The notes below the pieces were generated by a model. The model was not told the DNA's origin. It searched no databases and saw nothing but the letters and a program-made list of their open reading frames with translations. This document shows, in pieces, positions 1 to 64,000 of a stretch of 64,000 nt of DNA. Origin of the DNA: Spirochaetota bacterium (GTDB lineage Bacteria > Spirochaetota > Spirochaetia > SZUA-6); contig JAADHF010000112.1 of assembly GCA_013151965.1 (NCBI GenBank), positions 29,668 through 93,667 of the forward strand. Reading direction: 5' to 3'. Position numbers and translations under genes: made by a program. Numbering within the stretch: position 1 is the stretch's first letter; each line of letters begins with the position of its first letter.

Positions 1-249
1 TTAAAATGGTTTCTTGCCGATATGAGCGGTTTACAGATGTCCGCTTTAAAAAACAGGATAATCTTTATCGGGGATTCACCCAATGATGAGCCTATGTTTA
101 AAGAACTTCCATATACGGTAGCAGTTGCTAATATCAAGAAATTTCTTGAAGACCTTGAATTTCTGCCCGGATATATTACAACAAACCCGTCGGGCAGAGG
201 GTTCGAGGAAACAGTGGATATAATTCTTAAGAAAAGACACACCGAATAA
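1..249 (+). CDS. HAD-superfamily hydrolase (Cof/sucrose-phosphatase-like), C-terminal fragment. The gene starts upstream of the window.
   Basis: The translation contains HAD motif IV, IFIGDSPNDEPMF (GDxxNDxxM). The ORF is open to the window edge, so the annotated M at 22 is probably internal. Confidence 0.55.
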   Translation, partial: LKWFLADMSGLQMSALKNRIIFIGDSPNDEPMFKELPYTVAVANIKKFLEDLEFLPGYITTNPSGRGFEETVDIILKKRHTE

Positions 250-253
250 TTTT

Positions 254-1162
254 CTATAGCTGTTCCATATTAAGCTCCAGGGTTTTAGAAACAGTTCTAA
301 AACCGAAACTTTCAAAAATAGATATAGACTCAAACAGGCTATCGGGAAGCGCGATATCTATAAGGTTGATATTCTCCTTAAGTGTAAAGTCGACAAGGTG
401 TTTAAGTAATGCCTTTGCAATTCCAAGCCCGCGATACTCTTCTATTACATACAGCTGCACAATAAGGAAATACTGTGTATTAATGACGGTCTTTTTTTTC
501 TTAATAACCCATATAAACCCGGCGGTTTCATCGGAAGGAGTCTGCGCTGTAAATACTATGGAACTCTTATCATCTATATCCGGAAGATTTGATATTCTTT
601 TATTGTACAGTTTTTCGGCAACTTCCGGTTCGAAACCTTTATACCATCCGAATACGGCTTTCCTGTCAAGCTCCGCAATAATGGCAGGATTATTATTATG
701 CCACCTTGTAAAAACAAAATCACTCAATACGAGATCTTCCGTTTCCGCGGCAGGGATTTGAATTTTCTTTAAACCCTGAATTTCACGATTTGTATTATAC
801 CATTCATAGATTATTCTTTTTAACTCCCTTTCTTTATATAAAAACCATTTTCGTTCAAGTACCGCATTCCCTTTAAGACTGTTTTTGAAATTCCTGAACA
901 CCTTTCGTCCCGATGCAATAGCGTCCAGAAGCTGCTGCCTGTAGATAGGATTATGAAGTCCTGAAATAAAACTCTCCATTAACCTGTAGCCGTCCACAGG
1001 CCTCCATTCGGGAATTTCGATATACTTTTCATCTTTAAGACTTTCATCATCATCTCTTACCTCTGCCAGGCCGCCTGTATCCGGATTTACCACAAAGCTG
1101 TTCTCCTGGTCCTCCATGGCAAAGATGATTTGATCTATTATTTCCGGTGTTAATTTAAACAT
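254..1162 (-). CDS. GNAT-family N-acetyltransferase with an N-terminal UPF0158-like domain
   Basis: The C-terminal 130 aa carry the GNAT acetyl-CoA-binding motif (YVIEEYRGLGIAKALL). The N-terminal ~170 aa (IPEWRP..GYRLME) resemble the UPF0158 family. Confidence 0.6.
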   Translation of the reverse strand: MFKLTPEIIDQIIFAMEDQENSFVVNPDTGGLAEVRDDDESLKDEKYIEIPEWRPVDGYRLMESFISGLHNPIYRQQLLDAIASGRKVFRNFKNSLKGNAVLERKWFLYKERELKRIIYEWYNTNREIQGLKKIQIPAAETEDLVLSDFVFTRWHNNNPAIIAELDRKAVFGWYKGFEPEVAEKLYNKRISNLPDIDDKSSIVFTAQTPSDETAGFIWVIKKKKTVINTQYFLIVQLYVIEEYRGLGIAKALLKHLVDFTLKENINLIDIALPDSLFESISIFESFGFRTVSKTLELNMEQL

Positions 1163-1170
1163 CTTTTAAA

Positions 1171-2871
1171 CTAAACATCCTTTTGCTGTTTATTAAAAAG
1201 TGCGGAAATTTCTTCCGTAATTTTTTCTTTCGGAATAAGCCGGGTAAACCCCGTCTTTCTGTCGCTGATTTCAATAACACCCCTGTTCAGATTACGTGAT
1301 GACACCACAACTCTTACGGGAATACCGAGCAGATCAGAGTCCTTTAATTTTACTCCCGGAGATTCGCTGCGGTCGTCGAACAGTGTAACAGCTTCCATCT
1401 TTTTATATATATCCTCGGCAGTCTTTTTTACAGTATTCGACTTTCCGATAGTGATAAGATACATCTGATACGGCGAAACAGCATAAGGCCATACGATCCC
1501 CCTTTCGTCATGGTTAGATTCCACAATTGCAGAGAGCAGTCTGCCTATTCCGATACCGTAGCATCCGATATGTGCATAACCTTTTTTTCCATTATCATCC
1601 TGAAAATGCAGATTAAGAGCTTTTGAGTAGCCGTCACCAAGCTTAAAGATATGTCCGATCTCTACGGCTTTTATTTCCTTAAGCTCACACCCGCACTGCA
1701 GGCATACATCCGCATCCCCGGGCAAAGAGATATCGGCGATATTATCCGCAGTATAATCTCTCCCGTAATTGATATTCTTAAGGTGATAATCCTTTTCATT
1801 TGCTCCGTATACAAGGTTCGATGATTTAACAATAGTGTCATCCGTAACAACCTCTACGGACCCCTTTATTCCCAGGGGAGATAAAAATCCGGGAACAAGG
1901 CCGGCACTATGAAGCTCATCATCGGACGCCAGTCTAAACACGGGAGCTTCGATAGACCGTGAAAGTTTCTCCTCGCTGATTTCGTAATCACCCCGCACTA
2001 CAGCCATTACAAGCCCTTTTCCTGTATGATAAACAATACTCTTGGCACATCTATCCTTTGTAATTCCCAGATAGCCGGCCAGTTCATCTATTGTAATACG
2101 ATCCGGAGTATATACCTTTTCAGTTTTCAGAAGTTTTTCCGTATGATAATCCCTGCCCGTAGTTGCAATGTTTCTGTTCGCCAGGTAATGACATTTTTCA
2201 CAACTTATGATGGTATCATCACCGGTTTCCAGAGGCATCAGAAATTCATACGATTTTTTGCCGCCTATAAAACCTACACCTGCTTCCGCTGTAATAATTT
2301 TGATTCCGCACTTCTTAAAAATTCTTTTATATGATGCAAATATTTTAGGGAAAAAATCGTTAAGGCTGTAAAAGGATCTGTGAAATGAATATGCATCCTT
2401 CATTAGGAATTCTTTTGCCCGCATCAATCCCCCTCTGGGCTTTTCTTCATCACGAAATTTTATCTGAAATTCGTAGAGAAGCAGCGGAAGCTCCCTGTAG
2501 CTTAACAAACTTCCCTTAACAAGTTCTATCATCGCCTCCTCGTGAGTGGGGGCAATAACAAGCTCATGATTGTTGCGGTCTTTAAAACGTATCATCTCCT
2601 TATGAATCCATTCATACCTTCCGCTCTTCTTCCATATTTCCGCAGGATTAATAAGCGGCACCAGCACTTCCTGTCCTCCGAGCCGGTCCATTTCTTTTCG
2701 TATTATTCCTTTTATCCTCTCAATAGTTTTTATTCCCAGAGGAAGGTACGAAAAAAGCCCCTGCCCAAGCGGGCGTATATACCCGCCCTGTATTAACAGT
2801 GCCGAAGATGCGAATTTTACCTCATGAGGAGGTTCCCGCAATGTTTTGCCATGTACAGCCGAATACCTCAT
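1171..2871 (-). CDS. proS: Proline--tRNA ligase (bacterial type, with inserted editing domain)
   Basis: 566 aa. Class II aaRS motifs are present (FRDEEKPRGGLMRAKEF, KDAYSF). It is the typical bacterial ProRS length, including an INS domain. Confidence 0.9.
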   Translation of the reverse strand: MRYSAVHGKTLREPPHEVKFASSALLIQGGYIRPLGQGLFSYLPLGIKTIERIKGIIRKEMDRLGGQEVLVPLINPAEIWKKSGRYEWIHKEMIRFKDRNNHELVIAPTHEEAMIELVKGSLLSYRELPLLLYEFQIKFRDEEKPRGGLMRAKEFLMKDAYSFHRSFYSLNDFFPKIFASYKRIFKKCGIKIITAEAGVGFIGGKKSYEFLMPLETGDDTIISCEKCHYLANRNIATTGRDYHTEKLLKTEKVYTPDRITIDELAGYLGITKDRCAKSIVYHTGKGLVMAVVRGDYEISEEKLSRSIEAPVFRLASDDELHSAGLVPGFLSPLGIKGSVEVVTDDTIVKSSNLVYGANEKDYHLKNINYGRDYTADNIADISLPGDADVCLQCGCELKEIKAVEIGHIFKLGDGYSKALNLHFQDDNGKKGYAHIGCYGIGIGRLLSAIVESNHDERGIVWPYAVSPYQMYLITIGKSNTVKKTAEDIYKKMEAVTLFDDRSESPGVKLKDSDLLGIPVRVVVSSRNLNRGVIEISDRKTGFTRLIPKEKITEEISALFNKQQKDV

Positions 2872-2944
2872 GAATAGTATTTTATGCTTTTTTCCTTCCC
2901 TGGGTCAAGAAATCCGAAGATTTAAATATTTTTAACGCCTTAAC

Positions 2945-4304
<1,360 letters not shown>

Positions 4305-4325
4305 TGACAAATCGGAAAATCATAA

Positions 4326-4355
4326 AGCCGGCACATTAACTGCCGGCTTTTTTTA
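4326..4355. terminator. Bidirectional rho-independent terminator between convergent eno and acyP
   Basis: 8-bp perfect stem AGCCGGCA / TGCCGGCT with a 7-nt loop, followed by T7 on the + strand and A-rich on the - strand. Confidence 0.6.
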
Positions 4356-4634
4356 ATACTGTACGGTGAAACCCCTGTATAATCCGCTGTACGTGCTGTT
4401 CTGTACCTTAACTTCCCTGACAAAAGCGCCGGGAGGGCCTTTTTTTAGCCATTCTATCAGCCTGGTACAGTTCTCCGGACTCCCCTCTGCCACAACTTCC
4501 ACCGAACCATCCGGCATGTTTCTTACATACCCCGAAATTTTCAGCCTCCTTGCCATGTACACAGCGGAAAACCTGAAACCGACCCCCTGTACGGTACCGT
4601 AAACATGAGCTATAAAGGCTTTGTTCTTAGACAA
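4353..4634 (-). CDS. acyP: Acylphosphatase
   Basis: 93 aa. The acylphosphatase signature VQGVGFR and the C-terminal GxVxN..G.V motifs are present. Confidence 0.85.
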   Translation of the reverse strand: MSKNKAFIAHVYGTVQGVGFRFSAVYMARRLKISGYVRNMPDGSVEVVAEGSPENCTRLIEWLKKGPPGAFVREVKVQNSTYSGLYRGFTVQY

Positions 4635-4638
4635 TTAA

Positions 4639-5010
4639 CTAATCCTGTTCGTTTTGTTCCGCCTGCAGAGACTCCGCGATAAGTTTTTCAAGTTCTGTGT
4701 AGTCGAACGGTTTGTACAGTACCGGAAACGGAATCAGAAAATCCGATTTTAAAAAGCCGCTTGTAATGATAATTTTCTTATCACCGAGATAACGTTTTAA
4801 AAACCTTACCCAATAATCTCCGCCTAATATATCCATTCGATAATCCGTTACGATAATGTCTATTGTATGATCAAGGAGATGTTTTATTGCACCGACTCCG
4901 TCGGAGGCGACAAACACCTCATATCCCTTACGCTTTAAAAAATCCCGCAGCGTCAGCCGGATCGAGTCTTCATCTTCGACAACCAGGACAGTACCTTTTT
5001 TATGCGCCAT
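4639..5010 (-). CDS. Single-domain response regulator (CheY-like receiver)
   Basis: VLVVEDED, phospho-acceptor D in IIVTDYRM, T in IIITSG, K in LYKPFD. There is no output domain. It overlaps the upstream gene by 11 nt (ATGGCGCATAA). Confidence 0.8.
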   Translation of the reverse strand: MAHKKGTVLVVEDEDSIRLTLRDFLKRKGYEVFVASDGVGAIKHLLDHTIDIIVTDYRMDILGGDYWVRFLKRYLGDKKIIITSGFLKSDFLIPFPVLYKPFDYTELEKLIAESLQAEQNEQD

Positions 5011-5623
5011 TTCCCCTTCTATACTTTAAAATCAAATCATTAATTTTTACTACAAGCACTTCCAGATCCAGCGGTTTGGTATATATCGCTTCCGCACCCT
5101 CTTTTAAAAGTGCTTTTCTCTCTTCCGGATTATCCAATCCCGTTATTCCTATTATAACAGGATTGCCAAGATCCGGATCGGATTTAATCTTTCTGCACAA
5201 TATATGTCCATCGATGCCCGGAAGATAGATATCGAGTATTATTATTCCCGGCTTCCACTCGGATATCATTCTGCCTGCTTCGTATCCGTCAAAGGCCTGC
5301 AGAATGGTAAATTCGGGCATTTTTCTCGACAAATACCGTTTAATAATATGATTTATATCCCTGTCATCATCTACAATGAGTACTCTCTGCCATTCTGCAA
5401 TTTCTTCCTCTCCTGCATCGATTTCTTCCGGAATCCGCATTCCCCTGGATTTTAAGAACTCGAGCAGATCCTCCTCATAAACCCGGTACTGGCCGCCGGG
5501 AGTCATAAATGCTTTTAAATAACCGCTTTTTATCCAATTGATAGCGGTCTGATTTACGACACCGCATATGTTGGCTACTTCCAGAGCAGAAAATATCCTT
5601 ATCTTCTTTTCATTTTTGGCCAT
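5000..5623 (-). CDS. Atypical response regulator: N-terminal excisionase/MerR-type HTH (HTH_17-like) fused to a C-terminal REC domain
   Basis: The N-terminus ALEVANICGVVNQTAINWIKSGYLKAFMTPGGQYRVYEEDLLEFL matches the excisionase-family HTH pattern. The C-terminal REC has DDD, D in IILDIYLPG, T in GITG and K in YTKP. Confidence 0.75.
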   Translation of the reverse strand: MAKNEKKIRIFSALEVANICGVVNQTAINWIKSGYLKAFMTPGGQYRVYEEDLLEFLKSRGMRIPEEIDAGEEEIAEWQRVLIVDDDRDINHIIKRYLSRKMPEFTILQAFDGYEAGRMISEWKPGIIILDIYLPGIDGHILCRKIKSDPDLGNPVIIGITGLDNPEERKALLKEGAEAIYTKPLDLEVLVVKINDLILKYRRGNGA

Positions 5624-5630
5624 ATACCCT

Positions 5631-5646
5631 ATCCTTCTGTAAGGAT
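5631..5646. promoter_or_regulatory. Perfect 6-bp inverted repeat ATCCTT-ctgt-AAGGAT. It overlaps the presumptive SD of the HTH-REC gene and may act as an operator or an SD-sequestering hairpin.
   Basis: Palindrome read directly from the sequence. On the minus-strand mRNA it reads AUCCUU-acag-AAGGAU, where AAGGAU lies about 10 nt upstream of the AUG. Confidence 0.3.
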
Positions 5647-5683
5647 ATTTTTAAGAGTTTATTTCTCTATATTCTTTAGTATA

Positions 5684-6370
5684 GTGATTATGTCCAGTAT
5701 GTCAATGTCAGATTTTCATAAAGCTGTTTGCGATTACCGTTTTCTCCTGGAGCGGGGATACCCGGGAAAAGCTTCGCTGAAACTTATAGGGGACAGGTAC
5801 CGGCTGTCTAAAATCCGGAGAAACTGCCTTTTCCGCGGTGTTGTAGATTCCGGAACGGCCTTTAGCAGGAAAAGAAAAATAGTGCCCCTGAAAAAAGCCG
5901 AAGCTGTTGCTGTCGGTGTTGACTGGTATAATACACTGATTACCGTAGAGAGCTATTTAAAAGGCTGCACTCTCTTTATAGCAGATGATGGTATTGTAAG
6001 GGATTCGGCAGGAATACACGGAAGCTACAGAGAAAGCAGGGTCACTGAAAAAGCGGTAAATGAGATTATTAAACATCTGGTAAATTTAAAACCGGACAGG
6101 CTGGATATCTTTATCGATTCTCCTGTTTCATATTCCGGAGTCATGGGAGAAAAGATCCGCAGCAAACTGGAAAACGCCGTTAAAGGGAAATACAGTGTGC
6201 AGCTTGTTCCCTCTGCGGATTACCCTCTTAAAAGATATAGAGGTATTGTAGCATCTTCCGATTCGGTTATCCTGGATTCCGCTGCTGCCGTAATCGACCT
6301 TCCCAGGTTCATACTGGAATACTGTTTTAATTACATTCCGCCTGCAGTTGAAAACCTCAATCTTCCATAA
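5684..6370 (+). CDS. Hypothetical protein, DUF434-like N-terminus plus a NYN/PIN-like (DUF5616-like) C-terminal region
   Basis: The N-terminus FHKAVCDYRFLLERGYPGKASLKLIGDRYRL resembles DUF434. VGVDWYNTL, IADDG and FIDSP resemble NYN/PIN-type acidic motifs. The start codon is uncertain because there are several in-frame ATGs. Confidence 0.45.
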   Translation: MIMSSMSMSDFHKAVCDYRFLLERGYPGKASLKLIGDRYRLSKIRRNCLFRGVVDSGTAFSRKRKIVPLKKAEAVAVGVDWYNTLITVESYLKGCTLFIADDGIVRDSAGIHGSYRESRVTEKAVNEIIKHLVNLKPDRLDIFIDSPVSYSGVMGEKIRSKLENAVKGKYSVQLVPSADYPLKRYRGIVASSDSVILDSAAAVIDLPRFILEYCFNYIPPAVENLNLP

Positions 6371-7001
6371 CGGTATTGATGATTTCATAACTGAAACCTT
6401 TCCGGTACAGTTTTGAAAATAAAATCTGCCTGTTAAGTTTTTTCTTTTCTGTAAGCTTAGTAAGCTTATTAAGAACCGTACGTGCGCATTCAAGTTCCAT
6501 CTGACGGCTGCATAATTCATTTACTGTCGATTCCGCCAGAGCCCTCTCCACACCTTTCTGCATAAGGTGGGAAATCAATGCAAGTCTTCCTTCCGGATGT
6601 CTTGTAATTCTTGATGCAAGCCAGGTTTCGGCGAATTTTGCATCATCTATGTAGCCCAATTCCTCCACCCTTTTAAGTGCCTTATCAATAATATCCTCAC
6701 TAAAGCCTCTCTGCATAAGCTTAAGCTTTAGCCCTTTCCGGGTATGCATCGAATGCGACAGAAGGTTTAGTGCCTTTCTTTCCGCTTCCAGTGTTTTAGA
6801 CTGCTCTTCCAGAACCGGCAGAGTTTTACGCTCTACCTCATCACCTTTAAAAATCCCGGCTTTTAAAAGAATATCTTTCAGTAAAAAAAGAGAAGAGCCG
6901 TCGGAAAATCCAACTCTATAGAATCCCCCCGCTGCGCCTCTCTTCTGCACGGAAATGACGGTTAAATTACCTCTTGGAGAACTGGAATTTTCTTCTTGCA
7001 C
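6357..7001 (-). CDS. recX: RecX-family regulatory protein
   Basis: The 214-aa helical-repeat protein matches the RecX pattern ([20 protein letters not shown]). The annotated ATG overlaps the rpsI 3' end by 35 nt, and an in-frame GTG at about 6950 could be the real start. Confidence 0.7.
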
Positions 7002-7359
7002 CCCGTTGTCCGTATTTTTTCCTCTCCACCATACGGGAATCTCTGGTTAAAAAACCATTCGCCTTTAAGACCGGTCTATTGGCTTCGCTGTATGCAAGCA
7101 ATGCCCGCGCTATGCCATGCCGGCATGCTCCGGCCTGCCCGGAAAGCCCGCCTCCTTTTAAATTTATAAGAATATCAAATTTATCCAGAAAATCGGTTAC
7201 AACAAGAGGTTGTTTAACATATATTTGATATTCCTCTATCGGGAAATAAGTTTCGAATTTCCTGTGATTAACAGTTATCCTGCCCGAACCTTCTCTTAAA
7301 TATACTCTTGCAACAGCAGTTTTCCTTCTGCCTACTACAACTACCAGATTTTTAACCAC
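6967..7359 (-). CDS. rpsI: 30S ribosomal protein S9
   Basis: [20 protein letters not shown] and the C-terminal RRKFQFSKR identify S9. Confidence 0.92.
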
Positions 7360-7374
7360 TCTTTTCTCCTATTC

Positions 7375-7812
7375 CTACTTAGTTTTAATCTCCGCTTTAA
7401 CCGGTTTCTGCGATTCATGCGGATGTTCGGGACCTGCATATATCTTTAAATTTGTAAATAATTTTCTGCCGAGTCTTCCATTCGGGAGCATTCCCTTAAC
7501 GGCATGTTCGAGGGGAAATGTCGGTTTTTGTGCCATTATTTTACTATAATTTACCGCTTTAAGCCCCCCGGGATAGCCCGAATGCCTGTAATACATTTTC
7601 TGCTGAGCCTTTCTCCCCGTTACAACGATCTTGCTGGCATTTACCACTACAACATAATCGCCTACCTCCATATTCGGGGTAAAAATGGGCTTATGCTTCC
7701 CGCGAAGTAAATCGACTATTCTAACCGCGAGTTTACCCAGAACAATACCTTCGGCATCTATGATGTACCACTTTCTTTGAATATCTTTTGGTTTTAAAAA
7801 AATTGTTTTCAT
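7375..7812 (-). CDS. rplM: 50S ribosomal protein L13
   Basis: [15 protein letters not shown] identifies L13. It is in the classic rplM-rpsI order. Confidence 0.92.
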
Positions 7813-7877
7813 ATTACTACCTTAACGTATAACTATATTCTTTCGTTTTGTTCTTTTAACAGATAAAACCGGTGTTG

Positions 7878-8132
7878 TCAAGCATCCGGTTTTTCTTCCG
7901 CAGACTTATCTTCCGTTTCATCTTCCAGTTCCTCGTTTTTTGCCTCTATTTTATCTTTAATATCAGCTATTCCCACAAAAAACGAAATTGCGCCTATAAA
8001 CAGAGCAAAAATAGGTACCCCGCCTTTTACAAATTCCAGAACATTATTCCACCAGTTCAAAGCCCAGGGAAAAGGAAGCACCGAATATACGGCAAATAAA
8101 ACAAGTAAAATACCTAACAAAAGAGCAATCAT
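7878..8132 (-). CDS. Small membrane protein (two TM helices, acidic C-terminal tail)
   Basis: Hydrophobic N-terminal 60 aa and a D/E-rich tail. It is co-directional with rplM. No homology call is possible. Confidence 0.4.
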   Translation of the reverse strand: MIALLLGILLVLFAVYSVLPFPWALNWWNNVLEFVKGGVPIFALFIGAISFFVGIADIKDKIEAKNEELEDETEDKSAEEKPDA

Positions 8133-8308
8133 TTAGAACCTCCAATAGACCTTTTTACGACTACTACCCGTACTTACTGCAAAGATAGTAATTTTTATAA
8201 AACTGTCAAGCCTAATTTTTAAAGGCATACAATAATCCTTGACCTTTGTTTATTTTAATACCATATTTATTTTTATACAACAATAGCTTTGTTTAAGGAG
8301 GTAGTATC

Positions 8309-9013
8309 ATGTCCGACAGGAACCCTGTAAGTCTTTCCATAAAGGCGGTAAGGGAAAGGACCGTTCTTCGAAATGTTTATCTATGGATGGCTATCGGCCT
8401 TGCATTAACAGGGGTTGTAGCGCTCGGTTTTGCATCGACACCGCAGCTCGTATTAGCTCTCGTTAAAAACCCGATTCTCTTTTTCGGAATCATAATCGGT
8501 GAGCTTGCCCTTGTATTCTTCCTTTCCGCAAAAATAATGACATTAAGCCCCACTGCGGCGACATTAGGATTTGCCGCTTATGCCGTATTAAACGGTGTTA
8601 CGCTCTCGCTTATTTTTCTGGCATACACAGGAGCAAGTATCGCGTCCAGTCTTTTCATCACAGCGGGAACCTTTGCCGGCATGAGCATCTATGCCGTAAC
8701 GACAAAAAGGGACCTCTCGTCTTTGGGCCATTACCTTATAATGGGATTATGGGGGATAATTATAGCTTCCGTAGTAAATATGTTCTTAAAGAGCAGCGCC
8801 TTGTACTGGCTTCTTTCCTACGGCGGAGTCGCCCTTTTCCTGGGCCTTACGGCATACGACACACAGATGATTAAACGCTGGAGTGACGAACTCGGCAATT
8901 CCCCTTCCGAAGCTGATTTCTTAAGAATTTCTATTCTCGGTGCCTTGAAACTTTATCTTGATTTTATTAATTTATTCCTGTTCATACTTCGCATCTTCGG
9001 GAGAAGAAGGTAA
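8309..9013 (+). CDS. Bax-inhibitor-1/YccA-family membrane protein
   Basis: Seven predicted TM helices, a basic C-terminus and the BI-1 pattern (GVTLSLIFLAYTG, LGALKLYLDFINLFLFIL). The RBS AAGGAGG precedes the ATG. Confidence 0.8.
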   Translation: MSDRNPVSLSIKAVRERTVLRNVYLWMAIGLALTGVVALGFASTPQLVLALVKNPILFFGIIIGELALVFFLSAKIMTLSPTAATLGFAAYAVLNGVTLSLIFLAYTGASIASSLFITAGTFAGMSIYAVTTKRDLSSLGHYLIMGLWGIIIASVVNMFLKSSALYWLLSYGGVALFLGLTAYDTQMIKRWSDELGNSPSEADFLRISILGALKLYLDFINLFLFILRIFGRRR

Positions 9014-9052
9014 TTTCCCCGAATAAAAATTAAATCGTAAGAGGAGTAAAAA

Positions 9053-9241
9053 ATGAAGGTAAAGATTGATGAAGATCTGTGTACGGCATGTGGTCTATGC
9101 ACAGACAGTGTTCCCGAGGTTTTCGAGCTGGGTGATGAATTTGCAACGGTTATAAAGCCCGAAGTTCCGCCGGAGCATGAGGATGCCGTACGTGATGCGG
9201 CTGCCGATTGCCCCGTAGAATCGATTATAATAGAAGAGTAA
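9053..9241 (+). CDS. Small 4Fe-4S ferredoxin (single cluster)
   Basis: 62 aa, with CTACGLC...DCP (Cx2Cx2C...CP), typical of short [4Fe-4S] ferredoxins. Confidence 0.8.
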   Translation: MKVKIDEDLCTACGLCTDSVPEVFELGDEFATVIKPEVPPEHEDAVRDAAADCPVESIIIEE

Positions 9242-9249
9242 GATAAAAA

Positions 9250-9277
9250 CCTGGCCTGTACCGGCCGGGTTTTTTAT
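9250..9277 (+). terminator. Rho-independent terminator after the ferredoxin gene
   Basis: Stem CCTGGCC / GGCCGGG (7 bp, one G-U wobble), loop TGTACC, then T7. Confidence 0.5.
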
Positions 9278-9326
9278 TGTTTTAATTTTCTAAAAAATCA
9301 ATACACTGGGAAAAAGGGGGCTTATT

Positions 9327-10118
9327 ATGGAAGTAATCTTAACTGAAGACTATAATGAAATGAGTAAAATATCTGCCGGTGAAATTGCCAGACAGGTCAG
9401 AAAAAAGCCTAATTCGGTTATAGGCCTTGCTACAGGCAGTACTCCGCTCGGCACCTATAAAGAGCTCATCCGGCTTCATAAAGAGGAAGGGCTCGATTTT
9501 TCCAAGGTAATTACATTTAACCTGGATGAGTATCTCGGCCTTCCTCCGGCTCATAAGGAAAGTTATAACTTTTTTATGTGGGAAAATCTTTTTAAGCATA
9601 TAAATATAAACCCGGAAAATGTACATGTTCCGCAGGGAATGGTAGAAGATGCAGAGGAATTCTGTGAGTGGTACGAGAAAGAAATAGAAAAGGCCGGCGG
9701 CATAGACCTGCAGCTTTTAGGCATCGGGAGTGACGGACATATAGCATTTAACGAACCGGGATCATCCTTCGGAAGCCGGACCAGGGTTAAAACTCTGGAA
9801 GAACAGACTATCGAGGATAATTCCAGATTCTTTAACAGTATCGACGAGGTGCCCCACTTCGCAATCACCATGGGAGTGGGAACAATATTAGAAGCACGAA
9901 AAATCGTACTGGCTGCTAATGGTAAAAACAAGGCCCAGGTATGTGCCCGGTTTATAGAAGGACCGATTGATTCACAGATTACAGCTTCCGCTCTCCAGCT
10001 TCATCCTCATGCGGTTATAGTTCTGGATGAAGCTGCAAGCTCACAGCTTAAACGTAAAAAATACTACAACTGGATCCGGGACAACAAACACATGGTAAAA
10101 AAATATTTAGGCAGGTAG
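9327..10118 (+). CDS. nagB: Glucosamine-6-phosphate deaminase (short canonical form)
   Basis: VIGLATGSTP, FNLDEY and LLGIGSDGHIAFNEP are the NagB catalytic motifs. Length is 263 aa. Confidence 0.9.
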   Translation: MEVILTEDYNEMSKISAGEIARQVRKKPNSVIGLATGSTPLGTYKELIRLHKEEGLDFSKVITFNLDEYLGLPPAHKESYNFFMWENLFKHININPENVHVPQGMVEDAEEFCEWYEKEIEKAGGIDLQLLGIGSDGHIAFNEPGSSFGSRTRVKTLEEQTIEDNSRFFNSIDEVPHFAITMGVGTILEARKIVLAANGKNKAQVCARFIEGPIDSQITASALQLHPHAVIVLDEAASSQLKRKKYYNWIRDNKHMVKKYLGR

Positions 10119-10134
10119 ATTATAACAGACCTGT

Positions 10135-12051
10135 ATGAAAGATATAAAGGAAGAATTAAGCAGAATAATCGGCTCATCGAATTTTATCAGCAGTATAAGG
10201 GCAGTAAAAGAAAAAAGGGGAGAAAGCGTACTCTTCGGGGATTCCATACGGAAGCTTACCGAAGATGAGATAAAAATCCTTAAAGGTAACGGAAACTACT
10301 GTAATGACTGGTCTTTAATTGCGGTTGTTTATGATTTTAATCCGGGAAAAATCATAAACAGCCTCTTCTTCGGAAAATGTGTTTTGGGGAAATTTACCGG
10401 CGAAACAAGAGATGTTGCCGGAAGTATCTCTCTGCCCACAGGTATTTACAGAAGTACCATAATCAATTCGGAAATAGGAAATGAAGTATTTATTTTAGGA
10501 AACGGCAGTATATCCGGATACATAATAAAAAGCGGAGCTGCAGTTATTAATACGGTAAGTCTATCACATATTGCCGGCGGCTCCTTCGGTAATGGTCTGG
10601 AACTTGCAATCGGAATAGAAACGGGAGGCAGGGAAGTTCTTTCCTTTGCAGAATTGACAATAGATACCGCAGCACGCATTGCAACGGAGAGGGATAACGA
10701 ACAGGTACTCTCCGGCTATAACAGATCTGTTAAAGATTATACGGAAGCTGCAAAGAGCAGTTTCGGAGTGGTGGAAAAAAACGCACGGATATTGAATACA
10801 GTAAGAGTTGCAAATTCCTATATCGGTGATTATGCCGTTATAAATGGTGCGAATGTTATAGAAAATTCTACTATTTTAAGCGGCAGCGGAGAAGAAACAG
10901 AAATAAGCGGCGGAGCATATGTCAGAAATTCGTGTATCCAGTGGGGCTGTTCCGTATCGTCTATGGCAATCGTGGATAGTTCCGTATTAACGGAACATTC
11001 ACATGTGGAGCGCCATGGAAAAGTAACAGAAAGCATCATAGGCCCCAATACCGAAATTGCAGAGGGTGAAGTAACTTCATGTATAGTAGGGCCCTTTGTT
11101 GGTTTTCATCATCAGTCGCTTCTTATTGCCGCAATATGGCCGGAAGGCAGAGGGAATGTCGGATACGGTGCCAATGTCGGTTCCAATCATACATCAAAAG
11201 CACCTGACCAGGAAATCTTCTGCGGGGAAGGAACTTTTTTCGGACTTGGTGTAAATATTAAGTTTCCCTCCGATTTTTCCGCAGCACCTTACAGTATCAT
11301 AGCGACAGGGGTAAGCACACTTCCGCAGAAGGTAGAATTCCCTTTTTCTCTCATTAATGAACCTGCCGCTCATTTTCCCGGCATATCACCGGCATATAAC
11401 GAAATATTCCCTGCATGGGTTCTGTCCGACAATATCTATATGATAAGGCGTAATGAAGGAAAATACAGAAAACGAAATAAGGCAAAACGGACGCAATTTA
11501 TTTATGATGTTTTCAGACCGGATATTATAGACAGGATGATACGTGCACGGGAAACGCTTCTGTCTGTCCGGATAAAAAAGGATATCTATCTGGATAAGGA
11601 TATCAGGGGAATAGGAAAAAACTTTCTTCTGGAGAAAAACAGGGTCAAAGCAATAGAGACTTACTCATACTATATACGGTACTATGCCCTTTCCGGCATA
11701 AAAAAAATGATAGATAAAATAATCGGCAGCGGGAGAAAAATCAGGGAAAGCATGCTGCACGATAAACTTCCGGAAAACAAAAGATGGGAACATGAGCATA
11801 AGATTCTCTGCAAAGAGGGACTGGCAGATAACGGCATTAAAGAAAACCTTAAACTGCTGCTCGAAATGGAGGAAAAAATTGCACGCTCCACCGGGGAATC
11901 CAAGGCAAAGGATGATAAAAGGGGAAAAAGAATAATAAAAGACTACACTGCCGCACATAAACCGGCTGAAGAAGACAGTTTTGTTATCGAAACATGGAAA
12001 AAATATCATAATCTTAGAAAAGAGATAGAAAGCTATGAATTCTGCAGTTGA
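10135..12051 (+). CDS. DUF4954-like protein with a left-handed beta-helix (hexapeptide-repeat) core and a C-terminal helical domain
   Basis: Hexapeptide-like periodicity runs over about 250 aa (IGDYAVINGANVIENSTILSG...IIGPNTEIAEGEVTSCIVGPFVG...VGYGANVGSNHT). The downstream gene overlaps it by 17 nt. Confidence 0.6.
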   Translation: MKDIKEELSRIIGSSNFISSIRAVKEKRGESVLFGDSIRKLTEDEIKILKGNGNYCNDWSLIAVVYDFNPGKIINSLFFGKCVLGKFTGETRDVAGSISLPTGIYRSTIINSEIGNEVFILGNGSISGYIIKSGAAVINTVSLSHIAGGSFGNGLELAIGIETGGREVLSFAELTIDTAARIATERDNEQVLSGYNRSVKDYTEAAKSSFGVVEKNARILNTVRVANSYIGDYAVINGANVIENSTILSGSGEETEISGGAYVRNSCIQWGCSVSSMAIVDSSVLTEHSHVERHGKVTESIIGPNTEIAEGEVTSCIVGPFVGFHHQSLLIAAIWPEGRGNVGYGANVGSNHTSKAPDQEIFCGEGTFFGLGVNIKFPSDFSAAPYSIIATGVSTLPQKVEFPFSLINEPAAHFPGISPAYNEIFPAWVLSDNIYMIRRNEGKYRKRNKAKRTQFIYDVFRPDIIDRMIRARETLLSVRIKKDIYLDKDIRGIGKNFLLEKNRVKAIETYSYYIRYYALSGIKKMIDKIIGSGRKIRESMLHDKLPENKRWEHEHKILCKEGLADNGIKENLKLLLEMEEKIARSTGESKAKDDKRGKRIIKDYTAAHKPAEEDSFVIETWKKYHNLRKEIESYEFCS

Positions 12052-14368
12052 AATCAGGGCACTTGAAAAATCAGGGCATAAACTTAAGTACAGTCCGACA
12101 GAAAAAACAGGTGTTATAACGGTAGATAATTTTCCCGAACTGGGAACATTAACAGCATTAAGATTCTTGGAATGGGTGCAGAAAAACCCGGGCGGTGTAG
12201 TATCCCTGCCTACAGGCAAAACCCCCGAGTATTTTATAAAAGAGGTCAGAAGGTTAAAAGAAGGCTGGGAAAGCAGCTCCGTAAAAAAAGAACTCGAAAA
12301 CCGGGGAATAGACCCGTCTGTAAAACCGGACTTTAAAAGCCTCTGCTTTGTTCAGATAGATGAATTCTACCCGATAAGCCCTCTGCAGCATAACAGTTTT
12401 TACTACTATGTCAATGAGTTCTACATTAACGGTTTCGGACTCGATCCCGGAAAAGCTCTTCTTATAAACTGCAGCGAAATAGGCCTTCCCGAAGGAAAAC
12501 AGATGGAAGACATCTGGCCGGCGGGTAAAGTAGATCTGTCTCTGCGCTGCCGGGCTCCGGAAAGCAAAACGGAAATTCTGCAGAAGGAAACACTGTACAA
12601 AATAGACCAATGGTGCGTCGAGTACGAAAACAAAATACGTTCGTCAGGCGGAATAGGTTTTTTCTTAGGAGGCATAGGCCCTGACGGCCATATAGGATTT
12701 AATGTCCGCGGGTCGGATTTCTACTCCACAACACGTCTCGCCGGAACAAATTACGAAACACAGGCGGCTGCAGCTACCGACTTAGGCGGAATAGAAGTTG
12801 CCAGAAACCGGCTTGTCATTACCATCGGGCTTTCCACAATCACTTTTAACCCTGAATGTACTGCCATAATCATTGCAGCAGGAGACGCCAAAGCTAAAGT
12901 TATTGCAGATGCAGTTCAGAATAAAATGAATGTGGTATATCCTGCCACTGTCCTTCAGAAATTACCCAATGCACGTTTTTTCTTAACCAGGGGTGCATCC
13001 GGACTTTTAATAGAACGCAATGTAAAGTCATTCACCGAAAAAAGAGAACCGAAAACAGATGAAATAGAAAAAATCATAATCGACCTTTCCGCAGAAAAGG
13101 GCAAACCGGTCTCACAGCTTGTTCCCGAAGATTATAATGCTAATTCTCTGGCAAAAGCTCTATACAGAAGATATCCGGAAAAAATAAAAACATTTCAGGA
13201 TCGGACAATACAGGACCTTAAAGCTAAAATCGCACGGGGAACAAAAATAAACAGCGGCAGGGTATTCCTCCATACCGAACCGCACCATGATGATCTGATG
13301 CTCGGCTACCTTCCGTTTATAGTACGTCATATAAGAGACCACAGCACGCGGCACTACTTTACAACCCTGACAAGCGGTTTTACATCGGTTACCAATAAAT
13401 TCATGCTGAATCAATTAAAAAATCTCAAAGAATACATTAAAAAGGGATACTTTAACCGGCTATTCCGAACTAATTACTTCGATTCTGATAACGTCGAGGG
13501 GAAAAACAGGGATGTATGGCAGTACTTAGACGGTGTTGCTGCAGACTCGGAAGACATGAAACATGAGGGAGAATTAAGGCGTCTTACACGGAATCTTATC
13601 CATATATTCAATGAAAAGGAACTGCAGCAACTTGAGTACCGGATAGACGAACTTATAAACTATTTTAACACGCAATACCCGGGGAAAAAGGATATTCGGC
13701 ACATTCAGCTCTTAAAAGGGATGAGCAGGGAGTGGGAAGCAGACTGCCTCTGGGGATATTTCGGCTGGCATTCGGATTCTATTTTTCATTTAAGATTAAG
13801 CTTTTACAGGGGTGATATCTTTACAGAGGAACCTACCGTAGAGGGTGATGTAACCCCTGTCCTTAATCTTTTAAAAAAGATTAATCCGGATATTGTTACA
13901 GTGGCATTCGATCCGGAGGCAAGCGGACCGGACACTCACTACAAGGTACTCCAGGCGGTTACGGAAGCCTTAAAGCTTTACGAAAAGGAATCCGGCCGTT
14001 CCGATATAGAAATAATCGGCTACAGAAATATCTGGTACCGGTTCCACCCCTCGGAAGCGGACATCTTCGTGCCCGTTTCGCTTAATATGTTTTCTCTCCA
14101 GTCCAATGCCTTTTTAAACTCCTTTATAACTCAAAAAACCGCCTCTTTCCCCAGTTACCTTCATGACGGGCCGTTTTCCGAACTGGCTCAGAAGATACAG
14201 GTAGAACAGTACCAGACGCTTAAAACCTGTCTCGGAAGAGATTTTTTTAACAATCACAGAGTTGCACTTATGCGTGCAACACGGGGAATGGTATTCCTGA
14301 AGAAGATGAGTTTAACGGAATTTTACCGGTACTCACGGGAGCTGAAAAAGGGAACAGAGAATAGATAG
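12035..14368 (+). CDS. Fusion protein: NagB-like sugar-phosphate isomerase/deaminase domain (N-terminus) plus PIG-L/LmbE-family N-acetylglucosaminyl deacetylase-like domain (C-terminus)
   Basis: The N-terminus has SLPTGKTP, FVQIDEF and GGIGPDGHIGFN, which are NagB motifs. The C-terminus has HTEPHHDDLMLGY (the PIG-L PHxDD motif), with further H/D residues downstream. Length is 777 aa. Confidence 0.7.
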   Translation: MNSAVEIRALEKSGHKLKYSPTEKTGVITVDNFPELGTLTALRFLEWVQKNPGGVVSLPTGKTPEYFIKEVRRLKEGWESSSVKKELENRGIDPSVKPDFKSLCFVQIDEFYPISPLQHNSFYYYVNEFYINGFGLDPGKALLINCSEIGLPEGKQMEDIWPAGKVDLSLRCRAPESKTEILQKETLYKIDQWCVEYENKIRSSGGIGFFLGGIGPDGHIGFNVRGSDFYSTTRLAGTNYETQAAAATDLGGIEVARNRLVITIGLSTITFNPECTAIIIAAGDAKAKVIADAVQNKMNVVYPATVLQKLPNARFFLTRGASGLLIERNVKSFTEKREPKTDEIEKIIIDLSAEKGKPVSQLVPEDYNANSLAKALYRRYPEKIKTFQDRTIQDLKAKIARGTKINSGRVFLHTEPHHDDLMLGYLPFIVRHIRDHSTRHYFTTLTSGFTSVTNKFMLNQLKNLKEYIKKGYFNRLFRTNYFDSDNVEGKNRDVWQYLDGVAADSEDMKHEGELRRLTRNLIHIFNEKELQQLEYRIDELINYFNTQYPGKKDIRHIQLLKGMSREWEADCLWGYFGWHSDSIFHLRLSFYRGDIFTEEPTVEGDVTPVLNLLKKINPDIVTVAFDPEASGPDTHYKVLQAVTEALKLYEKESGRSDIEIIGYRNIWYRFHPSEADIFVPVSLNMFSLQSNAFLNSFITQKTASFPSYLHDGPFSELAQKIQVEQYQTLKTCLGRDFFNNHRVALMRATRGMVFLKKMSLTEFYRYSRELKKGTENR

Positions 14369-14383
14369 CATAATCTTCTGCAG

Positions 14384-14686
14384 CTATCTGGGTATTCTCT
14401 TTCGCACAATTACCGTAATAAAGGCAAAGATAAAGAAGATCATCGGAAGAACAGACAACAACAGCTTAAGGGCGGGAACTCCGTAAAGAGTAATTACTAT
14501 ATTGCCGGTAATACCGAATATTTCAAGTGTCGTATATACAATATTTATATACTGCACGATAGTTCCTATTATTACAAATATCCAGGCGATATCCCGGGTT
14601 TTCGACCAGAGTAAAACTGCAAAAAAGGTGGCAATGCCGCCCACTGCAACCTTTGAAATAATCAATACGAAATCAGCAAATTCCAT
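14384..14686 (-). CDS. Small membrane protein (three TM helices)
   Basis: Hydrophobic 100-aa ORF, 4 nt downstream of the HemL-like gene on the same strand. Confidence 0.4.
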   Translation of the reverse strand: MEFADFVLIISKVAVGGIATFFAVLLWSKTRDIAWIFVIIGTIVQYINIVYTTLEIFGITGNIVITLYGVPALKLLLSVLPMIFFIFAFITVIVRKRIPR

Positions 14687-14689
14687 TCT

Positions 14690-15523
14690 CTACTTTCCGT
14701 TTATAACTTTTAAAAGTCCGATTATCTTTTTCCGTTCCCCGTCCGAGAGCCCTCCGGGCATAATTGTAGGACCCGGGAAACAGGGAGATATAATTACCCC
14801 TTCAGCCAAAAACTTTTTAAATACGTTTTCGTACTCTGAAATACTGCACTCGGCTTTAAGGTAGATACCCTCCCTCTTCCAGATATTAAACGACTTAGGC
14901 AGCGAAAGGTCAACCCAGTCCGGTATTTTATAATGTTTTAGCCGGTACATCACATGAATAACACCGGCTAAAAGAACTGGAGAAACAGTATCCGAAGCAG
15001 GCAGTACATCCGCGGCCTTATCTTTAGAATCTTTAAAGCACAGTACCGCCGGAGAACCGCCGGCTGCAAAAGGGAAAAGGGGAACGAGCATTTTGTATTT
15101 CTTATAAAAAGTACTGTCCGTAAAGGGCCGCCAGTATGCGGCTTTATAACTTTTATCATCAGGGCCGCCGGCCGAAATCAGTACGGGATCCGTAATATCC
15201 TCTGCAGTTATACTCCCGCCGGATAACAAAGAAATATCCTTTAAAACTCTTTCAAAAGACCTTCTTATTCTAAATGTACTGTAAGCGGGAAATATTGTGA
15301 TAAGAAGTCTTATTAACCTCTTTTCATAAACCGAAGGAAAATCGTACAGCAGCCCTTTGGAAAGAGTATTCTTTAGTGTCCTTGAAAGTTTTTCCGCCCT
15401 GTGACCCAGGAGTGCATGCCCGTTATTCTGATAACAGTCTATATACCTTCTGCCTGTGCAGCCATACAATCTATAGTCCCTGGCTCTTTTGATTTCAGGG
15501 ATAAGTTTATTAAGGTCTATCAA
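14690..15523 (-). CDS. Short, apparently degenerate class-III aminotransferase-like (HemL-like) protein
   Basis: The N-terminus RARDYRLYGCTGRRYIDCYQNNGHALLGH parallels the HemL/AT-III motif DxDGxxYIDxxxGxxxxLGH. The C-terminus EGVIISPCFPG parallels HemL EGVYLAPSQFE. The protein is only 277 aa, and the region aligning to the PLP-lysine loop reads LVPLFPFAAGGSP, with no Lys. Confidence 0.4.
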   Translation of the reverse strand: MIDLNKLIPEIKRARDYRLYGCTGRRYIDCYQNNGHALLGHRAEKLSRTLKNTLSKGLLYDFPSVYEKRLIRLLITIFPAYSTFRIRRSFERVLKDISLLSGGSITAEDITDPVLISAGGPDDKSYKAAYWRPFTDSTFYKKYKMLVPLFPFAAGGSPAVLCFKDSKDKAADVLPASDTVSPVLLAGVIHVMYRLKHYKIPDWVDLSLPKSFNIWKREGIYLKAECSISEYENVFKKFLAEGVIISPCFPGPTIMPGGLSDGERKKIIGLLKVINGK

Positions 15524-16292
15524 CTTTAAAATCTCTCCGTATCATTGCATATGCACTGTGATTATGAATTGATTCCATATTCTCCGCTTCTACGGAAAAA
15601 AAACGGAGATAGGATAATTTCTCCAGTCTTGCCGCCACTTCCCGGACAACATCCTCCACAAATTTGGGGTTTTTATATGCCTGCTCTGTAATGTATTTCT
15701 CGTCTTCGCGCTTCAGCAGAGAGTAGAGAGGACAGGAAGCGGATTCTTCTGCAATCGTAATCAGGTCTTCTATCCATACAAACTTAATCATTTCCACTGT
15801 AATTGTCACATATCCCCTCTGATTATGGGCCGAAAAATCGGAAATTTCTTTGGAACACGGGCACAGTGTATGAACAGGAATTCGTACCGTTGTTGTTATG
15901 GAAAGATGCTTATCATAGGTAGCGGCAATAATACAGTCATAAGACATCAGGGATTCCCACAGAGTAACGGGGGCCTTTTTTGTTAAAAAGTACGGAAACG
16001 AAAATTCGAGATGCGATTTTTCGGCATTCAGTCTTTCCTTCATCCTTAGGAGTATTCTGTCCAGATTCTTATAGCTTACCTCTCCCTTAAACTCGTTAAG
16101 TACTTCTACAAGCCTGCTCATATGGGTACCCCGGTAATGATGGGGCAGGTTTACATAAAGGCTCACATCCGCAACTGTCGGCTGTCTCTGGTTCTTTCTA
16201 TCCTGTACGACAATAGGATACCTGATATTTTTTATTCCGACACAGTTAATAGGTATATTTCTTTTATCCCTTGAATTTTGAATATCAACCAT
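15510..16292 (-). CDS. folE2: GTP cyclohydrolase FolE2/MptA family
   Basis: CPCSKEIS...HNQR and the HNHSA motif are characteristic of COG1469. The likely start is MVDIQNSRDKR at 16292. The longer annotated ORF begins at 16325. Confidence 0.75.
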   Translation of the reverse strand: MVDIQNSRDKRNIPINCVGIKNIRYPIVVQDRKNQRQPTVADVSLYVNLPHHYRGTHMSRLVEVLNEFKGEVSYKNLDRILLRMKERLNAEKSHLEFSFPYFLTKKAPVTLWESLMSYDCIIAATYDKHLSITTTVRIPVHTLCPCSKEISDFSAHNQRGYVTITVEMIKFVWIEDLITIAEESASCPLYSLLKREDEKYITEQAYKNPKFVEDVVREVAARLEKLSYLRFFSVEAENMESIHNHSAYAMIRRDFKVDRP

Positions 16293-17739
16293 CACCAAGC
16301 TTTTCCCTGAGGATTGCCGCAGCAACTTGAGGATTTGCCCTGCCTTTTGTCAGCTTCATTATCCGGCCCATAAGAAACTTAATGGCATGATCCTTCCCCT
16401 TACGAAAATCGGCTACCGACTGCGGATTTTCTTTCATAACCTCCGCAACAAACCCTTCCAGTTTATCCCTGTCGGTAATCTGATTCAGTTTAAGTTTTTT
16501 AACAATAGTATCCGGAGACTCTCCGGATCCGGCCATCCTTGCAAAGACCTTCTTTGCAATCTTGCTGCTTATAATGCCGCTGTCAACAATTTCCATTAAT
16601 TTTGTTATATTTTCCGGGGGGAGAGAAAACTCCTCTATCGTAAGTCCTTCGGTATTCAAGTAGCCTCCGACCTCCGTTATTATCCAGCTTGCTATTTTTA
16701 CCGGTTCTCTATAACCCTTTGCGGCAGCCTCGAAGTAATCGCTTAAAGCCTTCGACGCAGCAAGAACAGAAGCCGCACCCTTCTTAAGTCCGTACTGCGA
16801 AACAAATCTCTTTCTCTTTGCAGCGGGCAGTTCGCCTACTCTTTTGCCCATTTCCGCTTCCAGATCTTTCGTTATCACTACAGGTTTTAAATCCGGCTCG
16901 GGAAAATATCTGTAATCCGCCTCTTCTTCTTTTTCCCGCTGTACTACGGTTTCCCCTGTCCTGTCATTATAACCCCTTGTTACTTTCCCTGTATCCGTAA
17001 GAGTCAGACGTTTCTCTCCCCATTCGGCAAGCTGCCTTTTAATCTCGTATTTAAGTGCATTCCGCATGGCCTTAAACGAATTCATATTCTTTACTTCGGA
17101 GATCGGGGTTTCGTACCTTTTATCATCTTCATAGATCCACAGGTTGATGTTTGCATCACACCTAAGGGACCCTTCCTCCATATTGCAGTCCGATATGCCC
17201 AGATACTTCATTATCTCGCGAATTCCCTGCACATACGAAACAGCCTCTAAAGGCGAGCGCATATCAGGTTCCGAAACAATCTCCAGAAGCGGAGTACCGC
17301 AGCGGTTAAAGTCCACATAGCTCAATCCGGAACCGTCTTCAAGGTGTAAATTTTTGCCTGCGTCCTCTTCCATATGCAGACGAATAATCCTTATGCTCTT
17401 TTTCCCGTCTCCGGTTTCTATATCGAGTTTCCCGCCTGTGCAGACAGGCATATCGTACTGTGAAATCTGATACCCCTTCGGCAGGTCGGGATACATGTAA
17501 TTCTTTCTGTCGAACCCGGTTACAGACGCCACTTTACAGTTTAAGGCCAGGCCGGCTAAAACAGCATCTTCTATCATTTTCTGGTTAACGACAGGCAGAG
17601 CTCCGGGCAGACCGAGACATACGGGACATACCCTGGTATTAGGTATTCCGCCGAACCTGTTTTCGCAGCTGCAGAAAGCCTTTGTTTTCGTTAACAGCTG
17701 GACATGAACTTCACAACCGATAACTACCTCATATTTCAC
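16285..17739 (-). CDS. gatB: Asp/Glu-tRNA amidotransferase subunit B
   Basis: The N-terminus YEVVIGCEVHVQL and the C-terminal YqeY-like tail identify GatB. Confidence 0.92.
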   Translation of the reverse strand: MKYEVVIGCEVHVQLLTKTKAFCSCENRFGGIPNTRVCPVCLGLPGALPVVNQKMIEDAVLAGLALNCKVASVTGFDRKNYMYPDLPKGYQISQYDMPVCTGGKLDIETGDGKKSIRIIRLHMEEDAGKNLHLEDGSGLSYVDFNRCGTPLLEIVSEPDMRSPLEAVSYVQGIREIMKYLGISDCNMEEGSLRCDANINLWIYEDDKRYETPISEVKNMNSFKAMRNALKYEIKRQLAEWGEKRLTLTDTGKVTRGYNDRTGETVVQREKEEEADYRYFPEPDLKPVVITKDLEAEMGKRVGELPAAKRKRFVSQYGLKKGAASVLAASKALSDYFEAAAKGYREPVKIASWIITEVGGYLNTEGLTIEEFSLPPENITKLMEIVDSGIISSKIAKKVFARMAGSGESPDTIVKKLKLNQITDRDKLEGFVAEVMKENPQSVADFRKGKDHAIKFLMGRIMKLTKGRANPQVAAAILREKLGDG

Positions 17740-19183
17740 CGCGGCGCCCCTTTAAAAACCAGGTTTTAGCGGCACGCAATAGACCCTTTTCGCCGAACAT
17801 GCGTCCTGTTAACTGCATGCCGACCGGCAGTCCATCAGAAGTCGTACCTGCCGGAATCGAAACGGCAGGCAGCAGCGCGAGGTTTGCAAAGATGGTACAG
17901 ATGTCGGTAAGGTACATCGAAAGGGGATTATCGATTTTGGACCCGAGTTTAAACGGCGGGACAGGTGATGTGGGCGAGAGAATATATTCATACTCTTCGA
18001 GGATTCTATTCAGTTCTTTTTTAAGAAGATATCTTACCTGCATCGCTTTTTTATAATAGGCATCGTAGTACCCTGCGGAAAGCACGTAATTGCCGAGAAA
18101 AATTCTCCTTTTAACCTCGTCTCCGAATCCTTTTGTCCTGGTATTAACGTATAAATCTTCCAGGTTATTACCTGTAATATCCCTTAGACCGTACCTTACT
18201 CCGTCGTACCTTGCAAGATTGGAAGAAGCTTCGGCAGGGGCAATAATATAGTACATGGCAACAGTTGTCTTAAGGAGCGGCATGGATACTCTCTCCGGGA
18301 CTGCACCTTCGCTTCTAAGCCATGAACAGAACCGTTCCAATACTATGCCGACTTCTTTGTCTATACCTTCACCCGACAATTCTTCAGGTATTGCAATTTT
18401 TTTTCCCTTTAACCGCATTCTTTTAAGGGGGAACAGAGCGGAAAAATCGACATCTTCGGAAGTAAAGTCATTGGAATCGAATCCCGATGCCACACTGATA
18501 ACAAGGGCAATATCATCCGGATCTCCGGAAATAACACCTATCTGATCCATAGATGAGCCGAATGCAACCAGGCCGTAACGGGAAAGACTGCCGTATGTAG
18601 GTTTAAAGCCGTAGGTTCCGCAGAATGAAGCGGGAAGCCGTACCGAACCCCCTGTTTCCGATCCCAGAGCACAAGGTGCCTGGCCCGATGCAACAACCGC
18701 AGCGGAACCGCCCGAACTTCCCCCTGTTACATATTCCCTGTTAACAGGATTCTTAGAGGACCCGTATACAGAATACTCACAGGTGGAACCCATGGCAAAC
18801 TCATCCATATTTGTTCTGCCTACGGGAATAATGCCCTCATTCATAAGCCGCTCCACAACGGTAGAAGAGTAAGGAGCTGTAAATCCCTGCAGTATCGCAG
18901 AACCGCAGGTAGCTTTTCTGCTGCTTATCAGTATGTTGTCCTTAACAGCAATCGGAAGTCCTTCGAGAATTCCCGAAGTACCGGTTTTTCTCGCCTCATC
19001 CGCCTTTACCGCCAGCTCCTCTGCATCACTAAAAAACTCGATATAGCCGTTTAAAGGTACCGGTTTTTTCCTGTCACTTTCATACTGTTCCTTAAAGGAC
19101 GTAATTATTTCCAGAGCCGATACTTCTCCCCTGTCCAGCAGTCTTTTAAGCTCCGTTAAACTTTTGCCGGCAATCTGACCCAT
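17729..19183 (-). CDS. gatA: Asp/Glu-tRNA amidotransferase subunit A (amidase family)
   Basis: The amidase signature GGSSGGSAAVVASG...GSETGGSVRLPASFCG is present. Confidence 0.92.
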   Translation of the reverse strand: MGQIAGKSLTELKRLLDRGEVSALEIITSFKEQYESDRKKPVPLNGYIEFFSDAEELAVKADEARKTGTSGILEGLPIAVKDNILISSRKATCGSAILQGFTAPYSSTVVERLMNEGIIPVGRTNMDEFAMGSTCEYSVYGSSKNPVNREYVTGGSSGGSAAVVASGQAPCALGSETGGSVRLPASFCGTYGFKPTYGSLSRYGLVAFGSSMDQIGVISGDPDDIALVISVASGFDSNDFTSEDVDFSALFPLKRMRLKGKKIAIPEELSGEGIDKEVGIVLERFCSWLRSEGAVPERVSMPLLKTTVAMYYIIAPAEASSNLARYDGVRYGLRDITGNNLEDLYVNTRTKGFGDEVKRRIFLGNYVLSAGYYDAYYKKAMQVRYLLKKELNRILEEYEYILSPTSPVPPFKLGSKIDNPLSMYLTDICTIFANLALLPAVSIPAGTTSDGLPVGMQLTGRMFGEKGLLRAAKTWFLKGRRGEI

Positions 19184-19491
19184 TATTTATCCTCCCCTCC
19201 GGAAGCATCCTCAAGAATCCGCGGAACCGGGAAATAACCGTCCTGGAAATCCGCTGCAAAGGTTTTTATGATAGCCAGAGAAAAGGAATCCTTAATTTCA
19301 TCGACCCTTAAATCTTCGATCGGAATACCTTCCCCGGCACTCAATTCCACATTTTCAGTATCCACGCCTGTTAAAACTTTAAAATAAGAAAGTATTTCCT
19401 CTATCTGTTTTCGAAATTTCTCCTTTTCCTCACCGCTTACCTGCAGTTTGCTCATATAAAGAACAGAATCCAGAACCTTATCATCAATCAT
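19183..19491 (-). CDS. gatC: Asp/Glu-tRNA amidotransferase subunit C
   Basis: About 100 aa, sitting directly upstream of gatA in the canonical gatCAB arrangement. Confidence 0.8.
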   Translation of the reverse strand: MIDDKVLDSVLYMSKLQVSGEEKEKFRKQIEEILSYFKVLTGVDTENVELSAGEGIPIEDLRVDEIKDSFSLAIIKTFAADFQDGYFPVPRILEDASGGEDK

Positions 19492-21565
19492 AACTATCTA
19501 CCCTTTCCAGACCCGAATAGCGGGCTATAAACTTCCCGACCATACCAGTCTGAAACTTAACAAGAACATGAAGTTTGCCGTTATTATACCAGTTCCGAAG
19601 GATTATTCCAGTACCGTAATCATAGTGGTAAACAGAAGTACCAACCGGGTAATCGGATTCTTCTTCGGGAATACTTTCATTTCTTATTTTTATCAGCTCC
19701 GGCGGAATTTCCCCGATGAACTGCGAAGGCATCTGATATTCCGTCTTTCCGTACCGTCTTCTTGTTCTGCACGATGTTAAATAGAGTTTTCTTTTTGCAC
19801 GTGTAATTCCGACATAAAAAAGCCTCCGCTCTTCTTCTAACTCTTCCTCGCTCTGTGTACTTGAATAGTGAGGGAATATATCCTGTTCCAGACCTGTTAT
19901 TATTACACGCTCGAATTCCAATCCCTTTGTATTATGAAGCGTTATAAGAGTAACGGCCCCGCTCTCTCTGTAAGGGTTTTCCTTATCCGGATCAAGGGAA
20001 ACATTTTCCAAAAAACGCAGCAGCTCACCGGTTCCTGTACCATAACCGGAGGCAGCATTGACCAGTTCTTTTAAATTCTCGGCTTTAGCAATATTTAAAC
20101 CTGTATCCTTTTCTCTGTAGTAATCATAAAGACCTGTTCTTGTAATGACATCCTGCAGAATTTCAGCAGTAGAAAGGGCATCCATCCTTTTTTTAAGATA
20201 GTTAATCATCCCTAAAAAATCTTTGGCTCCCCTTAGACCTTTCCCTGACAGGTTTTTTAACCCCTTCTCTGTTTTTTTAAGCAGATCCTGCCTTTCGGAA
20301 ACGTCTGCTCCGGTGGAAATAAGAATTCTGCCCAATGTTTTTTTCCCGATACCCCTTGGAGGTTTATTAACAGCCCTTGTAAAAGCTACTTTATCGCCCG
20401 GATTTACAAGCAGGGAAAGATAAGCGACTGCATCCTTTACCTCTTCACGTTCATAAAATCTTTTAGTTCCCACAATCCTGTACGGGATATTGTGATTCAT
20501 GAAGTACTCTTCGAAGGTCCGTGACTGAAAATTCATACGGTACAGCACAGCAGTGCCGCCGTAATCTCTATCCGCAACTACACCTGCACAAAACTCAGCC
20601 TCCCTGTCCTGATCGGTCAGATAGGCAAGCTCCACAGGACTTCCTTCCCCTGAAGATGTCCAGAGTTTCTTTCCGAGCCTGCTCTGATTATTTACAACAA
20701 CAGATGAGGCTACCCGAAGGATAGTTTCTGTGGACCTGTAGTTCTGTTCCAGCCTTATTGTATCGGAACCTTTAAAATACCCGGGAAAGTTTAGAATATT
20801 ATCTATTTCCGCCCCTCTGAATCTGTATATCGACTGATCCTCATCCCCTACTACACATATATAGTTACTGCCGTCATAGAGTTGTTTAAGCAGTTCAAAT
20901 TGAGCCCGGTTGGAATCCTGATATTCATCTACTAAAATAACCCGGAACCTCTGCCTTGTTCTTATCCTGATTTCCGGATAGTTTTTAAGCATATCAACGG
21001 GGAGCATGATTAAATCACCGAAATCCACGTTACCCGACAGCCTTAAACTCTCCTGATACTTTGCATAAATATCCTTGAACTTACTGTGAACCGAAATCTC
21101 AAGTGTATTCCCGTCCGGTTTAATGCAGGAATCTTTAGCCCTGCTTATCCAGTGTGCAAATTTCTTTAATTCTTCCTTTTTTAAAGCTCCCTCTGTTACA
21201 TCGCTCAAGATTTTAAGCATATCATCGTCATCATAGATGAGAAAATTTCTATTCATCCCGGTTAAATGTGCATTGTTTCTTAAAAGCCATGAACCAAAGG
21301 AATGAAACGTTTTAATCATTACATCCCCCGATTCAGGAATCATACTGTGCACCCGCTCCTTCATCTCACCTGCTGCTTTATTCGTAAATGTCACCGCAAG
21401 GATCGATTCCGGATATATCCCGTGTTTCTCTATCAGGTAAGCTATCTTTGTTGTTATTACCCTGGTCTTCCCTGAACCGGCACCTGCAAGTATCAAAAGC
21501 GGAGAGCCGAAGTGCAGAACAGCTTTTCTCTGTGCCTCATTTAATTTATCAAACAGATCACTCAA
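19484..21565 (-). CDS. pcrA: ATP-dependent DNA helicase, UvrD/PcrA family (SF1)
   Basis: Walker A AGAGSGKT, TFTNKAAGEM and the VDEYQDSN motifs are present. Confidence 0.88.
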   Translation of the reverse strand: MSDLFDKLNEAQRKAVLHFGSPLLILAGAGSGKTRVITTKIAYLIEKHGIYPESILAVTFTNKAAGEMKERVHSMIPESGDVMIKTFHSFGSWLLRNNAHLTGMNRNFLIYDDDDMLKILSDVTEGALKKEELKKFAHWISRAKDSCIKPDGNTLEISVHSKFKDIYAKYQESLRLSGNVDFGDLIMLPVDMLKNYPEIRIRTRQRFRVILVDEYQDSNRAQFELLKQLYDGSNYICVVGDEDQSIYRFRGAEIDNILNFPGYFKGSDTIRLEQNYRSTETILRVASSVVVNNQSRLGKKLWTSSGEGSPVELAYLTDQDREAEFCAGVVADRDYGGTAVLYRMNFQSRTFEEYFMNHNIPYRIVGTKRFYEREEVKDAVAYLSLLVNPGDKVAFTRAVNKPPRGIGKKTLGRILISTGADVSERQDLLKKTEKGLKNLSGKGLRGAKDFLGMINYLKKRMDALSTAEILQDVITRTGLYDYYREKDTGLNIAKAENLKELVNAASGYGTGTGELLRFLENVSLDPDKENPYRESGAVTLITLHNTKGLEFERVIITGLEQDIFPHYSSTQSEEELEEERRLFYVGITRAKRKLYLTSCRTRRRYGKTEYQMPSQFIGEIPPELIKIRNESIPEEESDYPVGTSVYHYDYGTGIILRNWYNNGKLHVLVKFQTGMVGKFIARYSGLERVDSYD

Positions 21566-22884
21566 AGTGCCGCCTCCAGGTCGAAACCCGCACTCCCGGT
21601 AATTCTTGCATCGACAACCCGGCCCGGACTTAAATCACGCATGGTTTCCACGACAACCGCTCCGTCCACTTCGGGCGCCTGCATAAATGAACGTCCTATA
21701 TAAAGATTTTCATTCCGGATCTTTTCTTCTATAAGAATCCGCATATTCATGCCTATATACTTTTTAAGCCGCTTTTCCGTTATCGCAGTCTGGGCATTCT
21801 CTACGGCTGCTTTTCTGTTTCCGGCAGTCTTTTTCGAAACATGATGTTTCAACGAAAAAGCTCCCGTCCCTTCCTCTCTTGAATAGGTAAAAACACCAAG
21901 CCAGTCTATTTCCGCTTTTCTCTGAAATTCCAGCAGAGTATTAAAGTCATCATCCGTCTCACCCGGGAAACCAACTAAAAAGGTGGACCTGATAACGGCA
22001 TCCGGCAGAGTCATCCTGATTTTTTCTATTAATTCCAGATACTTTTCCCTGTTTCCCCGCCTTCCCATCGAGGCAAGAACCTTCCGCGATGCATGCTGAA
22101 ATGGCAGATCAAAATAGGGAATTATCCTTTCATCCGATTTAATAACGGACAGTATTCCGGCATCAAATTTATCAGGATAAAAGTAGAGAGGTCTCAGCCA
22201 GAACTCCTCTTTTAAAGAAGCTATTTCTCTAAAAAGCTTATCAAGTTCCTGTGCACCACGGTCGCTTCCGAAAGAGCCGAGGTCCTGTGCAATCAAATTT
22301 ATTTCAAAAATACCGTGAGCAAGGAGATATTTAATTTCATCGATAACGGATTCGATGCTCCTGCTCTTAAGCCTCCCGCGTATAATAGGAATGGCACAAA
22401 AAGCGCATCGATTATCACATCCCTCGGAAATCTTTACATATGCACTGCCCGGCAATGAAAGGAGATTATCCCTTCTGTAATAATCAGGTTCGTAAAAATT
22501 ACTCTCAGGGAACATCCGTACCCTCTTGCCGTCCAGAACCATTTCGGATGCTTCTACGATCCGGCTTAAAGACCTGTTGCCGAAAAAACCGTCGACCTCT
22601 TTTAAGCCCTCCGGCAGTTCGTCCTTGTACCTCTCGCTTAAGCATCCGGTTACCAGCACCTTCTTGTCTCCGTATACAGCCTTAAATCTCAGCGCAGTAT
22701 CTATGGATTCTTCTTTCGCGGGCTGAATAAAGCCGCAGGTATTTACGAGCAGAAGGTCGGCCCCCTCGGGATCATCCGATAATGTCCACCCTGCTTTAAT
22801 CAGGTTCTTAACTATTATCTCCGAATCAACCTGATTCTTCGCACATCCGAGGCTTTCGATATAGAATGTCCGTGATTTTTTCAT
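21562..22884 (-). CDS. rimO: Radical-SAM methylthiotransferase, RimO-like (MiaB/RimO family)
   Basis: The N-terminal MTTase domain has LGCAKNQVDSE, the radical-SAM CxxxCxxC motif is CDNRCAFC, and there is a C-terminal TRAM domain. Confidence 0.75.
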   Translation of the reverse strand: MKKSRTFYIESLGCAKNQVDSEIIVKNLIKAGWTLSDDPEGADLLLVNTCGFIQPAKEESIDTALRFKAVYGDKKVLVTGCLSERYKDELPEGLKEVDGFFGNRSLSRIVEASEMVLDGKRVRMFPESNFYEPDYYRRDNLLSLPGSAYVKISEGCDNRCAFCAIPIIRGRLKSRSIESVIDEIKYLLAHGIFEINLIAQDLGSFGSDRGAQELDKLFREIASLKEEFWLRPLYFYPDKFDAGILSVIKSDERIIPYFDLPFQHASRKVLASMGRRGNREKYLELIEKIRMTLPDAVIRSTFLVGFPGETDDDFNTLLEFQRKAEIDWLGVFTYSREEGTGAFSLKHHVSKKTAGNRKAAVENAQTAITEKRLKKYIGMNMRILIEEKIRNENLYIGRSFMQAPEVDGAVVVETMRDLSPGRVVDARITGSAGFDLEAAL

Positions 22885-22898
22885 GAGAGATTACTGCA

Positions 22899-23999
22899 TC
22901 AATAAACGGAAAACATCTTTAGAAGATATTTATCGCCTGTACCGTTTTTTACCCATTTTATCTGTTTTGTAACCACTTCGCCCGGTCTTCCCATCCCGAC
23001 AGACTCTCCTGCTACGGAAACCTTTAAAGACCCCGCATTAGATATCCACAGAATAACCGTATTTTTTATATCCAGGGAAAACTGCTCACCCTTGTGGAAA
23101 AAACGCTCATCCCGCTCTTTATTATCTTTTAAATACCTCAGCATACAGTAGCCGCGGAACCGAAAATCCACGGCAAAAGGTTCTATAGCGGATGATTCCA
23201 GAATAGTAACACTTGCAGCAGCAGAACTTACAGACTGTCCCGTAACGGCCGCTTGGGCGGGTTGTCCTTTTTCCGCTGAGGCAACCGGTTTAATAATCTT
23301 ATAAAGTCCGAGATTAACTCTCTGTGCATCGGTTGTTTTATCTATATCATTTAAAATAATTCTTATATCCGGTTTCGAATTAGAATCCAGGTCCAGATAA
23401 TTTTCCGAACCGACATGCAGATTAATCAATCCCTTACCGGTTTTAAGTGTTAACCCGTCGTCTATCCTGCTGATCTCTATACTGTAAACCTTTTTCCCTA
23501 ATTCATATTCTATTGTATCTCCCTTATTAAACCACCTGGTTATTGCCTCTCCCTGAAATACAAATTTACTGCCCTTTTTGCCTGCATTAAGAACCTCGGC
23601 TTTTTTAACAGTTTCCGCTTTTTCCCGGCCCGCTGAAAAATACTTATAGATGAAGTACCCTCCGGCTGCTGCGGAAACTGCAATTAAAACAATAACCGCC
23701 AGCCTGGAAATATTGCGCACTGCAGGTTTCACCTTAAGAAGTTCATCCATCGGAACCGGCTGTTCCTGGATCTTGATGTTTTTATAAAGATTAATGAGTT
23801 CACCGGGATCGAGCCCCAAATAATCGGCATAGTTTCTTAAAAAACCGATAATATAGGTTTCGCCCGGGAAAATACTAAAATCTTCATCTTCCAGAGCATG
23901 AAGATAGCGTTTGGATATATGCGTCTCCCGTGCAACCTGTTCGATATTGCATCCGTTTTTTTCGCGTTCCTGTTTCAGCAACCTGCCTATTGATTCCAT
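22899..23999 (-). CDS. RodZ-like XRE-family HTH membrane protein
   Basis: The N-terminal HTH is LLKQEREKNGCNIEQVARETHISKRYLHALE, followed by a single TM and an extracytoplasmic C-terminal domain. Confidence 0.65.
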   Translation of the reverse strand: MESIGRLLKQEREKNGCNIEQVARETHISKRYLHALEDEDFSIFPGETYIIGFLRNYADYLGLDPGELINLYKNIKIQEQPVPMDELLKVKPAVRNISRLAVIVLIAVSAAAGGYFIYKYFSAGREKAETVKKAEVLNAGKKGSKFVFQGEAITRWFNKGDTIEYELGKKVYSIEISRIDDGLTLKTGKGLINLHVGSENYLDLDSNSKPDIRIILNDIDKTTDAQRVNLGLYKIIKPVASAEKGQPAQAAVTGQSVSSAAASVTILESSAIEPFAVDFRFRGYCMLRYLKDNKERDERFFHKGEQFSLDIKNTVILWISNAGSLKVSVAGESVGMGRPGEVVTKQIKWVKNGTGDKYLLKMFSVY

Positions 24000-24005
24000 T
24001 TTAAC

Positions 24006-24731
24006 CTACTCTTGTGACTCAAACAAAAAATTATTAAAAACATTGGCATAAGCCGGTGCATCATAATCAAACCGGGAATCAGGAATATTCTGGTTTGCCT
24101 TTATATCCTGAAAATCAAAAACCAGCTCATCATACCCCATAGTCACCCCTTTGATACGCCTGATTAATCCGTTTTTCCCGATAGCCATTTCTATCTGCCG
24201 AAATCCCTCCGACACAGACCGGGATGTGAGCTTTAGTTTTACAACCAATTCTTTGGATTTTTCATCCAGAGGTACAGGATCAGGGCCGACGAGGTATGCT
24301 ATACTGTAATTCTTTCTCATGAATATCAGCCCCTGTTCGCTTGCCATCGAGGCAAGAGCCGATTCACTGTGTCTTTTTAATTTCTGAGTCATTATAACTT
24401 CGTATTTCGGTATATATATGGTAAGTTCTTTGCCGTTAGTTACAAGAACCTGATCCTTTGGTTCGGTGAAATCTATTCTTAAAAGATTGGGGATTTTATA
24501 GTAAAGTACACCTTTCATTACCGTATCACCCCGCGTAATAGTCACTTTTGCTTCATAATCCTTTACCTTGCCGTATGTTTTAGAAATTTTATCGAAATAT
24601 TTCTCCGCAGTAAGAATCTCTTCTCCGTAAGCGGACAAAACGCACAGCAACAACAGAGTGACGGTAAATGATAAGATTAATGTTTTTTTTTCCAAGGCCT
24701 TTCTTCTTAATCGAATGGTTTTACATAACAT
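24006..24731 (-). CDS. LolA-like outer-membrane lipoprotein carrier/sorting-fold protein
   Basis: It has a signal peptide, and ISKTYGKVKDYEAKVTI...LRIDFTEP matches the LolA/LppX unclosed beta-barrel pattern. Confidence 0.55.
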   Translation of the reverse strand: MLCKTIRLRRKALEKKTLILSFTVTLLLLCVLSAYGEEILTAEKYFDKISKTYGKVKDYEAKVTITRGDTVMKGVLYYKIPNLLRIDFTEPKDQVLVTNGKELTIYIPKYEVIMTQKLKRHSESALASMASEQGLIFMRKNYSIAYLVGPDPVPLDEKSKELVVKLKLTSRSVSEGFRQIEMAIGKNGLIRRIKGVTMGYDELVFDFQDIKANQNIPDSRFDYDAPAYANVFNNFLFESQE

Positions 24732-24736
24732 ACTAC

Positions 24737-27190
24737 TTAAACTGTATCCTTTGTCAAGTAACCCTTAAGGAGATAACGCAGAGAATCATCGGGGAGTTTA
24801 AGATATTCTCCGCAGTCAGGGCATGTAAAACGTTTATCCTTAATATAGCCGGATACACACTTTACACAGTATATTTTGCCGCAGATATTACACCTGCCCG
24901 CCGGAGCTTCGTCAGGCACATTACCGATAACCCTTAAAGAAGACTGCCGGGCTATATTCAACGGAACGTGCCAGCTCTGTCCGCATATCGAACATGAAAG
25001 CTCTTTCATATACCTTTTATGTATACTATCAAGCAGGGTGCGGGCCGAATGACTGGAGGAGTTCTTACCGAGAATATCCTCTGCAAGATGCAATGCCTTT
25101 TCCACATCGAGCCTCTTTAAATATAATCCCGCTAAACTGAGTTTTAAAATCTCATTATCCTTCTCTATCCTTAAACCTTCCAGGAAGGACATTTCAGCTC
25201 TCCTGTACTCCCCTTTTATCCCGGCAACCGTACCAATAAGATTATAGGCCGACGGAGAACCTGTAAGATCGAGAAGTTTAACGGCAAGCTCTTCGGCCCT
25301 GCTTATCATGTCGTTTTTTATGCAGGCGGAAGCGTAATTCTCTATATACGAAACATTATCCTTATCGATCCGCAGGGCCTTCTCATATTCGTAAACAGCG
25401 TTCTGATATTCATGCTTCCGCACAAACATATTACCCAGTTGATTATGCAGCCTCGCATTATCCGGGTTATCTTTTAAGTTTTTACGGAGCAGGGAGGCCG
25501 CATCACCGAGTTTACCCTTCTTAAAAAGAAACCCGGAATAGTTTATCAGTATATCGATCTCACCCGGAGCCGCTTCGAACGCTTTATGCAGGTATTCCTC
25601 TGCCATGTCAGGATTATCCTGTTTCAGGAAGTAGAGGCCGTAGAGGTTATTTATCCAGGGATCATCAGGATCGATTCTGTATGCTTCTTTCAGTTCATGA
25701 ACCGGATCCCTGTTAAGGAGGAATTTACTCTCTGCAAGTTTAAACCGGTACGGAGCAAAATCAGGTTCTATCTCCACTGCCTTTTCGTAGAGTTTTGCAG
25801 CCTGTTCCCGGTCTCCTCTCTTCGCATGAATCATGCCGGAAAGATAATATATCGAACTATCCCCGGTATTTTTCTTAATAAGCAGGGAAAAAATATCCTC
25901 TGCATTTTCTTCTCTGCCCTCGAAATAATGTATCTTTGCTTTTAAGCCCATTGTCGCATTATTTTTCGGATCTATACGCTGCATACGGGTAAGCACTGCA
26001 GAGAGCTCATCGTATTCCTCCCTTTTAAGAAGCAGAAGAGATGCATCTCTATACTTATCGAGCGCCTTACCGTTTTCCCGCAGCATCTCCATGCAGCGCG
26101 CCTCATTGACCATAAAGAGTGTATTTTCCGGTTCTATCTCCTCAGCCTGCTTATACGCCTTTAAGGCCTCTTCCATGTTCCCGAGTGCATACTGAGTATT
26201 GCCCAGAATATTCCGGAGCATTGCATCATCCTTAAACCTTTCGCAGATGCCCGCTATAAAATCTCTCGCTTCCGAATACCGCCTGAGCAGGTACAGAAGA
26301 TGAGCTTTTATTACCAGTGCATCGTCCATGTCCGGATCTATCTTAAGAGCACGCTCCGTTTCTTTAATTGCATCGCCGTAGAGTTTTAAACGCATTAAAA
26401 TCCGTGCATAAAGAACAAAATATTCGGGCACATCCCTTTTAGATGCAAGGACTTTTTTTACCTGCACAGCCGCAGGTTCAAGGTAGGAAAAGGTACTATC
26501 CGACATGGCAATAAACGTTTTTGCAAGATTAATCCGGAACTCCGGTTCCGCAGGGATATACTTTGCCCATCGCAAGTACATCTTTTCTACCTCAGCCGGC
26601 TTCGAATCTATCAAATAACTGTTAAGATAGAATGATGCCGGAGCCCTGTCGTTAAAATTCTGACCTGCAAATCCTATATATCCCTGATATACGGTTTCAT
26701 CTTCTATCTCCGCAACCCATTCATCATCGATATAAAACGAAAAACGAGAGCCGTCCGCTATCAGCCTTACATGATTCCCGCCGCGGGTGATAAGGGGATT
26801 TTCGGTCCATTCGATAAGACGGATGGGATTGCCGTTAAAGACAACATCGAGTCTGAACATCGCTCTATTGGAAAGCATAAAATAATAAAAATTCTCTTCA
26901 TTCATATATCTGAAAACAAAGCCTGCAGCGGAATGTCCGTTCTCCCGCCCAAAGGAAATATCCGCCTCTATAAAAAAATCTCTGTATTTATAATCTCCCT
27001 CGAGAGCCCAGGCAAACAGATTTTTCCGTTTTAATGTAAGCATAAATGAACGACGATATATTTCGGCTTTATACGAACCGGTTTCTTCGGCCGTGAACCT
27101 CTTCTGCTGGTACCACTTAAAACCTGTCTTCCATCTCTCGTAAACGACTCTGTCCGGATCTCTATGCTGCTTTCGAAACTCGAATATCAT
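24737..27190 (-). CDS. Multi-domain protein: N-terminal concanavalin/DUF1080-like jelly-roll, central TPR repeats, C-terminal double zinc ribbon
   Basis: The N-terminus GFVFRYMNEENFYYFML...NHVRLIADGSRFSFYIDDEWV resembles DUF1080. More than ten TPR-like repeats follow. The C-terminus has CSICG...CNICGKIYCVKC...CPDCG. Confidence 0.7.
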   Translation of the reverse strand: MIFEFRKQHRDPDRVVYERWKTGFKWYQQKRFTAEETGSYKAEIYRRSFMLTLKRKNLFAWALEGDYKYRDFFIEADISFGRENGHSAAGFVFRYMNEENFYYFMLSNRAMFRLDVVFNGNPIRLIEWTENPLITRGGNHVRLIADGSRFSFYIDDEWVAEIEDETVYQGYIGFAGQNFNDRAPASFYLNSYLIDSKPAEVEKMYLRWAKYIPAEPEFRINLAKTFIAMSDSTFSYLEPAAVQVKKVLASKRDVPEYFVLYARILMRLKLYGDAIKETERALKIDPDMDDALVIKAHLLYLLRRYSEARDFIAGICERFKDDAMLRNILGNTQYALGNMEEALKAYKQAEEIEPENTLFMVNEARCMEMLRENGKALDKYRDASLLLLKREEYDELSAVLTRMQRIDPKNNATMGLKAKIHYFEGREENAEDIFSLLIKKNTGDSSIYYLSGMIHAKRGDREQAAKLYEKAVEIEPDFAPYRFKLAESKFLLNRDPVHELKEAYRIDPDDPWINNLYGLYFLKQDNPDMAEEYLHKAFEAAPGEIDILINYSGFLFKKGKLGDAASLLRKNLKDNPDNARLHNQLGNMFVRKHEYQNAVYEYEKALRIDKDNVSYIENYASACIKNDMISRAEELAVKLLDLTGSPSAYNLIGTVAGIKGEYRRAEMSFLEGLRIEKDNEILKLSLAGLYLKRLDVEKALHLAEDILGKNSSSHSARTLLDSIHKRYMKELSCSICGQSWHVPLNIARQSSLRVIGNVPDEAPAGRCNICGKIYCVKCVSGYIKDKRFTCPDCGEYLKLPDDSLRYLLKGYLTKDTV

Positions 27191-27198
27191 GGCTCTTT

Positions 27199-29397
27199 CT
27201 ATTTCCGTCCGGTTATGATTTTATAACCCCCGGTAAGCCAGTTTTTTATTTCCCTTTTATAGTACCGTGAAAAGCGTCTTCCGCTTGCCCCTCCGGGAAT
27301 GACCGTATAGGCAGTATTATTACCAAAATCCGCAATAAGCCTGTATGACGGGCCGAAACTCATATCCATATTATTCGCCCTGTACATTGTACCCTGATGC
27401 ACTGTACTCCTGGATCCCCGAAGCGGATAGCGCACTGAATTAAAACCCAGGACCCTGAGTATAGTACTGCCGAAGAGAAGATGTCTCATAGTTATGCTGT
27501 TTTTTCTGCCCCAGGGTTCTTTTTTATTTCTTTTAACCCTTAAAAGGGCCTCTTTAACGGCCTGTTCCCAGTCGATGTCCTTAAAAATACCATCCTTTTT
27601 TAACCATTCTTCCTCCACCGCCTGATGGACGAGAACAAAGAAAAAAGTTTCTTCGTATATTTTTCTTCCGAGCTGTTCCGGAAAGATAATCCCGGTTCCT
27701 GTTATGAGCATAAGTTCTCTGTAAAAATCTTCGAAAAGAGATGCTTCGGTACTCTCAGGTACAAAACGGCAGTCCCATGCAAGAAGCTTATCACCGGCTT
27801 CATCACCCTTAAGATTGGGCTTTAGAAAATCAAGAACTCGTCTTACCTGATTGGAATAAACATCCATCTGAATCCTTCCCATCTTTTTATAATTTAAGGG
27901 TTTCGAACTTAAAATCATGTCTGCTATTCTATCCGCCCTGTCGGAGGAGAACGGAAGATTCTGGATTATTCCCTTCTGCTTATCATCCAGCCTGTTGTTT
28001 GCGGTAACAATAAAACCCTGTTCGGGATTGTACCGGTTCGGCAGTTTATCACGGTCCATATAACCCGCCCAGTCATAACCGGAATCCCATCCCGGTATGG
28101 GAAGGATGCCGCTTAAGCCCTTTCTCCGTTCCGGTATTATTCCGCTCATCTGAAAACCGATATTGCCTTTACTGTCAGCGAAAGTCCAGTTAAGAGTTGG
28201 TATATCTATCCCGGATGTAATACTCATTCCCTCTTTTACCGAATCCGATAAGGGGAGTTTAAGGAAATTATCAATAGTTTTGCCCAGAATACTTTCCGTA
28301 CCGCTCCACTTTCTGGCAAGATAAATACCTTCTTCGTAAGGATTTCCCTCTAAAGTGCCATGCTGATTTTCGTACACTGTAAATTCGATTTCCCTGCCTT
28401 TTTTTGTTTTAATAATCTCTTTTCGTTCGACGAAGGCATGATACTTACCGTTCCTTAAATACTTACCCTCTCTGCATTTTTCTATAAAAAAATCTTCCGT
28501 ATCAGCAGCTGTAAAAGTGATTCCCCATCCGATTTTCCCGTTAAAGCCGGCAGGAACTGCCGGTGCACCCGGAACCGTAATACCGGAAAACCATACTTCG
28601 GGAGTATCGATTATAATTTCGTACCAGATACTCGGCAGACGGGAAATCTCCAGGTGAGGATCGTTGCAGAATATCGGTTTGCCTGATTCGGTAAGGCTTC
28701 CGGAAACAGCCCAGTTGTTGCTTCCGCCGATTGAATTGTCGAAAAGCACATTTTCGGAAAGAGGGGTTTTTAGTTTTATTCCCTGAAACCATGAGTAATC
28801 GTATCCCGCAAAATAGGGATAAAAAAGCTTCCCCAGGTTATCAAAGTACTTTTTATCCTGGCAGATAACATCCGTCAGCACCTTCTCCGCTGATCCCTGA
28901 CTCTCCGCAAGGCCGACATACGCCATTATCCTCGATAATGCAAAAACATCTTTTAAATTCCATGGTTCGGGTTCCACTCCCGTAAGTTTAAATTCAAGAG
29001 GTCTGTAGCCGGTTTCCCTGAAATCCTCCACACCGGATATATATGCATTAAGCCATGTAAATGCCTTATCCGAAATATCATTAAATTCTTCTTCCGGCGA
29101 ACCTTTAAAATTAAGTGTTCTAAAATACTTATCCGCATTTATAAGATCTTCCCTGTCTCCGAAATACTCGGCAGCTCTTCCTTCCGCCAGAATCTTTACA
29201 AACCACATCTGAAACATCCTGTCGTACGCATGCATTACTCCCATGCCGTAGTATGCGTCTTCGAGATTCGAAGCCTTTATCACCGGTGTCCCGTAACCAT
29301 GCCTTGTTATGAGTATATCATTATGCGGATAAATACTGCCGCCTTCCTTTAAGGCTTTTGTTATTTTCATTTTACCGTTCTTAAATTTAAACCGCAT
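27199..29397 (-). CDS. Penicillin-acylase-family Ntn hydrolase (S45; penicillin/AHL/aculeacin acylase-like)
   Basis: The beta-subunit nucleophile motif GGSNNWAVSG...NDPHL is present. Length is 732 aa. Confidence 0.8.
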   Translation of the reverse strand: MRFKFKNGKMKITKALKEGGSIYPHNDILITRHGYGTPVIKASNLEDAYYGMGVMHAYDRMFQMWFVKILAEGRAAEYFGDREDLINADKYFRTLNFKGSPEEEFNDISDKAFTWLNAYISGVEDFRETGYRPLEFKLTGVEPEPWNLKDVFALSRIMAYVGLAESQGSAEKVLTDVICQDKKYFDNLGKLFYPYFAGYDYSWFQGIKLKTPLSENVLFDNSIGGSNNWAVSGSLTESGKPIFCNDPHLEISRLPSIWYEIIIDTPEVWFSGITVPGAPAVPAGFNGKIGWGITFTAADTEDFFIEKCREGKYLRNGKYHAFVERKEIIKTKKGREIEFTVYENQHGTLEGNPYEEGIYLARKWSGTESILGKTIDNFLKLPLSDSVKEGMSITSGIDIPTLNWTFADSKGNIGFQMSGIIPERRKGLSGILPIPGWDSGYDWAGYMDRDKLPNRYNPEQGFIVTANNRLDDKQKGIIQNLPFSSDRADRIADMILSSKPLNYKKMGRIQMDVYSNQVRRVLDFLKPNLKGDEAGDKLLAWDCRFVPESTEASLFEDFYRELMLITGTGIIFPEQLGRKIYEETFFFVLVHQAVEEEWLKKDGIFKDIDWEQAVKEALLRVKRNKKEPWGRKNSITMRHLLFGSTILRVLGFNSVRYPLRGSRSTVHQGTMYRANNMDMSFGPSYRLIADFGNNTAYTVIPGGASGRRFSRYYKREIKNWLTGGYKIITGRK

Positions 29398-29462
29398 AGA
29401 TTTCCTCTTTTTAAATTGCAGCCTATAGTACCATGCTCATAACACCGGTTAATTTCCGGCTG

Positions 29463-30221
29463 CTACAGCATGCCGAGGTTAAGGTTGTTTCCGGGATTCT
29501 CGATTTCCTTTATCCGGTCACGCAGTTCCGCTGCACGTTCATAATTCTCATTCTTAACAGCTCTTTCCATATCCGTTTTAAGTTTTGCCAGGGGTGTCTC
29601 CCTGCTCTCCGCTACCTGCTTCAGCGTTGATTTAAGATAGTTAATCGATCTGATGCGTTCAAACTGAAAAGCAGGAGTATCAATTTCCGGCATCGCTTCG
29701 ATATCATTTATAGCTGATTTAAGAATCTCTCTGGCCGTAGTTTTCATCTCATGATGCAGGAGAATCATGGCCCGTGAAATGGCATTCATCCGCAGAATAT
29801 AAGGCCTGTACTGGAGTATCTCTTTTTTATCCTCTTCATTCTCCGCATAATCTTCGACAATATCGCATACCTTCAGATTATGTTCGGTATCTCTTACCGT
29901 CCTTTTAAAATCACCGATCTGAAACAGAACGAGATAACGGAAGTAGTACAGGATGCCTTCGTTCTGGATCTGCAGAAAATCTTCATGACTTATTGTATAA
30001 CCGGGATTGCCGTCTATCCGGGAGAAGAATTCATCCAGTACCGATTCCCTGTTAAAAGGTCTCTTACCGTCCGGCCTGCCCTCCAGTTCATACTGCTCTA
30101 TTCCGAGCGGCTGCCTGACCTGGAGCACATCCCTTCCGTCATCCGCCTGTATAATTCGAATTTGATCTCCCGGCTCATATTCCCATTTTTTTAATAAACC
30201 AGTAATATCCTGACTCATCAC
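29463..30221 (-). CDS. Hypothetical protein with a C-terminal UVR (UvrB/UvrC-type) motif
   Basis: The C-terminus ENYERAAELRDRIKEI matches the UVR domain. The N-terminal 200 aa are unassigned. Confidence 0.5.
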   Translation of the reverse strand: MMSQDITGLLKKWEYEPGDQIRIIQADDGRDVLQVRQPLGIEQYELEGRPDGKRPFNRESVLDEFFSRIDGNPGYTISHEDFLQIQNEGILYYFRYLVLFQIGDFKRTVRDTEHNLKVCDIVEDYAENEEDKKEILQYRPYILRMNAISRAMILLHHEMKTTAREILKSAINDIEAMPEIDTPAFQFERIRSINYLKSTLKQVAESRETPLAKLKTDMERAVKNENYERAAELRDRIKEIENPGNNLNLGML

Positions 30222-30306
30222 TCTACCCGTTTTCTCTTCCTTAATTATAATTATACAGTAAAATAGTCCGCCACGCTACCTTCTTTAAAAGTTATTTTTT
30301 AAGCCG

Positions 30307-31257
30307 TCATTTTCCGGGGCGGTTAACCGCATGAACGGCTTTCCCTGTTGTAAGGTATTCCGCAATCTGGTTAATAACCATAACGGCTACATTAACCTGG
30401 GCCTCCCTGGTAGAAGCTCCTATATGAGGCGTCGCCGTGACCCCGGGATGATTCACAAGACTTAAGTCCGAAGGGGGTTCCGATTCGTAAACATCTATTC
30501 CGGCTGCTGCAACCTTACCACTCTCAAGTGCATCGAGCAGATCCTTTTCCACAACTATTCCGCCCCGCGAACAGTTAATAAAGATAACACCATTCCTCAT
30601 CTTTGTAAAAGCCGCCCTGTTTATAAGGCCTGCTGTTTCTCTGTTACTCGGAACATGTATGGAAATAAAATCCGATTTGTTCAGCAGATCTTCAAAATCG
30701 GTAAGCTCCGCACCTATTTCCTTTGCTCTTTCCCGTGAAAGATACGGATCATACGCAATAACAGTCATTCCAAGTGCTCCCGCCCTTTCTGCGACGATAC
30801 CGCCCACAAAACCCGTACCGATTATACCGAGTGTCTTGCCGAGTAATTCTACTCCCATAAAGAGTTTCTTTTCCCATCTTCCGGCCTTCATGGAACTATC
30901 CGCCTGTGCTATCTTACGCGCTGCTGCAAACATCAGAGCAACAGCTAATTCCGCTGCCGCTTCGGCGTTGCCGCCCGGTGTATTCATAACAATGATGTTA
31001 TTTTCCGTTGCGGCGTCGATGTCGATATTATCAACACCCGCGCCTGCTCTTCCTATCACCTTTAATTTCCCTGCCGCCTTTATTACCCTTTCCGTTACCT
31101 TTGTTGCCGACCTCACTACCAGTGCATGGTACTCCGGTATTTCTGCAGCAAGTTCGTCCTCTGTCATACCGGTCTTAACAACCGCTTCGATTCCTCTATG
31201 TTTTTTAAGTTCATCGAGCCCTTCCGCCGCTATTTTGTCGGAGATTAATATCTTCAT
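30307..31257 (-). CDS. D-isomer-specific 2-hydroxyacid dehydrogenase (short SerA-like D-3-phosphoglycerate dehydrogenase)
   Basis: The NAD-binding motif GIIGTGFVGG is present, together with a catalytic R/E/H arrangement (RGG...E...HIGAST). Confidence 0.8.
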   Translation of the reverse strand: MKILISDKIAAEGLDELKKHRGIEAVVKTGMTEDELAAEIPEYHALVVRSATKVTERVIKAAGKLKVIGRAGAGVDNIDIDAATENNIIVMNTPGGNAEAAAELAVALMFAAARKIAQADSSMKAGRWEKKLFMGVELLGKTLGIIGTGFVGGIVAERAGALGMTVIAYDPYLSRERAKEIGAELTDFEDLLNKSDFISIHVPSNRETAGLINRAAFTKMRNGVIFINCSRGGIVVEKDLLDALESGKVAAAGIDVYESEPPSDLSLVNHPGVTATPHIGASTREAQVNVAVMVINQIAEYLTTGKAVHAVNRPGK

Positions 31258-31448
31258 TTACAGTGTCCTTTCTTATAACAGATTATAATTGCAGTTCTAC
31301 CCGGGCAGGAATGGCAGACCTTGCCCGCCCGTCAGAATCCACACCCATATTAGTCCCTTTTTTCCTGGAAAAATCAACAGAAAAACCATTAACTTAATGG
31401 TAAAATTTGCTTGAATATTTTAAAAAACATGACTAATCTTAATTCAGG

Positions 31449-32165
31449 ATGGATAATCTTAAAAGACACAACACTCCGGTGCATGTAATCTCACTCGGAG
31501 GATCACTCATAGCGCCGGATACTGTGGACACGGATTTCCTTAAGAAATTCAAAAGAGCAGTTACGGAATACTTAAGCGAAGACATAATGAGAAAACTGAT
31601 TCTTGTATGCGGAGGCGGAGCAACGGCAAGAAAATACCAGCAGTCCTACACAAGCATAATTCCGGATGCAGCGCCGGAAGAACTGGACTGGATAGGAATA
31701 AGGGCAACCAGACTTAATGCCGAACTTGTTAAAAATATCTTCAGGGAATACACTGCCGACATGGTTGTTACCGATCCTACCGCAGTTTCCGTTTTTGCAG
31801 GCCGTATTCTTGTTGCATCAGGCTGGAAGCCCGGTTTTTCCACGGATTATGATTCCGTTATACTTGCAGAAAAGTTCTTTGCCGGTACTATCATCAATCT
31901 CTCGAATATAGAAAAGGTCTATTCCGAAGATCCTAAGAAAAACCCGGATGCCGTACCGATGGATAAAATAACCTGGCCCGAGTTTCAAAAACTTGTGGGA
32001 AATGTATGGAAACCCGGCATCAATGTACCCTTCGACCCTGTAGCCTCGAAAAGAGCCGCACAAAAGGGTCTTCGTGTTGTGATTGCATCCGGCAGTAATA
32101 TTCCCAACCTTCTCAGCATACTAAGGGGGGATAAGTTTACCGGCACCAGTATCGTCCCGGCTTAA
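31449..32165 (+). CDS. pyrH: UMP kinase, archaeal type (amino-acid-kinase family)
   Basis: LVCGGGATARKY, IGIRATRLNA, KVYSEDPKKNPDA and the C-terminal GDKFTGTSIVP follow archaeal-type PyrH rather than the bacterial GGGNxxRG type. Confidence 0.75.
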   Translation: MDNLKRHNTPVHVISLGGSLIAPDTVDTDFLKKFKRAVTEYLSEDIMRKLILVCGGGATARKYQQSYTSIIPDAAPEELDWIGIRATRLNAELVKNIFREYTADMVVTDPTAVSVFAGRILVASGWKPGFSTDYDSVILAEKFFAGTIINLSNIEKVYSEDPKKNPDAVPMDKITWPEFQKLVGNVWKPGINVPFDPVASKRAAQKGLRVVIASGSNIPNLLSILRGDKFTGTSIVPA

Positions 32166-32191
32166 GGTTTATCGGATGATCTGGATACTCC

Positions 32192-33154
32192 TCATCTCAC
32201 ATTATATCCGCCGGTGAAATGCCATAATGGTTTTGCCATATCACGGGGGAAGGGATTGTGCTTTTTAAAATCAGGCATCCATTCGTCACTTTCGGAGAAT
32301 TCCTGCATAAACCCGTCATCTATCTCTAATTTAAAAAGATAGTCCGTTACGGCACTGTATTCGTCAGCGGAAAGCATTCCGGGTATTCCGGTTTCCGATT
32401 CTTTTGTTCCTCTGTGCGTATCCACAGGAATAAACTGAAACATCAAAGAAAGGACAGCCCTTTTATACCACCTGTCCTTAAACAGTTTTAAAATTTCATA
32501 GGTTGATTCAAGGGCACCCGGAATAACGAGATGCCGCAATATTACCCCGCGGACCATCCTTTTATCATACATTTTAAGGGACTTCATATCTATCATACTG
32601 CCGGCCGCTTCCGCGGCAATTTCGGGATACAAAGCCGCTTTAAATAAATTCAGAGAAGCTTTCACGGACAAACTTTTTAAATCCGTTAAAAAAATATCCA
32701 CGGTATTTTTTAACAATATCAGCGATTCTTCTTTCTCGAAACCCGATGTATTCCAGACGATGGGTATTCCGAGCCCCTTTTTACGCGCCCTTTCCACGGC
32801 ATCGACAATATGAGGAATAAAATGTGTCCCGGTAACAAGATTGATATTTTCGGCATTCATCTTTTCCAGTCCAAGCATAATATCCGAAAGTTCTCCGGCA
32901 GTGACTACGGATCCTATCCGGCTGCCGGAAAGCTGATAATTCTGACAGAAAGTACATTGCAGAGTACACCCGGTAAAAAATATTGTGCCCGAGCCGTTTT
33001 TCCCTGTAATAACCGGTTCTTCGCCATAATGGATACCGGCCCATGCAATTCTTACATCTGCGGATTCTCCGCAGAAACCGGTTCTGCCTTTTAACCTGTT
33101 AACACAACAATTTCTCGGACATAATGTGCAGTGTTCATAACCTTTATGATTCAT
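32192..33154 (-). CDS. Radical SAM protein (COG1313/PflX-like)
   Basis: CTLQCTFCQN is the CxxxCxxC motif. There is an additional N-terminal Cys cluster CTLCPRNCCVN. Confidence 0.75.
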   Translation of the reverse strand: MNHKGYEHCTLCPRNCCVNRLKGRTGFCGESADVRIAWAGIHYGEEPVITGKNGSGTIFFTGCTLQCTFCQNYQLSGSRIGSVVTAGELSDIMLGLEKMNAENINLVTGTHFIPHIVDAVERARKKGLGIPIVWNTSGFEKEESLILLKNTVDIFLTDLKSLSVKASLNLFKAALYPEIAAEAAGSMIDMKSLKMYDKRMVRGVILRHLVIPGALESTYEILKLFKDRWYKRAVLSLMFQFIPVDTHRGTKESETGIPGMLSADEYSAVTDYLFKLEIDDGFMQEFSESDEWMPDFKKHNPFPRDMAKPLWHFTGGYNVR

Positions 33155-33282
33155 TGTATGAATATATCTTTACAACAGAACTGATTTCTTGACAAGATAC
33201 GGAAAGATAACTATTCTTTACCACTGTCACAGGTACTTAAAGGTTCCGTTTTTAAGCACATGAGGAAAGTGCTGCAAATTAT

Positions 33283-33367
33283 GCCGGCGTGATGAAATTG
33301 GTAGACGTGCCAGACTCAAAATCTGGTGGGCCTTGCGCCCGTGTCGGTTCGACTCCGACCGCCGGCA
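33283..33367 (+). tRNA. tRNA-Leu (anticodon CAA)
   Basis: The acceptor stem is GCCGGCG / CGCCGGC. The anticodon stem-loop CCAGA-CTCAAAA-TCTGG gives anticodon CAA. There is a long variable arm, a T-arm GGTTCGACTCC and discriminator A. No CCA is encoded. Confidence 0.85.
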
Positions 33368-33376
33368 TATATCGTA

Positions 33377-34054
33377 ATGAAAATATTAATAGTTGAGGAT
33401 GACAGCAGAATTGCCACGTTTATTTCCAGAGGATTGACGCAGGCCGGTTACACGGTAGATCATCTGGAAAGTGCGGAAGAGTGCCTCCGGATTACCAAAA
33501 ACATACCGTACGACCTGATAATAATCGATATAATGCTTCCCGGAATGGACGGCATAACATTGATAGAGACTCTAAGAAGCAGGGGTTCTATCATGCCGAT
33601 ACTTATTTTAAGTGCCAGACAGTCCGTAGATGACAAGGTAGAAGGGTTAAGGCACGGCGGCGATGATTACCTTACCAAACCTTTTTCATTTACAGAACTT
33701 CTTGCAAGAATCCAGGCCCTTATAAGAAGATCCAGCCGCATATCGGGCAGTTCCGCAAAACTAACAGCAGGCGATCTCTCCCTCGACCTTTACAGTCATG
33801 AAGTAAAACGGTCAGGGCAGAAAATCGATCTAAGACCGAGAGAATTTGCCCTGCTTGAATACCTCATGCGGAACGCCGGTAATGTTCTGACAAAAACCAT
33901 GATAATGGAAAAGGTCTGGAATTACGATTTCGATCCGCAGACAAATATCGTGGATGTGCTTATATCCAGGTTGAGAAATAAAATCGATAAGGATTATGAA
34001 AATAAAATGATAAAAACCATCCGCGGTGTGGGCTATGTTCTTCAGGTCACTTAA
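33377..34054 (+). CDS. OmpR/PhoB-family response regulator
   Basis: MKILIVEDD, DIMLPGMDG and KP are present, with a winged-helix C-terminus (LRPREFALLEYL...IKTIRGVGY). The start is 9 nt after the tRNA 3' end. The upstream ATG at 33326 is rejected because it lies inside the tRNA. Confidence 0.88.
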   Translation: MKILIVEDDSRIATFISRGLTQAGYTVDHLESAEECLRITKNIPYDLIIIDIMLPGMDGITLIETLRSRGSIMPILILSARQSVDDKVEGLRHGGDDYLTKPFSFTELLARIQALIRRSSRISGSSAKLTAGDLSLDLYSHEVKRSGQKIDLRPREFALLEYLMRNAGNVLTKTMIMEKVWNYDFDPQTNIVDVLISRLRNKIDKDYENKMIKTIRGVGYVLQVT

Positions 34055-35423
34055 ATTCCGTATTGCCCTGTTTTTTCTCATCCTTTTTATTTCAGGTGCC
34101 GCAATACTGTACAGTACTTCCTATCTTTTTTTTACAAGATCGCTAAAAAATGATTTCAATAATGAAATGAGATTCCTCCTTTTGAATTTCTGGGCACAGT
34201 ACCAGTCCGGCGGTCTCGAATTTTTATCACAGGAACTTGTCCGGAACAAATATGAAGGAAAAGCCTTTCTTATCCGCATAGCAGACAGGACAAATACGAC
34301 ACTTTTCCTTCTCTACCCGAAATTATGGGATAATTTTAATTTCGATTCCCTGGACAGGATAAAACCGGCCGATAACGGGAACGGTATTCTTCTTAAAACC
34401 CCGGAATATTTATGGAATATAGAGGTAAAAACGGTACTTCTGCCTGACAGCAATATCCTTCAGGTCGGGATCAGTAACGAGGACACAATAAAAATGCTTA
34501 AACATTTTCGGGGTATCTTTCTGCTGGCTCTGCTCCCGGTTCTCCTTATAAGTTTTGCAGGGTTTTTCTTATTTGCAGCAGGTGCTTTAAAACCCCTCGA
34601 TAAAGTAATCGATACTGCGGATAACATAATCAGAACAGGAAAAATAAAGACAAGGATTCCATATAAAGACAGCGGAGACGAGATCTCAAAACTTATCAAT
34701 ACCTTTAACACAATGTTAAACAGCATAGACTCTTCCATGGAAAGGATGAAAAACACCCTTGATAATGTTGCCCATGACCTTAGAACTCCGATGACACGCC
34801 TGCAGGGAACAGCAGAAATAGCCATCGGAACTGCAAAAAACAGCGAAATGTACAGAGAAGCCCTGCAGGAATGCGTGGATGATACCAGGACCATAATGAC
34901 GCTTGTAAATACGCTTATGGATATTTCCGAAGCGGAAACAGGTATCATGAAATTAAGAAAATTATCCGCCGATATTTCCCTGCTGGTTAAGGATGTTGCA
35001 GAATTCTATTACTACCCTGCAGATGAAAAGGGAATAACCATTACAACGGATATACCTAAAAATATCTCTGCGGAAATCGACATAAACAGGATAAGACAGG
35101 TCCTGGCCAATATTCTCGATAACGCCGTTAAATATACTCCCGAAAACGGTGAAATAAACGTTTCCCTCTACAGGGAAACAATTAACGGAACACCTCATAT
35201 TTGTATAAGAATCTCTGATAACGGACCGGGTATTCCCGAACAGGATATTGAACACATATGGAACAGGCTTTACAGGGCTGATAATACCAGGAACATAAAA
35301 GGCCTGGGATTGGGCTTAAGCCTTGCAAAAGCAATTGTAGAGGCTCATAACGGCAGCATAAAAGCGGAAAACAGAAAGAATCACGGAGCCGTATTTACCA
35401 TATCTTTGCCCGTCCGTCAATAA
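34026..35423 (+). CDS. Sensor histidine kinase (2 TM, HAMP, HisKA, HATPase_c)
   Basis: The H-box is HDLRTPMTRL. The N, G1 and G2 boxes are present (NAVKYT, DNGPGI, GLGLGLS). Confidence 0.85.
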   Translation: MWAMFFRSLKFRIALFFLILFISGAAILYSTSYLFFTRSLKNDFNNEMRFLLLNFWAQYQSGGLEFLSQELVRNKYEGKAFLIRIADRTNTTLFLLYPKLWDNFNFDSLDRIKPADNGNGILLKTPEYLWNIEVKTVLLPDSNILQVGISNEDTIKMLKHFRGIFLLALLPVLLISFAGFFLFAAGALKPLDKVIDTADNIIRTGKIKTRIPYKDSGDEISKLINTFNTMLNSIDSSMERMKNTLDNVAHDLRTPMTRLQGTAEIAIGTAKNSEMYREALQECVDDTRTIMTLVNTLMDISEAETGIMKLRKLSADISLLVKDVAEFYYYPADEKGITITTDIPKNISAEIDINRIRQVLANILDNAVKYTPENGEINVSLYRETINGTPHICIRISDNGPGIPEQDIEHIWNRLYRADNTRNIKGLGLGLSLAKAIVEAHNGSIKAENRKNHGAVFTISLPVRQ

Positions 35424-35449
35424 TCCGAATACGGGTTAATTTGCCAACA

Positions 35450-35463
35450 TTACAAAATTGTAA
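35450..35463. promoter_or_regulatory. Inverted repeat TTACAA-aa-TTGTAA in the htrA promoter region, a candidate operator for the upstream OmpR-type regulator
   Basis: 6-bp perfect arms read from the sequence, about 75 nt upstream of the htrA ATG. Any regulatory role is inferred. Confidence 0.2.
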
Positions 35464-35537
35464 CATTTCCGTAATCCTTCTGTAATAATTCATCATTATA
35501 CTATCTTTAAGTAAACAATAGATCCAAGGAGGATACT

Positions 35538-37082
35538 ATGAAGATCAAAAAATTTTTAGGTTCCAAAGGATTTCTGGCAGTAAACATTTTTTTAATTACC
35601 GCTGTCGCCGTAATCCTGGTTGTTTCCCTTTCGGGATTCGGAGGCAGAGGAGAACAGCAGACACCCCAGCCTGTGAACAATCAACAGCCTTCAGGTACTG
35701 CAGTTCAGCCTCAGCAGACCGGAAATACTTCCGGAAGCGGGGGAATACAGGCACTGAAAGAAATGCAGTTCTCATTCAGGACTGTTGCCAGCAGGGTTAT
35801 TCCTACCGTTGTGGAAGTAGATGTTGTTGATATTATCAAACAGCCCGTTCCGCAGTTAACAAATCCATTTGAGTTCTTCTTCGGGCCCCAGGGAAATAAT
35901 CAGGAAAAGAAACAGTACAGGGAGTATAAACAGTACGGACTCGGTTCCGGTGTTATAGTAAAGAGGTCCGGAAATAAAGTTTATGTACTTACCAACAACC
36001 ATGTCGTGGGAAAAGCGGAAGAGATAAGTATAAAACTGCACGATCAGAGAATTTTTAAAGCCAAGCTTGTAGGCAAGGATGAGAAAAAAGACCTTGCCCT
36101 TGTTGTTTTCAAAACAAAACAGTCCGTTCCCATAGCGGAGCTCGGCGACTCGAACACTCTGCAGGTCGGCGACTGGGTACTGGCAGTGGGCAATCCTCTC
36201 GGCTTTGAATCCACAGTAACAGCCGGTATTGTAAGTGCAATCGGAAGACATCCCATAAGGGGCAGCGGAATTGCTACATTTACAAATTATATTCAGACGG
36301 ATGCTGCAATAAACCGCGGAAATTCCGGGGGTGCTTTAGTTAACTTAGACGGACAGGTCGTCGGAATAAACTCATGGATAGCTTCTCCCTCCGGAGGAAG
36401 TATCGGTCTCGGTTTTGCAATTCCGATTAATACGGCAAAAAAAGCCATAAATGAATTTATAACAAAGGGTAAAATCGAATACGGCTGGCTCGGTGTTTCC
36501 ATGGGTGATGTTTCTCCCCAGATTGCAGCCGGATTCGGCTTAAAGAACCATTCAGGTGCCTTTATATACGGCGTTTTTAAAGGGTCTCCCGCAGGCAAAA
36601 GCGGCATCCTGCCCGGAGACATTATTACAAAGATTAACAACCGGACAATTAAAGATTCTACCGAACTCTTAATGACAATAGGTGATCTTCCTCCGAACCA
36701 CACAATTACGATCGGAATCTACAGATACGGCACTACTACGGAAGTTAAAGTTAAACTCGCAACACGTGAAGAGGAAAAAAAGATTGCCAAAAAGGCAGAT
36801 AAACTCTGGCCCGGATTATATGCGGTGCCTATTACTCCGGACATCAGAAAACAGCTTAAACTATCCTCCCGTGACGGTGATGTTATTTTAGGAAATGTGA
36901 TACAGGGCAGTCCGGCTGCAATAGCTGGTTTTAGACCCGGAGATATAGTAAAGAAAATAAACGGCACGGATATAAAAACACTTACGGACTTTTATAAAGC
37001 GTTAAACAATTTAAAAGAGAGAAAACTGCTCTTTAATCTGGTTCGCGAAAATAATTCGATCATTATAGGTCTGGTAAGATAA
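35538..37082 (+). CDS. htrA: HtrA/DegP-family periplasmic serine protease with two PDZ domains
   Basis: The catalytic triad context is NNHVV, DLALV and GNSGGAL. An N-terminal TM/signal anchor and two PDZ domains are present. The RBS is AAGGAGGA. Confidence 0.88.
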   Translation: MKIKKFLGSKGFLAVNIFLITAVAVILVVSLSGFGGRGEQQTPQPVNNQQPSGTAVQPQQTGNTSGSGGIQALKEMQFSFRTVASRVIPTVVEVDVVDIIKQPVPQLTNPFEFFFGPQGNNQEKKQYREYKQYGLGSGVIVKRSGNKVYVLTNNHVVGKAEEISIKLHDQRIFKAKLVGKDEKKDLALVVFKTKQSVPIAELGDSNTLQVGDWVLAVGNPLGFESTVTAGIVSAIGRHPIRGSGIATFTNYIQTDAAINRGNSGGALVNLDGQVVGINSWIASPSGGSIGLGFAIPINTAKKAINEFITKGKIEYGWLGVSMGDVSPQIAAGFGLKNHSGAFIYGVFKGSPAGKSGILPGDIITKINNRTIKDSTELLMTIGDLPPNHTITIGIYRYGTTTEVKVKLATREEEKKIAKKADKLWPGLYAVPITPDIRKQLKLSSRDGDVILGNVIQGSPAAIAGFRPGDIVKKINGTDIKTLTDFYKALNNLKERKLLFNLVRENNSIIIGLVR

Positions 37083-37192
37083 GGTTTTAAAACTATGAAG
37101 ATATCGGGCATTCTATCCCCATTATATTACCCCTCCAATCAGGTCGCTCTTAAAAAACCGACCCTCCCTGGGGATAGAGGCCCGTATTTTAC

Positions 37193-38260
37193 TCAGCAGC
37201 TGTTATTTACCATAATAACCGACTTGATTACCTCACCCTTCATCATGCTGTAAAAACCTTCCACCGCTTTGTTAAATGTGAAAATTTTCACCCAGTTTCC
37301 AGCTCTCACTTTACCGGAAGATAATAATTCGACTGCCAGCATGTAATCTTCCTTCTTTGCACCATAAGAACCTATAATCTGTTTCTCCGCTGTAATAACA
37401 TCATAACTGCTTATCCCCGTTCTATCCTCACGTAATCCGAACCATCCCGCCGAACCTCCCGGACGAATAACTTTAAGAGCAGTTTCTTTGGTTTCTGACA
37501 AACCTATGGCATCGATACAAAAATCGAGCCCGTCACCGTACGAAAAATCACGGCATGCCTTTTCCGCATCCGTTCTTAAGGGATTAACAGCTGCTATTGC
37601 ACCAAGCTCCCCGGCAGTTTTAAGATTTGTGTCCTGCACATCTATCACAAGAACCTCGGCATTTTTAAGAACAAGTGATGCCTGCAGTATCATAAGCCCT
37701 ATTGTTCCCATTCCTATAATCGCCGCTCTCGGTTTTTTACTCTGATAACACTTTTTATCAGCCGAACCGTCTGTTTCGACATACCGCACCGGTATCCTGT
37801 TTAAAAGGTGAATGCTTACAGCCAGCGGCTCTGCAAGAGCACCCGAAACCGGATCGAGGCTGCCCGGAAGAGGATACAGAGAGGTAACCGGTACTGCTGC
37901 ATATTCCGCCATCCCGCCGGGCATGTTCATCCCGAACACCTTCCGGTTTTCACATAGGTTTGTTTCGCCTCTTTTGCATGCATTGCAATTTCCGCATGGG
38001 ATAACAGAATTTACCGCAACCGGCATGCCGGGCACAAGAAAAGATGATTCTGCCTGTATTTTTTCCACTGTCCCGCAGAACTCATGGCCTAAAATAAGAG
38101 GAGGAATTCTCCGCTTACTGGATGTTTTAAACGATTCGATTTCCGACCCGCAAATTCCGCATGCTTCCACCCGGATAACAGCTTCTCCGCTTTCCGGCTT
38201 CGGCTCCGCTACATCCTTTATCTTAAGTGTATTCCAGTCACTATACACCAATGCTTTCAT
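37193..38260 (-). CDS. Zinc-dependent medium-chain alcohol/polyol dehydrogenase
   Basis: The catalytic zinc motif is GHEFCGTV, the structural zinc motif is CGNCNACKRGETNLC, and the Rossmann motif is GMGTIG. Confidence 0.8.
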   Translation of the reverse strand: MKALVYSDWNTLKIKDVAEPKPESGEAVIRVEACGICGSEIESFKTSSKRRIPPLILGHEFCGTVEKIQAESSFLVPGMPVAVNSVIPCGNCNACKRGETNLCENRKVFGMNMPGGMAEYAAVPVTSLYPLPGSLDPVSGALAEPLAVSIHLLNRIPVRYVETDGSADKKCYQSKKPRAAIIGMGTIGLMILQASLVLKNAEVLVIDVQDTNLKTAGELGAIAAVNPLRTDAEKACRDFSYGDGLDFCIDAIGLSETKETALKVIRPGGSAGWFGLREDRTGISSYDVITAEKQIIGSYGAKKEDYMLAVELLSSGKVRAGNWVKIFTFNKAVEGFYSMMKGEVIKSVIMVNNSC

Positions 38261-38394
38261 AACTTTCTCCTGAATAATTCCTTATAATATGCAGAAAAAT
38301 AAAAAAGAAGTAACTGTATACATAGTATAATATTTTATTGTAGTAATTGAATATTAGCAACATGATACCATACGGATAAGGGAGATAAGGCAGG

Positions 38395-39183
38395 ATGGAA
38401 AAATATCTGTTTGATCTGAGCGGAAAAACCGCAATAGTAACAGGAGCAAGCAGAGGCCTCGGACAGTATTTTGCAAAAGCACTTTCCGGAGCCGGAGCAG
38501 ACTTAATCATAACCAGCAGACAAAAAGACCGCCTCGAAACCTTCCGCTCCGAAATAGAAACATCGGGGCGCAGAGTACTGCCGCTGGAACTCGATGTCAC
38601 GGATTACGGCAGTATACAGAGAATGGTCGAAAATGCATACAGCCATTACGGGAAAATCGATATACTCGTTAACAACGCCGGATGCAATGTGCGAAAACCT
38701 GCAGCGGATATTTCCTGGGAAGAGTGGAACACTGTTCTCGACACAAACCTCCGGGGCGCCTTTTTTACAGCACAGGCCGCTGCCAGGAAAATGATCCCCC
38801 GAAGGTACGGGAGAATTATTAACATCGGATCGGTTACTGCAGTATTCGGCTATGCCGGGCTGGCTCCCTATTGTGCAAGCCGAGGGGGCATAAAACAGTT
38901 AAGCATGAGCCTGGCTGATGACTGGGGAAGATACGGCATCACCGTTAATGTACTTGCACCAGGATGGTTTAAAACCGAACAGACAAAGGCACTCTACGGG
39001 AACAGTACATGGGTCGAGTATATAACGGATCGAATCCCGTTAAAGCGTCCGGGATTACCGCATGATCTCGACGGTGCTGTTGTGTTTTTAGCTTCTGACG
39101 CCAGTGCATATATCACGGGACAGACCCTGCTCGTTGACGGCGGAATCTCCACAGGTGCAACAAAAGCCACTGTACAAGATTGA
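38395..39183 (+). CDS. SDR-family oxidoreductase (gluconate-5-dehydrogenase/KduD-like)
   Basis: TGASRGLG is present, with the catalytic YxxxK at YCASRGGIK. Confidence 0.8.
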   Translation: MEKYLFDLSGKTAIVTGASRGLGQYFAKALSGAGADLIITSRQKDRLETFRSEIETSGRRVLPLELDVTDYGSIQRMVENAYSHYGKIDILVNNAGCNVRKPAADISWEEWNTVLDTNLRGAFFTAQAAARKMIPRRYGRIINIGSVTAVFGYAGLAPYCASRGGIKQLSMSLADDWGRYGITVNVLAPGWFKTEQTKALYGNSTWVEYITDRIPLKRPGLPHDLDGAVVFLASDASAYITGQTLLVDGGISTGATKATVQD

Positions 39184-39214
39184 CTGATTTTTTTAATATA
39201 GTATAATACATCTT

Positions 39215-40324
39215 ATGGACTACAGATGTTCTATGTGCGGGAAAAAGTATCCTCTCGATACGGAGCGGTTCAGGTGTAGCTGCGGCGGATTCTTCGAACT
39301 GGAAGTCCGGAATATATTTTCCAAAAAAAGCCTTTCCGGGCGTCTGCATACCATCTGGCGTTACAGAGAAGCTTTTATGCTTCCTGATACAATCGAACCT
39401 GTTTCCCTGGGTGAGGGCCTGACTCCTATTGTAAACAGAACCATCAATGATAAAAAAGTTTTTTTAAAAATGGATTATATGCAGCCGACAGGCTCTTTTA
39501 AAGACCGGGGAGCAAGTGTTTTAATTTCACTTGTTAAGTATCTCGGCATAAAGAGCGTAGTCGAGGATTCCTCCGGAAATGCAGGTGCGGCGGTTTCCGC
39601 CTATGCAGCTTCCGCAGGCATATCATGTACCGTATACGTCCCCGGTTATACACCGGAAGGCAAATTATCACAGGCTATTCTGTACGGATCAAAAGTCGTA
39701 AAGGTTCAGGGCAAAAGGCAGGATGCAAATGATGCGGCCATGGATGCTTCTAAGAGTTCTTACTATGCCAGCCATCTATGGAGTCCCTTTTTCCCTATAG
39801 GGCTTCAGTCATCCGCATTTGAGATATGGGAATTCTTTAACTATAATATCCCTGATACTATCATTGTACCTGCAGGTTCGGGAGGAAATATAGAAGGGAT
39901 ATACACAGGCTTTAAAACTCTTGTTAAAGCCGGGTATTCTGATAAAATACCTCGGATCATCGGGGTCCAGGCGGAAAAATGTTCACCCCTACATACCGCA
40001 TTTCAGAAGGGACTGGATGATTACGCAAGAATCGATGCCGGCATTACCGTAGCGGAAGGTATTGCAGTCCAGTGCCCCCCGAGGGCAAAAGCGGTTTTAC
40101 ATGCAATAAGAGACAGCGGAGGCAAAACGGTAAGTGTAACAGACAATGAGATACTGGAATCCTTAAAGAAGCTTTTCGGCATGGGTATATACGTGGAGCC
40201 GACTTCAGCCTCCGTACTGGCAGGCTGGGAAAAACTTACACAGGCTGAACAGGATGATGCGGTTTTGATACTGACAGGCAGCGGGCTTAAAGAGACAACA
40301 AAGCTCGTTGAGCTTTTTATATAA
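39215..40324 (+). CDS. Threonine-synthase-like PLP fold-type II enzyme with an N-terminal Cys4 zinc ribbon (archaeal-type short ThrC-like)
   Basis: CSMCGKKY...CSCGG is the zinc ribbon. The PLP lysine context is TGSFKDRG, and the glycine loop is GSGGN. Confidence 0.7.
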   Translation: MDYRCSMCGKKYPLDTERFRCSCGGFFELEVRNIFSKKSLSGRLHTIWRYREAFMLPDTIEPVSLGEGLTPIVNRTINDKKVFLKMDYMQPTGSFKDRGASVLISLVKYLGIKSVVEDSSGNAGAAVSAYAASAGISCTVYVPGYTPEGKLSQAILYGSKVVKVQGKRQDANDAAMDASKSSYYASHLWSPFFPIGLQSSAFEIWEFFNYNIPDTIIVPAGSGGNIEGIYTGFKTLVKAGYSDKIPRIIGVQAEKCSPLHTAFQKGLDDYARIDAGITVAEGIAVQCPPRAKAVLHAIRDSGGKTVSVTDNEILESLKKLFGMGIYVEPTSASVLAGWEKLTQAEQDDAVLILTGSGLKETTKLVELFI

Positions 40325-40408
40325 AACTGCTTTACATACAATTCGTTAATCTGCTTTAAATATTCAATCTACAACCCGTATGTATAAGCAAAATCAGGAG
40401 GCATCGGT

Positions 40409-41707
40409 ATGAGTCTTGAGGAACTTAAAAAAAGACGGGGAGTATTTGACTGGTATTTTAAAACCAGTCTGCTTATCAGAATACTCATAGGTCTTATCTT
40501 AGGGGCAGTAATCGGTCTTATTGTGGGACCCGGTATTTCTTGGGTAAAACCATTCGGCGATCTGTTTATACGACTGCTTAAGATGATTGTAATGCCCGTT
40601 GTGTTTTTTACACTCGTTGTCGGTTCTGCAAGCATAAGCCCGGCACGTCTGGGAAGGGTCGGCATAAAAATAATTGTTTACTATCTGTTGACTTCAGCTT
40701 TAGCAGTTGCCATCGGTTTAATTGCAGGCAATATTTTCCACCCGGGTCTCGGTCTTGCACTCGGCGGGGGCAAAGCCGCAGGAAGGGTACTGAAACAACC
40801 AGGCATTATAGATACACTGCTTAATATTGTACCGAAAAATCCCTTCGGAGCTTTAGCTAAGGGTGCCGTACTGCCGACTATTTTCTTTGCTATCTTTTTC
40901 GGAATTGGTCTGTCCTTTCTCATGATCAGCAAAGACAAACGCATCAAAGAGGCTGCAGAATCGGTTTTTAAGTTCTTCGACGGTGCGGCGGAGGTTATGT
41001 ACAAGATTGTCGGATGGGTTCTCCAGTATGCACCCATCGGTGTTTTTGCATTAATAGCCGTAGTCTTCGGAAAACAGGGCGCTAAGGCTTTCGGGCCGCT
41101 CGGCATGGTTACACTCACAGTCTATATAGGACTCGCAGTACAGCTCTTTATTGTTTACGGGGGACTGCTCTCACTCTACAGAATGGGCTTTTTAAAATTC
41201 TTAGGAGGTGCAAAGGATGCAATGCTTACCGCATTTGTGACAAGAAGCAGCAGCGGGACACTTCCCGTTACCATGAGAAATGCGGAAGAGAATCTCGGAA
41301 TTTCACGAAGTATTTTTTCCTTTACGCTTCCGCTTGGTGCTACTATTAACATGGACGGAACTGCAATATATCAGGGTGTCTGTGCACTCTTCGTAGCTTT
41401 TGCAGTAGGTATGAATCTAACCTTTGCACAGCAGCTGACAGTTATCTTAACAGCGGTACTTGCATCGATCGGAACAGCCGGTGTTCCGGGTGCGGGAGCA
41501 ATAATGCTGCTCCTGGTACTAAACTCCGTCGGCCTGCCCGTAGAACCGGGAACTCCTGTCGCCACGGCATACGCAATGATTTTAGGTATCGATGCAATAC
41601 TCGATATGGGAAGAACCAGCCTTAATGTTACAGGAGATCTGACAGGTACATCGATAGTTGCAAAAACAGAAAAAGAACTGGATTTAACAAAGTGGGGGAA
41701 AGAATAA
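40409..41707 (+). CDS. Dicarboxylate/amino acid:cation symporter (DAACS family; GltP/SstT-like)
   Basis: Eight-plus TM helices and the DAACS conserved segments ([19 protein letters not shown]). Confidence 0.8.
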
Positions 41708-41765
41708 AAGAAAAATATTTCTTTATGCAGGAGGATCCGGGACAGACCGGATCCTCATTTACATT

Positions 41766-44633
41766 TCAGCCGTCGACTTTTTGTTCACGCTCATGTTTTT
41801 CCATAACCTGCCGGTATACCTTTTCTTTAAAACGATCAAAATCCACAGGTTTGGAAATGTAGTCATCGAAGCCCATTGTCAGATACTTTTCCGCATCACC
41901 CTTTAGCGCATTTGCCGTAAGTGCTATAACATAGAGGCCTTTTAATTTCTCATTTTTTCTTATACCCTCAAGAACCCCGGGACCATCAAGTTTCGGCATC
42001 TGAATGTCGAGAAGTACCAGATCATAATCCTTCTCATTTATCATTTTAAGGGCATTCTCACCATTCTCCGCTACATCGCAGGACAGATGCATCTTATTCA
42101 GAATCCTCTCCATCAGCTGCTGATTAATACGGTTATCCTCGGCAAGAAGAATATTAAAATCCGTTTCCAGGTTGGGAACCATGTTCCGCTCCGTCTTTTC
42201 ATCGAGGTATTTAACAGGTATGCCGGCAATAATACCTTTAAGGCGGAACAGGAGATCTCTGATTTGAGTAATACTGTAGTCATTCTTGTTTATTTCTTCG
42301 TCCATTCTTTTTGAAATCTCATATACCTCATCCATCTTAAGATTACCCGACATACCTTTAAGTTCATGAGCTATAAACCGTATTCCTTTTCTGTCTCTCT
42401 TTAAGACAGCATCTTCGAGTTTTTTTACCTTTAAAGGCAGCTTTTTTACACCCATTAAAAGCACTTCGACTATTTCCTCTTCACCATCGAAGTTATCTAT
42501 CCAGCGCTCCACTACCCCTTCATCTGCAGTTTCTTTTTCTCCGTTTAACAATGCTCCTTCGGTCATAGAATTAAGAGATTCTTTTTTATCATCACCTGCC
42601 GTCGATAATTCATGACTTTCCCCGGAAACGGTTTCTGCAGGTATAGTCAGGGTAAAAGTTGTGCCTTTGCCGTATGTACTTTTTACAGAAATACGTCCGC
42701 CCATGAGCTTTGCAAGTTTTCTGGAAATTGCAAGACCCAGTCCCGTACCTCTCGATGCCGTTTCGGCTGTTCCCATTATCTGCCTGAAAGGAGAGAATAT
42801 AATCTTTTGATCTTCTTTGCGTATCCCGATACCGGTATCTTTTACGGAAATTGACAGCTTCCCTTTTCCGTACCTGGCAATAAGAGTGATACTGCCCTTT
42901 TTAGTAAACTTGAAAGCATTACTTAAAAAATTTATTATAATCTGGCCAAGGCGTACTTCATCACCACGGATTGTTCCGGGAATTGATTTATCGATCTCCG
43001 TAATAAATTCAAGACCCTTTTCCTCCGCTTTTCTTTTGAACATACTCACCATGTGATCCAGAACTTTCATTACCGTAAAGGGCCTGGAGACGATCTCCAT
43101 TTTGTCAGCTTCTATTTTCGAAAAATCAAGAATATCATTTATCAGATTAAGCAGTGTCTCCCCGGATTGTTTGATGATCCTCATGCTATTCTTTTTTTCC
43201 GGATCTTTCTCTTCATCCATCAGGAGATTAATAAAACCGAGAATTGCATTCATCGGAGTTCGAATTTCATGAGACATATTGGCAAGAAAAACGCTTTTTA
43301 ATTGATTGGCCTTTTCCGCTTCTTCCTTTGCCTTTTTTAGTTTCTTCTCCATTTCTTTCTGCTGCGTTATATCGTCCTTCACCGCAACGTAATTAATTAT
43401 CTGTCCTTCACTATTCATAACCGGTGTAATAACCGCACTTTCCCAGTAGAGACTTCCATCCTTCTTTCTGTTGATAAACTCACCCTTCCACGTTTTCCCC
43501 TCCCGAATGGTTTTTTTAAGATCATGGTATGTTTCCTCCGAAGTAAAGCCGGAACTGAAGAGACGGGGAGTTTCCCCCATAGCCTCACTTATCCGGTAGC
43601 CGGAGATATGTTCCATTGCCTTATTTGCAAAGATTATTTTCTCATCCACATCTGTAATAACTATCGTACTTTTACTCTGTTCGACAGCCTGCAGAAGTCT
43701 TAGAATCTCTCTGTCCGCTTCTTTTAATTTTGTTATGTCCGTTCCATAGAAATAAACGGCATCACCGAATCCGGTTTTAATTGCGGTAAACATGATTATG
43801 GCATTAGATCCTGTAACCTCAAATTGGAAAGATTCACCTGACAGCATCTTCTCTATATCACCTTTCAGGTGTATCCGGGCAAGCGAATCTATACTTTTTC
43901 CGATAGGATCTTCACCGAAAAACGAACAGGCAACAGGATTACAGAATGTTACTGTACCCCGGGAATCCGTGCGTAATAGTATAGCCGGATTAGCCTGAAA
44001 AAAACGTGATTCTTCGCTCAGTTTCCCCGCAATAATTTTTTCTTTTGATATATCCCGGACTAAAGCCATCGATCCTGAGAAATTTCCGGATTTACCGGTA
44101 ATAACGGAAGGCGTAATTGCCAATACTATTTCTTCTCCGTCCTTTTTTTGTACGGTCAGCTCATACGGCAGAGATGTTCCCGTTCTTCCCTCTTTATTCT
44201 GTTCATGTATAACGGAGAAATCACTAAAACGCCTTCCTATCAGTTCCTCACTGCTGTACCCTGTAATATCACAGAGGCTGTCATTTACAAATATTATAAC
44301 ACCATTGCTGTCCGCTATGATTACACCTTCGTTCATCGTTTCTATTAAATCTTTATAACGTATTCCGTTTCTAAAAAACATTTCACCATCCGGTTTGTTT
44401 TTAATCTTAATCGATATAAGAATAATACCTGCCGTCAGGATGAGAAGAGCGGCAATAATTGATATTAACAGCCATTCACCGTTAAAAAGAATGATAAAAA
44501 CAATAAGAACAAGCAATGAGACAATCAGTACAGCCGATTTTTTTATCAGGGGAAACATTTCTTTTAAATTATCGCCATCTTTCAAGTTTAATTTCATTAT
44601 TATAATAGTAACAACGATATTGCCTGATTTCAA
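41766..44633 (-). CDS. Hybrid sensor histidine kinase: TM, three PAS domains, HisKA, HATPase, HPt, REC
   Basis: The H-box is SHEIRTPMNAILGF, the HPt motif is HELKGMSGNL, and the C-terminal REC has LLAEDN...DIQMP. The start codon is uncertain because there are several N-terminal Ms. Confidence 0.85.
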   Translation of the reverse strand: MKSGNIVVTIIIMKLNLKDGDNLKEMFPLIKKSAVLIVSLLVLIVFIILFNGEWLLISIIAALLILTAGIILISIKIKNKPDGEMFFRNGIRYKDLIETMNEGVIIADSNGVIIFVNDSLCDITGYSSEELIGRRFSDFSVIHEQNKEGRTGTSLPYELTVQKKDGEEIVLAITPSVITGKSGNFSGSMALVRDISKEKIIAGKLSEESRFFQANPAILLRTDSRGTVTFCNPVACSFFGEDPIGKSIDSLARIHLKGDIEKMLSGESFQFEVTGSNAIIMFTAIKTGFGDAVYFYGTDITKLKEADREILRLLQAVEQSKSTIVITDVDEKIIFANKAMEHISGYRISEAMGETPRLFSSGFTSEETYHDLKKTIREGKTWKGEFINRKKDGSLYWESAVITPVMNSEGQIINYVAVKDDITQQKEMEKKLKKAKEEAEKANQLKSVFLANMSHEIRTPMNAILGFINLLMDEEKDPEKKNSMRIIKQSGETLLNLINDILDFSKIEADKMEIVSRPFTVMKVLDHMVSMFKRKAEEKGLEFITEIDKSIPGTIRGDEVRLGQIIINFLSNAFKFTKKGSITLIARYGKGKLSISVKDTGIGIRKEDQKIIFSPFRQIMGTAETASRGTGLGLAISRKLAKLMGGRISVKSTYGKGTTFTLTIPAETVSGESHELSTAGDDKKESLNSMTEGALLNGEKETADEGVVERWIDNFDGEEEIVEVLLMGVKKLPLKVKKLEDAVLKRDRKGIRFIAHELKGMSGNLKMDEVYEISKRMDEEINKNDYSITQIRDLLFRLKGIIAGIPVKYLDEKTERNMVPNLETDFNILLAEDNRINQQLMERILNKMHLSCDVAENGENALKMINEKDYDLVLLDIQMPKLDGPGVLEGIRKNEKLKGLYVIALTANALKGDAEKYLTMGFDDYISKPVDFDRFKEKVYRQVMEKHEREQKVDG

Positions 44634-44761
44634 TTTAAAGTAATATTATTTTTAACCGGAATTAATTACCCGTATACAGAGGAGCAGTTCACCATTTTAA
44701 AAAACACATCCATTGTTCCGACTGATTTCTTTATGTTTTATTTCTGCTGCCGAAATAGAGA

Positions 44762-44959
44762 TTAACAACAGCTATACAGGATGTCGTTACGATAAGAAGA
44801 AATGCTATGGCGTTTATCACCGGAGATCAGGAGCGTAAAAATCGTTGTTATAAATGAAAACCGGCCCGGAATAACCAGCCATATCCCCGGGCTTAACATA
44901 TTCATATTCCAGCCTAATTTATTATCGAAAAACGTACCGACAGCATTGGAAAACATCAA
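44762..44959 (-). CDS. Small hypothetical ORF downstream of the GHMP kinase. It may be a gene remnant.
   Basis: 65-aa ORF on the same strand as mvk, 12 nt downstream of its stop. It has no recognisable motif, and its codon usage was not assessed. Confidence 0.2.
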   Translation of the reverse strand: MMFSNAVGTFFDNKLGWNMNMLSPGIWLVIPGRFSFITTIFTLLISGDKRHSISSYRNDILYSCC

Positions 44960-44971
44960 CAGGGAAAAGGG

Positions 44972-45904
44972 TTAATTCCCGATTTGCGCCTTTATCACAT
45001 GAAAACCCCTGTCCTCTATAGCTTTTGCAACCCTGTTCTGCAGATCCTTACCCGGCGTAAGGGCTATCATAAACCCTCCCATTCCGCCTCCTGTTAGTTT
45101 CGCACCCAAAGCGCCTTCCGCAACAGCCAGATCACAGAGGTAGACAAGCTTCTCATGAGAAAGCCCCATATCAATAAGAATTTTATGATTATCCGTTATT
45201 ATACCGCCCGCTTTCTTTAAATCATTTGCAATCAGCGCAGATTTGACCTCCGTAACCTGTTCACTTATTTTCTTTAATCTGGAAGCATGAAGCTCAGGGT
45301 CCTTTCTGTTAAGTTCTTCCACCAGGCCGTCCAGTACGGCAGTATTTGCAGAAATTCCGCTGTTGCCTAACACAACATGTATGGGCTCCCTGACTTTGAT
45401 TTTTTCCACTACTCTTTTACCGTCTTCCAACCGGAAAAGCATTAACCCGCCGTAACACGATGCAGTATTATCCACCCCGCTCGGCGTACCGTGATAGGCG
45501 AATTCTCCCTCCCACGCTATCCGGTTAATCTCATCGATACCCAGGCCCAGCTTAAACTCATCATTCAAAGCCCTTGCAATAGAGACACAGCCTGCAGCAC
45601 TCGCCCCCACACCGCTTCCTGCAAGCAGGCTGCCGCCTAATGTAATCCTTACCGGATTTTTATCAGTATCGATATTCATAACCTTTAATATTCTATTAAT
45701 GGATTCCTTCTGCTGTTCTTCCTTGCTCTTTTTATAACCGGGTACTTCTCTCCTGTTATCTTTTAAAATCCATCCTCTGCCGGAAATTCTTTCCACAACA
45801 GCATCTGTCTTAAAAGAAATCGATGAAACAATAGCGGGCACGCCTTTAAGCACAAACTGATCCCCAATAAGAATCGTCTTACCATATCCGCTTCCTTTTC
45901 CCAT
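44972..45904 (-). CDS. mvk: GHMP kinase, mevalonate-kinase-like
   Basis: Motif 1 is GKTILIGDQFVL, motif 2 is GSGVGASAA, and motif 3 is KLTGGGMGG. Confidence 0.65.
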   Translation of the reverse strand: MGKGSGYGKTILIGDQFVLKGVPAIVSSISFKTDAVVERISGRGWILKDNRREVPGYKKSKEEQQKESINRILKVMNIDTDKNPVRITLGGSLLAGSGVGASAAGCVSIARALNDEFKLGLGIDEINRIAWEGEFAYHGTPSGVDNTASCYGGLMLFRLEDGKRVVEKIKVREPIHVVLGNSGISANTAVLDGLVEELNRKDPELHASRLKKISEQVTEVKSALIANDLKKAGGIITDNHKILIDMGLSHEKLVYLCDLAVAEGALGAKLTGGGMGGFMIALTPGKDLQNRVAKAIEDRGFHVIKAQIGN

Positions 45905-46074
45905 TTTTTTCTCCTTATGCGATTAACATATACAGTTATTAAGCAGAACACAATAAGCGCTGCTCTTAATTATATGTCATAAACTTCAAAAACAGTCAAT
46001 AATAATCATTAAAAGTCAGAAAACAACAGTATCTTTATATTGAAACAGCTATGCATTTTAAGTAGAATATACAC

Positions 46075-46977
46075 ATGAATAATTTTAAGGAACTGTTGGA
46101 ACGGGCCGGGCAGAAGCGCGGATGCATAATCTCTGTTGCACAGGCGGCAGATAAAACAGTCCTGGATGCGGTAAAGCAAGGAACGGAAGCAGGACTCATA
46201 AGTGCAATCCTTGTAGGAAGCAGAGCTGCAATAAAGAAAAAAGCCGAAGAAACGGGGCTTAAACCGGGTTCATATACAATTACGGAACCCGAACCGAACG
46301 AATCACCGGCAGTTACCGCGGTAAGGCTCATTAAAGAAGGCAAAGCTGATATTCTCATGAAAGGCCTTATACCCACCGGAGAACTGCTTAAGGAAGTACT
46401 GCGCAGGGAAAACGGCCTTAATATGGGCAAGACCCTGTCTCATGTTGCTGTTTTTAAGCATCCCGGCTATGACCGCTTTATATTTGTAACAGATGCGGGT
46501 CTTAACATTGCGCCCGATCTCTCACAGAAGAAAGATATTGTTCAGAACGCCATCGACCTTGCTGTAAGCCTCGGGGTTAAAGAACCTGTTGCGGCTGCCG
46601 TTTGTGCAGTGGAGGTCGTTAATCCCGCAATGCCGGCAACAATAGATGCCGCTTCACTTGCGAAGATGAGCGAACGGGGAGTAATAAAAGGCGGCAGGGT
46701 AGAAGGACCTCTTGCTCTGGATAATGCAGTTTCAGTGGAAGCCGCACAGCACAAAGGCATAAAAAGCCCCCTTGCAGGCAGAGCCGATATTCTTCTTGCC
46801 CCGGATATCGAGGCAGGAAATATCCTGTACAAATCGCTGATTTTTTTCACTTCTGCCGAAGCCGCAGGACTAATTGTCGGAGCCCGGGTACCGGTGGTTT
46901 TAACCTCCCGGTCGGATTCCGCAGCAAGCAAACTGTACTCGATCGCCCTCGGTGTACTTTCCGTCAAAGAGAACTAA
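46075..46977 (+). CDS. ptb: Phosphate butyryl/acetyl-transferase family (Ptb-like)
   Basis: 300 aa of the PTA_PTB family (DAGLN, LLAPDIEAGN). Confidence 0.8.
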   Translation: MNNFKELLERAGQKRGCIISVAQAADKTVLDAVKQGTEAGLISAILVGSRAAIKKKAEETGLKPGSYTITEPEPNESPAVTAVRLIKEGKADILMKGLIPTGELLKEVLRRENGLNMGKTLSHVAVFKHPGYDRFIFVTDAGLNIAPDLSQKKDIVQNAIDLAVSLGVKEPVAAAVCAVEVVNPAMPATIDAASLAKMSERGVIKGGRVEGPLALDNAVSVEAAQHKGIKSPLAGRADILLAPDIEAGNILYKSLIFFTSAEAAGLIVGARVPVVLTSRSDSAASKLYSIALGVLSVKEN

Positions 46978-47758
46978 GCTCATATATATCCGTTCTTCTG
47001 TCCTTAAAAAGATCATTTAAATCCGCAATCTTTTTCGAACGTGCATGTTCCGGGTCTATTTCCACGATGCCAAGCCGGTCTTCCGATTCCGGAGCGGAAG
47101 AAAGTATTTTACCGGAGGGAGAAACTATCCGGCTGCATCCGGTATAACGAAGCTTCTTACCTCCCCTGTTCTCCCGGCCGTGCCTGTTTGCAAGCACCCA
47201 GAATATTTTATTCTCGATCGCCCTTACCCTTGTTGTTAATTGACCTAATTCGGGCAGAACAAGGTTGGAAGGATGGCATATAATTTCCGCACCCTTTAAA
47301 GCAAGAGTCCTGGCAGCTTCGGGAAACATGTGGTCGAAACATACAAGGAGCCCGAGTTTTACCCCTCTGTAATCCATAACATCCAATCCGCCGCCTCTTG
47401 TAAAGTATAATTTCTCCCCGTTAAAGAGATGCACCTTCCGGTAAACATACTCCACGCCGTCAGGCGTTATAAAAACGGCGCTGTTATAGACTTTATTCCC
47501 TTTCAGTTCCGCTATTCCGGCAACAATAGCACAACCGCTCTTCCCTGCAGCAGCGGTCAGTCTTTCCGTCGAGGGGCCTGGAACAGGCTCTGCACATGCA
47601 AACAGCTCTTCTCTGCTTGTAAAAAGATACCCGCTTGTCGCAAGCTCCGGTGCAACTATCAGGTCGGCTTCCGCTTCCGCGAGTACGGCTGCCAATTTTT
47701 CCGTATTCTTTTCCGTATTACCAAACTCAGGCGCAAACTGATAGTATCCTATTCTCAT
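46964..47758 (-). CDS. Carbon-nitrogen hydrolase family protein (nitrilase superfamily)
   Basis: The catalytic E-K-C triad context is APELATSGY...RKVHLF...GLLVCFD. The start at 47758 (MRIGYYQF) is preferred because GGAG lies 8 nt upstream. Confidence 0.75.
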   Translation of the reverse strand: MRIGYYQFAPEFGNTEKNTEKLAAVLAEAEADLIVAPELATSGYLFTSREELFACAEPVPGPSTERLTAAAGKSGCAIVAGIAELKGNKVYNSAVFITPDGVEYVYRKVHLFNGEKLYFTRGGGLDVMDYRGVKLGLLVCFDHMFPEAARTLALKGAEIICHPSNLVLPELGQLTTRVRAIENKIFWVLANRHGRENRGGKKLRYTGCSRIVSPSGKILSSAPESEDRLGIVEIDPEHARSKKIADLNDLFKDRRTDIYELSSL

Positions 47759-47972
47759 TCTGTTTCTCCTGCCTGCAATTAGATTTTCCCTTCTTATTAT
47801 CTCCGATTTGTACATACAAGTCCACCCGGAAGGGCTTTTTAAAAGGAACAGACTATCTGTTTATTATCTAAAATTAATCTTGATTTTCTACGTATAAGCG
47901 ATAGTATTTTATATATATGAGCAAATTTATCAGACCGACCCGGTCATTTATCTGAACAGAAGGATAAAGACA

Positions 47973-50687
47973 ATGCCGGAAAAGAAAATTAAACTGCTGG
48001 ACCTAATACGCCTCTCCTTCATCATCTTTTTGATTTCGCTCGCCGCTGCAATAGCGGTATTCCAGGCCATAAGCTCCTACCATAGTTTTAACAGCAACAC
48101 CATAAAGGTTCGATCGGATTATATAAAAAAGCAGAAATGGTTAATTAAAAGGGAAGTGGACCATGTTGTCGAAATAATTAAATACGAAAAAGATAAAGTA
48201 AAAGCAGAAGCAAAACAGGAAGTTACACATAGAATTAACGAAGCTCTGGATATCGCTGAAGATATCTACCTTCGGTACACCGGCGAAAAGAAAGATGCCG
48301 AAATTAGAAAAATGATTGTGAATACATTAAAATCGATCGGTTTTGATGACAATAAGAACAGGTACTTTATAAAAGACGCAAACGGAGTTCCCATTTTAAA
48401 TATGAAACCGAAGTACAGAGGTTTAAAATATAAGAAAACGGGAAATGCAGAGGAAAGTGCTTTTAAAATATTCAAACCCTTTAACTGGTACATCGGTACA
48501 GCTGTTTCCCCGGCCGATATCCGAAAAAAAGCACAGGAACAGCTAAAAAAATATATCGGGAAAATCCGTTTCGGACCTGATAAAAACGGATACATTTTTG
48601 TTAATTCATACAATGGCGACTGCCTTGTTCTTAACACTCAGAAAGAACTGGAAGGCACCAATATCTGGAATATTACAGATACGAACGGTGTAAAGGTAGT
48701 ACAGGAGGAAAGAAAAGCCGCGGAAAAACCGGGCGGAGATTTTATCTATTATACGTGGAATAAACCGTCCACCCGGGAACCTTCTCCGAAAGTTTCTTTT
48801 ATAAGGGGAATCGATGACTGGAAATGGATTATAGGAGCAGGCGTATATCTCGATGATGTGGAAAAGAATATAACAGCAATGCACGACAAATTAAAAAATA
48901 AATTAAAGTATGATTTTCTGCGCATTGCAGTGATAACAGGTTTACTCATTTCGCTTTTTTTATTCTTATTCCATTTAATAAGCCGCAGGATACAGAGTGA
49001 TTTTTTTCTGTTTATCTCGTTCTTTAAGCAGGCTGCTGTTTCCGATAAGGAAATCGATCAGAGTAAAATAAAATATGACGAGTTTTCCCGAATGGCTGAT
49101 TATGCCAACAAGATGCTGAAAGATAAAATGAAGGTTTACCATGAATTAGTGGAGGAAAAAGAACAGTTAGCTGTCACTCTGCGGTCCATCGGTGATGCAG
49201 TAATTGTTTCCGGCATATCCGGCGGCATCATACTTATGAACAGGGTGGCGGAAAAATTAACCGGATGGGAGCAAAACGAAGCAGCAGGCAAACCGCTTGT
49301 AAATGTATTTAATATTATTAACGAATACTCGAGAAAACCGGCAGAGAACCCGGTAAAAAGAGTACTGAAAAACGGAAAGATTGCGAATCTTGCCAATCAT
49401 ACCGTTCTTATTGCAAAGAACGGAAAAGAATACTGTATAGAGGACAGTGCGGCACCTATACTGGATAGTAAAAACAATATCAGGGGAGTTGTCCTTGTAT
49501 TTCGCGATGTAACGGAAAAGTTAAAGAAGGAAAAAGAAATGTTAAAAGTAAAAAAATTAGAGTCCGTCGGGATTCTCGCCGGCGGAATCGCCCATGATTT
49601 TAACAATCTTCTAACTGCAATTTACGGCAATATTTCCCTTGCCAGAATAAACGTAAAACCTGCGGAAAAAGCTTATGAGTATCTTGAGATAGCAGAAGAA
49701 TCTCTCCAGAGAGCAACCAACCTGACCAAACAGCTTTTAACCTTCGCAAAAGGCGGAGAACCTGTATTGGGTGCCGTTAAAATAGAAAAAATAATCGGGA
49801 AAACCGCCAAATTCATCCTTACGGGCAGCAATGTAAAACTTAATCTTTATACGGAACCCGAATTATGGCAGGTAAAAGCAGACAAGGGACAAATAAGCCA
49901 GGTTATTTCCAATCTGGTGATAAATGCAAAACAGGCTATGCCGAACGGAGGGAATCTGTATATCGATACAAGTAACGCTGATATAGGCATAAAGAACAAT
50001 ATAAAAACAGTTTCGCCGGGACGATATGTAAAGATTACCATTAAAGACGAGGGGATTGGAATTCCTAAAAAAGATCTCGAACGGATATTTGATCCGTATT
50101 TCAGCACCAAAGAGTCCGGTTCCGGCCTGGGGCTTGCAACAGTGCACTCCATTATCCAGAAACATGACGGGTATATATATGTCGATTCGATTCTTAACAG
50201 GGGAACTACTTTTACAGTTTATCTTCCTGCTCTAACCCCGGAGGAGAAAGAGCAAAACCTCCCATATAAAGACAGGGAATCCGTTAAAAATAATAATTCC
50301 GCTAAAATACTTGTCGTGGACGATGAGGAGGAGATTAGAAAGGTAGCGGGCAAGATGCTTGAAATTATCGGGCATACGGTTGAATTTGCCGGAAACAGCA
50401 GAGAGGCTGTCAATAAGTATAAAAATGCTATGAAAACAGGCAGCGCTTTTGATATTGTAATAATGGATCTGACAATGCCGGGAGGATTGGGCGGCAGGGA
50501 AACGGCAAAAGAAATACTTAAAGCTAATCCTGATGCAAAAATAATAGTTTCCAGTGGTTATTCCACAGACCGGATTATGGGAAATTACAGGGAATTCGGA
50601 TTTATAGGAATGGTTGCAAAACCATACAGACTTATTGAAATGAAAAACGAAGTTCAGCGCGTTTTACAGATACGGAATAACGAATAA
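47973..50687 (+). CDS. Hybrid sensor kinase: periplasmic double-Cache domain, PAS, HisKA, HATPase, C-terminal REC
   Basis: Two TM helices flank a roughly 290-aa extracytoplasmic domain. The H-box is AHDFNNLL. The ATPase boxes are present. The REC domain has LVVDDEEE...IMDLTMPG. Confidence 0.85.
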   Translation: MPEKKIKLLDLIRLSFIIFLISLAAAIAVFQAISSYHSFNSNTIKVRSDYIKKQKWLIKREVDHVVEIIKYEKDKVKAEAKQEVTHRINEALDIAEDIYLRYTGEKKDAEIRKMIVNTLKSIGFDDNKNRYFIKDANGVPILNMKPKYRGLKYKKTGNAEESAFKIFKPFNWYIGTAVSPADIRKKAQEQLKKYIGKIRFGPDKNGYIFVNSYNGDCLVLNTQKELEGTNIWNITDTNGVKVVQEERKAAEKPGGDFIYYTWNKPSTREPSPKVSFIRGIDDWKWIIGAGVYLDDVEKNITAMHDKLKNKLKYDFLRIAVITGLLISLFLFLFHLISRRIQSDFFLFISFFKQAAVSDKEIDQSKIKYDEFSRMADYANKMLKDKMKVYHELVEEKEQLAVTLRSIGDAVIVSGISGGIILMNRVAEKLTGWEQNEAAGKPLVNVFNIINEYSRKPAENPVKRVLKNGKIANLANHTVLIAKNGKEYCIEDSAAPILDSKNNIRGVVLVFRDVTEKLKKEKEMLKVKKLESVGILAGGIAHDFNNLLTAIYGNISLARINVKPAEKAYEYLEIAEESLQRATNLTKQLLTFAKGGEPVLGAVKIEKIIGKTAKFILTGSNVKLNLYTEPELWQVKADKGQISQVISNLVINAKQAMPNGGNLYIDTSNADIGIKNNIKTVSPGRYVKITIKDEGIGIPKKDLERIFDPYFSTKESGSGLGLATVHSIIQKHDGYIYVDSILNRGTTFTVYLPALTPEEKEQNLPYKDRESVKNNNSAKILVVDDEEEIRKVAGKMLEIIGHTVEFAGNSREAVNKYKNAMKTGSAFDIVIMDLTMPGGLGGRETAKEILKANPDAKIIVSSGYSTDRIMGNYREFGFIGMVAKPYRLIEMKNEVQRVLQIRNNE

Positions 50688-50691
50688 AATA

Positions 50692-51276
50692 TTACCCTCC
50701 TGTTCCATGCACCCATTTAAAAACCATATAAGCAACTGTAACTGCAATACCCTTATCCATTAAATTCACAGGGATTCTAGCCCAAAAGGCAGCCTGCAGC
50801 ATCGATTTCAGTGCCGTAAACAGTCCTATCGTAAGGTAATCCATGCTGACTCCCGTAACCCCCCCGAAAACAAACGTAGCTATTATGGCACCGAGTACGG
50901 CATTAACAAGAACAACTATAAGAAAAGTTACAATTGCATCCGGTACCGTACTGAATCTGCCATTCTTTACCATAAGGGCGACAACAATTGCAGTTCCCGC
51001 TCCGACCAGGCCGAATGGATAAATAGTGCCCGGAAAACACTGAAGTACCTCGATAAAACCATTCGTCAACAGACCGACCATGATTCCCGGCACCAGCCCG
51101 AACAGGGCGGCTATAACTGCCGTACCTATAGAATCCATAAAAAGCGGAACTGACAGTATCATGATTATACTGCTTAATGCACCGTTTATTACGACTGCAA
51201 GTGCACAACTTAACAGGACAAACCACAGTGACTTTTCCAGTACAAGTTCAATTAAGCTATGCCCAACCCTTTTCAT
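50692..51276 (-). CDS. ECF-transporter S-component-like integral membrane protein (substrate unknown)
   Basis: Six TM helices and a glycine-rich small-residue pattern typical of ECF S components. The start at 51276 (MKRVGHSL) was chosen, but SD spacing is poor and the start is uncertain. Confidence 0.5.
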   Translation of the reverse strand: MKRVGHSLIELVLEKSLWFVLLSCALAVVINGALSSIIMILSVPLFMDSIGTAVIAALFGLVPGIMVGLLTNGFIEVLQCFPGTIYPFGLVGAGTAIVVALMVKNGRFSTVPDAIVTFLIVVLVNAVLGAIIATFVFGGVTGVSMDYLTIGLFTALKSMLQAAFWARIPVNLMDKGIAVTVAYMVFKWVHGTGG

Positions 51277-51473
51277 TTCTCCATAATCTCTACTATTATA
51301 ATAATCTCTAACTACTTTTTGTAAAGAAGTATTTTTTAAAATAAAAAAGATGCATATTTTTTTGTATACGGCCTGCTGGAAGAATATAAGCTTACATAGT
51401 AGAATAAACGTATGACAAAGCAAAACAGACTATTAAATAGTTAACACCTTAAGACAAGGAGAAATAAGTTATT

Positions 51474-52499
51474 ATGAGAACACTTAAACCGATGGCTGCC
51501 GTTATCATCTTTCTTGCCGCCGCAGCAGGCCTCTTTGCAACAGGTCAGCAGGAAAAGATACCGACAAAGGTTGTACTCTACACAAGCGTAGATAAAAAGG
51601 ATGCAAAAAAGATTCTCGACGCATTTACAGCAGATACAGGTATAACCGCTTCTTTTGTTTATCTTTCCTCCGGTCCTGCACTGACAAGAATTACAGCGGA
51701 AAAAAACAATCCGCAGATAGATGCGTGGATGGGAGCACCCAGAGAAAACCACATTATTGCCAGAGACAAGGATTTAACAATTCCCTACAAATCCGGTCCC
51801 TGGAAAAAACTCGATGCTAAATTTAAAGATCCCGACGGCTACTGGAGATCCTTTTATATGAACCCGGTAGCCTTCTGTGTAAACACCGCAGCTCTTAAAA
51901 AGGCAGGAGCCCCCATGCCGGCATCATGGGATGACCTTCTTAATCCCGTTTATAAGGGTCTTATACAGGCTCCGACGCCACAGTCCTTTGGGATGACCGC
52001 TTACAATATATTAGCAAGTCTTGTAACAATGCGCGGGGAAGACAAGGCTTTCGAATATATGGCAAAGCTCAATAAGAATATTCAGACCTATACTTCTTCC
52101 GGCACAGCGCCTTCCAAAGCCGTAGCAGCCGGCCGGTGTGCTGTCGGAATACAGTTTACTCCCGCGTTCTTCCGGTTCATCGACCAGGGTTATCCTCTTA
52201 AGGTCATATTTCCCAGAGAAGGCGTAGGTTTCGAAGCTCCGGCAGTATCCATTATAAAGGGTGCAAAGAACCTGGAAGCCGCAAAGATCCTTGCCGATTG
52301 GCTTGTTTCTGAAAAGGGACAGGATGTTTTATCCGAAAAAAAGACTCACTTCTACCCTGTTAACCCGGAGGCAAAACTGGGCAGTGGAATGCCTCCTTTC
52401 TCATCACTGAAGTTGATCAGTTATAATCCGGAATGGGCCGGAAAAAACAAAAACCGTCTTGTAACGCGCTGGGTAAATGAAGTCCTGCCGGCTAAGTAA
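51474..52499 (+). CDS. ABC transporter periplasmic substrate-binding protein (SBP family 1; iron(III)/thiamine-type)
   Basis: It has a signal peptide and a type-II SBP fold pattern. No partner permease or ATPase genes are adjacent. Confidence 0.7.
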   Translation: MRTLKPMAAVIIFLAAAAGLFATGQQEKIPTKVVLYTSVDKKDAKKILDAFTADTGITASFVYLSSGPALTRITAEKNNPQIDAWMGAPRENHIIARDKDLTIPYKSGPWKKLDAKFKDPDGYWRSFYMNPVAFCVNTAALKKAGAPMPASWDDLLNPVYKGLIQAPTPQSFGMTAYNILASLVTMRGEDKAFEYMAKLNKNIQTYTSSGTAPSKAVAAGRCAVGIQFTPAFFRFIDQGYPLKVIFPREGVGFEAPAVSIIKGAKNLEAAKILADWLVSEKGQDVLSEKKTHFYPVNPEAKLGSGMPPFSSLKLISYNPEWAGKNKNRLVTRWVNEVLPAK

Positions 52500-52554
52500 G
52501 ATTTATATTTAAGGGGTGTGTGTTTCCGCACCCCCTGTTTAACATTCGGTTCCG

Positions 52555-53796
52555 CTATTCGTATTTTTTTAAAAGCATAACGGAATTATGTCCTCCGAAA
52601 CCAAAGGAATTGGAGATTGCAGCTTTAATTGTTCCTTCATATCCTTTATTCGGAACGTAATCCAGATCACATTCAGGGTCCGGATTTTCCAGATTTATAG
52701 TCGGAGGGAAATACTGGTTCTTAATAGCAAGAGCTGTTATAACAGCTTCCAGTCCGCCGGCAGCTCCCAACAGGTGCCCTGTCATCGATTTGGTGGAGGA
52801 AACCTTAAGCTCCTTTGCATGATCTCCGAATACCGCCTTGATTGCCTTTGTTTCCGTAGGATCATTAATCGGCGTGGAAGTGCCGTGGGCATTGATATAA
52901 TCTATATCCTCAGGTTTTAATCCGCTTTTTTTAATGGCAAGTTCCATTGCCCTGACTGCGCCTTTTCCCTCGGGATGCGGTGCTGTAAGGTGATACGCAT
53001 CGCTTGTTATTCCTTCTCCTCCGAGTTCGGCATATATTTTTGCTCCTCTTTTTTTAGCATGTTCAAGTTCTTCGATAATAAGGATGCCCGCTCCCTCTGC
53101 AATTACAAAACCATCTCTGTCTTTATCAAAGGGTCTGCATGCCTTATCCGGAATATCATTGAATTTAGTACTGAGAGCCTGGAGAATGCAGAAACCCGCA
53201 ACTCCGATCGGAGTAATGGCAGCTTCCGACCCGCCTGCCACCATAATATCCGATTCACCGGATCTTATCCATCTGTACGCCTGCCCTATCGCATCCGTGC
53301 CGGAAGAACATGCACTGACAACCGTATAATTCGGACCCAGCGCCTGAATCTTTATAGCTATATTAGCCGGAGCGATATTGCTTATCATCTTCGGAACTGT
53401 AAGAGGGTGAATAGTCATCGGTCCTTTGTTGTACAAACGTTTAAACGCTGTCGTTAACGTTTCTATGCCGCCTATTCCGTTTCCAAGAATAATTCCGATT
53501 CTTTCAGGATCATATTCCCCGATTTTAAGACCTGCATCATCCATGCCCTCAAGCGCGGCCACCATGCCGTACAATGTAAACGAGTCCATTCTTCGTGCTT
53601 CACGTTTATCCAGATAATTTTCAGGCGAGAAATCCCTTATTTCACCTGCCACTTTACTTGTATAATCCGCGGTATCAAACTTTGTAATGTTTCCGATTCC
53701 GGACCTCGAGCTCTTAATGCTCTCCCATAGTTCTTTAACATTATTTCCTATGGGGCTTACTGCACCCAGTCCGGTTATTACTACTCTTCTTTCCAT
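52555..53796 (-). CDS. fabF: 3-oxoacyl-ACP synthase II
   Basis: VVITGLGAVSPIG and the active-site Cys context SACSSG identify FabF. The GHxxGAAG motif is present. Confidence 0.9.
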   Translation of the reverse strand: MERRVVITGLGAVSPIGNNVKELWESIKSSRSGIGNITKFDTADYTSKVAGEIRDFSPENYLDKREARRMDSFTLYGMVAALEGMDDAGLKIGEYDPERIGIILGNGIGGIETLTTAFKRLYNKGPMTIHPLTVPKMISNIAPANIAIKIQALGPNYTVVSACSSGTDAIGQAYRWIRSGESDIMVAGGSEAAITPIGVAGFCILQALSTKFNDIPDKACRPFDKDRDGFVIAEGAGILIIEELEHAKKRGAKIYAELGGEGITSDAYHLTAPHPEGKGAVRAMELAIKKSGLKPEDIDYINAHGTSTPINDPTETKAIKAVFGDHAKELKVSSTKSMTGHLLGAAGGLEAVITALAIKNQYFPPTINLENPDPECDLDYVPNKGYEGTIKAAISNSFGFGGHNSVMLLKKYE

Positions 53797-53807
53797 AATA
53801 TTCCTCC

Positions 53808-54548
53808 TTAAATTGCCATTCCCCCATCCACGATGAGTACCTGGCCTGTAATATATGATGCTCTGTCAGAGGCAAGAAAAACAACTGCAGATGCTATTTC
53901 CTCCGGCTGAGCTGTCCTTCCCAGAGGTATCTGTGCTTTTAAGGCCTCTCTTGCTTTTTCTCCGATTTTCTTAGTCATATCAGTCTCCACGAAACCGGGG
54001 GCAACTACATTAACCCGGACACCGCGTGATGCCACTTCTTTCGCAAGGCTTTTACTAAAACCGATAAGCCCGGCCTTGGAAGCGGAATAATTCGTCTGTC
54101 CGGCATTGCCGGTTATTCCCACGATAGATGAAATATTTACTATAACACCTGACCTCTGTTTTATCATTATACGGGCAAGCTGTCTGCATGTAAAAAATGC
54201 GGATCTTAAGTTAACGGAAAGCACTTCGTCCCAATCATCCGTTTTCATCCGGAAAATAAGACCATCCCGTGTAATACCGGCGTTATTTATCAGAATATCA
54301 ACCGTTCCCGCTTCCTTTATTATCACATCTATTACTTCCGCTATACTCTCTCCGGACACATCCCCCTCTTTCCAGTAAACAGAAGTACCTGCGGATTCCG
54401 CTATATTCTCCATTTCCTTTTGATGTTCGCCTCTGGAACGGGATATGTAATAAACCGCTGCACCTTCCTCTAACAGTTCCTTTACAATTGCAAGGCCTAT
54501 TCCCCTGGACCCTCCCGTTACAATGGCATTCTTACCTTTTAAAAGCAT
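53808..54548 (-). CDS. fabG: 3-oxoacyl-ACP reductase
   Basis: TGGSRGIG, NNAG and YSASKAG are present. The start was chosen at MLLKGKNAIVTGG. Confidence 0.88.
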   Translation of the reverse strand: MLLKGKNAIVTGGSRGIGLAIVKELLEEGAAVYYISRSRGEHQKEMENIAESAGTSVYWKEGDVSGESIAEVIDVIIKEAGTVDILINNAGITRDGLIFRMKTDDWDEVLSVNLRSAFFTCRQLARIMIKQRSGVIVNISSIVGITGNAGQTNYSASKAGLIGFSKSLAKEVASRGVRVNVVAPGFVETDMTKKIGEKAREALKAQIPLGRTAQPEEIASAVVFLASDRASYITGQVLIVDGGMAI

Positions 54549-54553
54549 ACTTT

Positions 54554-55492
54554 TTATCCCTCCAGAATCTGTTTTATCGCATCCACAGTCCCTAAAGGAG
54601 TGCATACGATCTCCCTGTTAAAGGAACGCCACAAGCCGGACAATACCTTTCCCGGGCCTACTTCATAAACCGTATCAAAACCGTCTCTTAAGATGCTCTC
54701 TTCCTCTGTAACCCATTTAACCGTAGATACAACCTGACGAATACAGTAATCCTTTGCTTCCCGGCCGCTTTTAATCCTGTCTCCGGATACATTCGCATAA
54801 ACCGCCTTAACAGGATCGGAATACTCGATTCCGGAAAGCAGCTCAGCCAGTCCCTTCCGCGCATCCTCTAAAAGCGGTGAATGAAAAGGACCGGATACTT
54901 TTAACCTGATAAACCGCCTTGCCCCTGCATCCTTAAAGGCATCTTCCGCCTTATTAAGCCCGTCGGCAGTGCCCGAAAGGACTACCTGTGTAGGACTCGA
55001 ATAATTTGCAAGATAGATTCTTTCATTTTCCAGCCCGCCTAAAACTTCTTTTGCTTTCTCAAACGAAAGCCCTACTACGGCAGCCATTCCCGCATTTCCG
55101 GAAGAAGAATCAAGACCCCTGCTCGCCTTTTCCATTAATTCGCCGCGGACCTTTACTATAACGAAAAGATCCTGCAGTTTTACGATACCGGCTTCGTACA
55201 GTGCGGAATGCTCTCCGAGACTAAAACCTGCAAAACCTTCCGCATTTACACCGTTCTCTTTTAAGACGGTACTTGCGGAAAGATTTGCCAGAGTAACGGC
55301 AATCTGTGTTTTATCCGTAGCTTTGAGTTCTTCCTCCGTTCCCTCAAAAAGCAGCTTTTTAAGATCCATCTTTGCACTTTCAGATGCAACTTCGAAAAGC
55401 TCCTTTACTTTACTGCTGTAATCCCATAAATCCTTTGCCATGCCGGGATACTGAGCCCCCTGTCCCGGAAAAAGAAACACCGTTTTTCCCAT
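54554..55492 (-). CDS. fabD: Malonyl-CoA:ACP transacylase
   Basis: FLFPGQGAQYPGM and the GFSLGEHSA nucleophile elbow are present. The start was chosen at MGKTVF. Confidence 0.88.
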   Translation of the reverse strand: MGKTVFLFPGQGAQYPGMAKDLWDYSSKVKELFEVASESAKMDLKKLLFEGTEEELKATDKTQIAVTLANLSASTVLKENGVNAEGFAGFSLGEHSALYEAGIVKLQDLFVIVKVRGELMEKASRGLDSSSGNAGMAAVVGLSFEKAKEVLGGLENERIYLANYSSPTQVVLSGTADGLNKAEDAFKDAGARRFIRLKVSGPFHSPLLEDARKGLAELLSGIEYSDPVKAVYANVSGDRIKSGREAKDYCIRQVVSTVKWVTEEESILRDGFDTVYEVGPGKVLSGLWRSFNREIVCTPLGTVDAIKQILEG

Positions 55493-55694
55493 AAAAACCC
55501 CCCATAAGGTTACTTTGCGGGAAATTAACACATTAATTCCCTGTTGTCAAGTTAGATTTATTATCCCGCCGGCATACTTATTATAAGAGCGCAACGGAAA
55601 AGATAAAAGCACACGGATAAAATATTATTACAAATATACTGGTATATAAAAGAATTCAAATTACAGCGATATATAAAAAAAGTAAGAAAATTAG

Positions 55695-55723
55695 TTCCAA
55701 TAATAAAAAAACCGGTGTATAAT
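55695..55723 (+). promoter_or_regulatory. Candidate promoter of the cyclase gene: TATAAT -10 at 55718-55723 with an upstream TG
   Basis: GTGTATAAT was read from the sequence 18 nt upstream of the ATG, with GGAG at 55731-55734. No clear -35 element was found. Confidence 0.2.
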
Positions 55724-55740
55724 TTTTTCGGAGTTTTAAT

Positions 55741-57312
55741 ATGAAAGTAAAAAAAGAAAATGTTCTCGAAGAATTGGTGAGGGCGGGCTCTCTGCTTTCA
55801 CGCGAACTGGAATTTAAGTCATTGATTTCCACTCTTGTCGACCAATCTCTGGATATCACAAAATCGGATATTTCATGTCTGTATATTTCGAAAAATCCTG
55901 ATATCCGAACCGGTTATTCTCTTATCCACAGAAGAGGCAAGTATCCGGTTCCGCAGGAACTTACAGCCGAAAGCACGATTGTCCGGTTTATCGCCGAAAG
56001 CTGTGAATCGGTAGTATTCCTTAAAAGAAGAGAACACATTTTTCAGGAAGTACTTCTTAACAATCAGATGGAAAGCGGCATTGCTCTTCCCATATTTACA
56101 CCGAAATTAAAACTGGGAATTCTTGTTCTTAATTCACAGGTGCCTTTTTTCTACAATAGAGAAAAATTTAAATTTCTGGATTCATATACAAAATTAGCCG
56201 GAGGAATGCTGCACAATTCTAAGATGATACAGGAAATAAGGGAATACCTTAAAAAAATAGAAGAACTAAAGCGTTATCAGGAGAGCATTTTCTCTTCCAT
56301 GACAAACCTTCTTATAGCAACAGATCCACAGGGAAAAATACGCTACTATAACAGAGCGGCGGAAGAAAAACTCGAATTACAGAAAGACGACACAGGTTCG
56401 GAATTAAAGGAGCTTTTCAGGGACAGGATTAACGAAACAATACTCGGAACCGTAGATGAAGCGGGCAAAACAAAAACTGAAAATCTGGGAATAGAAGGTA
56501 TCTATAAATCACAGAAGAGAGAAATGGATTTTTCGCTCAATATTGCCCCGCTCAAAGGCGCCCGGGGCAGATACCAGGGGTTGACGCTTCTCTTTACAGA
56601 CCAGACATACGAACGTGAACTGCAGCAGAAAATGAAAAAGGTGGTCGAAGAACGGAGGATTATAAAAGATATGTTTTCCAGGTACCTTTCGCAGGAGGTT
56701 GTCAAGCAGCTTATGGAATCGCCAGACCTTGTCAAGCCGGGGGGGGATAAAAAAGAGGCAACGATATTTTTTGCCGACATACGCGGATATACCTCATTCT
56801 CCGAAGGGAAAGACCCTGAATATATAATAAAAATCCTCAATGAATATTTCGGCGAAGCGGTTGAAATCGTTGTTAAACACAGAGGATACATAGATAAATT
56901 TATAGGTGATTGTATAATGGCTGCCTGGGGAGTTCCTATGCAGACTGCTGAAGAAGATGCTTATCAGGCGGTTTCATGTGCACTCGAGATCCAGGAACTG
57001 GTTGCTTCGGAGAAGAGAAGTTTTTTCAATGGAGAGGCTTCTAAACTAAAAGTCGGTATCGGAATGCATACAGGCCCTCTTGTAGCAGGTAATCTCGGCA
57101 GCAGCAGAAGGATGAACTATACGGTTATCGGGGATACGGTAAATGTGGCTGCAAGATTAGAGGGAGTTGCCGGGCCCGGAGAAGTCATTATAACGGAAAA
57201 TACAAGGCAGTTTATAGGCAGTAGATTCATCCTGGAACAGAGAAAACCGGTTAAAGTAAAGGGCAAAACAAAGCCCATACCGATTTACAGCGTTCTCAAA
57301 AAGGCCGTATAA
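55741..57312 (+). CDS. GAF/PAS-domain class-III adenylate/guanylate cyclase
   Basis: The C-terminal CHD domain has FADIRGYTSF and GDCIMAAWG. GAF-like and PAS-like regions lie upstream. Confidence 0.8.
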   Translation: MKVKKENVLEELVRAGSLLSRELEFKSLISTLVDQSLDITKSDISCLYISKNPDIRTGYSLIHRRGKYPVPQELTAESTIVRFIAESCESVVFLKRREHIFQEVLLNNQMESGIALPIFTPKLKLGILVLNSQVPFFYNREKFKFLDSYTKLAGGMLHNSKMIQEIREYLKKIEELKRYQESIFSSMTNLLIATDPQGKIRYYNRAAEEKLELQKDDTGSELKELFRDRINETILGTVDEAGKTKTENLGIEGIYKSQKREMDFSLNIAPLKGARGRYQGLTLLFTDQTYERELQQKMKKVVEERRIIKDMFSRYLSQEVVKQLMESPDLVKPGGDKKEATIFFADIRGYTSFSEGKDPEYIIKILNEYFGEAVEIVVKHRGYIDKFIGDCIMAAWGVPMQTAEEDAYQAVSCALEIQELVASEKRSFFNGEASKLKVGIGMHTGPLVAGNLGSSRRMNYTVIGDTVNVAARLEGVAGPGEVIITENTRQFIGSRFILEQRKPVKVKGKTKPIPIYSVLKKAV

Positions 57313-57354
57313 ACGGGTTTACACAATTTACAGACGGCATAGGAGGTACAGAAT

Positions 57355-59934
57355 ATGGAAAAGTATTTAAATATGGCTTCGGGCTTTATTCCGTTATGGG
57401 CAATAGGAATTATTTCGGCGTTAATACTCGGAGTTATAACAATTTTTATTATAATAGTCATATCAAGAAAGCGATTCAATAATCTGTTAAAACAGGTTAT
57501 GCAGCACCCGGAACTCTCTGAGAGTCTGATACTTAAGAGATACAGTTCCGCAAAGCTTTTACGAAGATCGAAATTAATAGAAAAATTCGCCCATAAAAAC
57601 GGTAATGAAATTATTGGTTATACAAAAATCGACGATCTCTGGCTTAAAAGGCTCATGGCAAAACGAAGAGAACAGGATTTTAAAAGAATTATGAACTATG
57701 CAAGAGCAAAGGGCATATTTACCTGTTTTATAGTAAGTCTTGATAATAAAAAACTTTCCTCGCTCTTTATGCGGATACTCAATGTTTCCGAAGGATTTCT
57801 GTCATTGCGGAAGCTTGCCCTTGCCGGAAACGGAGAAGATTTTAACGGGGAAAAGGCATTATTGCTTTTTAAAGATAAACTCGATGAACTTCGCGAGATG
57901 ACCGGTTATCCCGAATGGCAGGCAAGATACTTTGCCGTTAAAATTCTCCTCCACGATAATGATGAAAAATCCGTCCGGGCAATCCGGGAATCATTTAAGG
58001 ATTCGTACCCGCTTATCAGGAGAACCGCTGCTTCCGAGTTTAAAACCGGAGAAAAGGAAAAACTGTACAGTACCTTATACAATCTCATATTAAATGATCC
58101 GTCTCCGGAGGTGCGTTCCGCAGCCTGGAAAAGAATTCAGAACGATTTTAAGGATCTTTACATACTGAAATACGAAAAACTTAAGGGCTCACAGCTTCTT
58201 CATGCATTGGAAGTTTTACAGCCCTCATCAAAAAACGATGAAAATACTGCGCTTAATATGCTCAGGGATAAGAATCCTGAAATAAGCTTTTATGCCGCTC
58301 AATTTTTAAAAAGAGCGGGAAGCTTAAACCGCTTATTGATAGAGACCGACATGGGTGATATGGACCTTGTGGAGAGAAATCTTGAACTCTTAAAGAAAGC
58401 CGTGGAGGTACACGAAATCTCCTTTCTATCTTACATAAAATCCGCAGACAAACCGGCACCTCTCTATATCGGGGCGAAGATACTTGCAGATGCTGGTCCG
58501 CGTGACTTTATAACAGAATTAGCCCGCAAGATTTTTGAACTGCCGGATAATGGCCCCGAATACTTTACCGTTTACGATGCGGTACTCGATGCCGTTCGGA
58601 ACAGGGGAACCGATAAGGCCCTTTTCCTTATGCATGAAGAATTAAAAAAACGGCAGAATAATCATGAAAGGTTAATCAGAATTTTAAACCGGATTCCTGC
58701 AAGAGCTGATTTTATTTTTATCGATACCCTGTTTTCACTTTTAGAGAATCCCCGGTTTAAAGAACATCAATCTCTGCGCAGAGTTTTCGGTACGATAGCA
58801 GCAGATACATATATCGACAGACTCATGGAAATTATAAGAGGAGGCAGGGAAAAATATCCTCACAAGGTCCGCATTGAAGCGCTGAAAATACTGGGGGAGA
58901 CAGGAAAAACCGGCTGTCTTCAGATTATACTAGAAAACCTTCCTGTACTGCCCCTTGACGAAGCTAAAGCTTTTACAAAGACCCTGCACGAATATTCGGG
59001 TGAAAATTTTAACAGAAAAGCGGCAGAACTTCTGGATAATGTCGACTCCACAATAAGAGCATCCCTGATAGCCGCTCTCCCTGCAACGGGCAGCAAAGAG
59101 TTTATAAAGGAAATCAGAAATTCTTTAAATGATTCCGATCCCGATGTCAGAATAGCATGTGCATGGGCGCTTGCGGATTTTGGTGATTACAGATCGCTAA
59201 ACCAGGCATTAGACATGCTTCGCGATCCGGTAGAAAGAGTGCGGGAGGAGGCAGCACGTGTAATCGGTTCTGTGGGGCAGAAAGAGGCTGTTTCCGGACT
59301 AAAAAAAATCCTTACGGATAAAAATGAAGTTCTATCCGTAAAGGAATCTGCCGTTAACGGGCTCGCACGCTCCTCTTCGCTTGAATCCATAAATATACTC
59401 ATCGATGCCGTCGAATCCGATAAAAGCCTTCGTGATCCGGTTATCCGGGCATTATCCTTTAAAAGGAAAGAAAAAGAGATTAAAAGTCTCATCGAACATT
59501 TTAAAGATGCCGGTCCCGAATTAAAGGATATTATAACGGAGACATTTAAAAAAATGGGTGAAACGATAGAGGCTCCTCTTTCGGAATTGATGCGGCAGGA
59601 TATTGCATCTCTGCATCAATATATTGTGGAAATACTTGAAAAAACAGGCTATGTGGATGCCGAAATTCGAAAACTTGCCAATCGTGATGTAAATGTACGT
59701 AAAAGGGCTGCTTCATTTCTCTCGTTAGTGGGATCGCTTTCCGCTTTCAGAGGTATTGTCCTTGCAAGCAGAGATCCTAATATCGAGGTACGTGTAGAAG
59801 TTGTAAAAGCACTCGAAAAACTGGAAACAGAGGACGGAGAGAAGATACTTAATTCCCTAAAAGATGATCCTGATAAAAAAGTGCGTACATATACATTATG
59901 GGCAATGGAGAGGCTTAAAGCCAAATCATTATAA
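57355..59934 (+). CDS. Membrane-anchored HEAT-repeat (PBS-lyase-type) protein
   Basis: There is an N-terminal TM helix. Repeated xPxVRxxAxxALG motifs follow (PEVRSAAWKRI, DPDVRIACAWALADFG, ERVREEAARVIGSVG, KKVRTYTLWAM). Confidence 0.65.
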   Translation: MEKYLNMASGFIPLWAIGIISALILGVITIFIIIVISRKRFNNLLKQVMQHPELSESLILKRYSSAKLLRRSKLIEKFAHKNGNEIIGYTKIDDLWLKRLMAKRREQDFKRIMNYARAKGIFTCFIVSLDNKKLSSLFMRILNVSEGFLSLRKLALAGNGEDFNGEKALLLFKDKLDELREMTGYPEWQARYFAVKILLHDNDEKSVRAIRESFKDSYPLIRRTAASEFKTGEKEKLYSTLYNLILNDPSPEVRSAAWKRIQNDFKDLYILKYEKLKGSQLLHALEVLQPSSKNDENTALNMLRDKNPEISFYAAQFLKRAGSLNRLLIETDMGDMDLVERNLELLKKAVEVHEISFLSYIKSADKPAPLYIGAKILADAGPRDFITELARKIFELPDNGPEYFTVYDAVLDAVRNRGTDKALFLMHEELKKRQNNHERLIRILNRIPARADFIFIDTLFSLLENPRFKEHQSLRRVFGTIAADTYIDRLMEIIRGGREKYPHKVRIEALKILGETGKTGCLQIILENLPVLPLDEAKAFTKTLHEYSGENFNRKAAELLDNVDSTIRASLIAALPATGSKEFIKEIRNSLNDSDPDVRIACAWALADFGDYRSLNQALDMLRDPVERVREEAARVIGSVGQKEAVSGLKKILTDKNEVLSVKESAVNGLARSSSLESINILIDAVESDKSLRDPVIRALSFKRKEKEIKSLIEHFKDAGPELKDIITETFKKMGETIEAPLSELMRQDIASLHQYIVEILEKTGYVDAEIRKLANRDVNVRKRAASFLSLVGSLSAFRGIVLASRDPNIEVRVEVVKALEKLETEDGEKILNSLKDDPDKKVRTYTLWAMERLKAKSL

Positions 59935-60043
59935 ATCAGCCGGTGTCATAATACACTATAATTATCAATAAGCTATCTGCGCGCTATTGACCTATTGGAT
60001 TGATGGTATTACAATAGCCTTCAAAATTTTCGGAGGTTAAAAT

Positions 60044-61027
60044 ATGAGAGCTGTAATAAAATCGATTGGTGCCTACGCACCTCCCAGACGGGTAAGTAAT
60101 GATGAATTTGCGAAAATAGTTGATACTACCGATGAATGGATAGTCTCCCACACAGGAATAAGATTTCGACATATAGCTGCCGATGATCAGGCGGCTTCCG
60201 ATATGGCAATCGAAGCAGGTAAAATTGCAGTTGAAAGATCCGGAATAGCTCCGGAAGATATAGATCTGGTAATCGTTTCTTCCGCCTCCAGCGATTATCT
60301 TGGTTTTCCCGCCACTGCATGTATTGTCCAGAATACGCTGGGTTTAAAACACGCAGGGGCAATGGATCTCCTGGCAGGCTGTACCGGATTTATCTACGGT
60401 CTCGAAACAGCAAAAAACTTTATAATATCCGGGTCTGCAAAGGCAGTTCTCGTAATAGGGGCGGAGATACTTACCCGCATAATGAACTGGAGCGACAGAA
60501 ACACATGTGTTCTCTTCGGCGACGGAGCCGGAGCAGCTGTCGTAACGGCATCGGATGACGATGACCGCGGAATTATCGATTCTATTTTAAGAGCTGACGG
60601 ATCCGGAGCGGAACTCCTCGAAAGGCCTGCAGGCGGAACCAGAAAACCCTTTAAACCGGGCGAAACCGATCCTTCCGAATTATGCCTTAGAATGGACGGC
60701 GGAAAAGTATATACATTTGCTGTCCGTGTAATAGTAGTGACGATTAAAGCTCTGCTGGAGCAGAATAATTTGACAATAGACGATATTAAATACATAGTTC
60801 CGCACCAGGCAAACAGCAGAATAATAGAAGCGGCATCAAAGAGGTCCAGAATACCATTGGAAAAGTTTTATCTTAACATACAGGAATACGCCAATACCTC
60901 TGCCGCATCGATTCCTCTGGCACTTAATGAAATGACAGAGAAAAACCTCCTTAAAAAGGGTGATAAAATCATTACCGTCGGATTCGGTGCGGGGCTTACG
61001 TACGGGGCTAATCTTATAGTCTGGTAA
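60044..61027 (+). CDS. fabH: 3-oxoacyl-ACP synthase III
   Basis: The catalytic triad contexts GCTGFIYGL, HQAN and GFGAGLTYGA are present. Confidence 0.9.
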   Translation: MRAVIKSIGAYAPPRRVSNDEFAKIVDTTDEWIVSHTGIRFRHIAADDQAASDMAIEAGKIAVERSGIAPEDIDLVIVSSASSDYLGFPATACIVQNTLGLKHAGAMDLLAGCTGFIYGLETAKNFIISGSAKAVLVIGAEILTRIMNWSDRNTCVLFGDGAGAAVVTASDDDDRGIIDSILRADGSGAELLERPAGGTRKPFKPGETDPSELCLRMDGGKVYTFAVRVIVVTIKALLEQNNLTIDDIKYIVPHQANSRIIEAASKRSRIPLEKFYLNIQEYANTSAASIPLALNEMTEKNLLKKGDKIITVGFGAGLTYGANLIVW

Positions 61028-61046
61028 ACAAATTGCGGAACCGGCG

Positions 61047-62033
61047 CTATTCGTCTAAAAAACATGCGGAGAAATGACCGGGACTTACCTCCCGCATACC
61101 GGGTTTTTTCTTACTGCACTTAAGCATTGCGCGCAGACACCGCGGATGAAAATGACAGCCGGAAGGCGGCTCCATCGCACTGGGTATCTCGCCTTTCGGC
61201 ATCTCTTCTATTCTGCGTCTCTTTGGGTCGGGCACAGGTACAGCAGCAAGCAATGCCTTTGTATACGGGTGGTGCGGATTGCCGAAAAGTTCATCTTTAG
61301 TACCTATTTCGACAATTCTCCCGAGATACATAATTGCCACACGGTCGCATAGGTATTTGGCAGTTGCAAGATCATGAGTAATAAACAGATATGTAAGATT
61401 AAATTCAGCCTTAAGCTTTTTCATTAATTCAAGGATAAGTGCTCTGACAGAGACATCCGCCATTGCTATCGGTTCATCTGCGACAATAAAATCCGGCGAT
61501 GTAATAAGGGCGCGGGCCAGTACAACTCTCTGACTCTGACCGCCGGAGAGCTGGTGAGGGTATTTTCTGTAAAGGAAAGATGCAGGGGTTAACCCTATTT
61601 TTTCCATTAAATCCAGAACCTTCTCTTTCCGTTCTCCTTTTGTACCCATATTGTGTATTTTTAAGGGATGTTCGATAGCTTCTCCCACACTCATTCTGGG
61701 GCTTAAAGAAGAGTTGGGGTCCTGAAAAACAATCTGAATCTTGGAGCGGAGAGCTTCCATCTCCTTTCTGCGTATGGAAATCATATCCTTTCCGCGGTAA
61801 TAGACACTGCCTCCGGTAGGTTCGAGCAGCCTTAAGATAAGTCTCCCTGTCGTAGATTTACCCGATCCGCTTTCGCCTGCAAGCCCTAAAACCTCACCCT
61901 CCCTGATACTGAAAGAGACGTCATCTACGGCATGGATGAAATTCCTCTTTCTGCCCGCAAGCAGAACATCCAGAATGTTTTTTTCCACAGGGAAGTTCTT
62001 GGTCAGATTTGTTACTTTAAGTAATTCAGGCAT
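61047..62033 (-). CDS. Oligopeptide/dipeptide ABC transporter ATP-binding protein (OppF/DppF-like)
   Basis: Walker A is GESGSGKST, the signature motif is LSGGQSQR, and a C-terminal oligopeptide-ABC extension is present. Confidence 0.88.
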   Translation of the reverse strand: MPELLKVTNLTKNFPVEKNILDVLLAGRKRNFIHAVDDVSFSIREGEVLGLAGESGSGKSTTGRLILRLLEPTGGSVYYRGKDMISIRRKEMEALRSKIQIVFQDPNSSLSPRMSVGEAIEHPLKIHNMGTKGERKEKVLDLMEKIGLTPASFLYRKYPHQLSGGQSQRVVLARALITSPDFIVADEPIAMADVSVRALILELMKKLKAEFNLTYLFITHDLATAKYLCDRVAIMYLGRIVEIGTKDELFGNPHHPYTKALLAAVPVPDPKRRRIEEMPKGEIPSAMEPPSGCHFHPRCLRAMLKCSKKKPGMREVSPGHFSACFLDE

Positions 62034-62052
62034 CTTTAATTATTCCTTATCC

Positions 62053-63012
62053 TTACTCGTAGAGCCGGCATGCAATCTTCCTGCCTTTATACATCCTTAC
62101 TTCAGGTACTTCCTTTTTACATATATCCATCACTCTGGGACAGCGCGGAGCAAAACGGCAGCCGTCAGGCGGATTAACCAGGTCAGGAGGATTGCCGGGC
62201 ATTGTGATTAACTCTTTCTGTTCAAGTTCGATATTCGGAATACAATTTATCAAGCCGAAGGTGTACGGATGCAGAGGATCGCTGAAGATATTATCCGCAG
62301 ATCCAATCTCCATTATTCTGCCGCCGTACATTACGGCAACCCTGTCGGCTATTTCCGCCACAAGCCCCAGGTTATGCGTGATAAGGATAATCGTAAGGTT
62401 AAACCTTTTCCTTAATCTGTTTAATAAATCTATAAATCCGGCTTCTACAATAACATCGAGTGATGTTGTCGGTTCATCGGCAACGAGTATATCGGGCTGC
62501 ATTATCAGCCCCAGGCCTATCATTATCCTCTGTCTCATCCCCCCGGATAACTTGTGCGGATACTCATGCATGCGTTCCTTATCTATTCCGAGATCCTCAA
62601 GAATATTTTCCGACATTCTGATCGCTTCTTCCTGTTTAATTTCCGGTTTGTGGTAATGAATTGTCTCTAAAAACTGATCCTTTACTTTAAACAGGGGGTT
62701 AAGTGAAGTCAGAGGATTCTGAAATACCATTGCTATATTCTGTCCGCGGAAATTTAACATCTCGCTGCCGGACATCTTAAGTACGTCTTTCCCTTTGTAT
62801 AGAATCTCGCCTCCGGAGACCTTTCCGGGAGGCCTGATAAGCTTTAACAACGACAGACCGAGTGTCGACTTTCCGCAGCCGGATTCGCCGACAAGGCCGA
62901 GAACCTCTCCCCTGTTTAAGATGAGACTTACATCTTCGACTGCGTGTACCGTTCCGATACTGATCGGATAATCTATATAGAGGTTATTAATCTCCAATAT
63001 CGGTTTATTCAA
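62053..63012 (-). CDS. Oligopeptide/dipeptide ABC transporter ATP-binding protein (OppD/DppD-like)
   Basis: Walker A is GESGCGKST, the signature motif is LSGGMRQR, and a C-terminal Cys-containing tail is present. Confidence 0.88.
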
Positions 63013-63013
63013 A

Positions 63014-63928
63014 CTACCGCTCCAGCAGCCTGGGATTTAATATTTCCGACAATCCTTCTCCAAGCATGGTAAAACCCAGAGCAAGAGTCATAATCATTAA
63101 GCCGGGAAAAGTTATCATCCACCAGATTCCGGAGGGAAGATATTTTTTACCCATTGCAAGGTCCATGCCCCAGTCCGGAATGCCGGCGGGAAGTCCCAAT
63201 CCGATATACGACAGGGCTGCTTCCGTCATAATTGCATCAGCTATATTCAGAGAAAATACTACAACAACCGTTGCTATGACATTGGGAAAGATATATTTTC
63301 TCAGTATAACCGAACGTTTGGCGCCGATAGCACGGGCCGCTTCCACATACAGTTCTTCTTTTATCGATAATGTCTGCCCGCGTACAAGCCTGAAATAGGT
63401 AGGTATATACACAACGGCAACGGCAAGTGTAATGTTTACGACTCCGGGACCGAGCATTGCTGCAAAGGCAATTGCAAGGATAAGCCCCGGGAAAGAATAA
63501 ATAGAATCCATAATCAGTGAAAATATTCTGTCGAATACCCCGCCTATGAATCCTGATATTAAACCAAGGGGAATTCCGATTAAGGAAGAAAGGATTGCAG
63601 CCGTGAAAGCAACACCTAAAATCGTTCTCGATCCGTATATCATTCTGGAAAGAATATCCCTGCTTAAATTGTCCGTTCCGAACGGGTGGCCCGGACCCGG
63701 AGCCATAAGCTGAGGCCCTGTATTCTGATCCAGCGGATTGTACGGTGCTAATGTGCCGGGGAAAAGAGCCATATAACTTATAAAAAGTATGATAACGGCA
63801 CCAAAAATCAGTATCCACCATTCCACACCGTATTTCTTATTGGCATTTATTAACCATTCAAAAACTCTCCCCATCCTTCCGGAAGCGGAATATCCGGAAG
63901 CCTCTATATTTTTTGATTTCTGTGTCAA
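63014..63928 (-). CDS. Oligopeptide/dipeptide ABC transporter permease (OppC/DppC-like)
   Basis: Six TM helices and the EAA-like loop (YVEAARAIGAKR) are present. There is an apparent TTG start with AGGAG 8 nt upstream. Confidence 0.85.
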   Translation of the reverse strand: MTQKSKNIEASGYSASGRMGRVFEWLINANKKYGVEWWILIFGAVIILFISYMALFPGTLAPYNPLDQNTGPQLMAPGPGHPFGTDNLSRDILSRMIYGSRTILGVAFTAAILSSLIGIPLGLISGFIGGVFDRIFSLIMDSIYSFPGLILAIAFAAMLGPGVVNITLAVAVVYIPTYFRLVRGQTLSIKEELYVEAARAIGAKRSVILRKYIFPNVIATVVVVFSLNIADAIMTEAALSYIGLGLPAGIPDWGMDLAMGKKYLPSGIWWMITFPGLMIMTLALGFTMLGEGLSEILNPRLLER

Positions 63929-63938
63929 ATTTATACTC

Positions 63939-64000
63939 CTAATATTTTACACGCGGATCTATCATTGCATAAAAAATATCCACTATCAGAGATACAAGGC
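63939..64000 (-). CDS. ABC permease (OppB/DppB-like), C-terminal fragment. The gene continues beyond the window.
   Basis: The minus-strand translation ends ...LVSLIVDIFYAMIDPRVKY*, the hallmark OppB/DppB C-terminus (DPRxxY). Confidence 0.6.
   Translation of the reverse strand, partial: LVSLIVDIFYAMIDPRVKY

Follow-up and report, generated by a model that had tools for sequence, protein, structure and literature searches.

What keeps an acylphosphatase gene behind two response-regulator receivers in a spirochaete operon that has no histidine kinase beside it? The operon lies in a 64,000-nucleotide stretch of DNA from a Spirochaetota bacterium (contig JAADHF010000112.1; the whole stretch is referred to here as the window) and encodes, in this order, a helix-turn-helix regulator with a C-terminal receiver (HTH-REC), a stand-alone receiver (REC2) and an acylphosphatase. 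Phospho-aspartate is itself an acyl phosphate. To our knowledge, the in vivo role of bacterial acylphosphatases is still unclear, and how orphan response regulators avoid phosphorylation by metabolic acyl phosphates is likewise an open question. The operon joins these two questions, the role of the acylphosphatase and the shielding of orphan regulators from acyl phosphates, in one fixed genetic unit. A preliminary description of the window had proposed that the three genes form an unusual phosphate-sink or dephosphorylation circuit.

All three open reading frames were recovered on the minus strand at the coordinates originally described for them (Table 1). HTH-REC and REC2 overlap by 11 nt (5000-5010, ATGGCGCATAA), REC2 and the acylphosphatase gene are separated by 4 nt (4635-4638), and the TTG start codon of the latter is preceded by AGGA 8 nt upstream. 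The region is a single transcription unit that runs from one promoter through three translationally coupled genes to one terminator, and the three-gene set is a real operon. It is flanked by GNAT/UPF0158, ProRS and enolase genes on one side and by DUF434/DUF5616, RecX, S9 and L13 genes on the other. The described lack of an adjacent histidine kinase was borne out: no kinase gene adjoins the regulator, as it would in a classical two-component system, within about 28 kb in the window, and the closest one (34026-35423, about 28 kb away) is paired with its own OmpR-type regulator. The window also holds two hybrid kinases (41766-44633 and 47973-50687) and a PTA_PTB acyl-phosphate-forming enzyme (46075-46977). 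Because these unlinked hybrid kinases could feed orphan receivers, the orphan status of the operon is no proof of acetyl-phosphate dependence. PADLOC returned only weak domain-level matches, and membership of a defence system was rejected.

Table 1. Features of the operon and its control regions, in window coordinates.
Feature	Coordinates	Strand	Description
Sigma-70-type promoter	5678..5705	-	TTGACA (5705-5700), 16-nt spacer, TATACT (5683-5678); 11/12 consensus positions
Conserved spacer box ATACTGGACATAAT	5687..5700	-	Family consensus AT-T-[AC]-TGGATATAAT; candidate operator for HTH-REC
Leader inverted repeat TATCCTT-N4-AAGGATA	5630..5647 (arms 5630-5636/5641-5647)	-	Perfect; overlaps Shine-Dalgarno of first gene
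HTH-REC gene	5623..5000	-	207 aa, ATG start; HTH_17 winged helix, linker and full receiver domain
REC2 (stand-alone receiver) gene	5010..4639	-	123 aa, ATG start
Acylphosphatase gene	4634..4353	-	93 aa, TTG start
Bidirectional intrinsic terminator	4324..4350	both directions	10-bp stem, 6 G-C pairs; common to operon and convergent enolase

HTH-REC matched Pfam HTH_17 at residues 15-60 (38.8 bits, cut-off 27) and Response_reg (PF00072) at residues 81-194 (69.5 bits, cut-off 30.2), the latter over positions 1-110 of a 111-position profile. In its AlphaFold model (pLDDT 86.8), residues 10-59 form a winged helix of strand-helix-helix-strand-helix topology, residues 60-76 a low-confidence linker, and residues 77-206 a (beta-alpha)5 receiver fold of five strands and five helices. 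The phospho-acceptor pocket is complete (D131 with D85/D86, T161 and K183), and its residues were invariant or T/S in alignments A1 and A2 and in the 80 alignable sequences of the genome set, one locus (L056) being unscorable because of a frameshift. The winged helix-turn-helix is N-terminal and of the MerR/excisionase type, but the long coiled-coil dimerisation helix and the C-terminal effector-binding domain of MerR proteins are absent, and a linker and a receiver stand in their place. The top 50 PDB matches of a fold search were all receivers; no solved full-length homologue was found among them, as every fold match covered the receiver only.

The best match for this receiver, both by sequence (E = 4e-17) and by fold (TM 0.91 on target), was 3cnb from Colwellia psychrerythraea, which was deposited as 'DNA-binding response regulator, merR family', a name that implies the same pairing of a MerR/excisionase-type domain with a receiver. 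The reversed architecture noted at the outset, with the HTH N-terminal to the receiver, was thus confirmed as a domain order but is not unique to this operon. In 3cnb the receiver alone was solved and no function was described, whereas the spirochaete family combines a near-invariant HTH with a fixed operon containing a second receiver and an acylphosphatase. The fungal regulator Skn7 also has its DNA-binding domain N-terminal and its receiver C-terminal (PMC4951753); unlike HTH-REC, it is eukaryotic, carries a heat-shock-factor-type DNA-binding domain and is fed by a phosphorelay. Treponema denticola TrtA is an unrelated XRE-family protein. The operon is uncharacterised in the literature that we searched, where we found no paper describing an HTH_17 response regulator.

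REC2 consists of a receiver only, with no output domain (Response_reg, 47.6 bits against a cut-off of 30.2; Pfam aligned profile positions 1-82 only). Its pocket is intact (E12/D13, D56, T83/S84 and K100) and is conserved in sets of 70 and 43 sequences. The AlphaFold model (pLDDT 82.6) shows an incomplete (beta-alpha)5 fold, in which a 12-residue loop between beta4 (79-84) and beta5 (97-99) takes the place of the alpha-4 helix. A fold search returned generic receivers only, such as Spo0F and PhoP, and we did not retain REC2 as a special receiver subclass. As a receiver without an output domain that is encoded with the regulator it would buffer, REC2 has the make-up of a phosphate sink.

The third gene encodes an acylphosphatase, as had been proposed; its scores exceed the curated cut-offs of both Pfam (PF00708, 87.8 bits against 22.5) and NCBIfam (PRK14426, 94.8 against 89). 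The window protein carries the phosphate-binding loop VYGTVQGVGFR and the catalytic Asn in GYVRN, and 74 orthologues share the catalytic Arg and Asn motifs. Acylphosphatase was the sole Pfam family matched, with no match to a known response-regulator phosphatase family (CheZ, CheC/CheX/FliY, Spo0E or Rap). A concatenated REC2 and acylphosphatase query gave 857 hits; each of the 120 listed was a lone receiver domain of about 120 aa, and none joined the two proteins. In size, fold family and catalytic motifs the protein resembles the common-type acylphosphatases E. coli YccX and human ACYP1/2, but unlike these it has a fixed genomic partner; we know of no common-type acylphosphatase gene that is operonic with signalling proteins. 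Our literature search found no paper tying acylphosphatase to response regulators or to Treponema.

We then asked how widely this arrangement is kept, since the preliminary description had held that it would be a coincidental juxtaposition if no relatives shared it. The genome set comprised the best 80 of at least 519 species relatives, and 75 of these loci were evaluable: 67 had both downstream genes, 7 the acylphosphatase only and 1 REC2 only. With 74 of these 75 species loci showing the arrangement, its recurrence across many divergent spirochaetes goes far beyond chance, and coincidence can be set aside. In the metagenome set, the acylphosphatase was kept at 34 of 36 intact-receiver loci, and the combined figures for intact-receiver core-family loci were 108/111 for the acylphosphatase and 101/111 for REC2. 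Most gaps between the genes ranged from -17 to +34 nt and from -32 to +82 nt. The triad stayed together in at least five different gene neighbourhoods (eno/proS, glmS, M20/M29 peptidases, Tex/adenosine deaminase and luxS/pfs), and in none of the neighbourhoods annotated did a kinase adjoin it. On at least four or five separate occasions REC2 disappeared and the acylphosphatase remained behind the HTH-REC gene. The unrelated neighbours rpsI, recX, eno and proS are likewise syntenic at many loci, which makes synteny by itself weak evidence. These results indicate that the operon, present in well over a hundred spirochaete genomes, is an orphan two-component output module widespread in class Spirochaetia. 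The cultured carriers include Marispirochaeta aestuarii and Gracilinema caldarium; with a fixed unit in hundreds of spirochaete species, at least two of them cultured, the question raised by the operon is directly testable.

The promoter of the operon is conserved as well. Its family form, TTGACAT-N2-TGGATATAAT-N3-TATAAT, occurs in about two thirds of intact-receiver core-family loci: it was found at 55 of 80 genome loci (up to 5 mismatches) and at 38 of 58 intact-receiver metagenome loci (up to 4 mismatches), and about one third of intact-receiver loci are without the box. The spacer positions carry an information content equal to that of the -35 and -10 hexamers, which makes the spacer box a candidate autoregulatory operator. 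The window contains the box a single time, and across 793 kb of related loci it was matched 46 times, always at the operon's own promoter. A regulon search by this box accordingly yielded no second site in the window or in those loci, and no further HTH-REC targets can be named from it. Pseudo-receiver loci, at which the receiver of HTH-REC has lost its phospho-acceptor, are without the box except for one (L166), which has two tandem TGGATATAAT copies. Classical MerR activators share with HTH-REC an N-terminal winged helix of the same Pfam clan and a conserved element inside the promoter spacer, but they correct spacers of 19-20 nt by twisting the DNA. The box described here lies in a 16-nt spacer, and on this ground we rejected a MerR-type DNA-distortion mechanism; as this length is near canonical sigma-70 spacing, steric autoregulation is more likely. 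The promoter region (5660-5720) includes TGGACATAAT and a repeat that overlaps the -35 hexamer.

A leader palindrome had also been put forward as a binding site for HTH-REC. The repeat exists and is perfect, but it was seen only in the window and in its 96%-identical relative (L001), the conserved element being the promoter spacer instead, and the leader RNA fold was unremarkable (z = -1.16). We therefore rejected the palindrome as an operator; it is probably of no significance, or else forms a hairpin with a local effect on translation. A riboswitch or other leader RNA was also discarded, the Rfam matches all being sub-threshold and both located at the terminator.

The pseudo-receiver loci offered a natural experiment on what ties the three genes together. 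In about 10 lineages (21 loci), the near-invariant HTH is kept and the receiver is without the phospho-acceptor Asp and its partner residues. REC2 was present at 101 of 111 intact-receiver loci and at none of the 21 pseudo-receiver loci (Fisher p = 4e-17), and the acylphosphatase at 108 of 111 and 11 of 21, respectively (p = 2.5e-7). Acylphosphatase loss was thus 3/111 with intact receivers and 10/21 with degenerate ones, a contrast confounded both by common descent and by the overall higher evolutionary rate of pseudo-receiver lineages. In 5 of the 10 lineages the acylphosphatase remains catalytically intact, 5-18 nt behind the HTH gene, with REC2 absent. Repeated receiver decay therefore supplies ready-made natural controls, in which REC2 is always lost and the acylphosphatase is lost in about half of the lineages. 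This pattern of co-loss ties REC2 to phosphorylation and the acylphosphatase only partly. Where an intact acylphosphatase follows an HTH protein devoid of a phospho-acceptor, dephosphorylation of these receivers cannot be the whole basis of the link; as judged from the sequences, part of the value of the enzyme is independent of receiver phosphorylation. Like phosphate-sink receivers such as the second CheY of Sinorhizobium meliloti, REC2 is without an output domain, and its disappearance whenever the HTH-REC receiver loses its pocket suggests that it may behave as a sink or partner.

The proposed phosphate-sink or dephosphorylation circuit therefore stands in part. The triad is conserved, tight and without an adjacent kinase in the contexts annotated, and both receiver pockets and the acylphosphatase motifs are intact; against it, the acylphosphatase outlasts receiver function at 11 of 21 pseudo-receiver loci and no fusion was found among the hits listed. 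The model that we favour, tentatively, is an autoregulated orphan regulator operon in which the acylphosphatase drains small acyl-phosphate donors. HTH-REC would be a transcription factor whose receiver is phosphorylated on D131, and it would probably bind the TGGAYATAAT box in its own promoter spacer and thereby autoregulate the operon. The alpha-4-less REC2 may be its partner in phosphorylation, competing for the same phosphodonor or serving as a sink or shuttle for it. The acylphosphatase would most likely hydrolyse small acyl phosphates, for example acetyl phosphate, and by shrinking the kinase-independent phosphodonor pool it would exert feedback on both receivers. The enzyme may also be useful to metabolism in its own right, and this would account for the lineages in which it has survived the loss of receiver function. 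Within this model we infer that HTH-REC binds the box, which phosphodonor is used, what the acylphosphatase acts on and in which direction regulation works.

Whether the acylphosphatase is a working part of signalling is a narrower matter. It is possible, though we regard it with some doubt, that the enzyme returns both orphan receivers to their resting state. It would do so either by removing the small molecule that phosphorylates them, in a feedback loop that senses and clears acetyl phosphate, or by direct hydrolysis of their aspartyl phosphate. If true, this would be the first defined physiological role for a bacterial acylphosphatase and a new type of accessory enzyme in two-component signalling. 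One study proposes acetyl phosphate as phosphodonor of a spirochaete response regulator, Borrelia burgdorferi Rrp2, whose phosphorylation likewise need not come from an adjacent kinase (PMC2940757). Unlike HTH-REC, Rrp2 belongs to the NtrC-type activators, has a kinase gene as its neighbour and is not encoded with an acyl-phosphate-degrading enzyme; for the present operon, acetyl phosphate is a candidate donor.

Three other explanations were weighed against the favoured model. The acylphosphatase might be a housekeeping gene that ends an ancient, vertically inherited operon and is functionally unconnected to it, the receivers being fed by unlinked kinases or phosphorelays. The hybrid kinases in the window, the synteny of functionally unrelated genes at many loci, the missing fusions among the hits listed, the persistence of the enzyme beside pseudo-receivers in 5 of 10 lineages and its lower conservation (median identity 48%, against 62% and 68% for the receivers) all fit such a gene. 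We nevertheless consider it somewhat less likely, as the flanking genes have changed at least five times around an unbroken triad, deletion of the intervening REC2 gene has on at least four occasions left the acylphosphatase immediately behind the regulator, and loss of the enzyme is concentrated at degenerate receivers. A functional tie of another kind, in which HTH-REC senses through an unlinked kinase and the acylphosphatase is its local target, which tunes the metabolic acyl phosphates (1,3-bisphosphoglycerate, acetyl-, butyryl- or carbamoyl-phosphate) and does not feed back on the receivers, seems improbable. Co-transcription from a conserved and probably regulated promoter speaks for it, as do the PTA_PTB enzyme and hybrid kinases in the window and an HTH-acylphosphatase pair that outlives both REC2 and receiver function. 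Yet almost every pseudo-receiver locus with a retained acylphosphatase has lost the promoter box, so that regulation of the enzyme by the HTH is not conserved there, and the HTH is near-invariant also where the acylphosphatase is absent, which indicates that the enzyme is not its essential target.

Least probable in our judgement, and quite remote, is a dedicated protein phosphatase, in which the acylphosphatase would hydrolyse the aspartyl phosphate of one or both receivers and represent a new class of auxiliary response-regulator phosphatase. The phosphoryl group of a receiver is coordinated by Mg within an acidic pocket, to which the phosphate-binding loop of an acylphosphatase is poorly suited, and CheZ, CheX/CheC, Spo0E and Rap insert a residue into the receiver's own active site. 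Like CheZ, CheC/CheX/FliY, Spo0E, Rap and sink receivers, which shorten or divert the phosphorylation of a receiver, the acylphosphatase is an accessory protein beside one, but it shows no similarity to the auxiliary phosphatase families. Its chemistry is compatible in that phospho-aspartate is an acyl phosphate, and tight co-translation and 97% retention of the acylphosphatase with intact receivers agree with such a role. Retention of the enzyme in operons without any phosphorylatable receiver argues against it, as does the lack of fusions among the listed hits of the combined query. Known acylphosphatase substrates, unlike those of receiver phosphatases, are small acyl phosphates and P-type ATPase intermediates; the passages of PMC7192388 that cite refs 40-42 report that acylphosphatase speeds the breakdown of the aspartyl-phosphate intermediates of Na,K- and Ca-ATPases, an action that supports hydrolysis of a protein aspartyl phosphate in principle and that we also count in favour of the preferred model.

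The HTH domain itself is near-invariant even at loci without the promoter box and the operon partners, and its main targets must therefore lie elsewhere. Its near-invariance across the class, next to rplM-rpsI-recX, points on sequence grounds to a core, hitherto unstudied spirochaete transcription factor.

The window contains three minus-strand genes, which encode a regulator with an N-terminal HTH domain and a receiver (HTH-REC), a receiver-only protein (REC2) and an acylphosphatase. The open reading frames, the 11-nt overlap between HTH-REC and REC2 (ATGGCGCATAA) and the 4-nt gap between REC2 and the acylphosphatase were recovered as the preliminary description had given them. Pfam and NCBIfam agreed with the assignments: HTH_17 in HTH-REC (38.8 bits against a cut-off of 27), Response_reg in HTH-REC and REC2 (69.5 and 47.6 against 30.2), and acylphosphatase (Pfam, 87.8 against 22.5) together with PRK14426 (NCBIfam, 94.8 against 89) for the enzyme. 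Genes for a GNAT/UPF0158 protein, ProRS and enolase flank the operon on one side, and a divergent DUF434/DUF5616 gene, recX, rpsI and rplM on the other. The true start of the enolase is probably at ATG 3006, where its conserved N terminus begins. As had also been noted, there is no adjacent histidine kinase: the closest one has an OmpR-type regulator of its own as partner, and no kinase adjoins the triad of genes in any annotated context.

Features of the operon and of other loci in the window
Feature	Position	Strand	Remarks
HTH-REC	5623..5000	minus	207 aa; ATG start
REC2	5010..4639	minus	123 aa; ATG start; receiver only
Acylphosphatase	4634..4353	minus	93 aa; TTG start; AGGA 8 nt before start
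Promoter (TTGACA, 16 nt, TATACT)	5705..5678	minus	11/12 consensus positions
Bidirectional terminator	4324-4350	both	10-bp stem; common to operon and convergent enolase
Leader palindrome	5630-5647		
Tandem ATGTCA copies	5699-5704, 5705-5710		second copy opposite -35 hexamer
DUF434/DUF5616 gene	5684-6370	plus	starts inside operon promoter
Enolase ORF as listed	2952-4304	plus	begins at TTG 2952
777-aa ORF	12035-14368	plus	no Pfam match at E <= 1e-4
Closest histidine kinase	34026-35423		
Hybrid kinase, PAS-HisKA-HATPase-(weak Hpt)-REC	41766-44633	minus	
PTA_PTB phosphate acyltransferase	46075-46977	plus	between both hybrid kinases
Hybrid kinase, Cache-PAS-HisKA-HATPase-REC	47973-50687	plus	

The reversed architecture of HTH-REC was seen both in Pfam and in the AlphaFold model (pLDDT 86.8), in which a winged helix-turn-helix (residues 10-59) is joined by a flexible linker to a full five-stranded receiver. 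This architecture is already catalogued, since the best solved relative, 3cnb, is a receiver whose parent protein was deposited as 'MerR-family DNA-binding response regulator'; our search of the literature and solved structures found no full-length structure or functional study of an HTH_17 response regulator. The phospho-acceptor pocket of HTH-REC (D85/D86, D131, T161, K183) is intact in all evaluable loci of the genome set, and that of REC2 is complete (E12/D13, D56, T83/S84, K100). The REC2 model (pLDDT 82.6) lacks helix alpha-4, with a 12-residue loop linking beta4 to beta5, in agreement with the Pfam alignment, which covers profile positions 1-82 only. In 74 acylphosphatase orthologues both catalytic motifs are kept: the phosphate-binding loop VQGVGFR and, in G[WY]VRN, the catalytic Asn.

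The operon is real and strongly conserved, and apparently previously unstudied. The HTH-REC family gave 2701 matches at E <= 1e-5, the named ones among the 120 listed being all from spirochaetes, and family alignments showed the HTH to be almost invariant over about 50 residues. Scanning one genome per species revealed a relative in at least 519 species; the best 80 of these loci were retrieved as the genome set. This set and the metagenome set (the 80 best among at least 555 matches) are samples, not a census. ORF calling was crude; genes were counted with tblastn and hmmsearch. The closest of the best 80 genome loci (L001), in a Spirochaetales MAG (SZUA-6), shares 96-98% protein identity with the window, which gives the window its taxonomic placement, and the cultured Marispirochaeta aestuarii has the same arrangement. 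Downstream sequence was long enough for scoring in 75 loci; of these, 67 carried both REC2 and the acylphosphatase, 7 the acylphosphatase alone and 1 REC2 alone, even though ProRS identity across these genomes is only 43-65%; recurrence in such divergent relatives argues against coincidental juxtaposition. Most intergenic gaps ranged from -17 to +34 nt and from -32 to +82 nt, and the surroundings were of at least five kinds: eno/proS, glmS with a nucleotidyl-transferase, M20 and M29 peptidases, Tex with adenosine deaminase (Treponemataceae) and luxS/pfs (cultured Gracilinema caldarium). REC2 has been lost on at least four or five separate occasions; every REC2-less locus has a REC2-bearing relative with a regulator 63-97% identical, and the acylphosphatase still lies directly behind the regulator in each case. 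A complete triad (regulator identity 63%) was also found on JARRLT010000201.1, binned as a 'Promethearchaeota archaeon' MAG and most likely a mis-binned bacterial contig. Split tblastn matches or truncated ORFs suggest frameshifts in the enolase of L040, the regulator of L056 and recX/DUF434/acylphosphatase of L068, which could be assembly errors or pseudogenes.

An exhaustive profile search also retrieved many 190-220-aa relatives with a near-invariant HTH and a decayed receiver pocket, the five key residues reading, for example, DHNAQ, DQGSG, TGDDL or D-P-S-A-Q. The distances among these variants are about the same as those to the intact family, so receiver decay appears to have been repeated and independent. 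Contexts of the pseudo-receivers were obtained by exact look-ups and a metagenome scan seeded with the variants (L091-L170), loci being classified by profile alignment and lineages counted from pairwise identities rather than from a tree. REC2 was present in 0 of 21 evaluable pseudo-receiver loci (about 10 lineages). The acylphosphatase was present in 11, from five lineages (L084/L087, the L098-L108 clade, L166, L171 and L172), 5-18 nt downstream where the gap was readable and with intact catalytic motifs where checked; it was absent from 10, also from five lineages (L083, L085, L089, the L091-L097 clade and L170). Of the 111 intact-receiver loci in both sets together, 101 carried REC2 and 108 the acylphosphatase (Fisher's test against pseudo-receiver loci, P = 4e-17 and P = 2.5e-7, values that ignore shared ancestry and so overstate the evidence). 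In one pseudo-receiver clade (L091, L093-L097) no separate promoter precedes the HTH gene, which abuts the upstream coding region; a ribosome-binding site (AAGGAGG) is all that separates the two, so the gene appears to have been absorbed into the upstream operon.

These pseudo-receiver data sharpen the mechanistic idea of the preliminary description, a phosphate-sink or dephosphorylation circuit, which finds partial support. The behaviour of REC2 is that of a strict phospho-partner of the regulator receiver, since it disappears whenever that receiver loses phosphorylatability; the acylphosphatase follows a different pattern. Nearly always present where signalling is intact, the enzyme survives in half of the lineages without a phosphorylatable receiver, which a role purely as receiver phosphatase would hardly explain. 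That the acylphosphatase dephosphorylates the receivers directly is quite improbable. According to PMC7192388 (its references 40-42), acylphosphatase acts on aspartyl-phosphate intermediates of ion pumps; our literature search found no paper linking acylphosphatases to response regulators.

The pattern is compatible with an enzyme acting on small acyl phosphates, for both signalling hygiene and metabolism, and also with a passenger gene for which loss would be commoner in fast-evolving lineages. We tentatively favour a model in which HTH-REC would be an orphan regulator autoregulating its own operon, REC2 would serve as sink or partner, and the acylphosphatase would drain acyl-phosphate donors such as acetyl phosphate, thereby feeding back on receiver phosphorylation. 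For another spirochaete regulator, Rrp2, a proposal names acetyl phosphate as the phosphodonor (PMC2940757). A passenger enzyme is a somewhat less probable explanation, and a regulator with its regulated metabolic enzyme but no feedback is unlikely. The operon can be viewed as an output module of the two-component type whose accessory enzyme is unusual. Two hybrid kinases in the window and the PTA_PTB enzyme between them, which makes acyl phosphates, are possible unlinked inputs to the orphan receivers.

Upstream regions of divergent species align on TTGACAT-T-[AC]-TGGATATAAT-N3-TATA[ACT]T, in which the information content of the spacer positions, TGGA above all, equals that of both hexamers. 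The window version of this box, TTGACATACTGGACATAATCACTATACT, occurs once in the window and contains GACATA twice, 9 nt apart. The box was detected in 55 of 80 genome loci (<= 5 mismatches) and 38 of 58 intact-receiver metagenome loci (<= 4 mismatches), and the 793 kb of fetched DNA gave 46 matches with <= 2 mismatches, all of them at the operon promoter. Sigma-70 promoters do not usually have a conserved spacer; the box is most simply read as a candidate operator, from which we infer autoregulation of the operon. A MerR-type DNA-twisting mechanism is unlikely because the spacer is 16 nt. The leader palindrome, on which the preliminary description had proposed to test HTH-REC binding, showed no conservation among the upstream regions of relatives beyond the closest one (L001), and the leader matched no Rfam family.

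The box is absent from pseudo-receiver loci except L166, which retains the acylphosphatase and, upstream of the HTH gene, has TGGATATAAT twice in tandem, 11 nt apart, where the usual promoter would be. This pair is a hint that the unit recognised is TGGATATAAT, bound perhaps as direct repeats. HTH residues 10-62 (SALEVANICGVVNQTAINWI..LKAF.TPGGQYRVY) are almost invariant class-wide (proteins P0248-P0374; L083-L108, L166, L170-L172), and remain so in about ten lineages in which the receiver has decayed and operon partners and promoter box are gone; a conserved target or partner of the HTH must lie outside the triad operon. The HTH gene usually lies directly after rplM-rpsI-recX. In the window, the DUF434/DUF5616 gene starts inside the operon promoter, so by its position the two must share a face-to-face control region, where ATGTCA, the reverse complement of TTGACA, occurs in tandem. 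This neighbour was detected by tblastn in 26 of 79 other genome loci.

Follow-up and report, generated by a model that had tools for sequence, protein, structure and literature searches.

Gene organization

Three open reading frames on the plus strand of the DNA analyzed here, a 64-kb stretch from a Spirochaetota MAG (the window), lie exactly at 9327..10118, 10135..12051 and 12035..14368 and encode NagB (gene 1, 263 aa), a DUF4954 family protein (gene 2, 638 aa) and a "long NagB" (gene 3, 777 aa). All of them are real genes: NOY09539.1-NOY09541.1 of a Spirochaetota MAG have identical sequences, and homologs number in the thousands for every one of the three proteins. Direct reading of the junctions showed a 16-nt spacer between nagB and the DUF4954 gene (10119..10134, plus strand) with no obvious Shine-Dalgarno sequence, and a 17-nt overlap between the DUF4954 stop and the gene 3 start (12035..12051, plus strand), which suggests translational coupling.

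A terminator-like hairpin with a 12-bp stem (6 G-C pairs) and a T-run was read at 9245..9274 on the plus strand, where the first-pass annotation had given 9250-9277. It ends a 62-aa ferredoxin ORF (9053-9241; Fer4_15 and Fer4_13 matches) and marks the 5' limit of the operon. The 3' boundary is marked by a convergent hydrophobic ORF of 100 aa (14384..14686, minus strand), which begins 15 nt beyond the gene 3 stop and for which a family search returned no match. ORF coordinates and junctions thus bear out the three-gene arrangement described initially, and, judged from the sequence, nagB, the DUF4954 gene and gene 3 are a single operon transcribed as one unit. The arrangement recurs in three related Spirochaetales contigs (L004, L005 and L016), where the overlap again measures roughly 17 nt, and in a fourth (L011), where it is shorter. 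In the 64-kb window, ORFs of 200 aa or more were scanned against Pfam and NCBIfam, a few housekeeping ORFs (5-8 kb and 16-22 kb) being assessed by translation, and no nagA, ROK kinase or regulator, PTS or glmS was found, in line with the earlier statement that nagA, PTS and GlcNAc kinase genes are missing.

The canonical NagB and the long NagB

NagB interconverts GlcN-6-P and water with Fru-6-P and ammonium (GlcN-6-P + H2O <-> Fru-6-P + NH4+). Gene 1 scored 358.3 bits against NCBIfam NF001684 (cutoff 326), 327.9 bits against TIGR00502 (cutoff 236.9) and 84.5 bits against Pfam Glucosamine_iso. It keeps catalytic and allosteric residues D72, D141, H143, E148, S151, S152, R158, K160, T161, R172, K208 and Y254 of E. 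coli NagB (approximate numbering). By these matches and residues gene 1 is an ordinary, canonical allosteric-type glucosamine-6-phosphate deaminase, as its designation as nagB had implied.

Gene 3 had been described as a fusion of a NagB-like and a PIG-L domain. The Pfam matches anticipated for genes 1 and 2 were recovered, and those anticipated for gene 3 were not: its N-terminal domain reached 14.8 bits against Glucosamine_iso (cutoff 27), and its C-terminal domain had no match to PF02585 (PIG-L) at E<10. The domain identities rest on NCBIfam sub-threshold matches, structure prediction and conserved motifs. In the predicted structure, the N-terminal domain (about residues 1-340; 12035..13054, plus strand) superposes on solved NagB, and the C-terminal domain (about residues 405-777; 13247..14365, plus strand), joined to it by a helical linker, has an LmbE/PIG-L fold with a helical insert at about 454-575; among its closest solved structures are diacetylchitobiose deacetylase and BC1534, an LmbE-related protein of B. 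cereus. The LmbE-type H-x-D-D metal/catalytic motif is present as H417-H418-D419-D420 (13283..13294, plus strand), these residues being conserved in 44, 42, 47 and 49 of 50 family members, respectively. A distal histidine, H635 (motif G-P-D-T-H; 13937..13939, plus strand; conserved in 46/50), is a candidate third metal ligand. The predicted folds and the residues H417, D419, D420 and H635 agree with the fusion as first described, and gene 3, as modeled, is a diverged NagB-fold domain joined to an LmbE/PIG-L-fold domain in which the H-x-D-D...H signature of zinc de-N-acetylases is retained.

The NagB-like domain retains D109, D217, H219, R234 and K286; D109, D217, H219 and K286 are kept in 34-38 of 43 family members. 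The equivalent of E. coli Glu148 is V224, a position that is always hydrophobic in the family, and the residue aligned with Arg172 is Thr. Equivalents of Lys160, Thr161 and Tyr254 are likewise missing, the allosteric-site residues are lost and insertions are present, so the second NagB domain is, as had been supposed, not a plain duplicate of the first. Since Glu148 and Arg172 are not kept, the deaminase activity of gene 3 is uncertain.

Proteins of similar build are already known. A "long version of nagB" was noted by Andersson et al. in 2006, with a NagB domain of about 260 aa, a conserved C-terminal extension of about 500 aa and >48% pairwise identity (PMC1484493), and NCBIfam holds a related family, PRK02122. 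Gene 3 resembles both in its NagB-type N-terminus followed by a conserved extension of about 450-500 aa, in very high conservation between distant taxa and in being annotated simply as glucosamine-6-phosphate deaminase. With its 777 aa and its 62-66% identity between phyla, gene 3 fits the published description and is a candidate member of the 2006 long nagB group. Against PRK02122 (NF002557) gene 3 scored 198.8 bits, below the cutoff of 384; seven of ten family representatives scored 120-199 bits and three had no match at E<=1e-30, so the gene 3 family is a sister of PRK02122 and lies outside it. The long NagB family comprises at least 6,800 clusters at 90% identity. We found no biochemical work on the C-terminal extension in the literature; the nagB of the F. 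johnsoniae ChiUL could not be expressed (PMC5127042). Compared with the LmbE/PIG-L zinc de-N-acetylases (MshB, BshB/BC1534, Pyrococcus diacetylchitobiose deacetylase and PIG-L), gene 3 differs in having no PF02585 match, in its helical insert of about 120 residues and in the fusion to a NagB-fold domain. The same fold family also includes the hydratase GalB.

The DUF4954 protein

Gene 2 matched Pfam PF16314 at 186.2 bits (gathering threshold 26.2) over profile positions 2-431 of 433. For canonical members the score is about 585-600 bits, which places gene 2 in a divergent DUF4954 subfamily. The C-terminal DUF6819 (PF20683) found at 1e-41 in canonical (Bacteroidales/Ignavibacteria-type) proteins was not detected in gene 2, where residues 476-638 have no Pfam match at E<10. 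Left-handed beta-helix (LbH) matches comprise Pfam Hexapep_GlmU (28 bits, cutoff 23.3), a sub-threshold LbH_EIF2B and, for the A3 profile against PDB, LbH proteins at E values of 6e-5 to 1e-2, among them eIF2B epsilon (6e-5), gamma-CA (7e-5) and ST0452 (1.5e-4). These profile matches confirm the earlier call of a DUF4954 beta-helix protein. Gene 2 has two LbH segments, split by helices, and a C-terminal helical domain. The AF2 model was poor (pLDDT 70.8; residues 285-361 below 50), and a fold search with this model, which is unreliable in the most conserved segment, gave no significant match.

Twenty positions are invariant across two DUF4954 subfamilies that share only 22-25% identity, including E162, R166, E312, H325, H326, N341, R439, K443 and R447. 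In the motif E162-T-G-G-R166 (10618..10632, plus strand), both subfamilies share an invariant E162, G164 and R166 and a nearly invariant G165. The invariant pair H325-H326 (11107..11112, plus strand) lies within the most conserved segment, GPFVGFHHQ, and is a candidate catalytic or metal-binding site. Identity across phyla exceeds 50%, and the family comprises at least 8,000 clusters at 90% identity.

Several known LbH activities found no support. As a GlmU-type GlcN-1-P N-acetyltransferase, gene 2 had an hhalign probability of 19.7% over 53 columns, and the alignment places a residue other than His opposite the "PHLSY" His of the archaeal GlmU-like ST0452, which is the catalytic one in GlmU and ST0452. 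The GH...HGC zinc His residues of plant gamma-CA2 align with Asn and Trp, at variance with a gamma-class carbonic anhydrase. For LpxA/LpxD acyl-ACP acyltransferases, the values were 3.6% by hhalign for LpxA and an E value of 4.6 for LpxD. DUF4954 resembles the LbH acyltransferases (GlmU C-terminal, ST0452, LpxA/LpxD) in its LbH repeats with helices at the C-terminal end, in a context of ACP and acyl-activating enzymes and in a presumed amino-sugar substrate. It differs in showing only generic LbH similarity (E 1e-4 to 1e-2), in being much larger, in the two LbH segments split by helices and in having no nucleotidyltransferase domain. No functional literature on DUF4954 was found, which accords with the earlier description of an uncharacterized amino-sugar module.

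Gene neighborhoods in other genomes

In a comparison set of about 170 other loci, nagB was directly upstream of DUF4954 in 54 of the 71 loci with enough upstream sequence, representing about 14 phyla. The median gap of these pairs is 59 nt and their NagB is at a median of 67.5% identity across phyla. Neighborhood conservation, proposed as a check by the first-pass annotation, thus holds for nagB-DUF4954, which is the evolutionarily conserved unit; gene 3 accompanies it in certain lineages only. The full order nagB-DUF4954-gene 3 recurs in L118 with a DUF4954 only 22-25% identical, and L119 has the DUF4954-gene 3 part. NagA was found within 10 kb of DUF4954 in none of the 80 DUF4954-anchored loci, and 12 loci have NagC-like ROK regulators upstream of nagB-DUF4954. 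In two loci (L088 and L090) nagA, nagB and gene 3 co-occur with a canonical DUF4954. DUF4954 without nagB is found in Leptospira-like loci, and the reduced genome of T. pallidum keeps DUF4954 apart from any nag gene (PMC6953169). The DUF4954 and long NagB families occur in gut Bacteroidales, Fibrobacter, spirochaetes including T. pallidum and many uncultured phyla.

Gene 3 adjoins nagB in 11/80 loci, nagA in 7-10/80 and an MFS+HEAT membrane protein in 7-8/80. Four loci (L125, L126, L136 and L157) have overlapping operons of gene 3, a ROK protein with HTH and a kinase-type ROK protein without HTH; four others (L129, L138, L141 and L145) have an NAD-dependent epimerase and a Gfo/Idh/MocA oxidoreductase downstream of gene 3. 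Tagatose-6-P kinase or aldolase, MurQ and NanE were not among the recurrent gene 3 neighbors. Gene 3 is thus found beside nagA, a ROK regulator and kinase, a transporter or nagB-ackA; it is part of GlcNAc-type neighborhoods and, because nagA, ROK kinase and transporter adjoin it elsewhere, not an obligate nagA substitute.

Recurrent partners of DUF4954 are a dedicated acyl-carrier protein, an ADP-forming acyl-CoA synthetase or AckA/Pta, AcpS and a GlmU-like transferase. Seven loci (L088, L147, L165, L166, L169, L170 and L171) combine a dedicated PP-binding protein and an ACD-like ligase with NagB and DUF4954; there are partial copies of this cluster in L090 and L118 and a version without nagB in L167/L168. 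The order is nagB-pta-ackA-(NTP_transf_4+Hexapep)-ACP-AcpS-DUF4954 in L075 and nagB-DUF4954-pta-(NTP_transf_4+Hexapep)-ACP-GH4-?-ackA in L034, and AckA flanks nagB/DUF4954 in L031, L032, L060 and L065. These neighbors suggest an acetyl-transfer, possibly biosynthetic, role for DUF4954, which the first-pass annotation had not foreseen. Taken with the nagB pairing in many phyla, they point to a so far undescribed reaction of amino-sugar metabolism. In the window-type subfamily, ACP or acetate-activating neighbors occur in only about 7/80 loci, and the DUF4954 of the window itself has none.

Comparison with the E. coli-type nag operon (nagB-nagA, NagC) shows the same GlcNAc-6-P/GlcN-6-P/Fru-6-P node and a bona fide allosteric NagB, and related loci share a NagC-like ROK regulator, ROK kinase, nagA and a transporter. 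The differences are the two extra proteins, DUF4954 and long NagB, the lack of an amidohydrolase-type NagA in the 64-kb window or within 10 kb of DUF4954 (80 genomes), and the ACP, ACD-like ligase or AckA/Pta beside the cluster in other phyla.

Possible roles at the amino-sugar node

Our best explanation is that the three products act at the Fru-6-P/GlcN-6-P/GlcNAc-6-P node and that DUF4954 is probably an acetyl-thioester-dependent N-acyltransferase; we hold this explanation as a whole tentatively, at somewhat under an even chance. Gene 3 would de-N-acetylate an N-acetylhexosamine-6-P, in the simplest case GlcNAc-6-P, and pass the amino sugar to its own or a separate NagB site. The NagA and NagB steps would then sit in one polypeptide, which fits the compact operons with a ROK kinase and a ROK regulator. 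DUF4954 would N-acylate the GlcN-6-P made or used by NagB with an acyl(acetyl)-thioester as donor, probably acetyl-CoA in the subfamily of the window. Such an exergonic acylation could pull the unfavorable Fru-6-P amination of NagB, giving an ammonium- and acetate-fed route to GlcNAc-6-P, and this thermodynamic coupling would underlie the tight nagB-DUF4954 pairing. An N-acetyltransferase and a de-N-acetylase on the same mRNA, as in the window, would form a futile cycle unless regulated or acting on different substrates.

The proposed logic has an analog in the inducible UDP-GlcNAc/GalNAc pathway of Giardia and Entamoeba, where the NagB homolog Gnp aminates Fru-6-P, with the flux drawn onward by an acetyltransferase. 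The likeness would be a NagB homolog working toward GlcN-6-P followed by N-acetylation; the acetyltransferase there differs in being a GNAT (GNA1) and not an LbH protein, and there is no carrier protein or ACD. The Giardia cyst wall offers a precedent for an anabolic NagB homolog (cited in PMC1484493).

A purely catabolic nag operon, in which DUF4954 acts as a hydrolase, such as a non-orthologous GlcNAc-6-P de-N-acetylase, that supplies GlcN-6-P to NagB, possibly metal-dependent via the invariant His-His, Glu and Arg and with AckA/Pta/ACD recycling acetate, seems unlikely to us. It would account for nagB adjoining DUF4954 in 54/71 loci with nagA near none of 80, for the 12 upstream NagC-like ROK regulators and for the equivalent nagB-ackA-X slots held by DUF4954 (L065, L032 and L060) and gene 3 (L129, L138, L145 and L153). 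LbH hydrolases and hydro-lyases do exist, namely gamma-carbonic anhydrases and the PaaY thioesterase, and the DUF4954 profile matches gamma-CA at E 7e-5; however, the gamma-CA zinc His residues are not kept at the aligned positions. Hydrolysis would also leave the dedicated carrier protein, AcpS and GlmU-like nucleotidyltransferase unexplained, and DUF4954 is found together with nagA in L088 and L090 and is kept without nag genes in T. pallidum and Leptospira-like loci. Set against the anabolic reading, the upstream NagC-like ROK regulators and the nagA, transporter and kinase near gene 3 fit catabolism, and AckA/Pta/ACD could merely recycle the acetate of deacetylation. Low GlmU and LpxA profile probabilities, the non-His residue at the ST0452 catalytic position and the scarcity of ACP or acetate-activating neighbors in the window-type subfamily speak against an acyltransferase.

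Another possibility, somewhat less remote and compatible with either role of DUF4954, is that gene 3 serves a parallel branch with another N-acetyl sugar as substrate (GalNAc-6-P, ManNAc-6-P, MurNAc-6-P, free GlcNAc or chitobiose). Its clustering with bona fide nagA and nagB in L088 and L090, the structural proximity of its C-terminal domain to diacetylchitobiose deacetylase and BC1534, the altered active-site and phosphate-site residues (E148V, R172T) and the epimerase and oxidoreductase that follow it in L129, L138, L141 and L145 would fit. Against it, no other gene accompanies gene 3 in its operons with a ROK regulator and a ROK kinase, so that these would be complete only for a GlcNAc-type route, and the recurrent neighbors include no tagatose-6-P kinase/aldolase, MurQ or NanE. 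It is quite improbable that DUF4954 is a non-catalytic regulator or scaffold tuning the direction or activity of NagB, like the LbH regions of eIF2B epsilon/gamma or ADP-glucose pyrophosphorylase. Non-catalytic LbH domains are indeed its best sequence matches (eIF2B epsilon at E 6e-5, GMPPB_C, GlgC C-terminal regions) and the gene order with nagB is strictly conserved, but DUF4954 also occurs without nagB, and its extreme conservation extends to charged and His residues, a pattern typical of active sites. That three unrelated genes were simply packed together in one MAG is hardly credible: only the general compactness of bacterial genomes speaks for it, and it is refuted by nagB-DUF4954 pairs in about 14 phyla and by recurrence of the triple with very divergent orthologs.

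Implications

DUF4954 and long NagB are two large, highly conserved families without an assigned activity at the amino-sugar node. Building the cell envelope and turning over chitin, mucin and peptidoglycan depend centrally on UDP-GlcNAc supply and GlcNAc salvage. The comparative data provide a testable hypothesis for DUF4954, with NagB as partner, acetyl-thioester/ACP and GlcN-6-P as likely co-substrates, candidate catalytic residues and tractable organisms. A bolder reading, which we regard as doubtful, is that NagB and DUF4954, with ACP and an ADP-forming ligase or AckA/Pta in some lineages, constitute an unrecognized but widespread route leading directly from Fru-6-P, free ammonium and acetate to N-acyl-GlcN-6-P. 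If so, the product would be N-acetyl- or another N-acyl-glucosamine-6-P, and Spirochaetota, Bacteroidota/Ignavibacteriota, Fibrobacterota, Planctomycetota, Omnitrophota and many candidate phyla would have a glutamine-independent way around GlmS and the acetyltransferase step of GlmU. DUF4954 would represent a new class of LbH amino-sugar N-acyltransferase, and long NagB its deacylating and deaminating counterpart. Metabolic reconstructions of the phyla with DUF4954 would be missing an ammonium- and acetate-dependent amino-sugar route if its role is anabolic, or a non-orthologous deacetylation step if it is catabolic.

Operon structure and surroundings

The window contains a three-gene operon on the forward strand, composed of gene 1 (nagB, 9327-10118, 263 aa), gene 2 (encoding a DUF4954 protein, 10135-12051, 638 aa) and gene 3 (a "long NagB" with a NagB-fold and an LmbE/PIG-L-fold domain, 12035-14368, 777 aa). 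The coordinates, the 16-nt spacer between genes 1 and 2 and the 17-nt overlap between genes 2 and 3 given in the first-pass annotation were reproduced exactly by our ORF list, and both junctions were read directly. The proposed bounds of the operon, a terminator upstream and a convergent gene downstream, were also recovered: a G+C-rich 12-bp hairpin followed by a T-run (9245-9274) lies 3' of a 62-aa 4Fe-4S ferredoxin ORF (9053-9241), and a convergent hydrophobic ORF of 100 aa (14384-14686) starts 15 nt past the gene 3 stop codon. Identical products are recorded for a Spirochaetota MAG as NOY09539.1, NOY09540.1 and NOY09541.1; the first and third are annotated as "glucosamine-6-phosphate deaminase" and the second as "DUF4954 family protein". 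The suggestion that no nagA, PTS gene or kinase is nearby also held, as no nagA, ROK, PTS or glmS was found among window ORFs of at least 200 aa in Pfam or NCBIfam scans or, for a small number of housekeeping ORFs (5-8 kb and 16-22 kb), on inspection of the translated sequence. The Rfam scan of the window gave a single match, a tRNA at 33283-33367, so neither riboswitches nor ribozymes were detected close to the operon.

Housekeeping genes follow 3' of the operon (15510-19491, reverse strand), with a folE2-type GTP cyclohydrolase and then gatB, gatA and gatC, which were identified from translations. The same flanking genes are found in L004, L011 and L016 (L-numbers denote other genomic or metagenomic loci compared by neighbourhood), a sign that the locus was inherited vertically in this Spirochaetales clade. 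Of acetate/acetyl-CoA genes, just one was noticed in the window; it encodes a 300-aa PTA_PTB family protein (phosphate acetyl/butyryl transferase; 46075-46977, forward strand), 32 kb from the operon. A penicillin-amidase family protein (27199-29397, reverse strand, 503 bits), a PAS-adenylate/guanylate cyclase (55741-57312, forward strand) and an 859-aa HEAT-repeat protein (57355-59934, forward strand) are unrelated to the operon.

Short and long NagB proteins

Gene 1 encodes an ordinary NagB, which is probably activated by GlcNAc-6-P. It scores above the curated cutoffs of TIGR00502 (the nagB equivalog) and NF001684, and alignment to E. coli NagB, with approximate numbering, shows that it keeps the complete catalytic set (D72, D141, H143 and E148), both phosphate ligands (R172 and K208) and the allosteric-site residues S151, S152, R158, K160, T161 and Y254.

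Gene 3 had been described as a fusion of a NagB-like domain with a PIG-L deacetylase, for which Pfam matches to both halves were expected. These matches did not materialize: Glucosamine_iso reached only 14.8 bits and the C-terminal half had no match, including to PIG-L. Since Pfam gave nothing usable for the protein or its halves, we relied on structure instead. The AlphaFold2 model is very confident (pLDDT 94.1, pTM 0.91, from a 50-sequence alignment), and the LmbE-type motif is conserved in the family (H417 in 44/50, D419 in 47/50, D420 in 49/50 and H635 in 46/50 sequences). In the NagB-like domain, equivalents of D72, D141, H143 and K208 are kept and those of K160, T161, R172 and Y254 are lost in alignment to E. 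coli NagB, the Glu148 position is always hydrophobic in the family, and two stretches of about 25 and 30 residues are inserted. The conserved LmbE motif and altered NagB-like domain mean that the fusion claim holds for fold and motif, as does the remark that the second NagB domain is no simple duplicate. Gene 3 has the folds and motifs of NagB-like and LmbE-like domains while falling below the Pfam and PRK02122 thresholds. Its score against PRK02122 ("glucosamine-6-phosphate deaminase-like protein", NCBIfam) is 198.8 bits with a cutoff of 384, and ten representatives of its family are likewise under this cutoff, so we regard the family as a sister of PRK02122 and not a member. It is large, with at least 6,886 homologues, of which the best 120 are 62-66% identical across Spirochaetota, KSB1 and unclassified MAGs; 285 members fall below E 1e-30 in a 50%-identity representative library.

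A phylogenetic study of 2006 described a "long version of nagB" that carries a conserved extension of about 500 aa, and reported it from Entamoeba, ciliates, Dictyostelium, Trichomonas, Rhodopirellula and Bacteroidetes (PMC1484493). Our literature searches found no biochemistry of this C-terminal extension and nothing functional on LmbE/NagB fusions. Attempts to express nagB from the Flavobacterium johnsoniae chitin locus were unsuccessful (PMC5127042), and an Entamoeba RNAi paper was rejected as a characterization of the long form because the band detected was 37 kDa.

The DUF4954 protein

Gene 2 matches Pfam DUF4954 with 186 bits, besides weak similarities to left-handed beta-helix (LbH) proteins. 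Its homologues are more than 50% identical across phyla, and a segment GPFVGFHHQ...GANVGSNHTSKAPDQE is almost invariant. Searches of PDB sequences by phmmer and profiles found no solved DUF4954 homologue and only generic LbH matches. The AlphaFold2 model, built from a shallow alignment (38 sequences, 61% mean column identity), has pLDDT below 50 over residues 285-361 (window 10987-11217), which is exactly the most conserved segment. A Foldseek search with this model gave nothing significant, and such a search is meaningless given that the model is poor precisely where the protein is conserved.

The canonical DUF4954 subfamily of Bacteroidales and Ignavibacteria scores about 585-600 bits on PF16314, carries a C-terminal DUF6819 and is 22-25% identical to gene 2. 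Residues invariant in both subfamilies include W59, E162, G164, R166, N305, E312, H325, H326, N341, R439, K443 and R447, and these are candidate active-site residues on the basis of conservation. A profile of both subfamilies significantly matched LbH domains of eIF2B epsilon (E 6e-5), gamma-carbonic anhydrase (7e-5), the archaeal GlmU-like ST0452 (1.5e-4) and GlmU (about 0.01). Gene 2 belongs to DUF4954 and LbH, and did not qualify for the GlmU, LpxA or gamma-carbonic anhydrase families. When DUF4954 profiles were aligned with the E. coli sequences, hhalign probabilities were 19.7% for GlmU, whose catalytic His was not aligned, and 3.6% for LpxA, so no membership is claimed in either family; a metal site of gamma-carbonic-anhydrase type was rejected because the zinc-binding His are not retained at the aligned sites. 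Our searches of open full text brought up no functional information on DUF4954, PF16314 or DUF6819, and literature searches on Treponema pallidum glmS, glmU or nagA gave none either. The sole relevant mention found is of a T. pallidum DUF4954 protein beside lgt and ribosomal-protein genes (PMC6953169).

Genomic neighbourhoods of DUF4954

The DUF4954 scan used one genome per species; all counts refer to the best 80 matches of each scan with our own ORF calling, and ORFs below 90 aa, absent from the initial calls, were picked up afterwards by HMMs. The 80 loci carry labels of about 14 phylum-level groups: Spirochaetota (including Leptospirales), Calditrichota, Sumerlaeota, Krumholzibacteriia, Latescibacterota, Eisenbacteria, Planctomycetota, Omnitrophota, Gemmatimonadaceae, Fibrobacter, Chitinispirillaceae, Chitinivibrionales, Auribacterota, Firestonebacteria and Elusimicrobiota. 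In 71 loci the upstream sequence was long enough; in 54 of these, nagB lies directly upstream of DUF4954 on the same strand (median gap 59 nt; median NagB identity to the window NagB 67.5%), and in L033 and L040 it lies directly downstream instead. There are 12 loci with a NagC-like ROK regulator upstream of the pair, and NagA was found within 10 kb of DUF4954 in none of the 80. Gene 3 adjoins DUF4954 only in L004, L005, L011 and L016, which have the same operon, and is nearby without being adjacent in L001/L045 and L073. A 796-aa gene beside nagB-DUF4954 in L002 was rejected as a gene 3 homologue for lack of a tblastn match.

Five Leptospira-like loci (L037, L038, L054, L063 and L083) have DUF4954 without nagB; its conserved neighbours there are a GT4 glycosyltransferase, two proteins of 309 and 224 aa and a membrane-anchored protein of about 750 aa. 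This context suggests that the function of DUF4954 is not bound to GlcNAc catabolism. In a Spirochaetota MAG, a GlmS-like gene of 608 aa with an MCGIIGY... N-terminus (L079:5945-7771, reverse strand) lies 2.2 kb from DUF4954, so DUF4954 is no simple GlmS replacement everywhere.

Look-ups of canonical DUF4954 revealed a four-gene cluster of a PP-binding carrier, a synthetase resembling ADP-forming acyl-CoA synthetases (ACD; 706-716 aa), NagB and DUF4954 with DUF6819. The carrier is a dedicated protein of 80-83 aa with the highly conserved motif ANFxFDLGA[DS]SxQS...AAFEEEFxIEMDE. The cluster occurs in Bacteroidales (L170:24-5457, L171:2577-8010), in Ignavibacteria-like genomes (L165:2235-8986, L166:3588-8986, L169:2112-7986) and in metagenome loci (L088:12344-17564 and L147:12842-18243, both reverse strand), with partial copies in L090 and L118; our literature searches turned up no account of it. 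Omnitrophota loci L167 and L168 have carrier-ACD-DUF4954 without nagB, and L164 has HMGL-like-carrier-DUF4954. The L147 contig encodes two DUF4954 paralogues (3554-5767 and 12842-14806), one of 737 aa and weak on PF16314, the other canonical with ACP (acyl-carrier protein)-ACD-nagB, and both flank a long NagB.

Among loci with the window-type protein, Firestonebacteria L075:5012-11878 reads nagB-pta-ackA-(NTP_transf_4+Hexapep)-ACP-AcpS-DUF4954, in which the NTP_transf_4+Hexapep protein is a GlmU-like transferase, and Latescibacterota L034:28-7757 reads nagB-DUF4954-pta-(NTP_transf_4+Hexapep)-ACP-GH4 (a glycosidase)-?-ackA. AckA flanks the nagB-DUF4954 pair in L031, L032, L060 and L065, and a split ACD lies downstream in L058. 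Because ACD, AckA with Pta and AckA alone are non-homologous and share the DUF4954 neighbourhood, these data point to the acetyl group as the common metabolite, and the carrier protein, phosphopantetheinyl transferase and nucleotidyltransferase point to biosynthetic acyl transfer.

Genomic neighbourhoods of the long NagB

A gene 3-anchored metagenome scan covered 80 loci. The window order recurs with very distant orthologues in L118, as nagB-(canonical DUF4954)-gene 3, and L119 contains the DUF4954-gene 3 part of this order. In L088 and L090, nagA and gene 3 are divergently oriented, and gene 3 in turn converges on a (canonical DUF4954)-nagB pair. Two ROK genes come after gene 3, with overlaps of 4 nt, in L125:4619-9140, L126:763-5191, L136:239-4535 and L157:9980-14513; the first encodes a regulator-type protein that has an HTH and the second a kinase-type protein that lacks one. 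Regulator and kinase with gene 3 would be a minimal three-gene GlcNAc-type operon. Tight nagB-ackA-gene 3 operons, with acetate kinase between the short and long NagB, are found in L129:1252-5526, L138:8052-12325, L145:678-4904 and L153:1284-5537; in some of these, the genes that come next are a ferritin-like ORF, an NAD-dependent epimerase and a Gfo/Idh/MocA oxidoreductase.

In 7-8 loci (L098:6066-8321, L100:3178-5400, also L094, L096 and L088), gene 3 has as its neighbour a membrane protein of about 740 aa that combines an MFS_1 N-terminal half with C-terminal HEAT repeats. This protein is possibly an amino-sugar or muropeptide transporter; the 859-aa HEAT-repeat protein of the window has no BLAST match to it and was rejected as its counterpart. 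Downstream of the long NagB in a KSB1 MAG (L003:12429-16796) come genes for an M20 peptidase, DUF1611 and a dipeptide epimerase-like protein of MR_MLE type, a set reminiscent of murein-peptide recycling.

Possible functions

Genome context links the LbH protein of gene 2 to NagB and, across many lineages, to acetyl-activating and carrier proteins as well. All three gene products may act at the Fru-6-P/GlcN-6-P/GlcNAc-6-P node. The simplest reading of gene 3 is de-N-acetylation followed by deamination, which would make its operons with ROK kinase and regulator complete GlcNAc pathways. For DUF4954, the most plausible activity would be that of an acetyl- (or acyl-) thioester-dependent N-acyltransferase on GlcN-6-P. 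The NagB equilibrium favours deamination at physiological ammonium, so an exergonic acylation would pull GlcNAc-6-P synthesis from Fru-6-P and NH4+; this would give a rationale for the near-obligate nagB-DUF4954 pairing. Anabolic use of a NagB homologue has a precedent in Giardia (PMC1484493).

The main weakness of the acyltransferase reading is that a single window mRNA encoding both an acetyltransferase and a deacetylase would set up a futile cycle unless the two enzymes are regulated or have different substrates; gene 3 may instead act on another N-acetyl sugar. ROK regulators, nagA, kinases and transporters at other loci fit catabolism and speak against an anabolic role, and DUF4954 could alternatively be a NagA-like hydrolase or a regulator. 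The neighbours also led us to consider an energy-conserving deacetylation, in which GlcNAc-6-P would yield acetyl-thioester or acetyl-P and then ATP via ACD or AckA. This was rejected for thermodynamic reasons, since we estimate that amide hydrolysis plus deamination cannot pay for one ATP.

The window module works like a nag/glm-type amino-sugar node, yet it differs from the characterized nagBACD operon in having no NagA and in including two families without assigned activity. It is an amino-sugar operon with two uncharacterized, very widespread components, and the comparative neighbourhood data make DUF4954 directly testable.

What the first reader, a model, noticed from the sequence alone, without database searches (positions are those of the whole stretch)
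12035..14368. Single-polypeptide deacetylase plus deaminase, a possible NagA bypass
The 777-aa protein joins a NagB-type domain (SLPTGKTP, FVQIDEF, GGIGPDGHIGFN) to a C-terminal domain with the PIG-L/LmbE zinc-deacetylase hallmark HTEPHHDD. PIG-L enzymes deacetylate GlcNAc moieties (MshB, BshB, LmbE). The fusion could therefore channel GlcNAc-6-P to GlcN-6-P to Fru-6-P with no amidohydrolase-fold NagA. The NagB-like domain has diverged from the canonical NagB, so its substrate could instead be GalN-6-P or another amino-sugar phosphate.
Basis: partly seen in the sequence, partly recalled or inferred. Interest (0 to 1): 0.6.

Follow-up and report, generated by a model that had tools for sequence, protein, structure and literature searches.

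The report
NagB-like plus LmbE-like fusion enzyme
The gene really encodes one protein joining a sugar-amine deaminase-like half to a zinc deacetylase-like half, but it belongs to a large, already catalogued and untested family that often sits beside the ordinary NagA and NagB genes, so it is probably an extra amino-sugar enzyme, not a simple NagA replacement.

Summary
ORF 12035..14368 (+) encodes 777 aa and carries all four quoted motifs.

- **N-terminal half:** it has the NagB fold (Foldseek 3hn6, E 2e-12). It keeps Asp72, Asp141, His143 and Lys208 (E. coli numbering). It lacks Glu148 and Arg172, and it has a family-specific lid and two insertions.

The protein is an ordinary member of a large family. 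There were more than 6,800 hits, and at least 588 matches in species-representative genomes from more than 10 phyla, at 55-65% identity. The family is annotated "glucosamine-6-phosphate deaminase" and is a sister to NCBIfam PRK02122. I found no biochemical characterisation.

The "NagA bypass" reading is only partly supported. Here the gene closes an apparent operon, nagB-DUF4954-target. Elsewhere true nagA (4 loci) and nagB (12 loci) lie within 10 kb (nagA directly adjacent in three). Other loci pair it only with ROK kinases or with GH20, GH109 and NahK-like genes.

Best reading: a bifunctional HexNAc(-phosphate) deacetylase/deaminase working alongside NagA and NagB, with its substrate unresolved.

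The parts
12035..14368 (+). Complete gene for the 777-aa NagB-like/LmbE-like fusion protein. Its start overlaps the stop of the upstream DUF4954 gene by 17 nt.
   Evidence: ORF list. NCBI holds a 100% identical protein and the N-terminus is conserved in homologues.
12035..13039 (+). N-terminal NagB-fold domain (aa 1-335), 27% identical to the window's own NagB.
   Evidence: Foldseek 3hn6 E 2e-12, target TM 0.71-0.83. phmmer against PDB NagB E 4e-17. tblastn against the window NagB E 1.5e-15. It falls below the curated cutoffs: TIGR00502 91 vs 237 and PF01182 14.8 vs 27.
12203..12226 (+). SLPTGKTP loop (aa 57-64), equivalent to the GLPTGGTP phosphate-binding loop of E. coli NagB.
   Evidence: Alignment to verified E. 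coli NagB. P59, T60 and G61 are invariant in 120 homologues.
12347..12367 (+). FVQIDEF (aa 105-111). D109 corresponds to the catalytic base Asp72 of E. coli NagB.
   Evidence: Alignment A4. D109 is invariant in 120 homologues and present in 49 of 60 diverse fused representatives.
12440..12604 (+). Family-specific insertion of about 55 aa (aa 136-190) that canonical NagB lacks. It holds invariant W161, D167, L170 and R171, plus near-invariant R173. A smaller insertion lies at aa 76-98.
   Evidence: Alignment to the window NagB and to E. coli NagB. Invariant columns.
12668..12703 (+). GGIGPDGHIGFN (aa 212-223). D217 and H219 correspond to E. coli Asp141 and His143. The next residue, V224, replaces Glu148.
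   Evidence: Position 224 is I, M, V, L, C, Q and so on, never E, in 67 sequences.
12701..12805 (+). Lid region (aa 223-257) with the family signature NYETQAAAAxDLGG. It is unlike the NagB lid, and the Arg172 equivalent (T248) is variable. AlphaFold confidence is low here.
   Evidence: pLDDT is below 50 at 223-229 and 233-257. Alignment and residue census.
13040..13249 (+). Helical linker (aa 336-405) between the two domains.
   Evidence: Secondary structure of the full-length model, helices 341-403. Sequence conservation is low here.
13250..14365 (+). C-terminal LmbE/PIG-L-fold domain (aa 406-777).
13271..13294 (+). HTEPHHDD (aa 413-420). H417 and D420 are inferred zinc ligands and D419 the inferred general base, corresponding to MshB H13, D16 and D15.
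   Evidence: Profile alignment to the Dac motif PHPDD. These residues are 63-65 of 66 across diverse fused representatives.
13394..13774 (+). Helical insertion of about 125 aa (aa 454-580) that solved LmbE-fold enzymes lack. It carries invariant K561, G562, R565, E566 and E568 within the conserved LKGMxREWEADC stretch (the other positions are near-invariant).
   Evidence: Only about 200-219 of 385 residues align to LmbE structures. Helices of the model. Residue census.
13910..13939 (+). DPEASGPDTH (aa 626-635). H635 is the inferred third zinc ligand (MshB His147). P632 occupies the place of MshB His144.
   Evidence: hhalign of the family profile against verified MshB: short alignment, probability only 11%. 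H635 is present in 62 of 64 and is invariant in A3.
10135..12051 (+). Upstream DUF4954 gene (left-handed beta-helix repeats), likely translationally coupled to the target.
   Evidence: PF16314 186 bits. The 17-nt overlap. It is found with nagB near the target in 8 loci.
9327..10118 (+). Canonical nagB (263 aa), first gene of the apparent three-gene unit.
   Evidence: TIGR00502 327.9 bits against a cutoff of 236.9.
9245..9274 (+). Terminator-like hairpin followed by a T-run. It separates the upstream yccA/Bax1-I gene from nagB and marks the likely start of the unit.
   Evidence: 12-bp stem with 6 GC pairs. This is a consensus match only.

Best explanation
The gene encodes a cytoplasmic, two-domain amino-sugar enzyme. 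It is transcribed with a canonical nagB and a DUF4954 gene.

Inferred mechanism:
- The C-terminal LmbE-type domain binds a metal, most likely zinc, through H417, D420 and H635. It uses D419 as general base to hydrolyse the N-acetyl group of an N-acetylhexosamine derivative, releasing acetate.
- The N-terminal NagB-type domain uses H219 and D217 for ring opening and D109 as base. It isomerises and deaminates the resulting hexosamine 6-phosphate to a ketose 6-phosphate plus ammonia.

Glu148 and Arg172 of NagB are replaced, the lid is family-specific, and the LmbE domain carries a large conserved insertion. True nagA and nagB often lie within 10 kb (nagA directly adjacent in three loci). For these reasons the enzyme most likely works alongside NagA and NagB on a related but not identical substrate or route, and does not simply replace NagA.

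Shown: the folds, the retained catalytic residues, the family's breadth and the gene context. Inferred: metal binding, both activities, the order of the steps and the substrate.
For: - Folds: NagB and LmbE, from models with pLDDT 86.3 and 93.7.
- Catalytic residues of both halves are under purifying selection in 66 representatives that are at most 50% identical to each other: D217 59/66, H219 57/66, K286 57/66, H417 63/66, D419 65/66, D420 65/66, H635 62/64.
- About 34 of 85 loci carry at least one amino-sugar-related gene (some of them only DUF4954 or a GalE-like epimerase) within 10 kb: nagB 12, nagA 4, DUF4954 8, and a ROK regulator plus kinase overlapping the 3' end in 7.
- GH109-like genes are adjacent in about 4 loci, and GH20 is present in 3.
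- A NahK-like kinase (PDB 4wh1, E 7e-70) occurs in 3 loci, a 3pnn-like nucleotidyltransferase in 3, and AnmK in 2.
- Acetate kinase overlaps the gene's 5' end in two phyla, which fits acetate release.
- B. thetaiotaomicron genes annotated as GlcN6P deaminase isozymes, BT_0258 and BT_3587 (the latter numbered next to nagA BT_3588), are induced in the mucin-utilisation study (PMC13634575). That BT_0258 is the long fused form is from my memory, not tested here.
- There is no signal peptide-like N-terminus (sequence).
Against: - No member has been assayed, according to the literature searches.
- Glu148 and Arg172 of NagB are missing, and the lid is modelled with low confidence. The deaminase half may therefore be slow, changed in function or inactive.
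- The equivalent of MshB His144 is Pro.
- Most loci show no conserved partner.
- About ten fused relatives have lost the NagB-type Asp and His.
- I could not check the zinc-site geometry or the inter-domain arrangement because coordinates are not exposed.
Confidence: 0.55

Rival explanations
1. The fusion converts GlcNAc-6-P to GlcN-6-P (LmbE half) and then to Fru-6-P (NagB-like half), replacing the amidohydrolase NagA and NagB.
For: Both catalytic sets are retained. In L043, L052, L056, L060, L063, L064 and L075 the gene is followed, with overlapping or abutting reading frames, by an HTH-ROK regulator, and in six of them by a ROK kinase, with no nagA or nagB within 10 kb. That gives a complete kinase-deacetylase-deaminase set. 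L066 has GH109, the target, GH20, a kinase and a transporter, without nagA or nagB.
Against: True nagA is adjacent in L003, L010 and L017. Canonical nagB lies in the same unit here and nearby in 11 other loci. Glu148 and Arg172 are replaced family-wide, which argues against an unchanged GlcN-6-P site. No known LmbE-family enzyme uses a 6-phosphorylated substrate (my own knowledge of MshB, BshB, PIG-L and Dac).
Confidence: 0.2
2. A Dac-like route. The LmbE half deacetylates unphosphorylated GlcNAc or chitobiose, as in the Thermococcales chitin pathway. A neighbouring kinase then makes GlcN-6-P, which the NagB-like half deaminates.
Against: The similarity is confined to the shared fold and motif (12-17% identity). 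No exo-glucosaminidase was seen nearby. The large conserved insertion, rich in Arg and Lys (K561, R565), hints at an anionic substrate; this is inference only.
Confidence: 0.1
3. The LmbE half acts on an alpha-anomerically substituted GlcNAc or GalNAc (HexNAc-1-phosphate or UDP-HexNAc), by analogy with MshB, BshB and PIG-L. GlcN-1-P would then pass through GlmM to GlcN-6-P and on to the NagB-like half.
For: Several neighbours make or use anomeric phosphates and nucleotide sugars. These are a NahK-like kinase (4wh1, E 7e-70), a 3pnn-like NTP-transferase (E 1.7e-92), a GalE-like epimerase, a GalK-like GHMP kinase, DUF4922, and the DUF4954 beta-helix protein, which resembles C-terminal domains of sugar nucleotidyltransferases.
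Against: Each of these neighbours occurs in only 1-8 of about 85 loci. The two fused activities would not be consecutive steps. There is no direct evidence on substrate.
Confidence: 0.1
4. One half is not catalytic. The NagB-like domain is a sugar-phosphate binding or regulatory module, or the LmbE half has a non-deacetylase activity such as hydration.
Against: D109, D217, H219 and K286 are invariant in the 120 closest homologues and kept in about 82-89% of the diverse fused representatives that have a residue at those positions. That level of retention is not expected for a pseudo-enzyme.
Confidence: 0.05

Closest known systems
NCBIfam NF002557 (PRK02122) 'glucosamine-6-phosphate deaminase-like protein', the roughly 650-aa Bacteroidota type. 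From my memory this includes Swiss-Prot 'Putative glucosamine-6-phosphate deaminase-like protein BT_0258'.
   Same: It has the same two-part layout, a NagB-like N-half and a homologous C-half. It is the best NCBIfam hit, with two matched stretches. It is likewise uncharacterised and annotated only by similarity. A 2026 paper lists the fusion as 'nagB-PIGL' (PMC13198582).
   Different: The score is 198.8 bits against a cutoff of 384, so the window protein is not a member. The PRK02122 N-half is close to canonical NagB: the window's real NagB scores 293 bits on it. The 777-aa family has two insertions and a different lid.
Glucosamine-6-phosphate deaminase NagB (E. coli 1dea/1cd5, B. subtilis 2bkv, Borrelia 3hn6)
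   Same: The fold is shared. The Asp72, Asp141, His143 and Lys208 equivalents and the PTGxTP loop are retained.
   Different: Identity is only 19-28%. The protein falls below the TIGR00502 and Pfam cutoffs. Glu148 becomes Val/Ile/Met and the Arg172 position is variable. The lid is different, there are two insertions, and the domain is fused to a second domain.
LmbE/PIG-L zinc de-N-acetylases: BC1534 (2ixd), diacetylchitobiose deacetylase (3we7, 8bgo), MshB (1q74), TT1542, LnmX
   Different: Identity is 12-17% and this protein gets no Pfam PF02585 hit. It has a helical insertion of about 125 aa with its own invariant residues. Pro replaces MshB His144. The domain is fused to a NagB-like domain.
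NagA, N-acetylglucosamine-6-phosphate deacetylase (amidohydrolase superfamily, TIGR00221)
   Same: It performs the proposed chemistry, metal-dependent removal of the N-acetyl group from an amino sugar. It lies in the same gene neighbourhoods.
   Different: The fold is unrelated. NagA is encoded next to orthologues of the fusion in L003, L010 and L017, so the two coexist and neither excludes the other.

Membership tests
NagB (TIGR00502 / Pfam PF01182 Glucosamine_iso) | Score above the curated family cutoff | tested here: not met
   TIGR00502 gives 91.1 bits against 236.9. PF01182 gives 14.8 bits against 27, and only when the N-half is scanned alone.
NagB (TIGR00502 / Pfam PF01182 Glucosamine_iso) | NagB alpha/beta fold | tested here: met
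   Foldseek against PDB: 3hn6 E 2.2e-12. NagB chains give target TM-scores of 0.71-0.83.
NagB (TIGR00502 / Pfam PF01182 Glucosamine_iso) | Catalytic Asp72, Asp141 and His143, plus phosphate ligand Lys208 (E. coli numbering) | tested here: met
   D109, D217, H219 and K286 align to verified E. coli NagB. They are invariant in 120 homologues.
NagB (TIGR00502 / Pfam PF01182 Glucosamine_iso) | Glu148 of the His-Glu dyad and lid residue Arg172 (phosphate ligand) | tested here: not met
   V224 and T248 occupy these positions. Position 224 is never Glu in 67 fused sequences, and position 248 is variable. The roles of these residues are from my knowledge of the E. coli structures.
NagB (TIGR00502 / Pfam PF01182 Glucosamine_iso) | GlcN-6-P to Fru-6-P plus NH3 activity | not testable with these tools
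   This needs an enzyme assay or complementation of a nagB mutant.
LmbE / PIG-L (Pfam PF02585) | Score above the Pfam gathering cutoff | tested here: not met
   This protein gets no hit even at E<=10. Homologous representatives P0150, P0186, P0262 and P0226 pass, at 28.6-34.9 bits against 28.2.
LmbE / PIG-L (Pfam PF02585) | LmbE-like Rossmann fold | tested here: met
LmbE / PIG-L (Pfam PF02585) | His-Asp-His zinc triad and catalytic Asp (MshB H13, D16, H147 and D15) | tested here: met
   H417, D419 and D420 come from the profile alignment to Dac PHPDD. H635 aligns to MshB H147 (a low-probability short alignment). All four are 62-65 of 64-66 in diverse relatives. I could not measure the 3-D geometry.
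LmbE / PIG-L (Pfam PF02585) | Second active-site His of the HxDH motif (MshB His144) | tested here: not met
   P632 occupies this position, and Pro is found there in 62 of 66 relatives.
LmbE / PIG-L (Pfam PF02585) | Metal-dependent de-N-acetylase activity on a GlcNAc moiety | not testable with these tools
   This needs metal analysis and acetate-release assays. The fold also hosts a hydratase (GalB).
NCBIfam NF002557 (PRK02122) GlcN6P deaminase-like protein | Score above the curated cutoff | tested here: not met
   198.8 bits against 384. None of nine diverse fused representatives reached the cutoff either.
NCBIfam NF002557 (PRK02122) GlcN6P deaminase-like protein | Two-domain layout with a NagB-like N-half and a homologous C-half | tested here: met
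   Two matched stretches on the 653-position profile. Domain folds.
NagA (TIGR00221, amidohydrolase fold) | Amidohydrolase-fold homology | tested here: not met
   The target has no NagA or Amidohydro hit. True NagA is a separate neighbouring gene in L003 (316 bits against 225.65).

The most novel reading that the evidence does not exclude
The LmbE-type half may be a de-N-acetylase for an alpha-anomerically substituted HexNAc (GlcNAc-1-phosphate, GalNAc-1-phosphate or UDP-HexNAc). This would match the alpha-1-linked substrates of MshB, BshB and PIG-L. It would link a Leloir-like HexNAc salvage route (NahK-like kinase, 3pnn-like nucleotidyltransferase, GalE-like epimerase, GalT-like DUF4922, DUF4954) to glycolysis through GlmM and the fused NagB-like deaminase. 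That would fill the unexplained step by which bacteria without a GlcNAc-phosphate mutase catabolise HexNAc-1-P.
Probability: 0.1. Interest if true: 0.7.

Novelty: new member of a known kind. Interest (0 to 1): 0.4.

Why it matters
The family is very widespread: at least 588 matches in species-representative genomes from more than 10 phyla. It is unusually conserved (55-65% identity between phyla), and it is routinely annotated as a plain "glucosamine-6-phosphate deaminase". If both halves are active, many genome-based reconstructions of chitin, mucin and peptidoglycan amino-sugar catabolism miss a deacetylase activity, and possibly a whole parallel route. The NagB label alone may then mislead inferences about nagA presence or absence. 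Because the family is untested, a few enzyme assays would settle the function for thousands of genes.

Tried and rejected
- **Pfam on the whole protein and on each half:** nothing at the gathering score, and no PIG-L hit even at E<=10. I therefore needed profile and fold evidence.
- **phmmer of the whole protein against PDB:** only NagB hits, none for the C-half.
- **phmmer of the C-half against 1.84 billion representatives:** only 509 clusters and no canonical PIG-L proteins, so single-sequence searches do not bridge to PF02585.
- **hhalign of the family profile against a single MshB sequence:** only a 36-column alignment at 11% probability. I used it only together with residue invariance.
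- **afdb50 fold search:** not available on the machine.
- **Model coordinates:** not exposed. I could not measure the zinc-site geometry or look for an inter-domain channel.
- **Literature searches:** DUF4954; "glucosamine-6-phosphate deaminase-like"; NagB with PIG-L or LmbE; BT_0258 and BT_3587; Fjoh_4557; bifunctional deacetylase/deaminase. I found no biochemical characterisation. There are only expression and knock-down data in B. thetaiotaomicron, and an unexpressed, phenotype-less 'NagB' in the Flavobacterium johnsoniae chitin locus, whose domain layout I did not verify.
- **DUF4954 against PDB:** no homologue.
- **nagA, ROK, GH20, GH109, NahK and SSS homologues in the 64-kb window:** none found.
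- **Universally conserved operon partner:** rejected, because immediate neighbours differ in most loci.
- **Genome-wide nagA presence or absence in carriers of the family:** could not be tested, because only 10-kb flanks can be fetched.

Full report
**Observation.** The window has an ATG-started ORF at 12035..14368 on the + strand encoding 777 aa. The gene is real. NCBI holds an identical protein from a Spirochaetes MAG (contig 103 kb). 6,886 of the 8,000 candidates scored had E<=1e-3, and the 120 best listed are mostly 770-800 aa (one of 887) and 62-100% identical. The best 80 are 55-65% identical and come from Spirochaetota, Bacteroidota, KSB1, Calditrichota, Ignavibacteria, Latescibacterota, Gemmatimonadota, Planctomycetota, Armatimonadota, Omnitrophota and WOR-3. 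Sources name it "glucosamine-6-phosphate deaminase" or "hypothetical protein".

**N-terminal half.** Curated models do not accept it as NagB. TIGR00502 gives 91 bits against a cutoff of 237. Pfam Glucosamine_iso gives only 14.8 bits against 27. It is nevertheless NagB-like by sequence (PDB 3hn6, E 4e-17 over aa 190-325) and by fold. A full-length AlphaFold model (pLDDT 86.3, pTM 0.85) matches NagB chains at E 2e-12 with target TM-scores of 0.71-0.83.

I aligned it to E. coli NagB, whose sequence I recalled and then verified as identical to 1cd5. D109, D217, H219 and K286 match Asp72, Asp141, His143 and Lys208, and the PTGxTP loop is kept. These residues are invariant in 120 close homologues. 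They are retained in most of 66 fused representatives that are at most 50% identical to each other.

Two features are not kept. Glu148 is replaced by Val here and is never Glu in 67 fused sequences. The position of the lid residue Arg172 is variable. The lid (aa 223-257) carries a family signature, NYETQAAAAxDLGG, unlike that of NagB, and is modelled with pLDDT below 50. Two insertions (aa 76-98 and 136-190) hold invariant or near-invariant residues, including W161, D167, R171 and R173.

**C-terminal half.** Pfam gives no PIG-L hit even at E<=10, and phmmer against PDB finds nothing. A single-sequence search of 1.84 billion representatives finds only 509 clusters. These include fused forms (about 580-1,060 aa) and apparently stand-alone forms (350-480 aa, some possibly fragments), but no canonical PIG-L proteins.

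Four independent lines still place it in the LmbE/PIG-L superfamily:
- Several of those relatives pass the PF02585 gathering score.
- A 27-sequence family profile hits Pyrococcus diacetylchitobiose deacetylase at E 3.6e-4 and aligns LHTaPHhDD to LCIEPHPDD.
- Foldseek on the full model lists LnmX, teicoplanin deacetylase, Dac and GalB.

By these alignments H417 and D420 are the first two zinc ligands and D419 the general base. H635 aligns with MshB His147, the third ligand. That alignment comes from hhalign against MshB verified as 1q74, and it is short with low probability. All four residues are present in 62-65 of 64-66 diverse fused relatives. MshB His144 is replaced by Pro632. About 125 residues (aa 454-580) form a helical insertion that solved LmbE enzymes lack. 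It carries the invariant residues K561, G562, R565, E566 and E568 within a conserved LKGMxREWEADC stretch. However, the fold also hosts a hydratase (GalB), so a deacetylase activity remains an inference.

**Context in the window.** The gene is the last of three co-directional genes:
- 9327..10118 is a bona fide nagB (TIGR00502 328 bits against 237).
- 10135..12051 is a DUF4954 protein with left-handed beta-helix repeats.
- The target overlaps DUF4954 by 17 nt.

A strong terminator-like hairpin at 9245-9274 precedes nagB. No nagA, ROK, GH20, GH109, NahK or SSS homologue lies in the 64 kb.

**Context elsewhere.** I collected about 85 loci with flanks of up to 10 kb. I clustered their ORFs and counted homologues by tblastn. 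No partner is universal, and immediate neighbours differ in most loci. About 34 loci carry at least one amino-sugar-related gene (some of them only DUF4954 or a GalE-like epimerase):
- Canonical nagB occurs in 12 loci and abuts the 5' end in L053. DUF4954 occurs in 8.
- True nagA occurs in 4 loci. It is divergent and adjacent in L003 (TIGR00221 316 bits against 226), L010 and L017.
- An HTH-ROK regulator, followed in six of the loci by a ROK kinase, overlaps or abuts the 3' end in seven Spirochaetaceae loci.
- GH109-like genes are adjacent in L047, L066, L069 and L071.
- L066 reads sulfatase, an N_methyl-motif ORF and a divergent AraC-like gene, then GH109, target, GH20, NahK-like kinase, SSS transporter, GH29 and, further on, GH2. 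The kinase matches N-acetylhexosamine 1-kinase 4wh1 at E 7e-70.
- A nucleotidyltransferase matching 3pnn at E 1.7e-92 follows the target in L069 and L071.
- AnmK follows it in L006.
- Acetate kinase overlaps its 5' end in L042 and L049.
- An MFS-HEAT transporter follows it in L003, L009 and L011.
- A GalK-like kinase and a GH2 flank it in L035, and DUF4922 follows it in L017.

In B. thetaiotaomicron, genes annotated as GlcN6P deaminase isozymes (BT_0258 and BT_3587; BT_3588 is annotated nagA) are induced in the mucin-utilisation study, and their knock-downs are neutral (PMC13634575). That BT_0258 is the long fused form is my recollection and was not tested.

**Interpretation.** The family belongs to cytoplasmic N-acetylhexosamine metabolism. 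Both halves keep their core catalytic residues under purifying selection. The most likely function is metal-dependent de-N-acetylation by the LmbE half and isomerisation-deamination of a hexosamine 6-phosphate by the NagB-like half (confidence 0.55).

The strict "NagA bypass" on GlcNAc-6-P is weakened for three reasons. The fusion coexists with adjacent nagA and nagB. Glu148 and Arg172 are replaced family-wide. No known LmbE enzyme uses a 6-phosphate substrate (my own knowledge). The bypass still fits the target-ROK-ROK operons and L066, so I give it 0.2.

Three alternatives remain open:
- Dac-like deacetylation before phosphorylation (0.1).
- An alpha-anomerically substituted substrate such as HexNAc-1-P, suggested by the NahK, nucleotidyltransferase, GalE, DUF4922 and DUF4954 neighbours (0.1).
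- A non-catalytic or otherwise changed half (0.05), suggested by about ten relatives that lost the NagB-type Asp and His while keeping the zinc motif.

**Comparison and novelty.** The closest catalogued family is NCBIfam NF002557 (PRK02122, "glucosamine-6-phosphate deaminase-like protein"). The layout is the same, but the score is 198.8 against 384, so the window protein is not a member. A 2026 paper already lists "nagB-PIGL" as an annotated fusion (PMC13198582). My literature searches found no assay of any member. The window protein is thus an ordinary member of a known but uncharacterised fusion architecture, and it is not a new kind of system. Its value is as a cheap target: a handful of assays would assign function to thousands of genes now labelled simply as NagB.

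**Limits.** I could not test the zinc-site geometry, the proposed inter-domain channel, or anti-correlation with nagA.

Noticed in passing
window 10135..12051 (+): This is a DUF4954 protein (PF16314, with left-handed beta-helix repeats like the C-termini of GlmU, GMPPB and GlgC). It has no PDB homologue. It lies near canonical nagB (adjacent in the loci inspected) in 8 loci from several phyla, and it is also retained in the reduced genome of Treponema pallidum (PMC6953169). Its function is unknown, and it may be as interesting as the target.
   Followed up: partly
window 14384..14686 (-) and 14690..15523 (-): A 100-aa membrane protein sits next to a 277-aa HemL-like remnant (TIGR00713 only 34 bits, matching HemL residues 34-109). 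A similar pair, a ~100-aa ORF (a TP_0679-family hit in L001 only) plus a weak class-III aminotransferase of 354-388 aa, flanks orthologues of the target in L001 and L004. This is a conserved, degenerate aminotransferase of unknown role.
   Followed up: partly
relatives P0164, P0184, P0198, P0214-P0216, P0220, P0229, P0230, P0236: This subset of fused relatives has lost the NagB-type catalytic Asp and His but keeps the LmbE zinc motif. The LmbE half therefore looks like the constant functional core, and the N-half can become non-catalytic.
   Followed up: partly
L042 8839..9984 and L049 4301..5485: An acetate kinase gene overlaps the 5' end of the target's orthologue in a Latescibacterota MAG and a Gemmatimonadota MAG. 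This would fit recovery of acetate released by a deacetylase.
   Followed up: no
L066 4697..22322 (Sedimentisphaerales MAG): This is a compact glycan-utilisation cluster around the orthologue: sulfatase, GH109, target, GH20, NahK-like N-acetylhexosamine 1-kinase, SSS transporter, GH29 fucosidase and GH2. It looks like a mucin-like or sulfated-glycan locus in Planctomycetota.
   Followed up: partly
L002 and L005 (KSB1 MAGs), downstream of the orthologue: An M20 peptidase and a DUF1611 gene (plus an MR_MLE dipeptide-epimerase-type gene in L002) recur a few kb from the target. This may hint at cell-wall peptide recycling.
   Followed up: no
window 9245..9274 (+): A strong terminator-like hairpin (12-bp stem followed by a T-run) lies between the yccA/Bax1-I gene and nagB. 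It marks the likely start of the nagB-DUF4954-target unit.
   Followed up: no
window 33283..33367 (+): This tRNA gene is the only Rfam match at gathering score in the 64-kb window.
   Followed up: no
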